Shown here: in pieces, positions 1 to 34,594 of the stretch
Layout: each line of letters opens with the position of its first letter
Position numbering within the stretch: position 1 is the first letter of the stretch
NCBI GenBank assembly: GCA_032718475.1
Contig: JAUCBJ010004644.1
Coordinates: 1-34,594 of the forward strand
Direction of reading: 5' to 3'
DNA from: Nemertoderma westbladi
Lineage: Eukaryota > Animalia > Xenacoelomorpha
Length of the DNA stretch: 34,594 nucleotides
Translations under genes and position numbers: made by a program
The notes under the pieces: model-generated
The model's input: the letters and a program-made list of their open reading frames with translations, nothing else
Told to the model about the DNA's origin: nothing
Database searches by the model: none

Positions 1-334
1 ATATTTATCCTTCTACAGTATTTGTAGGCTAAAAACTAGCTCAATCTTCAGAATCTTCGAATAGTCTTCAAATGTATCCTTCGTTTAGAAAGGATAATTT
101 ATCCTACGAATTATAGACTATTATTTGAATTGTCAGACAATTTAGACGGCTAAAATGCTGATAATTTTGAAGAAAATTTATTTCGATCAAATTAGCAGCA
201 TATTACTGTCAGACTGTAGTAGCAATTTCGAAGGATGTGAGATGTGACTTTGCTGGGTACAATGCCATAACCAGGCTTAGTACAGTAGTAGTAGGTTTCC
301 CTGTAATTAGAGAAATAAATGATCAATATTGACT

Positions 335-432
335 TGCGGCGAAATGGCATTTGCAGTGAGACACCTAGCCGCACATTATCTGCGGCGAGGTGACCTGCGG
401 CGAAGTGGCAGTGCGGCGAGGTGACCTTTCCC
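335..432. repeat. Four copies of a 15-16 bp GC-rich motif (TGCGGCGARRTGRC), probably the subterminal repeat of a DNA transposon end
   Basis: Copies start at 335, 381, 396 and 412 in an otherwise AT-rich background. Confidence 0.55.
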
Positions 433-456
433 TCAATTGGTACTGTGGTAACAACA

Positions 457-500
457 TTGTTTATTGTTTTGGTTAGAAAAACCCACCCTGTAACCTACTC
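457..500 (+). repeat. Fragment of a dispersed repeat family
   Basis: TTGTTTATTGTTTTGGTTAGAAAAACCCACCCTGTAACCT resembles segments near 14500-14536, 30133-30168 and 33677-33715. Confidence 0.6.
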
Positions 501-674
501 TTCTCTTTGGGGCGTATTGGTAACTTCTCAGCTTGTATATAAGTGGCTATTTTACTATTAGGCCTACTAAATGACTACCGGCAGACAGGTACTGTAATAT
601 TGGCGAGTATCACAGGCGGCGGCGGGTACCAAACCTACAGACCGATGATTCCCTTAAAAGTTAATGTAACGTAG

Positions 675-885
675 GTAAGTAATTTAACATTGTCAGATTG
701 ATCGATTGATAATTTAATTAACAGAGGATACTACTGTAGGTACTAATAATAAATACAAATATCAGAATATAGTCATTTCCTGAGATATACCAGTATACTG
801 AGCAGCTGACTGGCTGAGTGGACATCTGATATCAGGATAACGTATTTAATAATCAATCTAACTAACTATATTCTGATATTACTAG
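675..885 (+). other. Putative 5'-UTR intron of the TTLL7-like gene
   Basis: Consensus donor AG|GTAAGT at 675, CTAACTAAC branch-like motif at ~858-866, acceptor TAG at 883-885, ATG at 908. Confidence 0.45.
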
Positions 886-907
886 CCCCACATGATCTGA
901 TGATACG

Positions 908-3418
908 ATGCCGAACCCACAATCTATCGATGTATATAGTAAACTACCAGACACCAAACCACCTGATGGTAAGTTTAAACCACTAACGGAAAGCGTCGCC
1001 TCAAACGGCAGCAGCAGGTTTAACCGCTTATCTGAATCAGAAATCGAGGAGTCGCTTCCAACAAGAAACTCCCCATCCATTTATAGCAGAATGTTCCCAA
1101 CAACGACAACATCTACGAAACCACCGGGCAACAAATTGCGTCGGCAATCAGCCATCATGGTGCATATCGCCGGGACCCGTTACGATGTTGTAAAGGAAGT
1201 CGCAGAGGAGATGGGATTCCGTACCACGGTCCTCGATAAGGATCTCACCGAGTGTTTCATTATTTGGAGCGACGCCTGCGTCCAAACCGAAGTGATATCC
1301 TCCTTAAAATCCTTCCAGCGTATTAACCACTTCCCGGGAATGGGTGAGATTTGTCGGAAAGATTTTTTGGCGCGAAATTTAAGCAAAATGGCTCGTAAAT
1401 TCCCCGACGAGTATAAATTCAGCCCCAAAACCTGGATCTTACCCGCGGATTATACGAACTTACAGAATTACATCCAGGATTTGAAAGCAAAACGTAAAAC
1501 TAAAACGTTTATAATAAAACCCTGCAACGGCTCTATGGGCCACGGGATTCAACTGTTCCGCAATTTGGATAAAATTCCCCACGACGAGATGAACGTAGTC
1601 CAGGAATACCTCGACAAGCCGCTCCTAATCGACGGTTACAAGTTCGACCTTCGCGTCTACGTCGTCATGACTTCATGCGACCCGTTACGGGCGTTCCTCT
1701 ACAACGACGGGCTGGTGCGACTCAGTACGGAACCTTACGCCACGCCCTCCGAGGCCAACCTAGCCCGCAGCTGCATGCATCTAACCAACTACTCGCTCAA
1801 CAAGTTCAGCGACAACTTTATCCGCAGCGAGGACATCGACAAAGGAAGCAAGCGATCTATTAAGTACCTAATGGAATATTTATCCGATAAAGGTTTCGAT
1901 GTGGATAAACTCTGGGCCGATATAAAGTCGGTTCTGGTGAAAACGTTATTGGTGGCGGAGCCGCACGTGTTGCACGGATACCGAGGCTGTCGTCCCGGGC
2001 AACCGCCCAACGCCCAGTCCGTCTGCTTCGAGGTCCTCGGCTTCGATATCTTCCTCGACCGCCGGTTGAAGCCTCATCTTATCGAGATAAACCGCGCACC
2101 GAGTTTCGGAACGGATTCACGAATCGACTACGATATAAAGAGCGGAATCCTCAGGGATTCCTTCCGACTGCTGCGCGTCCGGCCTTCCGATCGCCGGAAG
2201 AGCATCGCCTTGGATAAAGCGGAGAGTCAACGACGCCTCCATCCCGCGGGCGAGTCCGGGAAAAAGTTATCCCGTCGACGTCGCGAGATTAACGACGAGT
2301 TATCGCGAGTTCGAAGAGAGAAACTCCGGTTCGAGTTCGAGAATCGGAACCTCGGTAACTTCCAGCGGCTGTTCCCGACGGAGGTCGAGGGATTAGCGAG
2401 TCGATACGAGGAGTTGATGAGGTTCGCCTTCCTCTCGACGCTCTCGGGAGGCCGATCCGTCGCGTTGCACAAGGACTACGCGACCGTCGCCACGAACAAA
2501 CAGCGGGAGGAGGAGTTACTCCAGTTGCTGGAGGAGTGCGAGTTGGATGAGTCGAACGAGTCGTCACGGCCTAAACCGCTGTCGTCGATGCCTCCAGCGG
2601 AGACGCCCAGTCGTCGGAACGCTGAGACGACGACGGACGAGGAAGAGGAGCCCCGAAAACCGGTGGAGCGACGGAGACGATCGGGTTTGCTTCCGGCAAC
2701 CCGGAGGATAGTCGCCCCCCGGAAGCCGCCGCCGGCGCGTCTCGCGTTCCCGCTGCGGAACCAGAACCTCCAGATGGGCGCGGAACGGAGCGGCGCGGAA
2801 CGGAACGGGGACGACGATGAACGGATACGCGACGCGCTCTCGGCGCTCAACTCGCTGCGGATTAAATACCCCGGACGGGGCGACGTGGAGGCGGCCGATC
2901 GGCTCTGCGAGATAACCGCCAACTGGGGCTTCCATAAACCCCGGGTCGGCGCCTATTGGCTGGTTAAACTGGACGCGGTAAAACGGCGCCGCTTATTGGA
3001 CATCGTCCAGGACAACGCGAGAGAGGTTGTTCGTAAAGTTTGGATGGTTAGCGAACCGGTGACGGTGCCGTTGTGGATGGCCGTCGTTAAAGTAATCAAT
3101 CGGTTGCTATGGAACCACGGACAGGGTCTGTGGGCGGCCTTCGACCCCGGTACGGGAGACTCTGTCTGGGAGTCCACGCTGCTCAGGGATAAGACGCCCC
3201 CTAACGGAGTCACCCTGGACTGCTGTAGACGGGTGGTGCAGCTCGCCAAGGACTGTCTGCTGACAGTCTACCAGCTGTCCCTAGAGACCCGACCCCGTAC
3301 AGACTCGCTGGCCCAGACCGTGGTCCCCATTAGCTTCCCCAGCCCCTCCAGTTTGGCGCCTCTCAGCCAACGACTCATGAGAATCTACGGCAGAGAAGTT
3401 CCTTCGTATGCAAAGTAA
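908..3418 (+). CDS. TTLL7: Tubulin polyglutamylase TTLL7-like, 836 aa, single-exon CDS
   Basis: TTL ATP-grasp motifs QRINHFPGMGEICRKD, VVQEYLDKPLLIDGYKFDLRVY, HLTNYSLNK, CFEVLGFDIFLD and EINRAPSF; AEPHVLHGYRGCRPGQPP is characteristic of TTLL7. Confidence 0.92.
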   Translation: MPNPQSIDVYSKLPDTKPPDGKFKPLTESVASNGSSRFNRLSESEIEESLPTRNSPSIYSRMFPTTTTSTKPPGNKLRRQSAIMVHIAGTRYDVVKEVAEEMGFRTTVLDKDLTECFIIWSDACVQTEVISSLKSFQRINHFPGMGEICRKDFLARNLSKMARKFPDEYKFSPKTWILPADYTNLQNYIQDLKAKRKTKTFIIKPCNGSMGHGIQLFRNLDKIPHDEMNVVQEYLDKPLLIDGYKFDLRVYVVMTSCDPLRAFLYNDGLVRLSTEPYATPSEANLARSCMHLTNYSLNKFSDNFIRSEDIDKGSKRSIKYLMEYLSDKGFDVDKLWADIKSVLVKTLLVAEPHVLHGYRGCRPGQPPNAQSVCFEVLGFDIFLDRRLKPHLIEINRAPSFGTDSRIDYDIKSGILRDSFRLLRVRPSDRRKSIALDKAESQRRLHPAGESGKKLSRRRREINDELSRVRREKLRFEFENRNLGNFQRLFPTEVEGLASRYEELMRFAFLSTLSGGRSVALHKDYATVATNKQREEELLQLLEECELDESNESSRPKPLSSMPPAETPSRRNAETTTDEEEEPRKPVERRRRSGLLPATRRIVAPRKPPPARLAFPLRNQNLQMGAERSGAERNGDDDERIRDALSALNSLRIKYPGRGDVEAADRLCEITANWGFHKPRVGAYWLVKLDAVKRRRLLDIVQDNAREVVRKVWMVSEPVTVPLWMAVVKVINRLLWNHGQGLWAAFDPGTGDSVWESTLLRDKTPPNGVTLDCCRRVVQLAKDCLLTVYQLSLETRPRTDSLAQTVVPISFPSPSSLAPLSQRLMRIYGREVPSYAK

Positions 3419-3496
3419 TTTTGGTGCACCTGAAGTTTCTATAGATTTTTGTATTTAAATTAAATAGATGTAAAAATTTATAATTTTACAGAGAAG

Positions 3497-3599
3497 TTAC
3501 TGTTTTTTTGAACTCCGTGTCGAGTGTTTGTTTATTTTCGACCGGTAAACAATAAATACTGAAAAATAAAACGAGACAACGGAGTTGAAAAACAATAAT
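3497..3599. repeat. Imperfect inverted repeat (MITE-like fold-back) just downstream of the TTLL7 stop
   Basis: TGTTTTTTTGAACTCCGTGTC (~3501-3521) versus GACAACGGAGTTGAAAAACA (~3575-3594). Confidence 0.55.
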
Positions 3600-4266
3600 T
3601 TTTGTAATAATTAAATTAACGTTTTTTATTTTGTTTGAAAATCGCTACTTTTTGTTTCGAATCCTATTTTAATAATTACTGTTAAAAATAATTACCCACG
3701 TCTGCGAAGCGGCATCCGGTTTTTCTGGACCTTTACTTTTCTATTTATGTGCCTTTAAATCCAAAGGTTGGGCTGCAGTATTTAACGAGACCCGGATATG
3801 GGAATGAATTAGCTAACTTATATCTCTCCACCGCCATTGTGTACATTTATGGGTAATTACTGATGGTTTGTATCCCCCCCCCCCCCCCCCCCCCCCACTC
3901 ACGCGGCTCGATCACATTAATTTTTCCAGTTGGATAAAAGTAAAATATATCGATTATCAAACAATTATTATTTATTATTCTCATGCCGTACATTATATTT
4001 ATTTATTTTTTTCACCTCACATGTAAATTACCTTAGTAATTTTTTGTTTATTTATTTTTGCCACAATAAACTGCATTGCTTTACTTTTTCTATAGTAACT
4101 ATATTAATAATAAGGAACTGTGTAACAAAATATTAAAGATCGTTTATCACATTGTAATTAACTGCAGAATAAAACATTTATTTGTAAATCTAGTATTAGT
4201 TTCTACATCAAATTCAAAGTTTTCCCATAAATAACGTTAGTTGGCCTAGGTACAGCAGGACAATGT

Positions 4267-7200
4267 GCATAACGTGGAATGGTAATATGGTAACGCCTAC
4301 TTGGGCCCCGTTGCATAACGTGGAATGGTAATATGGTAACGCCTACTTGGGCCCCGTTGCATAACGTGGAATGGTAATATGGTAACGCCTACTTGGGCCC
4401 CGTTGCATAACGTGGAATGGTAATATGGTAACGCCTACTTGGGCCCCGTTGCATAACGTGGAATGGTAATATGGTAACGCCTACTTGGGCCCCGTTGCAT
4501 AACGTGGAATGGTAATATGGTAACGCCTACTTGGGCCCCGTTGCATAACGTGGAATGGTAATATGGTAACGCCTACTTGGGACCCGTTGCATAACGTGGA
4601 ATGGTAATATGGTAACGCCTACTTGGGCCCCTTTGCATGACGTGGAATGGTAATATGGTAACGCCTACTTGGGCCCCGTTGCATAACGTGGAATGGTAAT
4701 ATGGTAACGCCTACTTGGGCCCCTTTGCATGACGTGGAATGGTAATATGGTAACGCCTACTTGGGCCCCGTTGCATAACGTGGAATGGTAATATGGTAAC
4801 GCCTACTTGGGACCCGTTGCATAACGTGGAATGGTAATATGGTAACGCCTACTTGGGCCCCGTTGCATAACGTGGAATGGTAATATGGTAACGCCTACTT
4901 GGGCCCCGTTGCATAACGTGGAATGGTAATATGGTAACGCCTACTTGGGACCCGTTGCATAACGTGGAATGGTAATATGGTAATGCCTACTTGGGCCGCG
5001 TTGCATAACGTGGAATGGTAATATGGTAACGCCTACTTGGGACCCGTTGCCTAACGTGGAATGGTAATATGGTAACGCCTACTTGGGCCCCGTTGCATAA
5101 CGTGGAATGGTAATATGGTAATGCCTACTTGGGCCGCGTTGCATAACGTGGAATGGTAATATGGTAACGCCTACTTGGGACCCGTTGCCTAACGTGGAAT
5201 GGTAATATGGTAACGCCTACTTGGGCCCCGTTGCATAACGTGGAATGGTAATATGGTAATGCCTACTTGGGCCGCGTTGCATAACGTGGAATGGTAATAT
5301 GGTAACGCCTACTTGGGACCCGTTGCCTAACGTGGAATGGTAATATGGTAACGCCTACTTGGGCCCCTTTGCATGACGTGGAATGGTAATATGGTAACGC
5401 CTACTTGGGCCCCGTTGCATAACGTGGAATGGTAATATGGTAACGCCTACTTGGGACCCGTTGCATAACGTGGAATGGTAATATGGTAACGCCTACTTGG
5501 GCCCCTTTGCATGACGTGGAATGGTAATATGGTAACGCCTACTTGGGCCCCGTTGCATAACGTGGAATGGTAATATGGTAACGCCTACTTGGGCCGCGTT
5601 GCATAACGTGGAATGGTAATATGGTAACGCCTACTTGGGACCCGTTGCCTAACGTGGAATGGTAATATGGTAACGCCTACTTGGGCCCCGTTGCATAACG
5701 TGGAATGGTAATATGGTAATGCCTACTTGGGCCGCGTTGCATAACGTGGAATGGTAATATGGTAACGCCTACTTGGGCCCCGTTGCATAACGTGGAATGG
5801 TAATATGGTAACGCCTACTTGGGCCCCGTTGCATAACGTGGAATGGTAATATGGTAACGCCTACTTGGGCCCCGTTGCATAACGTGGAATGGTAATATGG
5901 TAACGCCTACTTGGGCCCCGTTGCATAACGTGGAATGGTAATATGGTAACGCCTACTTGGGCCCCGTTGCATAACGTGGAATGGTAATATGGTAACGCCT
6001 ACTTGGGCCCCGTTGCATAACGTGGAATGGTAATATGGTAACGCCTACTTGGGACCCGTTGCATAACGTGGAATGGTAATATGGTAACGCCTACTTGGGC
6101 CCCTTTGCATGACGTGGAATGGTAATATGGTAACGCCTACTTGGGCCCCGTTGCATAACGTGGAATGGTAATATGGTAACGCCTACTTGGGCCCCTTTGC
6201 ATGACGTGGAATGGTAATATGGTAACGCCTACTTGGGCCCCGTTGCATAACGTGGAATGGTAATATGGTAATGCCTACTTGGGCCGCGTTGCATAACGTG
6301 GAATGGTAATATGGTAACGCCTACTTGGGACCCGTTGCCTAACGTGGAATGGTAATATGGTAACGCCTACTTGGGCCCCGTTGCATAACGTGGAATGGTA
6401 ATATGGTAATGCCTACTTGGGCCGCGTTGCATAACGTGGAATGGTAATATGGTAACGCCTACTTGGGACCCGTTGCCTAACGTGGAATGGTAATATGGTA
6501 ACGCCTACTTGGGCCCCGTTGCATAACGTGGAATGGTAATATGGTAATGCCTACTTGGGCCGCGTTGCATAACGTGGAATGGTAATATGGTAACGCCTAC
6601 TTGGGACCCGTTGCCTAACGTGGAATGGTAATATGGTAACGCCTACTTGGGCCCCTTTGCATGACGTGGAATGGTAATATGGTAACGCCTACTTGGGCCC
6701 CGTTGCATAACGTGGAATGGTAATATGGTAACGCCTACTTGGGACCCGTTGCATAACGTGGAATGGTAATATGGTAATGCCTACTTGGGCCGCGTTGCAT
6801 AACGTGGAATGGTAATATGGTAACGCCTACTTGGGACCCGTTGCCTAACGTGGAATGGTAATATGGTAACGCCTACTTGGGCCCCGTTGCATAACGTGGA
6901 ATGGTAATATGGTAATGCCTACTTGGGCCGCGTTGCATAACGTGGAATGGTAATATGGTAACGCCTACTTGGGACCCGTTGCCTAACGTGGAATGGTAAT
7001 ATGGTAACGCCTACTTGGGCCCCGTTGCATAACGTGGAATGGTAATATGGTAATGCCTACTTGGGCCGCGTTGCATAACGTGGAATGGTAATATGGTAAC
7101 GCCTACTTGGGACCCGTTGCCTAACGTGGAATGGTAATATGGTAACGCCTACTTGGGCCCCTTTGCATGACGTGGAATGGTAATATGGTAACGCCTACTT

Positions 7201-10200
7201 GGGCCCCGTTGCATAACGTGGAATGGTAATATGGTAACGCCTACTTGGGACCCGTTGCATAACGTGGAATGGTAATATGGTAACGCCTACTTGGGCCCCT
7301 TTGCATGACGTGGAATGGTAATATGGTAACGCCTACTTGGGCCCCGTTGCATAACGTGGAATGGTAATATGGTAACGCCTACTTGGGCCGCGTTGCATAA
7401 CGTGGAATGGTAATATGGTAACGCCTACTTGGGACCCGTTGCCTAACGTGGAATGGTAATATGGTAACGCCTACTTGGGCCCCGTTGCATAACGTGGAAT
7501 GGTAATATGGTAATGCCTACTTGGGCCGCGTTGCATAACGTGGAATGGTAATATGGTAACGCCTACTTGGGCCCCGTTGCATAACGTGGAATGGTAATAT
7601 GGTAACGCCTACTTGGGCCCCGTTGCATAACGTGGAATGGCAATATGGTAACGCCTACTTGGGCCCCGTTGCATAACGTGGAATGGTAATATGGTAACGC
7701 CTACTTGGGCCCCGTTGCATAACGTGGAATGGTAATATGGTAATGCCTACTTGGGCCGCGTTGCATAACGTGGAATGGTAATATGGTAACGCCTACTTGG
7801 GCCCCGTTGCATAACGTGGAATGGTAATATGGTAACGCCTACTTGGGCCGCGTTGCATAACGTGGAATGGTAATATGGTAACGCCTACTTGGGCCCCGTT
7901 GCATAACGTGGAATGGTAATATGGTAACGCCTACTTGGGCCCCGTTGCATAACGTGGAATGGTAATATGGTAACGCCTACTTGGGACCCGTTGCATAACG
8001 TGGAATGGTAATATGGTAATGCCTACTTGGGCCGCGTTGCATAACGTGGAATGGTAATATGGTAACGCCTACTTGGGACCCGTTGCCTAACGTGGAATGG
8101 TAATATGGTAACGCCTACTTGGGCCCCGTTGCATAACGTGGAATGGTAATATGGTAATGCCTACTTGGGCCGCGTTGCATAACGTGGAATGGTAATATGG
8201 TAACGCCTACTTGGGACCCGTTGCCTAACGTGGAATGGTAATATGGTAACGCCTACTTGGGCCCCGTTGCATAACGTGGAATGGTAATATGGTAATGCCT
8301 ACTTGGGCCGCGTTGCATAACGTGGAATGGTAATATGGTAACGCCTACTTGGGACCCGTTGCCTAACGTGGAATGGTAATATGGTAACGCCTACTTGGGC
8401 CCCTTTGCATGACGTGGAATGGTAATATGGTAACGCCTACTTGGGCCCCGTTGCATAACGTGGAATGGTAATATGGTAACGCCTACTTGGGACCCGTTGC
8501 ATAACGTGGAATGGTAATATGGTAACGCCTACTTGGGCCCCTTTGCATGACGTGGAATGGTAATATGGTAACGCCTACTTGGGCCCCGTTGCATAACGTG
8601 GAATGGTAATATGGTAACGCCTACTTGGGCCGCGTTGCATAACGTGGAATGGTAATATGGTAACGCCTACTTGGGACCCGTTGCCTAACGTGGAATGGTA
8701 ATATGGTAACGCCTACTTGGGCCCCGTTGCATAACGTGGAATGGTAATATGGTAATGCCTACTTGGGCCGCGTTGCATAACGTGGAATGGTAATATGGTA
8801 ACGCCTACTTGGGCCCCGTTGCATAACGTGGAATGGTAATATGGTAACGCCTACTTGGGCCCCGTTGCATAACGTGGAATGGTAATATGGTAACGCCTAC
8901 TTGGGCCCCGTTGCATAACGTGGAATGGTAATATGGTAACGCCTACTTGGGCCCCGTTGTATAACGTGGAATGGTAATATGGTAACGCCTACTTGGGCCC
9001 CGTTGCATAACGTGGAATGGTAATATGGTAACGCCTACTTGGGCCCCGTTGCATAACGTGGAATGGTAATATGGTAACGCCTACTTGGGACCCGTTGCAT
9101 AACGTGGAATGGTAATATGGTAACGCCTACTTGGGCCCCTTTGCATGACGTGGAATGGTAATATGGTAACGCCTACTTGGGCCCCGTTGCATAACGTGGA
9201 ATGGTAATATGGTAACGCCTACTTGGGCCCCTTTGCATGACGTGGAATGGTAATATGGTAACGCCTACTTGGGCCCCGTTGCATAACGTGGAATGGTAAT
9301 ATGGTAACGCCTACTTGGGACCCGTTGCATAACGTGGAATGGTAATATGGTAACGCCTACTTGGGCCCCGTTGCATAACGTGGAATGGTAATATGGTAAC
9401 GCCTACTTGGGACCCGTTGCATAACGTGGAATGGTAATATGGTAATGCCTACTTGGGCCGCGTTGCATAACGTGGAATGGTAATATGGTAACGCCTACTT
9501 GAGACCCGTTGCCTAACGTGGAATGGTAATATGGTAACGCCTACTTGGGCCCCGTTGCATAACGTGGAATGGTAATATGGTAATGCCTACTTGGGCCGCG
9601 TTGCATAACGTGGAATGGTAATATGGTAACGCCTACTTGGGACCCGTTGCCTAACGTGGAATGGTAATATGGTAACGCCTACTTGGGCCCCGTTGCATAA
9701 CGTGGAATGGTAATATGGTAATGCCTACTTGGGCCGCGTTGCATAACGTGGAATGGTAATATGGTAACGCCTACTTGGGACCCGTTGCCTAACGTGGAAT
9801 GGTAATATGGTAACGCCTACTTGGGCCCCTTTGCATGACGTGGAATGGTAATATGGTAACGCCTACTTGGGCCCCGTTGCATAACGTGGAATGGTAATAT
9901 GGTAACGCCTACTTGGGACCCGTTGCATAACGTGGAATGGTAATATGGTAACGCCTACTTGGGCCCCTTTGCATGACGTGGAATGGTAATATGGTAACGC
10001 CTACTTGGGCCCCGTTGCATAACGTGGAATGGTAATATGGTAACGCCTACTTGGGCCGCGTTGCATAACGTGGAATGGTAATATGGTAACGCCTACTTGG
10101 GACCCGTTGCCTAACGTGGAATGGTAATATGGTAACGCCTACTTGGGCCCCGTTGCATAACGTGGAATGGTAATATGGTAATGCCTACTTGGGCCGCGTT

Positions 10201-11911
10201 GCATAACGTGGAATGGTAATATGGTAACGCCTACTTGGGCCCCGTTGCATAACGTGGAATGGTAATATGGTAACGCCTACTTGGGCCCCGTTGCATAACG
10301 TGGAATGGTAATATGGTAACGCCTACTTGGGCCCCGTTGCATAACGTGGAATGGTAATATGGTAACGCCTACTTGGGCCCCGTTGCATAACGTGGAATGG
10401 TAATATGGTAACGCCTACTTGGGACCCGTTGCATAACGTGGAATGGTAATATGGTAACGCCTACTTGGGCCCCGTTGCATAACGTGGAATGGTAATATGG
10501 TAATGCCTACTTGGGCCGCGTTGCATAACGTGGAATGGTAATATGGTAACGCCTACTTGGGCCCCGTTGCATAACGTGGAATGGTAATATGGTAACGCCT
10601 ACTTGGGCCCCGTTGGATAACATGGAATGGTAATATGGTAACGCCTACTTGGGCCCCGTTGCATAACGTGGAATGGTAATATGGTAACGCCTACTTGGGA
10701 CCCGTTGCATAACGTGGAATGGTAATATGGTAACGCCTACTTGGGCCCCGTTGCATAACGTGGAATGGTAATATGGTAATGCCTACTTGGGCCGCGTTGC
10801 ATAACGTGGAATGGTAATATGGTAACGCCTACTTGGGCCCCGTTGCATAACGTGGAATGGTAATATGGTAACGCCTACTTGGGCCCCGTTGCATAACGTG
10901 GAATGGTAATATGGTAACGCCTACTTGGGCCCCGTTGCATAACGTGGAATGGTAATATGGTAACGCCTACTTGGGCCCCGTTGCATAACGTGGAATGGTA
11001 ATATGGTAACGCCTACTTGGGCCCCGTTGCATAACGTGGAATGGTAATATGGTAACGCCTACTTGGGCCCCGTTGCATAACGTGGAATGGTAATATGGTA
11101 ACGCCTACTTGGGACCCGTTGCATAACGTGGAATGGTAATATGGTAACGCCTACTTGGGCCCCGTTGCATAACGTGGAATGGTAATATGGTAATGCCTAC
11201 TTGGGCCGCGTTGCATAACGTGGAATGGTAATATGGTAACGCCTACTTGGGCCCCGTTGCATAACGTGGAATGGTAATATGGTAACGCCTACTTGGGCCC
11301 CGTTGGATAACATGGAATGGTAATATGGTAACGCCTACTTGGGCCCCGTTGCATAACGTGGAATGGTAATATGGTAACGCCTACTTGGGACCCGTTGCAT
11401 AACGTGGAATGGTAATATGGTAACGCCTACTTGGGCCCCGTTGCATAACGTGGAATGGTAATATGGTAATGCCTACTTGGGCCGCGTTGCATAACGTGGA
11501 ATGGTAATATGGTAACGCCTACTTGGGCCCCGTTGCATAACGTGGAATGGTAATATGGTAACGCCTACTTGGGCCCCGTTGCATAACGTGGAATGGTAAT
11601 ATGGTAACGCCTACTTGGGCCCCTTTGCATGACGTGGAATGGTAATATGGTAACGCCTACTTGGGCCCCGTTGCATAACGTGGAATGGTAATATGGTAAC
11701 GCCTACTTGGGCCCCGTTGCATAACGTGGAATGGTAATATGGTAACGCCTACTTGGGCCCCGTTGCATAACGTGGAATGGTAATATGGTAACGCCTACTT
11801 GGGCCCCTTTGCATGACGTGGAATGGTAATATGGTAACGCCTACTTGGGCCCCGTTGCATAACGTGGAATGGTAATATGGTAACGCCTACTTGGGCCGCG
11901 TTGCATAACGT
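4267..11911. repeat. Satellite array of ~166 copies of a 46-bp unit GCATAACGTGGAATGGTAATATGGTAACGCCTACTTGGGCCCCGTT
   Basis: Constant 46-bp period (e.g. 4267 to 4313), substitution variants only, no ORF of 60 aa or more in the track. Confidence 0.98.
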
Positions 11912-12072
11912 CCTTATTGGTGTTGTAGCCAGGAGACACACTATTGCTGTAGCAAGCATAGGCCTACTGGAACATTGAAATATAAAATACTTGCCTATTA
12001 TATAGATAATTTATATGATTTTCTAAGTGTAATACAAAATACAACACATATTTTTATAAACTCTTAGATAAA

Positions 12073-12212
12073 ATACGATACGAAAAAATACGAAATTATT
12101 TTCGTATTTCCTATCGTATCTTGGATTTTTCGTATCGTATTTTCTCATAATTGCATTCGTACCGTATCGTATCGTGAAAAATTGGTTCGTATCGTATAGT
12201 ATCCTGTCCCTG
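12073..12212. mobile_element. Fold-back, MITE-like fragment rich in ATACG/CGTAT motifs
   Basis: ATACGATACG motifs on the left face CGTATCGTAT motifs on the right; it ends in ...CCTGTCCCTG (CAGGG terminus on the minus strand). Confidence 0.45.
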
Positions 12213-12484
12213 GTCATAATATGCATTACATATGAATAGATATTGACAATAAAAAAATAAGTAATATAAAATATAATTAGCGATACTATCGAAGATATAA
12301 TCGTAGACACACCGGCATCATTTACATTTACATACAAATTAAAAGTTATTTAAATTTTAACATTTGTCAACATCAATTACAAATCAACAGTCATTACAAA
12401 ACAATAAGATAACATTTTAGCGACTACACTTTGTTATATCAGTTATTTAAATATAATGTAATATAATAATATGATAATGCTCTC

Positions 12485-12622
12485 CATAGCGAAAAATATC
12501 AACCGCCCCTATTGGGGCTCGAACCCGGTACCTAGGTTTCAAACTTCCCGTTATCAACATCCGGGTGTGTGTGTCCTAAGACAACTGAGCTACCTGTACG
12601 GTTGAAGAATTTATTCGCTATG
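12485..12622 (-). ncRNA. tRNA-promoter (Pol III) element with a degenerate minimal hammerhead fold, flanked by ~21-24 bp inverted repeats
   Basis: Minus strand: A box TAGCTCAGTTG (12592-12582); ACCCGG-ATGTTGA-TAAC gggaa GTTT-GAAA-CCTAGG-TA-CCGGGT (12566-12523); B box GGTTCGAGCCC (12525-12515); T5 at 12496-12492. Confidence 0.65.
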
Positions 12623-12821
12623 AGGTGGGCTTTTTTGGAGGGACATTTTGGGGTTTTTCCAATCACTCAAAGGAAAGTTCCCGTGCTCTGCCAGTAATGG
12701 CAGCCATGCCTCAAATAATAACTATACAGTGTTGTAGATACCACTGTGTTACCCGGGAGAGGAATATCACCTTCACTCCACCCCACAACATTTCATATAT
12801 TAAATCAGTTATTAGTTTTAT

Positions 12822-14327
12822 TTAATTTCTGCGATGGAACGTAACCTTAAAGTCTGCTGGACGTATGAATGTGCCACCTTGAACCTCTTTTATCGATGGT
12901 AACTTACCATCGCTAGGGGGCGCTATTACGAAATGTTGAAGAAGATGTCCGAAAATAATCCTCATCTCGATTTTAGACAGCTGTTCCCCAAAGCAGATTC
13001 TCGGCCCTATCCCGAAGGGAATGAAACAATCCTTCTTAACAAATTTCCCATTTTCATCTAGGAAGTGTTCCGGGTAAAATGTTTCTGGTTTCTCCCATAT
13101 TTCTGGGTCGTGGAGGATCGACCATAAGTTTCCCATGATGAATCCATTTTCTGGCAGTTCGAAGGAACGAAAGGTGGTTGATGACTCCAGCCTATGTGGC
13201 ACCGCGAACGGACCTACGCAACCGTATCGTAGCAACTCGTGCATAACCGCGTTTAAGTAAGGGACTTTCCTGAACACCTCTGTGTATGACGTTCCTTCAC
13301 GGCCTTCAGACTCATCTAAAAGATCTTGACATCGCTTCTGAATAGAAGGATTCTGTGCCATAATCAATACGAACCAACATATAGCGAAAGAGGTGGATTC
13401 TGAACCTGCAGAAAATATGTCTCGAATGACTGTTATCAGATTTTCGTTGGTGAGATGTAGGTTTTCTGGATTGTTCGATCGCTCTATTCTATCAACTTCT
13501 TTCAAATATCCATCGATGAAATCCTTATCTTCTTCGTCGAAGTTAATAACATCACGATGGGCGTCAATTTGAATTTGCAGAAGTTTGGCTATCTTTATTT
13601 GGTTGGTATGAGCAATATTTTGATTAGTTCCTGGAATAAACTTCCCAAAAGGAATAGGAATTCTTCTTGTCCCGGGTCCCGTGCTAACTAGAAGTGCTTG
13701 AATGCAATCTCTGAGTTCCCGAGAAAACCCGTCATTCCAATCGAAATGCTCACCGAAAACTATATTACCTACGATGTTTGAAATGGTTAGAAAAATCCAA
13801 TGAAATGGGTCCAAATCATCGCCTTCTCTTTTCATTAATTCGTCGGAGAGAATATTAGCCTCGACCAAAACGCGTTGTTCGAACGACGATTTTCCAACTC
13901 CGATGTTACGAAGTATTTTCGCGGCCAGCTTCCGAGTAACAGTCCAACCCTTCCCCTCATTAAAAATGATTCCGGTAACTTTTCCCGCGGTGTCTGTGGC
14001 GTTCAGTTTAGGTCTTCCCGAAAATATCTTTGAATTCTCAACAAAGGCTTCTCTGAATGCCTCGAATGAGTTGAGCACAAAGAGGCGTTTTGGTCCAACT
14101 TTAAGCGTAATGACGTCACTACCCAGTTGATTAGACCAGCGAGCCATTACCGAGCCGAAAGTCGTTGGAGTTACTTTCGAAAGGGAAATTATGTTTCCAA
14201 TGAAAGGCAATCCTTTTATTGAGGGAGGATAATTAAATACGACATCCTTCCGCAGATGCTTCAAGTAAAAGTATGCGCAACTGAAAACTATTGTAAAGAT
14301 GATGATTACATATACGAATTCAGTCAT
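12822..14327 (-). CDS. Cytochrome P450, CYP2 clan, 501 aa, single-exon CDS
   Basis: N-terminal membrane anchor, YPPSIKGLPFIGN hinge, WxxxR, I-helix AGSEST, ExxR (ELLR), PEHF meander, heme motif FGIGPRICFG. Confidence 0.95.
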   Translation of the reverse strand: MTEFVYVIIIFTIVFSCAYFYLKHLRKDVVFNYPPSIKGLPFIGNIISLSKVTPTTFGSVMARWSNQLGSDVITLKVGPKRLFVLNSFEAFREAFVENSKIFSGRPKLNATDTAGKVTGIIFNEGKGWTVTRKLAAKILRNIGVGKSSFEQRVLVEANILSDELMKREGDDLDPFHWIFLTISNIVGNIVFGEHFDWNDGFSRELRDCIQALLVSTGPGTRRIPIPFGKFIPGTNQNIAHTNQIKIAKLLQIQIDAHRDVINFDEEDKDFIDGYLKEVDRIERSNNPENLHLTNENLITVIRDIFSAGSESTSFAICWFVLIMAQNPSIQKRCQDLLDESEGREGTSYTEVFRKVPYLNAVMHELLRYGCVGPFAVPHRLESSTTFRSFELPENGFIMGNLWSILHDPEIWEKPETFYPEHFLDENGKFVKKDCFIPFGIGPRICFGEQLSKIEMRIIFGHLLQHFVIAPPSDGKLPSIKEVQGGTFIRPADFKVTFHRRN

Positions 14328-14368
14328 GTTTGAAAATTTTGATCAATAATTAAGGAATATTCGAATAT

Positions 14369-14604
14369 TTCGCAGATGGGAGGGGGGGGGGGGGGGGGGG
14401 GGACTGGACGCAATAAAAATGAATCCCTCTCCAGGGGAAATTGGGCGTAAATAACAGCTGTTTACGAGCAAAAATAATACTCAGTTCTATTGAGTTTCGT
14501 TTATTTTTTGGTTAAAATATCGTTCCACCGTAACCTTTAATATTGAGGCGGGATATTAATTCGCCAAAGCGGGTTTTGCGTCCAGTTTCCTCCCCTGTCT
14601 CGAA
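14369..14604. mobile_element. MITE-like element with imperfect terminal inverted repeats, ~40 bp upstream of the P450 ATG
   Basis: Left GG..GGACTGGACGCAATAAAA versus right TTTTGCGTCCAGTTTCCTCCCC; internal CCAGGGGAAATT...AAATAACAGCTG also found at ~30067-30099. Confidence 0.6.
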
Positions 14605-15053
14605 TTTCACCATCACCAAGGGAAATTACAGCAAAGCGAACTACTACAATGCAAAGTTTAGCTTTCAAACTTTGTTATTTGTCATATAGAACGCATTAAT
14701 AAATCAATTCGCAAAGATCAATTGTAATTATTGTGTGCCAATTATATCACAGTATAATTTTATTATATTGATTATTGAATAACAATTTGGCATCGCTTCG
14801 GATTTAACAATACTACAGTACAATTAAACCTAAGGGACGGATAATAATTGTGATTATCTTGTTACCTCTCATCCGCATAGTGGTACCAATAATTAATCTG
14901 TTTACTTCAAGATTTAGTGGAGACGATAAATATGGGGGGGGGGGGGGGTGGGGTGGTGGTCTGTGTGCGTTTTTAAACCAGGGTGTCGTTAAGTGTATAT
15001 TCTAGATATTAAAATATTCGTGATTGGACAATTACAATTAATTTTATCTCGCC

Positions 15054-17266
15054 TCTACTACTACTAGGATCGGCATGCTGCATTGCAGCTCAATTATTAA
15101 GAATGCTGTGCCGGCTTATCGACAAAATTGCGCCGCCACAACTCCCTATCACCCATGACATTTGCTAGATCATCTGCATCTTCAAGGCCAGTGTCCTTTA
15201 AGATGCGTCTCAAGAAAGTCATGGGCTGTCCACCATGCTTATTCACTCCATGAGGCTGCCAAAGTACAAGATTATGCACTGGCTGGTCCTCACGGCGAAA
15301 GCAATGTCATGCAAAGCGGAGGCGATTTTGTTCTAGTGTCAAGCTTGGCGGAACCAATGAGACACCTCCAATGTTATATAGTGTCTGGTTGGAGATGTGT
15401 GCATTGTACTTGACACAATGAACCCGGCGTAGCGTTCTTGTAAATGTGCCATCCAGAGATTTGGTGTCCTCAGCAGTTAGAGCCCAGCATGGACTCCCAT
15501 AGAGGAGTACTGGAACTACTGCTGCTCTAAATAATCGGACCTTAAGTTTCCGATTAATTCTCGGTGACTTCCAAATACTGGAAGGCCTATTCAAGGCTGC
15601 CCATGCCTTTCCCTAACGTATTCGAAGGTCCTCACCTGACTTCCGGATCCTTGATCCCAGGTAACAGAAGTCGTCCACATGCTCAAGCATACCATCCTTT
15701 GAGCTTATGTTCATCCGATCAGAGGCTTGCTGAGGACTTTCAAAGTTAACTATAAAAAGACCAACACTAGAAGCAGCATGTTCTAATGAGCTGAGGAGCC
15801 ATGGGGCTCCCTCTAGTGATTCTGAGAGTACTCCTAAGTCATCAGCAAAGTCTAGATCGGTTATGTACTTGGCAGGATTTCCTCGACTTCTGGAGCCAGT
15901 AGGTGGAGTTATCATCACCCCAGCATCATTATGATGATCGAAAGACATGCGTAGAACATAGTCAACCACAATTATGAACAAGAAAGTGCAAGTGTGTCTC
16001 CCTGGAGGACGCCCCATAACACTTCAAATGGTTCTGTGTCACCGTCAACAGTAGACACAAATGTTGTCGAACCATCGTATACTGATCTGATTGCTGCAAT
16101 AATTTCATCAGGAATCCCATATAATGAAAGTATGCTGAACATACGTGAGCGAGAGACTGAACCAAAGGCCTTGAAGAAGTCAACAAAGATAACAGCCAGA
16201 TGCCTGTCGTTCTTTTTTGATAACTCTTCAATTATCCTTCTAAGTGCCAAAGTTGATTCCATGGCCCCATGACCTTTACGGAACCCATTCTGATTTCCAC
16301 GGAGCAGTCTCTCAATGGGATCCCTGATGCGATTTAATATAATTCTATTGTATAACTTTGCAGAAATCGAGATCAATGAGATTCCCCGAAAAGAACCAGA
16401 GTGTTAGGTTGCCCTTCTTGGGAACTGGCACAAACTTATTTGTTTTCATTTCTTGTGGGACTCTTGTTGTTCGGTACATGTCTACTATGATGGGATAGAT
16501 GAGCTTTAAACACTCAGGTATTTTAAAGACCTCAGGGGGAACACCATCTACTCCACTGACACGATTGGTCTTAATGCTCTTTGCAGCAGCCTTCACTTCT
16601 GCAAAGGAGATATCGCCAGTGGGAATATCTGGGAGTACAGACTCAGACACTTTTACTTCTATAAAGTTATCAGGCAATACCCTGTCGTCATTATTGAGGA
16701 GCTTTTCAAAGTGGGCCTTCCAACCTTTGAGGCGATCAGCTGGTGATTCAGCCTTAACCTTGGTGGTTGGTTGGCTTTTCCGCCCAGTAAGCAAGTTGGT
16801 CGATTTCCATGCCTGGGATGATTGCCTACTGTCGTCAGCATCATTGATGGCATCAACCTTTTGGTTTATTAGCTCCTGTAGATTAAAAGAGTACTGCCTG
16901 TTCAGGGACCTAGATGCAACCTTAACTGCATTCTTGGCCGCTGTAGTCTGTTTGATTCGGGACTCTTTCTGCGCCTTATAGAGGTCATTTCGACACTTCT
17001 GAATTTTGTTGTCAGTCCAGGGGGGCCCTTTTCCTGTTTCCAGGGTATACAGTAACTGTTTCTGCAGCTGCTAACTTAACTGCTTCTCTGAAGGCAGTAT
17101 AGCCCTCACAGTGATCTGCCGCCTCAGAGGCAAGAACCTCATACCTGTTGCTCAGCTGTAGTGTGAAGCTGGATCTCACACTTGGCTGTTGCAACAGAGA
17201 GGACCAGTCATGCCGCGGCAATGCAGATTTCGTGAGTGAAGATGTGCAAGAAGACAAAATTTGCAT
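15054..17266 (-). mobile_element. Decayed, 5'-truncated non-LTR retrotransposon (RTE-like LINE reverse transcriptase), frameshifted
   Basis: Overlapping ORF fragments with GVDGVPPE, QNGFRKGHG, IFVDFFKAF, GVLQGDTLA, DLDFADDL, FCYLGS and KLKVRLFRAAVVPVLLYGS; (TAG)n tail at ~15054-15066; endonuclease domain absent. Confidence 0.9.
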
Positions 17267-17268
17267 GC

Positions 17269-17467
17269 ATTGGAACTAAATTCGCATCCATTGGAACTAA
17301 GTTCGCATCCATTGGAACTAAGTTCGTTTTGATATTCTGGGATTGGAACTAAGTTCGCCTCGATTGGAACTAAGTTCGCTTTGTAAAATTTATTTTGGAA
17401 CAAAATTCGTTTCAATTGGAACTAATTTCGCTTCGCCTTTGAAAATGTGCGATTGGAACTAAGTTCG
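17269..17467. repeat. ~21-bp repeats ATTGGAACTAAGTTCGC(ATCC), about 7 copies
   Basis: Copies near 17269, 17290, 17311, 17342, 17363, 17415 and 17452; abuts the truncated 5' end of the LINE. Confidence 0.8.
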
Positions 17468-18472
17468 TGCTACCTGGGTTATGCCATGACCTACTATACT
17501 ACTACCTACCTACTATATTTTCTGGGCCGCTTAATCGATTGAAAGTAATATAGAAAACTCAAGTCTTAGTGGTACATCATTTTTGGTGCACCAAAATTAG
17601 GGTGTGGCATTAAGTAGGCTTTGAAGTATTTGCATTTGAAGTAGACTTCAAATTTTCAAAATTACGATATTCAGAAAATACCACAAGGTTTTCATTTCAA
17701 CCCATTTTTATAGGTTATCTACTACCTACCTACCTACCATGGTCTACTATAGTACACGTCATAGTTATGCCTATACAATATCTATATTGTGTAGCTATTC
17801 ACACTTAAACTAAATGTTCCAGAACATTTTGTATTTATTAAATAGAATAAATGGCCTGCAGCAAACAATAATTATTGCAATCTTTGAACGCCTATTTCTC
17901 AGCTGTTTCTCAACGAAATCCAGATATTGTTACATATTTGAAATCATTGCAACGCAAGTTTTCTATTGATATAAAAAAATAACTATTAATGTGAAGAATG
18001 TCAATAATACGGAGGGTGCGATTTCGCAAAAGGCACTAACAGAAATTTAAAGGCGAAATCGAAAATTCCGGCTTCATGGTAACAACCACGGTGAGTTGAA
18101 CTACTGTAGTTGTGTTTCAAATTTCAAGCAACATGATAAAGATTTGTATAAAAATTTGGGGGGGGGGGGGGTGGGGTGTCCCTGTCATCAGAAAATTACA
18201 CTATAATATTACGGGACATGGTGTATAATAAATTGCCCCGCGCAGCTATGCAAAACCATGCAAATTTCGAAGGCTCATATCTCCGTTTCTTTTACGACGA
18301 AATTCAGATTTATTAGTATTATGTATTTATTTTTCAGAAACTAAAATTCCTGTTTCACCCAAACATACTTGATGTCGCGGTAGGTCCGCTGTTAGAGAGA
18401 GATGGGATATGCATCTTAAGATTGCATGTTCAATAGAAGTGGATTAGATGGGAGAGTGAATGTCAGGTGCAA

Positions 18473-19070
18473 CAGAGGCATACCGAGGGTGGGGGGGGGG
18501 GGGACAATTTTTATGGGCGCCGATTTATGAAGGGCGCCAAATTAGAAAATTCGGTTTATGAGGGCGGCATAATATCATAAATAATATAAAGGGCCCTACT
18601 AAAAACATTAGAAAATAATTAAATAATAAAAAAAGAAAAAAAAATTATTTTATTATGAACGAAATAAACCACTTACAAACCATTTTATTATTACAGTAAA
18701 TCACCTAGGGCTTGCAACAACAATGCTATTATTTACTATATTTACAAGATCGTTTAAGTAGTTTGGCTTTATTAAGTATAAGTATACAGTAGAGAACACG
18801 AAGTTTGATGTGATTGATTGGGACGATGTAATAAATATATTTGCAGATAAAAAATCTAGGAAAGTATCAATTATTGTAATCCTACTGTAGCACTACTCCT
18901 ACTGTACATACAATTAGCAACATTTTTTAAAAATGTAATAATATTTTAAAATTGGTATCGGTAATAAAATTTTATAATACTGTATATAATTTTATGAATT
19001 TAGATGAATTTGTGGGGTGGGGTGTAGAATCAGCTTGTCACAGGGCGCCAGAAACCTTGGTACGCCTCTG
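18473..19070. mobile_element. Non-autonomous hAT-type DNA transposon (MITE), 598 bp
   Basis: TIRs CAGAGGCATACCGAGG / CCTTGGTACGCCTCTG (14/16 match); 8-bp TSD AGGTGCAA (18465-18472) / AGGGGCAA (19071-19078); subterminal GGGCGCC motifs. Confidence 0.85.
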
Positions 19071-19071
19071 A

Positions 19072-19181
19072 GGGGCAAGTGGCTGAACTGGTTAGCGCTA
19101 CTGATGAGGCCTGATATGCTGAAACGTACGTATAGCGGTGGTTCAACCCCCGATGATGGATAACGAGCTTCCTCGTTTTTT
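19072..19181 (+). ncRNA. tRNA-promoter (Pol III) element carrying a hammerhead ribozyme
   Basis: A box TGGCTGAACTGG 19080-19091, B box GGTTCAACCCC 19140-19150, hairpin AACGAG-cttc-CTCGTT running into T6 at 19176-19181. Confidence 0.75.
19096..19137 (+). ncRNA. Minimal type I hammerhead ribozyme, predicted cleavage after GUA (19132/19133)
   Basis: CGCTA | CTGATGA | GGC-ctgatat-GCT | GAAA | C-GTAC-G | TA | TAGCG: complete core, 5-bp stem I, 3-bp stem II, palindromic stem III ACGTACGT. Confidence 0.85.
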
Positions 19182-20356
19182 CCCATTTACAGTTGCATTA
19201 ACAGCTCAACTCCAATTTATTTAATTAATAACAATCAAATAAAATTTACTCTTAAGGATGTATCAATAATTAAGTTATATTATACAAGTTGCTTTTCCAA
19301 CTTAATCTGTAGTGAGCCAAAGCCCAAAAATTAAAAAAAGTACATATATGTGAGTTAATTTAATATACAGTAGAAAAGGGATAAATAAAATAATCACAAT
19401 CACACCGGTATTAATTTGTAAACCCCTAAGTAATAAAGGAAATCAGCTGACAATCAGAGAATACCCTGTACTTTGTACTCATACACACGTCCGTAGGGCC
19501 GTCGCGCAGGACGAGGCTCAGTTATCAGATACAGATTAAAATTGAGCAATTCTATCCCAAAATCGGTACTTAAGATATTTAAATAAATAAATAAGAAATT
19601 TAACCAAACCGCCAATAAGAATAAATCAAAGAAGAGAGGAAAGTTCCCCCCTCGCTTCAACCGCCCTCTTAATCTGCACCAACCCAACCGAAAGGAGCAC
19701 AGAGGATTAAGGAAAGGCAGAGGTATTAACAGGAAATTTGTGTTTTAAAAGTAATATATTTTTAGGTGTGGACTATCATGGAGGCAATCCAATTTGTAAA
19801 AATTATTAAAACTTACCTTATGCCGATAGTATTTATACTGAAATAGTAATTTATCATGTCAACTCCTCAAATAAATTATTTAGCTAATGATTCTAAAGAA
19901 TATGATTAAATACTCCATGCAATCATTTTGTGAGATAAATAATAAGCAAGCTGGCTTATTAGTCACTTTACACTAGTAGTGCCTGCCTTGTCTATGTTCT
20001 ATAGATGTAATTACCAGTTGCCAAGTAGTGATGAGATGATTGGACTGGTTCCAACTCCAACTAGCAGGCAATAACTAGTATGCCAAGGAATCAATGAGGA
20101 GGGCATTATGACTTAATTACGTTTAGATCAATTAAAATTTCTTAAAGCAAATCACTTGAACTAATTGAAAATTATAATGGAATGGTATGGGGATTACTAC
20201 AGCTGTATAACTTTTAAGTATAATTATTTATATCTTATACTATAAAATAATTAATTTCCATTACAAGAAAGGCTTGAAAATGCTGTTTTTACCCTAATCA
20301 ACTTAATTAACTGCTATTATTTTAGCTTCTCGAAGGCCACACGGAAATTCAACTTG

Positions 20357-20656
20357 CGCCATACATTCGCTATGTATATTGTAAACTCAATGAATTATAT
20401 TATTCGAACTCTATTAGCTATTACTTTTTGTATTCGTCATACAGCTGTTAGGACTCTTATAAACTTAAACTCTACAGCTGTTAGGACTATTGGTGGTGGT
20501 TAGGTTGACTAATATTATGTGCTCTTTATTGATGAGTTTTATTATTATTATTTTTGTGTCTAAAGTAAAATATAATTTATTAGTTTTGGAAATTATTTGT
20601 GTGATTTATTTGGGTTAGATGAGGGACTGAACGCTGGCCGTGCTTAACTTCTTGCG
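20357..20656 (+). repeat. 5' LTR (300 bp)
   Basis: CGCCATAC...TTCTTGCG; matches 25273-25572 with one mismatch seen by eye (20472 C versus 25388 A). Confidence 0.93.
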
Positions 20657-20666
20657 TGGTGGCTGG
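20657..20666 (+). promoter_or_regulatory. Primer binding site TGGTGGCTGG
   Basis: Begins with TGG (complement of tRNA CCA) immediately after the 5' LTR. Confidence 0.7.
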
Positions 20667-20845
20667 ATTATGAACCCTAGCCTTACAGACTTTCATAATC
20701 TGAATTTGCCTGACATTAACTGTTAGCGTTTCACCCAGCTCTTCCTTTAGACAAGATTTATTTCTTAGCACAAAAGGTTCGGTATATCAGTGAAATCATC
20801 CCAACTTTACACAATATCATTTCCCGGATCTGTTTTTATTCAATC

Positions 20846-23800
20846 ATGTCTTTAAAACCACCCAAACAATGGAGTCTGACCGAAAATGAGACTATTTCGT
20901 CATTTAACAACTGGCGCCAGAACATATTATTTCAACTTTCTACCTCGGATGAGTTCTCTCAGTTCCTTGATACATCATGGGGTGCTCAATTTACAACTAC
21001 AAACCGTGGTCTGACAGATGACCCAACTTCTGCCACACCAAGAAGATCTGCGGAAATGAATTCTCAGGCTGATGTGGCCCGTGTTTCTGCCAATATGGCT
21101 CAAATTGACGTTGCTAGCTCTTCTTCCTTTCGCCGCAATCCTTATCCCCAGCAAAACAAAATGCCTTTTCGTGGTTCAAATAAATCATTCCGGCAATCTG
21201 GATATCGTTCAAGCTCACAAACTTCTAAATCATGTTCATTTTGTAAGGCTTGTTCCAAACCTCATTTGGGACATGATATATCATCGTGTTGGGCTCTTTC
21301 CCGCTCTGATCGGTTGGGGCTAATGAAGGCCCTTGCTGTTGAAGTGTATGATGAGGAAGAACAAGATCCAGATGAATTTCCTGCTGATGACTCCATTACA
21401 GCACAATGTGTAACATCACCCACTGCTTTTAGAGTACAGTGTATGACCTCACCATATTTCTTTGCTTTTTTCAAATCTATACCATGCAGGGTTACAATTG
21501 ATACTGGTGCCACATCTAATCTTGTTTCTATGGCATTTGTCATGTCAGCCGGTATTACATTTTCCAGATCGGTACAAAGTGCTCGACAACTTGATAAATC
21601 ACTAATCAAGACTGTTGGTGAGGTTCACATCTCCCTATCATATGGAGGAATTGACCTCCAACTCGAAGCTCTAGTTTGTGAGTCTATGGATACTGATATC
21701 TTAGGAGGGGTTCCTTTCTGTGTTCAGAATGGTATAGAGGTAAATTTGGCTCGCCAGGAAATCAATTTGAAAGGTAAACTTATCACTTATGGTTCCAGAG
21801 CTGAAAATTTCAGCAACATTAGATTCCTTCAACAATGTGTGCGAAATCCTAAATCGACAACAATATTTCCTGGTGATTTTCTTGAAGTCACCAGTGATTC
21901 ATTATCCAATTTCAATGGAGAAGTAGCTGTCGAACCTCGATTTGATTCCCCTCTAAGTGGTTCGTGGCCATCTCCAATAATTACCCGTGTGATTGAGGGA
22001 GCCATCCGGATTCCGAACCATTCTGAGGTACCAATCAATCTTAAAAAGGCTCAACATATTGCCCAGATACAACCTGTTGTATCTTCAGATTTTAAGTTTG
22101 AAGCACCATTCACTCCAGCTCCAATGTTAGAATTTCCTTCCGATATGTCATTTTCTTCTACTGTTGTCCTAGATCCTGATAATCAACTCACAAGTATACA
22201 GAAAGAACAATTTCAAAGATTATTGGTCAAGTATGACTCTGTATTCAATCCTGACATTGGCGCCTATAATGATAATAGTGGTTGTATTCGTGCAAATATT
22301 AATTTAGGTCCTGTTCTCCCCCCCTCTACTAAGGGCAGGATTCCCTTTTATAATAATTCCAATCTTTCTCTACTACAGGAAGAAGCTGACAAATTGGAGC
22401 GTCTTGGTGTATTGGTTAAACCTGAAGATGTTGGAATTATTCCCCAATGTGTGTCTCCTAGTTTTCTGGTTAATAAGCCTGATGGAGGTAAGCGATTTGT
22501 AACTGCTTTCAACAACATTGCTCAGTTCACTAGAATGATTCCAGGCACTGTCACAAAATGTGATGATGTTCTTCGTAATATTTCTTCTTTTAAATACCTG
22601 ATTAAAACAGATTTGACCAAAAGTTTCTTCCAAATAAAGGTGTCTAAATCATCAATGCCTTATTTAGGTACAGTTACTCCATACAAGGGAATTCGTCTTT
22701 ATGCTAGAGCTGCTATGGGCATGCCTGGTTCGTCGGAATGGCTCGATGAAGTTGTATCTCGTGTTTTTGGTGATCTATTACAGCAAGGGAAAGTTGTTAA
22801 GTTGGCGGATGATCTCTATACAGGAGGAGATAGCATTGATGATTTGGTTATCAACTTTGAAAACATTCTTGAGCGTCTTTCTAATAATAACCTTCGACTT
22901 TCTAGTTCAAAGACAGTTATTGCTCCAAAGTCAACTACTATTCTCGGTTGGATATGGAGGGGCGGTTCCATATCAGTCAGCTGTCACAAAATTACCCCTC
23001 TAGTTGTCATGTCACCTCCATCTACATGTACAGCAATGAAATCATTCCTGGGAGCTTGTCAGGATGTATCCAGGTGTATAGAAGGTTACTCCTCTTTATT
23101 GGCTCCCCTTGAGGATAGTATTAAGGGTTTGAAAGGTAATGAGAAATTATCTTGGTCTCCAGAATTGCAGTCTGCTTTTAAGAAAGTCCAGGATACACTA
23201 CGTTCACCTAATACCATAACTATACCTACAAAAAGTGACCGGCTTGTTATTTCTGTTGACGCTGCCTGTAAAGTTTCCAATAAAGGTTTAGGGGCTACTC
23301 TGTTCGTGGTCCGCGGGGATAAAAAACATATTGGCGGATTTTACAGCTTCAAATTGCGTGACCATCAGACAAAGTGGCTTCCCTGTGAGGTCGAGGCCCT
23401 GGCCATTGGCTCTGCTGCTCAACATTGGAGGTCTCTTATTTGCAATAGTATACATACTACTCAGATTCTAACTGATAGCCGTCCTTGTGTTGATGCTTGG
23501 AAGAAACTATGCCGTGGTGAATTTTCCTCTTCAGCCCGAGTGTCCACTTTTCTTACCATTCTAAGTTCACTTAATATTAGTGTTTGTCACATTAAGGGTG
23601 TCAACAACTCTGTTAGCGATTATCAGTCTAGAAACCCCGCAATCTGCACTTATCCCAATTGTCAGATTTGTAAATTCGTCTCAGATACAGTGGATTCTGT
23701 TGTTTATGATATCTCTATATCTGATGTTCTAGCTGGAAGAATACATATGCCATATTTAAATAATACCTCATGGCGTGCTGCCCAACATGCATGTCCTGTT

Positions 23801-25267
23801 CTTCGCAAGGCATACATCCACTTGAAGAATGGATCTAAACCGCTAAGAAAGCACAAAGGAGGACGTGATCTTAAGGAATATCTTCGCATCGCATCGATTA
23901 GCAGCTCTTCTGATTTGATTGTCATTCGGAAACATGACCCATTTGTACATTCCAGAGACCTTACTGTTGTACCTAAGGATATCTCTGTGGGACTGCTCAC
24001 TGCTTTACATACACTCTTCAGCCACCCTTCCAAACATCAGATGGTTTTATTGTTTAATCGTTACTATTTTGCTATTGGTTCCACTAAGACAATCCAAGAC
24101 ATCGTAGACAATTGCGAAGTTTGTAATGCACTCAAGAAGGTTCCCCATGAATTAATTGAAGAAACTAGCTCTTCATCTCCGGATCAAGTTTTCCAAAAGC
24201 TTGCTGCCGATGTCATCCGCAGAAATCGTCAGAAGATACTTGTAGTCAGAGATATCTTATCCAGCTATACTGTAGCATCAATTATTCCAAGTGAACAAGC
24301 AACAGACCTTCGAGCTTCTATTATCACATCTATACTCCCCTTGAAATTCAAGATGTCAAAGGTTCGTGTTGATTGTTTCTCTTCCTTAAAATGTCTTGAA
24401 AATGATCCCCTTCTTGTCCAACATGGAATTCATCTAGAGTTTGGGAGAGTTAAAAACATAAATAAGAATCCAGTTGGTGAAAAGGCAATACAGGAACTTG
24501 AATCTGAGTTACTTCGACAGGACCCCGCTGGTGGACCAGTCACCCCACCTTCATTAACAGTATGTGTAGAAATGTTGAATTCCAGAATTCGAAGCCGCGG
24601 CTTATCTGCTAAAGAGATATTATATGGCAGAGATCAGGTTTCAGGTGAACGTTTGAATTTCAATGACCATGACCTTGCTGCTTCTCTTGATGAAGAAAAA
24701 TCTCGTAATCATGGTTACAGTGCCAAATGCAAGGCTCGAGGTTGCCTTCCCGCTGAAAAGGCTAATGTTCGTGAGGGTCACTTGGTTTACATTAAATCTG
24801 AAGGGTCAAAACTCCATGGTCGTGATAGGTATATTGTTATAAAAATCGATAAGAACATGGCTACACTTCAGAAGCTCCATGGTAATCGATTTGGCTCTCT
24901 TCAGTATGAAGTGCCATTAACGTCCATATTTCCCACCAATCAGGCATTTGATTGGGATCTCCATCAGATTTCATCTTCTTCCGATAATGAGTCTAGCTGT
25001 GATGACATTACTGTTCCTAAAATAAATGAACATTTCCCATGTGATGTTGATGAGAAAGCAACTATTCCAAAAGAGGTATTACGGAGATCAGGTCGTACCC
25101 GTAAAGAACCCGAAAGACTGGGTGTTTCTATGGACAACAATCTGGATTATAGTTCGGATAACCTCGATAACCTTCTCGAACCATGGTGTCCTGGGTGGAC
25201 AAAGGAGGACTATAAGGGCTATGCTGATATGAAATCTAAGAAGAATGAAGGAAAAAAAGATAATTAG
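20846..25267 (+). CDS. Retrotransposon Gag-Pol polyprotein, 1473 aa
   Basis: Zn knuckle CSFC..H..C, protease IDTGA, RT (KTDLTKSFFQI, MGMPGS, KLADD), RNase H (SVDA, EVEALAI, LTDS, SDYQSR), integrase HHCC (LHTLFSHP..CEVC) and DDE core. Confidence 0.93.
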   Translation: MSLKPPKQWSLTENETISSFNNWRQNILFQLSTSDEFSQFLDTSWGAQFTTTNRGLTDDPTSATPRRSAEMNSQADVARVSANMAQIDVASSSSFRRNPYPQQNKMPFRGSNKSFRQSGYRSSSQTSKSCSFCKACSKPHLGHDISSCWALSRSDRLGLMKALAVEVYDEEEQDPDEFPADDSITAQCVTSPTAFRVQCMTSPYFFAFFKSIPCRVTIDTGATSNLVSMAFVMSAGITFSRSVQSARQLDKSLIKTVGEVHISLSYGGIDLQLEALVCESMDTDILGGVPFCVQNGIEVNLARQEINLKGKLITYGSRAENFSNIRFLQQCVRNPKSTTIFPGDFLEVTSDSLSNFNGEVAVEPRFDSPLSGSWPSPIITRVIEGAIRIPNHSEVPINLKKAQHIAQIQPVVSSDFKFEAPFTPAPMLEFPSDMSFSSTVVLDPDNQLTSIQKEQFQRLLVKYDSVFNPDIGAYNDNSGCIRANINLGPVLPPSTKGRIPFYNNSNLSLLQEEADKLERLGVLVKPEDVGIIPQCVSPSFLVNKPDGGKRFVTAFNNIAQFTRMIPGTVTKCDDVLRNISSFKYLIKTDLTKSFFQIKVSKSSMPYLGTVTPYKGIRLYARAAMGMPGSSEWLDEVVSRVFGDLLQQGKVVKLADDLYTGGDSIDDLVINFENILERLSNNNLRLSSSKTVIAPKSTTILGWIWRGGSISVSCHKITPLVVMSPPSTCTAMKSFLGACQDVSRCIEGYSSLLAPLEDSIKGLKGNEKLSWSPELQSAFKKVQDTLRSPNTITIPTKSDRLVISVDAACKVSNKGLGATLFVVRGDKKHIGGFYSFKLRDHQTKWLPCEVEALAIGSAAQHWRSLICNSIHTTQILTDSRPCVDAWKKLCRGEFSSSARVSTFLTILSSLNISVCHIKGVNNSVSDYQSRNPAICTYPNCQICKFVSDTVDSVVYDISISDVLAGRIHMPYLNNTSWRAAQHACPVLRKAYIHLKNGSKPLRKHKGGRDLKEYLRIASISSSSDLIVIRKHDPFVHSRDLTVVPKDISVGLLTALHTLFSHPSKHQMVLLFNRYYFAIGSTKTIQDIVDNCEVCNALKKVPHELIEETSSSSPDQVFQKLAADVIRRNRQKILVVRDILSSYTVASIIPSEQATDLRASIITSILPLKFKMSKVRVDCFSSLKCLENDPLLVQHGIHLEFGRVKNINKNPVGEKAIQELESELLRQDPAGGPVTPPSLTVCVEMLNSRIRSRGLSAKEILYGRDQVSGERLNFNDHDLAASLDEEKSRNHGYSAKCKARGCLPAEKANVREGHLVYIKSEGSKLHGRDRYIVIKIDKNMATLQKLHGNRFGSLQYEVPLTSIFPTNQAFDWDLHQISSSSDNESSCDDITVPKINEHFPCDVDEKATIPKEVLRRSGRTRKEPERLGVSMDNNLDYSSDNLDNLLEPWCPGWTKEDYKGYADMKSKKNEGKKDN

Positions 25268-25272
25268 GACAG
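25238..25272 (+). promoter_or_regulatory. Purine-rich tract (PPT region) overlapping the end of the pol ORF
   Basis: AAGAAGAATGAAGGAAAAAAAGA...AGGACAG directly before the 3' LTR. Confidence 0.55.
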
Positions 25273-25572
25273 CGCCATACATTCGCTATGTATATTGTAA
25301 ACTCAATGAATTATATTATTCGAACTCTATTAGCTATTACTTTTTGTATTCGTCATACAGCTGTTAGGACTCTTATAAACTTAAACTATACAGCTGTTAG
25401 GACTATTGGTGGTGGTTAGGTTGACTAATATTATGTGCTCTTTATTGATGAGTTTTATTATTATTATTTTTGTGTCTAAAGTAAAATATAATTTATTAGT
25501 TTTGGAAATTATTTGTGTGATTTATTTGGGTTAGATGAGGGACTGAACGCTGGCCGTGCTTAACTTCTTGCG
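25273..25572 (+). repeat. 3' LTR (300 bp)
   Basis: Direct repeat of 20357-20656. Confidence 0.93.
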
Positions 25573-26198
25573 TTGGAAAATTTCTAAACTTTTTCCAGAC
25601 TACATGTGAACCAAGTTTGGATAGATTTCATCGATATTTGGCCGAGTTATTAACGTTTAAAACTAGACACGACAGAACAACAGACACCGATTGAGTTAGT
25701 GGTACCTGTATGCTAAGCTCGCGGCGCTCGGCTACAAATAAGGAGTGGGAAATTTAAAATGCAATCAATTAATGTATTCTCCCATGTCTGCATGTACTGT
25801 GCTACCGTGCAGCTAGGAGTACAGGAGTAACTCAGCCACTACAGTTAGTTACTATCAATTCAGCAACTTCAGACTTCAGCTTACTTGCCGACAAGCTACA
25901 CTGTACAACAGTACTGCAGTATATAGATATCGCAAAGTGAACATTGTCTATTAATACAAAAATATCCTAGAGTTTGTATTATGTAGGCCCTACCGCCTAC
26001 CTGCCTGCTGCCTACCCCTGTACCCTACAGCTACAAAGATATTTTAAAGTTAATATTACAGTATTATCTTTCCAATTTATCTTATTACTGCCAGACTGTG
26101 TTATTATATCTTGTGAGAGTGTTAAAGTAAAAGTAACAGCCGACTGACTGAACTATAGGAGTAACATTCATCCAATCGAAATATTGCAGTATTGTAAT

Positions 26199-29100
26199 AT
26201 GGGTTTGTCTTTTTTACCAGTCAGCTACGAAGCATTTACGCTTGTCCAATCCGGCAATGTTAACAGACTAAACGAACTGAGTGCTGTTGAGGTTCGAGCA
26301 ATCCTTCCCTACCTGGTGCGAACCACGTTGTGCGTACCAATGGACGATACGGCTTCCTGGGACTCGACTAGAGAGAAAATTCTAGAAACTCTAGTATCCA
26401 TGGAGCCGGTGAATAATATCGTCGCGTTTCTTAGCGTTGACTATCACATGTTGGAGCAAGATACTAAGAAAGAACTCTATTTGAAACAGAAACAGGGGAT
26501 AGACAGCATCCTCAAATCGGATTCGGTAAATAGTGGAAGTGAATCGTGTATTATGGAGTTCGAGCGGGGTGATTACATACACAAACTACGACTTATACAA
26601 CGGGAGGCGATTATATTAACCCTGATGGGGAAGCGAGTCGACTTACAGACGTACGAGAACGAGTTGTTAGACAGTCTGGTCTACCAGGAAGAGGTCTCCG
26701 ATAGTCTGTGTATCTGCCAAGCGGAGTTGCCGACAGTGCTGGCGATGGAGCAACTCGTTGAAGGTTTACTCCGTCTCGCAGACGGAGCAGTTTATATCAG
26801 TCGACTGGTCGCCAACTCCCCGGATGTGTTCCGTAAGGTTGTCGCGGCGTTGGTTGCGAACGCCGAGCCCCAGAGCGGTGAGGACGAGCTGCTGACGCGG
26901 CGTAGAAGCGACGCCATCCGATGTTTGTGTCGGATGAACCCGTCAGAACGACTCACTGTACGGGATTCCTGTGTGCAGAAACGTAAACTCGCTTCGCTCG
27001 TTATTCTCCTCTCGTTGGACCACCGCGACTCTGTGGATCTAGTCGGGTTCATATCCGGGCTACTCCTCGGGTCCGCGGTAGAAACTCGCCAGTGGTTCTG
27101 TAATTACATCCGCGGAGCCCAGAAGGGGAAGCCCTCGCCCTCGGGCGCCCACGAACACCCGCCCACCGCAGTCGCTGCTCTCGCTTCCCGACTCGTCGAC
27201 GAGTTGACTTCGCTAACTTCCTCCCTGTCGCTTCACGGTTCCGCGCTACTCGCCGCCGTATCGGTACTGCGTCTCTACGCCTCACTTCGTGGATTCGCCA
27301 ACTGGCGTTTCCCGGATACCGAAGCGAACCTTCTGTTTACCCTCGCTACCATGGCAACCGACCCCTCTCCCGCCGTAGATCGCTTCATCTCGGTTTCTCT
27401 CGCCTTCCTCCTCGCTTGTCCCTTCGTTATTAACACGACGGCGCAAGAACGCGCCACCGTAGTGTGGCTACGCGAACTCATTATCCGCAGCTCCGCCACC
27501 GGCCATATGCTCCTCCTATTGGCTATCCATTTCCATAGCAACCACACGACCAGTATAGTGGAACTTATCTGCTCGACTTTGGGAATGCGGATTCCTGTGC
27601 GAACCGCCTCGTTGGCTCGACTCAAAACGATGTTCACGGTGAGCGTGTTCACCGAGTCGGTGATCGCCTCGCACGCGGTGACGGTGCCCTCGACCGGTCC
27701 ACTCACCGCCCATCGCCACTCACTCCTACCCATACACTGTATGCTCCAACTACTGCGCAGCCGCACGTTCGCGCGTCACGGCGTCGCCATACAGCCCTGG
27801 ATCTACGCGCAGATCAACCAATCACGACGGCCGCTTCACCCGCTGCTGACGCCCCTTATCGACGCGTTCGTGAACTCGGTTCTCGGCTCCCGGAAGGCCG
27901 GCTCCCACGCCTTCCGTCAGGCCTTCACTGAAGGACAGATCGAGAGCACGGTTCGCTGCTACACCGCTGGGGGCGCCCTAACCCCCGCCCTACTCATTCT
28001 CTACTACTGCCTCCTTTACAAGGAGGTCCTCCAGACTAACGCCCGTTACTACCTAGACCTTTCGGTTGCCCCGGTTACCTACTCCCCCCGGCTCTACTCC
28101 TCGCTCCCCATTAAACTCCTACTCGGCCAGATAAAGGCGCAGCAACACGACTACAGCAACCTGTACCCGCCCACCCTGCGGTTGCTAAGCAAACACTACC
28201 CCGATCTGTGTCTCGTGTTGCCATGGTCCAAGGGATGCCATGGCAACACGGTGGACGGCGGGCCGCCCTCACCGGAGGAGCTGGAAGCGGCGCTAGGGGG
28301 CGCCAACCCGCCGCTAGGGAGCGCCAACCCGCCGCTATGGGGCGCCAACCCTCCGCTGGGGGGCGCCAACCCCACTAGGGCTCTACTCGCCCTCCAGGGA
28401 GCGCTACTGGCTCCCAACCCCGAGCCCTACCGCCCTGCGTTGCTACGCAACCTACGACGCGCACTGGTCGCCGGGACGCCCCGTCGTCTGGCCGACTCTA
28501 TGTGCGACTTGTGGCGCCGTCTGTACGCGGGGTTCCCCCGTCGCACCGGTGCCGACACGGTAAACGCCCTCCGCGTCGCGTCCCACACCTACTCCCAAGA
28601 GGATCTCACCCGGGACCCGTTGGTGGTCCTCAGCGTCGCACCGCCGGTGTTCCGGTGCCCTCCCTTACTCTCCTGTCTGCTTACCGTTCTCGAGGCTTCG
28701 CTCACCAGCTCCGACGTGCAGTTCGCCTCCCACTGCCAACTCAACCCCGTTGCCGAGGTAACCGGGGGGCTTCCCTCTAGCGATGACGTCATACTAACCG
28801 GCGCCACCAATGGCGCCTCCAAGGTTAGTTCCGAGCAGGAACGTGAGGAACTGCGTTCAGCGCTTAGTCTCGCAACCTATTCCGCGTCGATTCAGTTACT
28901 ACTGGAGGCGTGTCTCCCGGGTCCCGAGTGCGGCGCATCGCCGCTAGAGGCGCAGGGCGCCCAGCAGCTGACTGACCCCCAGGATGGGCGCCCCGACGCC
29001 CACCAGCTGACTAACCCCCAGGATGGGCGACCCAACGCCCACCAGCTGAGTGACCCCCAGGATGGGCGACCCAACGCCCACCAGCTGACTGACCCCCAGG

Positions 29101-29720
29101 ATGGGCGACCCAACGCCCACCAGCTGACTGACCTCCGCGAGGTTCAGGGCATCGTCTGCTCCTTCATTCACCAGCGGTTTATCGCGCAACCGATGCTCGC
29201 TAAACTCATCCACTTCCAGGGCTACTCCTCGGCGCTCCTCCCCGTTACAGTTCCCGGCATCGCCTCCATGCACATCTGCCTCGACTTCATCCCTGAGCTA
29301 CTGGGCCAACCCCATCCGGACAAACAGCTGTTCGGCATTCAACTGATCTCCCATCTGTGCGTCCAGTACGCGCTGCCCACCAGTCTCTCGGCCGCCCGTC
29401 TCGCCATCAACGTCTGCTCCACCCTCCTCACCGTTCTCACCTCTTCCTCGCGTCCGCAGTTCTTCACCTCCGCTCTCCCCGCTCTCGCTCGCATGTGCGA
29501 CGCCTTTCCGGTTCTCTGCTCCGACGTTACTTCCCTCCTCCTCCAACTCGGCCAGATAACCACCGCGGATATCGCCGATCGGCGACGGGGTGGCGTCCTA
29601 GCGCCATCTAGAGGCGAATACGCGTCCCAATTAGATAATAGTAGCGCCCTCTTGCAACAAGTTAAGGAAATATTTAGTGACATTCTGGACTCGGCCATTA
29701 TTAATAAAATTGGTAGATGA
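26199..29720 (+). CDS. INTS2: Integrator complex subunit 2, ~1173 aa, single-exon CDS
   Basis: VNNIVAFLSVDYHMLEQD, LLLLAIHFHSN, LLPIHCMLQLLRSRTF, DPLVVL..VFRCPP, LAKLIHFQGY and VPGIASMHICLDFIPELL are INTS2 signatures; first ATG at 26199. Confidence 0.92.
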   Translation: MGLSFLPVSYEAFTLVQSGNVNRLNELSAVEVRAILPYLVRTTLCVPMDDTASWDSTREKILETLVSMEPVNNIVAFLSVDYHMLEQDTKKELYLKQKQGIDSILKSDSVNSGSESCIMEFERGDYIHKLRLIQREAIILTLMGKRVDLQTYENELLDSLVYQEEVSDSLCICQAELPTVLAMEQLVEGLLRLADGAVYISRLVANSPDVFRKVVAALVANAEPQSGEDELLTRRRSDAIRCLCRMNPSERLTVRDSCVQKRKLASLVILLSLDHRDSVDLVGFISGLLLGSAVETRQWFCNYIRGAQKGKPSPSGAHEHPPTAVAALASRLVDELTSLTSSLSLHGSALLAAVSVLRLYASLRGFANWRFPDTEANLLFTLATMATDPSPAVDRFISVSLAFLLACPFVINTTAQERATVVWLRELIIRSSATGHMLLLLAIHFHSNHTTSIVELICSTLGMRIPVRTASLARLKTMFTVSVFTESVIASHAVTVPSTGPLTAHRHSLLPIHCMLQLLRSRTFARHGVAIQPWIYAQINQSRRPLHPLLTPLIDAFVNSVLGSRKAGSHAFRQAFTEGQIESTVRCYTAGGALTPALLILYYCLLYKEVLQTNARYYLDLSVAPVTYSPRLYSSLPIKLLLGQIKAQQHDYSNLYPPTLRLLSKHYPDLCLVLPWSKGCHGNTVDGGPPSPEELEAALGGANPPLGSANPPLWGANPPLGGANPTRALLALQGALLAPNPEPYRPALLRNLRRALVAGTPRRLADSMCDLWRRLYAGFPRRTGADTVNALRVASHTYSQEDLTRDPLVVLSVAPPVFRCPPLLSCLLTVLEASLTSSDVQFASHCQLNPVAEVTGGLPSSDDVILTGATNGASKVSSEQEREELRSALSLATYSASIQLLLEACLPGPECGASPLEAQGAQQLTDPQDGRPDAHQLTNPQDGRPNAHQLSDPQDGRPNAHQLTDPQDGRPNAHQLTDLREVQGIVCSFIHQRFIAQPMLAKLIHFQGYSSALLPVTVPGIASMHICLDFIPELLGQPHPDKQLFGIQLISHLCVQYALPTSLSAARLAINVCSTLLTVLTSSSRPQFFTSALPALARMCDAFPVLCSDVTSLLLQLGQITTADIADRRRGGVLAPSRGEYASQLDNSSALLQQVKEIFSDILDSAIINKIGR
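28291..28380 (+). repeat. In-frame 21-bp tandem repeat x4 in INTS2 (GANPPLG)
   Basis: GGCGCCAACCCGCCGCTAGGG units. Confidence 0.9.
28958..29133 (+). repeat. In-frame 39-bp tandem repeat x4.5 in INTS2 (QLTDPQDGRPNAH)
   Basis: Units start at 28965, 29004, 29043, 29082 and 29121 (partial). Confidence 0.92.
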
Positions 29721-30040
29721 TAATAATTGGCCAAAAGGTCAAACAAAAGCGAGTTTCTAGTTTGAGTTGATTGGCAATATTTTAGATGCGGTTTATAAAT
29801 GTATTTAAAACATTCCAATTTGCTCCTTCTGCCTGGTAAATTGGAAGTGCACTTTATAATATTTATCAATGATCGGAAATGGAAATATTATGTAATTCCG
29901 TAGAGACAGATATTTATTATGTATAACTTTATATGATAGATGACTTTATACGGCGGGTGAGAATGCAAAGAGGGGGTTAGGGGGGGTATTAATGATAATC
30001 TTGTTATATTAGTGGTTATCATCACATGTAGGTTGGCGGT

Positions 30041-30175
30041 GGGACTTTCGACCCAATTAAAATTATCCAGGGGAAATTCACCTACGCAAATAACAGCTGA
30101 TTACTCCCAAAAATAAAATTTATCCCATTCTATTGTTTATTGTTTTGGTTAGAATAACGTGCCATTGGAAAATTT
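30041..30175 (+). repeat. Copy of the dispersed MITE-like family
   Basis: CCAGGGGAAATT..CGCAAATAACAGCTG..TTCTATTGTTTATTGTTTTGGTTAGAATAACGTGCCA, similar to 14431-14530 and 33616-33706. Confidence 0.65.
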
Positions 30176-31398
30176 CCCATTTCTTTGCTTTTGATCCGTT
30201 TAAACTGAAACATGACATATTTACTACACCATAAGTTGCGTCTTGGTTGATAAAAACTGATAAAAACGGCTTTGGATATTTAATATCAAAATGGAACCCC
30301 GTTATGGCTTTCCTTTGTGGGGCGAGCCACGAAGTCTGAGATCTTTATCAAACAGCGGGCCAAATCGGCAGTGATCGTCAGATTTGAACGTCAATTTCTG
30401 CGGGCGCTACGCAAATCACTGTCAAAGTTTCATGTTTTACACTCTAGACACTGTCAATTAATTAGGACTTAATAAAAACTGTCCGATATGGTTAGTGTCC
30501 GCCAAGTCCTCACTACTGGTATAAAGTTAGTACGCTTGCCCGAGGTACTTTAAGTGCGCAGTGGTATGGGATAAATAAATAAATCCTTTCTCGTTAGTCA
30601 GTCAATAATACATTACTTTGTTTAGTTTAGATGACAGCAGGTTATCTATAAATATTCTATTTTCCCCAGTAGCATTATTTACCTTTGTTTGAGGTACAAC
30701 AGTTCACTAAACCTCCAATAAAATCTCACCAGAATGCGGATATTTATCCATTAGATAGGCACAGGTCTGGCTGGCTTGGATGGCTCTATATAACCATCAA
30801 CTTATGCCAATGCAGTCATTACAAAAGGCCTGAATGTAAACAGTACACTGGTATTGGAATTACTTTGTACTGTCACGGTGCTTATGCATGCAAGTATTAA
30901 TTTAAATTGTACTTCTTTTTCCAAAACTAAAATACGCATCAGTTATTTTTATCATTTTCAAATATCAACTATATTCCGTAATATTAATGGTCTTATTGTA
31001 TTTTAACTTTGAACACATAGCATATCTCCAGTATCTGTTTATTAGCAATTAAAGTTAATTAGCAATTAAATGAATTCTACTGGTTGAGGTTATATCTGTC
31101 CATTTTTGTTTTAGACAATATGTTGAAAAAATTTCGAAGATAAATTAATATAATAAGTTGTTCTGGCTACCTCAACTCAAACATTGTAATAATCATTCAA
31201 TGAAATAAAATTGAGTGACATGCTGCACTCACAGACTACATTGATTACAACACCCTTGGTTGGGCACCAACCATCAATTCTCTAACATTTGGCGATTCAT
31301 ACAACAAGCAGTTGTTGGTAAATCAACCGAAACCGAAACCCTCAGTTAATTAAATAATCAGTCTCTGTAGTTGTTAAGTTACGTGATCACCCACCCAT

Positions 31399-31481
31399 CA
31401 TGTTGTTCTGTGCATGTTGTTATGTGCATGTTGTTATGTGCATGTTGTTATGTGCATGTTGTTATGTGCATGTTGTTCTGT
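31399..31481. repeat. 14-bp tandem repeat CATGTTGTTATGTG, ~6 copies
   Basis: Direct reading. Confidence 0.9.
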
Positions 31482-31883
31482 TACAACAGTTGGTGTTATT
31501 ATTATAATGTTATTTATATAAATAATATTAGTGCTTCAATTTCTACTCTATATGTGTAGATTGATCAATTTTTAGTTACAAATATAATATATATATAGAC
31601 ATAACATAACATAATTAATAATACGTACAATTTTAAATTTCTTATTGTTTAACATTAAATAATATTACTTAGTTCATGTTACGTGCATGAAGTAATTCGG
31701 TATTTTTTGTTTTGTTTGTTTGAGGGGTTAACTGCGAAGTAAATAATACATTGCTAGAAGATAACTCTTGGTATACATCACAATATGGTCTCAGTTTGAT
31801 ATATCGGTAATATTGAGTCGTTTGCATCTTTAGCATAAAACTTTGATATTGATTAATTTCCTTGTTTGTCATACATTTATTAT

Positions 31884-32074
31884 ATGGCAACAATAGGACC
31901 CAATTTAATTGAAGATCATAGCAGCCCATGGGAACCATGGAAGGCTGCTGGGGACTCAGTTGGAGAAGAGACGTCTATTCGCTCTGGTTGGCTAAAGAAG
32001 CAGTCAGCCTTCACCAAGTCCTGGAATAGAAGATGGTTTACTATAAAAGGAAAGCACCTTCAATATTATTCCAG
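31884..32074 (+). CDS. Exon of an ARHGAP22/24/25-like RhoGAP gene, PH domain N-terminal half (5' boundary uncertain)
   Basis: IRSGWLKKQSAFTKSWNRRWFTIKGKHLQYY; donor AG|GTTAGA at 32074/32075 (phase 2). Confidence 0.8.
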
Positions 32075-32438
32075 GTTAGATATTGGGTATTTGTTCGAGA
32101 TCGTGTGTTATTCGTAAAAATCCTACTGTACCTATTTGAATGGTATTCCAGGTTGTAGGTGAGGTTAGTACTGTATACCAAATTATATTTTGACCTGTAA
32201 TTCATCTAGGGTTTTGATAATGTGGCAAATTGACCGCAAGTGAAAAAAAAGGTGACCTCCAGCACAAATTGACTAGTGAAATAAAGTTGCGTTTGTGGCT
32301 TTTGTTTTAACTTTCCAGTTTTCAGCTCTATTGAGCTTGTTGATATAATCCATGTCCTGAATGACAGTGTCTTTATTTTGGTACACAAGGATTCCAACTA
32401 CTGTGAACGCAACAAACTCCGAATTTCGTTGCGAGAAC

Positions 32439-33603
32439 GGGCGGAGATAGGGCGTGGGCGGACATGGGCGGAGATAGAGCGTGGGCGGAGATAGGGCGTG
32501 GGCGGAGATAGGGCGTGGGCGGAGAGGGCGTGGGCTGAGATATGGCGTGGGCGGAGATATGGCGTGGGCGGAGATAGGGCGTGGGCTGAGATATGGCGTG
32601 GGCGGAGATATGGCGTGGGCGGAGATAGGGCGTGGGCGGAGATAGGGCGTGGGCGGAGATATGGCGTGGGCGGAGATAGGGCGTGGGCGGAGATAGGGCG
32701 TGGGCGGAGATAGGGCATGGGCGGAGATAGGGCATGGGCGGAGATAGGGCGTGGGCGGAGATAGGGCGTGGGCGGTCATGGGCGGAGATAGGGCGTGGGC
32801 GGAGATATGGCGTGGGCGGAGATATGGCGTGGGCGGAGATAGGGCGTGGGCGGAGATAGGGCGTGGGCGGAGATATGGCGTGGGCGGAGATAGGGCGTGG
32901 GCGGAGATAGGGCGTGGGCGGAGATAGGGCATGGGCGGAAATAGGGCATGGGCGGAGATAGGGCGTGGGCGGATATAGGGCGTGGGCGGTCATGGGCGGA
33001 GATAGGGCGTGGGCGGAGATAGGGCATGGGCGGAGATAGGGCGTGGGCGGAGATAGGGCGTGGGCGGAGATAGGGCGTGGGCGGAGATAGGGCATGGGCG
33101 TGCATGGGCGGAGATAGGGCATGGGCGGAGATAGGGCGTGGGCGGAGATAGGGCGTGGGCGGAGATAGGGCGTGGGCGGAGATAGGGCGTGGGCGAAGAT
33201 AGGGCGTGGGCGGGCATGGGCGGAGATAGGGCGTGGGCGGAGATAGGGCGTGGGCGGAGATAGGGCGTGGGCGGACATGGGCGGAGATAGGATTGATTGA
33301 TTGATGCGCTTGTTGGCGCCATCATCCGGACCAGCTGGCATTTAATTAGACTTCACTTCAGTAAAAACCAATAGGGCGGAGATAGGGCGTGGGCGGAGAT
33401 AGGGCGTGGGCGGACATGGGCGGAGATAGGGCGTGGGTGGAGATAGGGCGTGGGCGGACATGGGCCGAGATAGGGCGTGGGCGAAGATAGGGCGTGTGCG
33501 GAGATAGGGCGTGGGCGGACATGGGCGGAGTTAGGGCGTGGGCGGGCGTGGGCGGAGATAGGGCGTGGGCGGGCGTGGGCGGAGATAGGGCGTGGGCGGA
33601 CAT
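32439..33603. repeat. G-rich 17-bp minisatellite GGGCGGAGATAGGGCGT in two blocks (32439-33291 and 33371-33603), intronic
   Basis: 17-bp period; explains the 17-aa periodic spurious ORFs on the minus strand. Confidence 0.95.
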
Positions 33604-33720
33604 CGACGCAAAATCGACGCAAAAAACAGCTGGTTTATCCCGAATAGAAAACTATGCAACAGGTTTTTTGACTTTAGTTTATTGTTTGGTTAGAATAACG
33701 TGCCACTGTAACCTGCTCCT
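33598..33720 (+). repeat. Copy of the dispersed MITE-like family fused to the minisatellite end
   Basis: GACGCAAAAAACAGCTG...TTTATTGTTTGGTTAGAATAACGTGCCACTGTAACCT. Confidence 0.6.
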
Positions 33721-33875
33721 TTCTTAAAGTGATAATTTAACATTAAGGTGAAATATGAAAGTATCTTTCAAGGACATGGTGAAGATAGACAAATAATTAA
33801 TTAATCATATACAGTAGGGCTCCCAGTAATTATTGATGGGCCTATTATAGGGCCAACAACATGTTTATCTTTTAG

Positions 33876-33988
33876 AGATGAGAATGGCAAATTGCACGGA
33901 TTGATATACCTTCTCGGTTCCTCTGTAAACGAATGCACCCAGCGCAACTCCGATGAACAGGGAAAATTCTACTTTGAAATCATTCCAG
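33876..33988 (+). CDS. Next exon of the ARHGAP22/24/25-like gene (PH domain continuation); gene probably continues beyond the window
   Basis: Acceptor TTTTAG|A is phase-compatible with the upstream exon, giving ..YYSR DENGKLHGLIYLLGSSVNEC..GKFYFEIIP; donor CAG|GTAAAA. Confidence 0.82.
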
Positions 33989-34232
33989 GTAAAAAAAATG
34001 CTGTTTTGTTTATTCAGTATTGGAGGTTAGAGAACTACTGTACCCGTGCCCAATATCTGCAGTTAATAACAATTAAATTGTTAGTAACGCCACTTATATA
34101 ACGCTTGCCCAAATTAGATGATTTCACACCAAAAAAAAAATTATTTAGCTCCAAATATATTTTTTGTAGCACCAATTTACATCCCCCCAATTTTGAATGA
34201 GAGTCTGTTAATTTTGATATAATATTTTATCA

Positions 34233-34388
34233 TTTTGGGGGAATTATGTATATATTTTGGGGGATTACGTATTTATTTTGTGGGATTATGTATTTATTTT
34301 GTGGGATTATGTATTTATTTTGGGGGATTATGTATTTATTTTGGGGGGATTATGTATTTATTTTGAGAAAATTTGTATTTATTTTGGT
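34233..34388. repeat. ~21-bp tandem repeat TTTTGGGGGATTATGTATTTA, ~7 decaying copies
   Basis: Direct reading. Confidence 0.85.
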
Positions 34389-34594
34389 GTGAATTGTTAT
34401 AGCTTTTGCGGCAAAAATGTGTCGTTTTTGTGCAATGCGCGAACTACTCTAAAACTACTCTGGAGGGATTGAAGAACGTATAAACTTACGCCCTCTAGCG
34501 TTTATTTTGGTACAGAGCTATAATGACGAAATCACCAACCATTGGCCAGGCTTTCTCTTTGTCCCGTATGTTCTATGTTAATTCTCGGCCAATC

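Follow-up and report, generated by a model that had tools for sequence, protein, structure and literature searches.

A predicted dead hammerhead copy set between tRNA-type boxes belongs to an abundant repeat family of Nemertoderma westbladi

Anatomy of the element

Comparison of the letters of 12485..12622 with those of related contigs indicates that this interval is a dead copy of an abundant repeat family bearing a hammerhead motif and tRNA-promoter-like boxes. The interval lies in a stretch of 34,594 nt, which was analysed as a whole and is referred to here as the window. The first-pass annotation had proposed the order A box, hammerhead, B box on the minus strand and every part was found in its place. 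The features of the element are the following:

12485..12622, minus strand: element core, with imperfect inverted arms around the A box, the hammerhead and the B box.
12622-12599, minus strand: left arm; its sequence is complementary to that of the right arm and prolongs the acceptor-stem register.
12592-12582, minus strand: A-box-like sequence TAGCTCAGTTG, by sequence match.
12523..12566, minus strand: type I hammerhead motif of 44 nt with a 6-bp stem I, core, stem-loop II, GAAA, palindromic helix III and GUA.
12566-12561, minus strand: 5' strand of stem I, ACCCGG, pairing with CCGGGT at 12528-12523.
12560-12554, minus strand: core AUGUUGA, with C3A at 12560 and A6U at 12557; the family majority reads CUGAUGA.
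12553-12541, minus strand: stem-loop II of 13 nt, with a U.U mismatch at its base followed by 3 pairs and a 5-nt loop.
12540-12536, minus strand: GAAAC, by sequence.
12537-12530, minus strand: palindrome ACCTAGGT, helix III.
12529, minus strand: A17, with the predicted cut between 12529 and 12528.
12528-12523, minus strand: 3' strand of stem I, CCGGGT, by sequence.
12525-12516, minus strand: B-box-like or T-loop sequence GGTTCGAGCC, overlapping the 3' strand of stem I by 3 nt.
12505-12485, minus strand: right arm, within which a T5 run (12496-12492) forms a putative Pol III terminator.
12445..12484, minus strand: A/T-rich 3' tail, found family-wide past T5; contigs diverge into unlike flanks near 12451 and 12468-12470.
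12654..12750, minus strand: repeated block that is probably the family leader or may be a separate repeat, with a summed depth of up to 3e4 at 12684-12707.

The 3-nt overlap between the B box and the 3' strand of stem I had not been pointed out before; in a second element, located near 19072 and described below, the two are kept separate. The left arm is family sequence in at least some copies, with collinear contigs extending to 12611-12631, and the family letters at 12623 and 12624 further extend the pairing between the arms. Collinear contig joints also link the ribozyme part to the leader block (for instance 12566-12678, 12572-12681 and 12587-12654), and the whole repeated unit thus exceeds 12485..12622, running from about 12445 to 12750. 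When folded, the 138-nt span has a minimum free energy of -46.2 kcal/mol (z -3.9, 200 shuffles) and the region inside the arms, folded alone, gives a z of 0.0, indicating that the stability of the 138-nt fold comes from the arms.

Setting in the window

The window contains uninterrupted ORFs for a TTLL7-like protein (896-3418), a cytochrome P450 (12822-14342, minus strand) and INTS2 (26148-29720), single uninterrupted ORFs for these products being unusual for animals, and a small exon with a splice donor occurs near 31950-32077. The TTLL7-like product displays 56-60% identity to animal homologues among the 120 matches listed. The P450 ORF shares its strand with the element; its 3' end is ca. 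70 nt away from the probable leader and ca. 200 nt away from the element itself. One AATAAA overlaps the P450 stop and a second is found in the left arm of the element (12615); paralogous P450 contigs were observed among those placed on 12300-13000.

Other repeats include a satellite of 7.6 kb (4266-11911; 46-bp unit, 166 copies, 96% matches) and a gypsy-like LTR retrotransposon at about 20360-25570, with near-identical LTRs and an ORF of 1,515 aa encoding protease, reverse transcriptase, RNase H and an integrase zinc finger. A 9-nt word at the start of the gypsy-like LTR also occurs in the arms of the element, probably by chance. Finally, a frameshifted LINE-like reverse transcriptase is found at 15300-17070 on the minus strand.

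Abundance and majority letters of the family

Assembled contigs from five runs were compared (X1, X2 and X4 for both elements, X6 for the first only and X7 for the second only), 7 of the 10 runs listed containing the stretch or part of it. X1, X2 and X4 correspond to one organism (A) and to three studies, one of which may be the source of the window itself. In these three runs, 605, 1,127 and 69 contigs, respectively, were placed on 12300-13000, with 262 of the 605 and 302 of the 1,127 contigs of X1 and X2 matching only in part. The peak of summed depth relative to the flank was 1.4e5 versus 19 in X1, 2.7e5 versus 30 in X2 and 1.6e4 versus 123 in X4, with values of 1.0e5-2.7e5 over 12468-12539 in X1 and X2. 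The resulting ratios are 7,410, 9,153 and 131, but since summed depth is not a copy number and the X4 ratios are about 50-200 times lower than those of X1 and X2, abundance is best given as "hundreds to thousands", and no more precisely. With depth ratios of 131-9,153 in three runs and unlike flanks, the family is nevertheless present in high copy and dispersed, as the first-pass annotation had supposed for its abundance. X6, whose labelling as RNA is a guess, gave two small fragments on 12300-13000 with a depth of 3-4, which says nothing about expression.

The two core positions that are broken in the 12485..12622 copy are restored in most of the depth of X1, X2 and X4, respectively, with C3 in 98.5, 98.6 and 89.2% and A6 in 97.5, 99.0 and 86.4%. 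The suggested check, namely whether the consensus returns to CUGAUGA, is therefore answered positively, with between 86 and 99% of the depth supporting it at either position across the three runs, and the conserved core CUGANGA...GAAA...UH is carried by the family majority and lacking in the 12485..12622 copy. That the majority has the exact core at both broken positions upholds the hammerhead identity, and it disposes of the alternative register UUGAUAA that had also been considered, since it is in the first register that the family has CUGAUGA. The A-box-like sequence has TG in this copy versus GG in most of the family depth (66, 88 and 47% in X1, X2 and X4; row 12583), and the loop of stem-loop II has a private change at 12549, where the other letter accounts for 99, 99 and 91% of depth. 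Among the 40 variant rows listed of 68, none falls within stem I, GAAA, the palindrome or the B box.

With C3A and A6U, the 12485..12622 copy would not cut, in keeping with the impairment predicted earlier. One X4 contig (record 21, 12519-13000) shows four differences, all outside 12519-12646, and has the same broken core, which indicates that this core is real and present in another sample. The probability of two hits among 11 core letters is 0.08-0.30 at 4-10% divergence, which is compatible with neutral decay; there is no need to invoke selection for inactivating a copy that follows the P450 stop at ca. 200 nt and has the orientation of that gene. The family had also been called old, a view that finds no support in the majority letters: these are near-uniform, most copies looking close to the majority sequence, which points to a mostly young or constrained family, with the proviso that depth-weighted contigs lean towards the consensus.

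A second family of the same design

In silico analyses further indicate that a second high-depth family of the same design, with an intact core, is represented 6.5 kb from the first element. Its features are:

19071..19156, plus strand: second element, with A box at 19080-19091, hammerhead with intact CUGAUGA at 19095-19138 and B box at 19140-19149.
19163..19231, plus strand: 3' part, with T6 at 19176-19181 and a high-depth tail at 19187-19231.
18437..18472, plus strand: leader, matched by loose contig ends before 19071 (43 contigs in X1, 59 in X2).
18473..19070, strand not assigned: hAT-like MITE of 598 nt inside the leader, with 12-nt terminal inverted repeats and an 8-bp duplication.

The terminal inverted repeats of the MITE start with CAG and match at 11 of 12 positions, and its 8-bp target duplication matches at 7 of 8; we presume from such features that it belongs to the hAT group. 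The MITE has displaced the leader of the second family, which explains why the family alignment begins at 19071. An imperfect palindrome at 18410-18438, directly upstream of the leader, is possibly part of the second unit. Loose ends behind 19156 and before 19187 overlap in a 6-nt word, so that about 35 nt have probably been deleted in the window copy.

Summed depth on 18980-19280 reached 1.0e5 in X1, 2.6e5 in X2 and 4.8e3 in X4; in X7 (organism C) no contig was placed on the second element, which is no proof of absence. The complete variant table has 8 rows and the majority changes only improve pairing: with the majority letters at 19117 (85-100%), 19120 (63-87%) and 19138 (96-100%), stem II gains a total of 5 pairs with G10.1-C11.1 and stem I a total of 6.

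Both majority versions have an identical 44-nt hammerhead geometry and palindromic helix III loops. Between them, four of the six stem I pairs and two stem II pairs are changed on both sides and still pair, a pattern that, with only two sequences and homology assumed, is suggestive rather than a covariation test. Alignment of the two elements scored 35 versus a maximum of 31 in 300 shuffles, an excess that comes mostly from the motifs by which the elements were picked, their flanks do not match in a self-blast and the position of the B box relative to stem I differs by 4 nt; that they are subfamilies of one family is thus unproven. The tails (19187-19231 and 12455-12466) share an A/T-rich word of ca. 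12 nt, as judged from the loose-end consensus against the window, which may be a common signal for a partner enzyme or due to chance.

The inverted arms of the first element, ca. 22-35 nt around the core, could in principle be the terminal inverted repeats of a MITE that has captured a tRNA/hammerhead core. We regard this origin as very unlikely: the two arms match imperfectly and have drifted apart within the family, family sequence (tail and leader) runs on outside both of them, no flanking duplication was seen and the second family has no such arms.

Chance matches and tRNA searches

A type I descriptor (at most 2 core mismatches, stem I of at least 5 Watson-Crick pairs, stem II of at least 3 and an 8-nt palindrome) matched only the 12485..12622 and 19072 elements in the window, and had 0 matches when the 26,948 bases outside the satellite were dinucleotide-shuffled 600 times. 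The descriptor was composed after the element had been seen, and the family letters in independent contigs, which restore the core in three runs, are for this reason the stronger evidence; together, they bear out the view that the motif is not a chance assembly. A strict B-box pattern had two matches in the whole window, one per element, and each is preceded by an A box at a distance of 60 or 67 nt.

A generic core-palindrome-B box pattern was also searched for in metagenomes, where it gave 76 matches in 73 loci, none with both a stem I of at least 4 pairs and the palindrome and none adding an A box; two viral loci came up as well. Several of these matches are repeats of one tandem family (L067:172-1079 together with L003, L015, L023, L034, L035, L039, L055, L056 and L061), the spacing of which is in multiples of 144 nt; this repeat fits the hammerhead-core/B-box pattern but is devoid of stem I and does not qualify as a hammerhead by the stem I test.

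The 3' half of the 12485..12622 element resembles the variable loop, T arm and acceptor side of a tRNA, possibly tRNA-Lys. The element might accordingly be imagined as a tRNA pseudogene or as a tRNA with an intron, whose variable loop and T stem happened to yield the palindrome and stem I, an explanation to which we give hardly any chance because it is largely refuted by the family letters, the majority restoring the exact core at the two broken positions. ARAGORN at its default threshold, with and without introns, reported no tRNA for the 12485..12622 copy or for the majority letters, and Rfam searches with E values up to 5 returned neither a hammerhead nor a tRNA match to this or the second element. 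At lowered thresholds ARAGORN made 15-25 calls, which are scattered across the slice and thus represent noise. No cloverleaf with an anticodon arm is recognised by tRNA finders in the element, which has A and B boxes of tRNA type by sequence match.

Mode of movement

The 12485..12622 family is fairly probably a non-coding retroelement resembling Sm-alpha of Schistosoma and the animal retrozymes, with its ribozyme set between A and B boxes and probably moved by a Penelope-like partner. Canonical animal type I hammerheads have a helix I of 6 bp, a helix II of 4 bp and a helix III of 1-2 bp with a palindromic loop, and cut best as dimers (PMC4209133); the geometry of the family agrees with this description. 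Since helix III has only 2 bp and a palindromic tetraloop, intact copies would be expected to cut well mainly as dimers. The cut, predicted after GUA and just upstream of the B box, would leave the A box and the B box on different pieces. Genomic copies extend across this site and include leader and tail sequences that lie outside a T5-ended Pol III transcript, so that the copied template would be a longer read-through RNA, either uncut or re-circularised by tRNA ligase. Both routes have precedents, with circularisation of retrozyme monomers by RtcB in vitro and acceptance of uncut RNA by a Penelope protein in vitro (PMC11167929). The unit of ca. 270-300 nt or more (306 nt as used in folding) is within the range of retrozyme monomers, 170-400 nt. 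Counting against the proposed retroelement, the T5 or T6 run in each unit would hinder read-through by Pol III.

All helix pairs of the majority version can form. In-context folding gave a stem I probability of 0.04 for the 12485..12622 copy and of 0.00-0.01 with majority letters, taken as unlinked, rising to 0.13-0.89 only with the 12548 variant, and stem II stayed at 0.04 or less throughout; these models do not favour the ribozyme helices for this copy or for most majority variants. An intact core is moreover no guarantee of activity, as only one of nine predicted retrozyme dimers was cleaved according to a preprint (bioRxiv 10.64898/2026.07.22.740005). The 306-nt unit folds weakly better than shuffles (z -1.8 as a linear and -1.9 as a circular molecule, 60 shuffles each), and a rod-like circle is unsupported from the 12485..12622 copy.

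The hammerhead could also be real while the family is a promoterless non-LTR retrozyme or a derivative of a Penelope pLTR, the A- and B-like motifs being relics or chance and RNA arising from read-through only. This would agree with family-common sequence reaching upstream of the A box and past T5, with the apparent lack of a promoter in metazoan retrozymes according to one review (PMC7761336), and with the many contigs in which the A box is about 11 nt nearer to stem I (loose ends at 12572). Both families, however, independently keep the A box, B box and T run in order with a spacing of 60-67 nt, the sole two strict B-box matches of the window fall in these elements and the family majority improves the A box. 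Furthermore, the distance between the B box and A17 is 3 nt in one family and 7 nt in the other, and a B box that moves by 4 nt relative to stem I is not simply a product of ribozyme geometry; a modest chance is left to a promoterless origin.

Contig ends and joints bear on a further explanation, namely that the family is a plain SINE of tRNA origin mobilised by a LINE, the hammerhead being carried along as a passenger that seldom cuts and single copies spreading as uncut RNA. No contig-end pile-up was seen at the predicted cut site among 22 loose-end rows listed of 339 for the first element and 18 of 244 for the second. No unit-length head-to-tail joint occurred among 15 listed of 16 for the first element or in 12 of 12 for the second, for which the leader was outside the compared stretch; short-read contigs collapse arrays and the elements of the window are single copies. 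Copies thus look dispersed, with unlike flanks, and depth declines toward the 5' end, all of which would suit a SINE, as would the presence of a LINE-like reverse transcriptase 3 kb away. It is unlikely all the same, since conservation extends beyond the 5' end expected for Pol III transcription, into sequence that the transcript of a simple SINE would lack, the tail is without poly(A) or simple repeat and does not match the LINE of the window, and the core is intact in two dissimilar families.

For the retroelement proposed here, chances that a Penelope-like partner moves the family are close to evenly balanced. Joints to the opposite strand were found at varying places and at single-copy depth in 8 of the 15 cases listed for the first element and 6 of 12 for the second, these joints representing about 1% of placed contigs, being ambiguous in direction and in some cases possibly caused by neighbouring copies or by the arms. 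A one-sided tail of about 40 nt is present and flanks are A/T-rich. Inverted 5'-truncated copies and a tail of 30-40 nt are described for Penelope-like insertions (PMC8557442; cf. PMC11167929), and animal retrozymes are proposed to derive from Penelope-like elements (bioRxiv 10.64898/2026.07.22.740005). The opposite-strand joints, the one-sided tail and this proposed origin together suggest such a partner. In the window, the elements bearing a reverse transcriptase are LINE-like and gypsy-like, and no Penelope-like element or ORF was found there.

A more tentative and rather doubtful extension is that these repeats represent an undescribed class of "split-promoter" hammerhead SINEs. In these, a head derived from a tRNA would have exchanged its anticodon arm for the ribozyme, an event that may have taken place on two separate occasions within a single animal genome. 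If so, cleavage would part the A box from the B box and only RNA that is uncut or has been re-joined into a circle could seed promoter-bearing copies; the short Pol III transcript might in addition act in trans as a dimer partner that switches cleavage on.

Comparison with known systems

Searches covering the running text of papers turned up no natural hammerhead described as sitting between an A box and a B box; an earlier description is nonetheless possible. A close likeness is to Sm-alpha and Sj-alpha of Schistosoma, highly repeated elements of an animal genome that combine a type I hammerhead with A and B boxes of tRNA origin (PMC6765202, PMC2770079, PMC2576457, PMC5993326). According to the wording of a review, on which the difference in order rests, the Sm-alpha promoter precedes the ribozyme and is left at the 3' end of the cut monomer (PMC6765202). 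In the 12485..12622 family, in contrast, the two boxes flank the ribozyme, which takes the position of the anticodon arm, and the predicted cut separates the boxes, the B box being downstream of the cut rather than the whole promoter upstream of the ribozyme.

With animal non-LTR retrozymes the family shares a type I hammerhead of canonical form whose helix III is short and palindromic, a unit of ca. 300 nt, the lack of an ORF and the occurrence of several families per genome (PMC7229834, PMC7761336, bioRxiv 10.64898/2026.07.22.740005). The U.U at the base of helix II in the 12485..12622 family is as in the axolotl HHR_Amex2, of which 22% was cleaved in an hour as a monomer and more as a dimer (PMC7229834). 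Retrozymes are, however, defined by tandem repeats and circular RNA and described as promoterless (PMC7761336), whereas the present family has A and B boxes and a T run and shows no tandem joint among those listed.

Penelope-like pLTRs and their non-autonomous derivatives share the type I hammerhead and the palindromic helix III (PMC4209133, PMC8557442, PMC11167929), together with the hints of inverted truncated copies and of a one-sided tail. The 12485..12622 family differs from the form described there in having a motif of canonical size, instead of the minimal one with a long helix II, and tRNA-type boxes, and a partner with reverse transcriptase and GIY-YIG domains was not found within the window. 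The Helenus and Ajax tRNA-containing LTR elements also have A and B boxes inside a non-autonomous retroelement, and the portion of text searched mentions no ribozyme outside one match in the references (PMC10886601); the 12485..12622 element, for its part, has no evident LTR pair or primer-binding site.

Taken alone, the 12485..12622 copy is only a dead relic. Its family bears on two questions, by what route animal retrozymes, which seem to lack a promoter according to one review (PMC7761336), are transcribed, and whether their circles are real transposition intermediates. A cut site inside the element's own Pol III promoter would tie inheritance of the promoter to re-ligation or to escape from cleavage, which makes these questions testable through copy ends and circular RNAs. 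Finally, the occurrence in one genome of two dissimilar, abundant families with the same layout suggests that the nested arrangement works as a design.

Follow-up and report, generated by a model that had tools for sequence, protein, structure and literature searches.

A hammerhead ribozyme between Pol III promoter boxes in an abundant short repeat of Nemertoderma westbladi

The locus and its motif

Here, we describe a hammerhead ribozyme motif lying between the A and B boxes of a Pol III promoter in DNA of Nemertoderma westbladi (Xenacoelomorpha). The whole stretch analysed, called the window below, is 34,594 nucleotides long (GenBank assembly GCA_032718475.1, contig JAUCBJ010004644.1) and is from an intron-poor animal genome. 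Genes of the TTL family (896-3418), P450 (12822-14342) and INTS2 (26148-29720) were found among the 6 of 34 open reading frames scanned, each as a single long intronless frame; INTS2 has internal tandem repeats of 7 and 13 amino acids and is 33-41% identical to its four best matches, from animals. Repetitive DNA includes a satellite (4266-11911) whose 46-bp unit is repeated 166 times at 96% likeness, arrays of a 17-bp unit (32439-33600), a frameshifted LINE-type reverse transcriptase remnant on the minus strand (15307-17250), and a young Gypsy-type element (20356-25571) with 300-bp direct repeats that are 100% identical, repeat ends other than TG...CA, and a 1515-aa frame with protease, reverse transcriptase, RNase H and integrase zinc finger.

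An earlier note on this DNA had reported an A box, a hammerhead core with a palindromic helix III, a B box, a 6-bp hairpin and a run of six T (T6). Their coordinates confirm all of these in the window copy (Table 1), and the ribozyme does sit where a tRNA has its anticodon and variable arm. The topology is type I and not type III, and the predicted cut falls between the boxes, separating the A-box half from the B-box half as had been claimed. The window holds the pattern of core plus B box once, and none of 100 shuffles has it; given the core, the chance of a box at the observed distance is about 0.007 for the A box and about 0.004 for the B box.

Rfam, a check that the note had proposed, gave no match (0 matches at gathering over the window and 0 at E ≤ 10 over 18900-19400), and ARAGORN found no tRNA. 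Neither ARAGORN nor Rfam thus gave a tRNA match that would point to descent from a particular tRNA. In the window copy the constrained hammerhead fold (-15.8 kcal/mol) is weaker than the free fold (-21.1 kcal/mol), the 110-mer folds no better than its shuffles (z +0.86), and pairing of the A box with the B box alone is not above shuffles (z -0.1). Two copies of the helix III palindrome form an 8-bp duplex of -9.8 kcal/mol, which bears out the claim that this helix favours a dimer.

Table 1. Window coordinates of the repeat unit, its parts and the DNA inserted in it
Feature	Position	Strand	Remarks
Candidate left TSD	18421-18426	+	6 bp, 5/6 match to 19192-19197
Left arm	18427-18464	+	Starts TGTTCA; purine-rich; complementary to right arm in family majority; likely LTR 5' end / U3
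Left 8-bp duplication of insertion	18465-18472	+	7/8 match to 19071-19078
Non-autonomous DNA transposon, 598 bp	18473-19070	.	Presumably hAT-like; splits the window copy; not part of the family
Pol III A box	19080-19091	+	3' end overlaps bulge and 5' strand of extended helix I (constrained fold)
Type I hammerhead	19095-19138	+	Predicted cut between 19132 and 19133
Helix I strands	5' 19096-19100; 3' 19133-19137	+	
Core CTGATGA	19101-19107	+	
Helix II strands	19108-19110; 19118-19120	+	
GAAA	19121-19124	+	Followed by C-GTAC-G palindrome and GTA triplet; predicted cut after 19132
Pol III B box	19140-19150	+	Able to pair with A-box region, extending helix I
Right arm including T6	19152-19191	+	Candidate LTR 3' end CA at 19190-19191; 19157-19163 private to window copy
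Small hairpin	19162-19177	+	Private to window copy
T6	19176-19181	+	Within right arm
Candidate right TSD	19192-19197	+	Alternatively, start of a TA-flanked repeat that overwrote the unit's end

A dispersed repeat family

Positions 19066-19215 were compared at 80% likeness with the contigs of four DNA runs (X1, X2 and X3, from two studies, and X6), of which X2 and X3 are one sample and X1 may be the source of the window. Matching contigs number 429 in X1, 481 in X2 and 779 in X3, counts that include a second repeat at 19187 onward, and for the same query and likeness 0 in X6. Summed depth in X1 is about 1.1e5, compared with 13-39 for the eight single contigs listed; summed depth is not copy number, and it suggests a family of thousands of copies. 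The motif belongs to a damaged copy of a short animal repeat of very high abundance.

Further copies keeping the core and the stems are present as family contigs in three runs. Some long contigs hold a single listed piece together with 600-2100 nt of other flank, which points to dispersed single copies, in line with the dispersed element without a tandem partner in the window that the earlier note had proposed. None of the 7 joints and 7 between-letter rows listed shows whole units head to tail, which is a weak argument because contigs break in repeats.

Five frequent differences from the window copy are listed, and they spare the catalytic core and the boxes. In the family, helix II regains its 4 bp through G at 19117 (99% of X1 depth) and helix I its 6 bp through C at 19138 (99.7% of X1 depth); one pair of each helix is lost in the window copy. 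T/C at 19120 exchanges G-U for G-C in helix II, a variant at 19114 lies within loop II, and with A/G at 19128 (3-7%) the palindrome still pairs, by wobble. The family majority restores canonical helices, and therefore the window copy is decayed. In the available text of PMC4209133, canonical metazoan type I hammerheads have a helix I of 6 bp, a helix II of 4 bp and a helix III of 1-2 bp with a palindromic loop, and the family majority letters agree (6/4/2). The minimal form proposed in the earlier note does not hold: minimal hammerheads in the pLTRs of Penelope-like elements (PLEs) have, in the same text, a helix II of 7-8 bp, an unpaired base after A9 and a linked RT/GIY-YIG frame, whereas the unit has a helix II of 3-4 bp and no extra base, and no GIY-YIG domain was found among the 6 of 34 frames scanned. 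The note's further statement that no Penelope frame is seen in the window was upheld.

Extent and ends of the unit

Contig depth falls to single-contig level left of 19071, where a 598-bp element ends whose terminal inverted repeats agree at 11 of the first 12 bases and which we take to be hAT-like from its 8-bp TSD; the labels hAT, Tc1/mariner and Ginger are assumptions of ours. The majority line of family contigs before 19071 matches the window at 27-28 of 30 letters at 18435-18464, on the far side of this element (44, 44 and 59 contigs in X1, X2 and X3), so the element jumped into the unit. Behind 19156, a majority line from 29, 30 and 33 contigs contains T6 and lacks the hairpin, and shared sequence runs on for at least 12 nt past T6. 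The majority lines agree at 0.62-0.65 upstream and at 0.74-0.77 behind 19156, and T6 is kept in 5 of 8 downstream rows, among the 18 of 214 loose-end rows listed. Median upstream loose lengths are 69 in X1, 70 in X2 and 37 in X3, with 38 expected; from the X1 and X2 values the unit could be longer.

These flanks bear on the reading of the motif as a stand-alone SINE or small RNA gene of 110 nt that is propagated through its own Pol III transcript and cleaved solely in trans. Such a reading would account for a tidy 105-110-nt unit defined by A box, B box and T6, and for family-match depth being confined, within the stretch searched, to 19071-19156 before a second rise. It is very unlikely, and is largely refuted by the shared flanks: upstream sequence is common to tens of contigs per run and matches the window beyond the inserted transposon, in place of the unrelated flanks expected at the Pol III start of a tRNA-derived SINE, and sequence is also shared beyond T6. 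A poly-A or simple-repeat 3' tail, another SINE feature, is absent from the motif and the family lines, and the terminal hairpin, which is present in the window copy as first reported, is absent from the majority line in all three runs covering it. The unit of about 110 nt given in the earlier note is thus too small, since family sequence runs on both 5' of 19071 and past T6, and a SINE derived from a transcript that begins near 19072 is disfavoured because shared sequence lies farther 5'.

The family's ends were read from 30-letter majority lines of unlinked contigs. In X1 and X2 the majority right end (...CTGAAC, within 30 letters) is the inverted form of TGTTCA at 18427, and the start at 18427 is placed by this match; the terminal A of the right end is missing from the main majority lines, and the X3 majority differs in its last letters. 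The span from TG at 18427 to CA at 19191 is 159 bp once the insertion is left out, with the tRNA-like head at position 41. Among 162 combinations of TG, CA and length this pair has the best flanking duplication (pair chance 0.9%), and the 6-bp, 5/6 duplication has modest support as a TSD once TG at 18427 is accepted; a 5/6 match is not significant when all 54 six-mer combinations are considered. There is no exact 4- or 5-bp TSD at this pair, and an earlier scan for exact TSDs gave only four matches, at chance level. The unit appears to be about 159 bp long, to begin with TG and end with CA, to have arms that can pair with each other, and to be flanked by a duplication matching at 5/6.

A second rise in depth at 19187-19189, where three unlike left flanks are seen, suggests that the sequence from 19190 on is a separate TA-flanked repeat, which could have overwritten the unit's true end; if so, the CA end would not be the unit's own. 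This second abundant repeat starts at about 19188 and its other end is not in the window. Its first bases are partly mirrored at 18388-18413, a stretch adjoined by a hairpin at 18405-18431 (z -3.1). Several candidates were rejected: a Helitron reading of this hairpin, which has no fitting termini by eye and lies mostly outside the inferred unit; a circular closure through it, with no second motif copy on the + strand; a tiny 92-bp LTR with the purine-rich stretch as PPT, because both shared flanks are present in the single window copy; and, for the window copy, a long rod structure, whose pairing did not exceed that of shuffles for any of 4 region pairs on either strand.

In the X2 arm lines, 23 of 26 ungapped positions pair (by eye), with 17 Watson-Crick pairs, 6 G-U and 0 A-C; under a composition null this has P=1.4e-4 for one register, perhaps 0.003 allowing for registers. 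One arm pair becomes A-C in the X1 majority line. In the window copy itself, arm pairing does not exceed that of shuffles (4216 of 5000 in the ungapped comparison). As inverted repeats running inward from the termini, the arms would suit a DNA-level TG...CA MITE, presumably Ginger-like, with the Pol III hammerhead cassette as a passenger or small RNA gene; monomers would be dispersed, as they appear to be, and T6 would fit a 105-nt transcript with read-through unnecessary. We consider this unlikely, as Watson-Crick pairing at only 17 of 26 positions is low for TIRs of so abundant a family, the frequent variants spare a ribozyme that a passenger does not need, and the layout agrees with Helenus LTRs.

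The arms also enter into a second alternative, in which the window copy would be a solo monomer of a non-LTR retrozyme similar to Sm-alpha: rare tandem master loci would yield multimeric RNA, which would be cut and closed into a circle folding as a rod whose one tip holds the hammerhead, and dispersed monomers would be spread by a Penelope-like or LINE enzyme. RNA-level pairing predicts mismatches such as those in X2, G-U without A-C (P of no A-C 0.028). Metazoan non-LTR retrozymes share with the unit the canonical type I helix sizes (PMC4209133), a weak palindromic helix III, a small, highly self-paired RNA (150-450 bp, which includes the unit's size; PMC7229834), and solo monomers, known and in such families common (PMC7229834, PMC7761336, bioRxiv 10.64898/2026.07.22.740005). 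In the available parts of these sources they are defined by tandem units, have no LTR features and are said to lack promoters, whereas the unit has A and B boxes and T6 as family features and no tandem partner in the window. The absence of whole-unit head-to-tail joints among the rows listed also counts, weakly, against this alternative, as do the conserved T6, which would halt Pol III before a full monomer, and the TG...CA-like ends, which would be unexpected; we regard it as rather unlikely. The Schistosoma repeats Sm-alpha and Sj-alpha likewise join a tRNA-derived Pol III promoter to a type I hammerhead in a high-copy animal repeat (available text of PMC6765202, PMC2770079 and PMC4918200), but Sm-alpha has a full tRNA-Gln promoter followed by the ribozyme, in tandem, whereas in the unit the ribozyme splits the promoter.

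A Helenus-like LTR retrozyme as the preferred reading

In the available text of PMC10886601 (Kojima 2024), LTRs of Helenus (TRIMp3) elements begin with TG and end with CA, and their tRNA-like part, which in bivalves starts 21-45 nt in, is often followed by a T-run; TRGCY, YGG and GGTTC are conserved. The unit has TRGCY and YGG in its A box and GGTTC in its B box, and is likewise a short non-coding unit with candidate TG...CA ends, boxes tens of bases inside, a T-run and many solo copies. The candidate TG...CA ends, the tRNA-like head at position 41, the T-run and the short tail are the Helenus layout, and we therefore favour, tentatively, a reading in which the window copy is a solo LTR left by a miniature LTR retrotransposon like Helenus, one that would act as an animal LTR retrozyme. 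The unit differs in having a 6-bp near-match (in one copy) in place of the 4-bp TSD of the animal families, and in having no internal part seen; it is not filed as Helenus because the 4-bp TSD is absent from the window copy. A full-length element, a PBS and a PPT were not seen, and the unit is single-copy within the window.

Hammerheads are also present in published Helenus LTRs. Two wasp sequences in the supplement of PMC10886601, Helenus-2_SyJa-LTR and Helenus-2_SyUm-LTR, have a type III hammerhead after the B box, with helices of 7, 4 and 6 bp and with loops I and II complementary over 12 bases (both by eye). They are two of the five CTGATGAG matches in the supplement file, where line breaks may hide others, and in the main text, as available, a hammerhead is named only in a reference. 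In the unit, by contrast, a type I hammerhead replaces the anticodon and variable arm between the boxes.

Wider collections were searched by pattern. The core plus B box pattern matched 1 viral and at least 120 metagenome loci; among the matches listed, a strict A box was present in 0 of 121 and a relaxed A box in 4 of 121, all one repeat, the relaxed A box having been defined after these 4 loci were seen and their B box being selected by the search pattern. The repeat (L020 at 25-122, L029, L049 and L091, from one metagenome) has an identical end of about 125 nt and unlike flanks, which look eukaryotic. Its hammerhead, between the relaxed A box and the B box, is of type III (Rfam E=0.005, a score under the gathering threshold); helix I resembles a tRNA D-arm, the B box is in a hairpin and the end is like those of fungal Helenus LTRs (available sequences). 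The repeat is a second, probably independent case of a hammerhead between Pol III boxes. A family-specific pattern matched 8 phage hammerheads (L122-L129), which have no boxes, and 0 prokaryote genome contigs; a pattern of D-loop plus core matched at least 120 viral loci, with a B box in none of the matches listed. No close relative of the family was found in the viral collection, in the metagenome collection among the matches listed, or in the prokaryote collection. Two other metagenome contigs, L088 and L060, are hammerhead-like with type I stems and do not have both boxes. The design may recur beyond the family, since hammerheads are found in the two wasp Helenus LTRs and in the fungal-like repeat as well.

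Plant LTR retrozymes resemble the unit in having a hammerhead in the LTR of a non-autonomous element; two LTR ribozymes free a circularisable monomer, and solo LTRs occur (Cervera et al. 2016; available text of PMC4918200). According to the same text they differ in being mostly type III, in LTRs of 300-400 bp and a 4-bp TSD, and in having no tRNA-derived boxes described, whereas the unit is type I. On the preferred reading we infer a full element of LTR, internal part and LTR, in which Pol III would start near the tRNA-like head of the 5' LTR, partly read through the T-run there and end transcription at the 3' LTR's own T-run. Through the palindromic helix III, the hammerheads of the two LTRs would pair in cis and both cut, and the released monomer, with a 5'-OH and a cyclic phosphate, would be ligated into a circle by an RtcB-type enzyme, a ligation shown for other retrozymes (available text of PMC7229834). 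An autonomous LTR element would reverse-transcribe and integrate this RNA, as in the plant retrozyme model (PMC4918200), and LTR-LTR recombination would leave solo LTRs such as the window copy, each giving a Pol III RNA of roughly 105 nt with a lone, weak ribozyme. The predicted cut lies between the boxes, so a linear monomer would carry B before A, and the promoter would be rebuilt only by copying across the ligated junction.

T6 should stop Pol III in the 5' LTR, which counts against this cycle; read-through would be required there, and published Helenus LTRs pose the same difficulty. The earlier note's interpretation is partly supported: a dimer is favoured by the palindrome as it had said, and the pairing in trans that it called for is not required if the unit is an LTR, since the partner ribozyme would then lie in the second LTR, in cis. 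A wider reading, of a Pol III animal LTR retrozyme whose promoter is split by its own ribozyme and rebuilt only through the ligated circle, and which belongs with the wasp and fungal-like cases to a recurring, undescribed class joining TRIMp3 elements and retrozymes, is possible but somewhat doubtful.

In the literature searched, outside which lie Repbase, Dfam and most subscription papers, we found neither a hammerhead placed between A and B boxes nor an LTR retrozyme from an animal described; the family may already be named as a repeat in Repbase or Dfam, and the supplements of bioRxiv 10.64898/2026.07.22.740005 may list such families. Two groups of retrozymes are recognised, one with LTRs in plants (type III) and one without LTRs in animals (type I), neither of which seems to carry a promoter according to the available text of a 2020 review. 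Whichever reading of the unit holds, the nested order of boxes and ribozyme is undescribed in the literature searched. To our knowledge, all animal retrozymes described are non-LTR, a point against the preferred reading. If the preferred reading is true, an animal LTR-type element whose Pol III promoter holds a type I hammerhead would cut across both lines of division and would offer a testable answer to how retrozymes get transcribed. One set of bases would act as TFIIIC boxes in DNA and form a ribozyme helix in RNA, and a ribozyme that depends on a dimer would work in full elements while staying nearly silent in solo LTRs.
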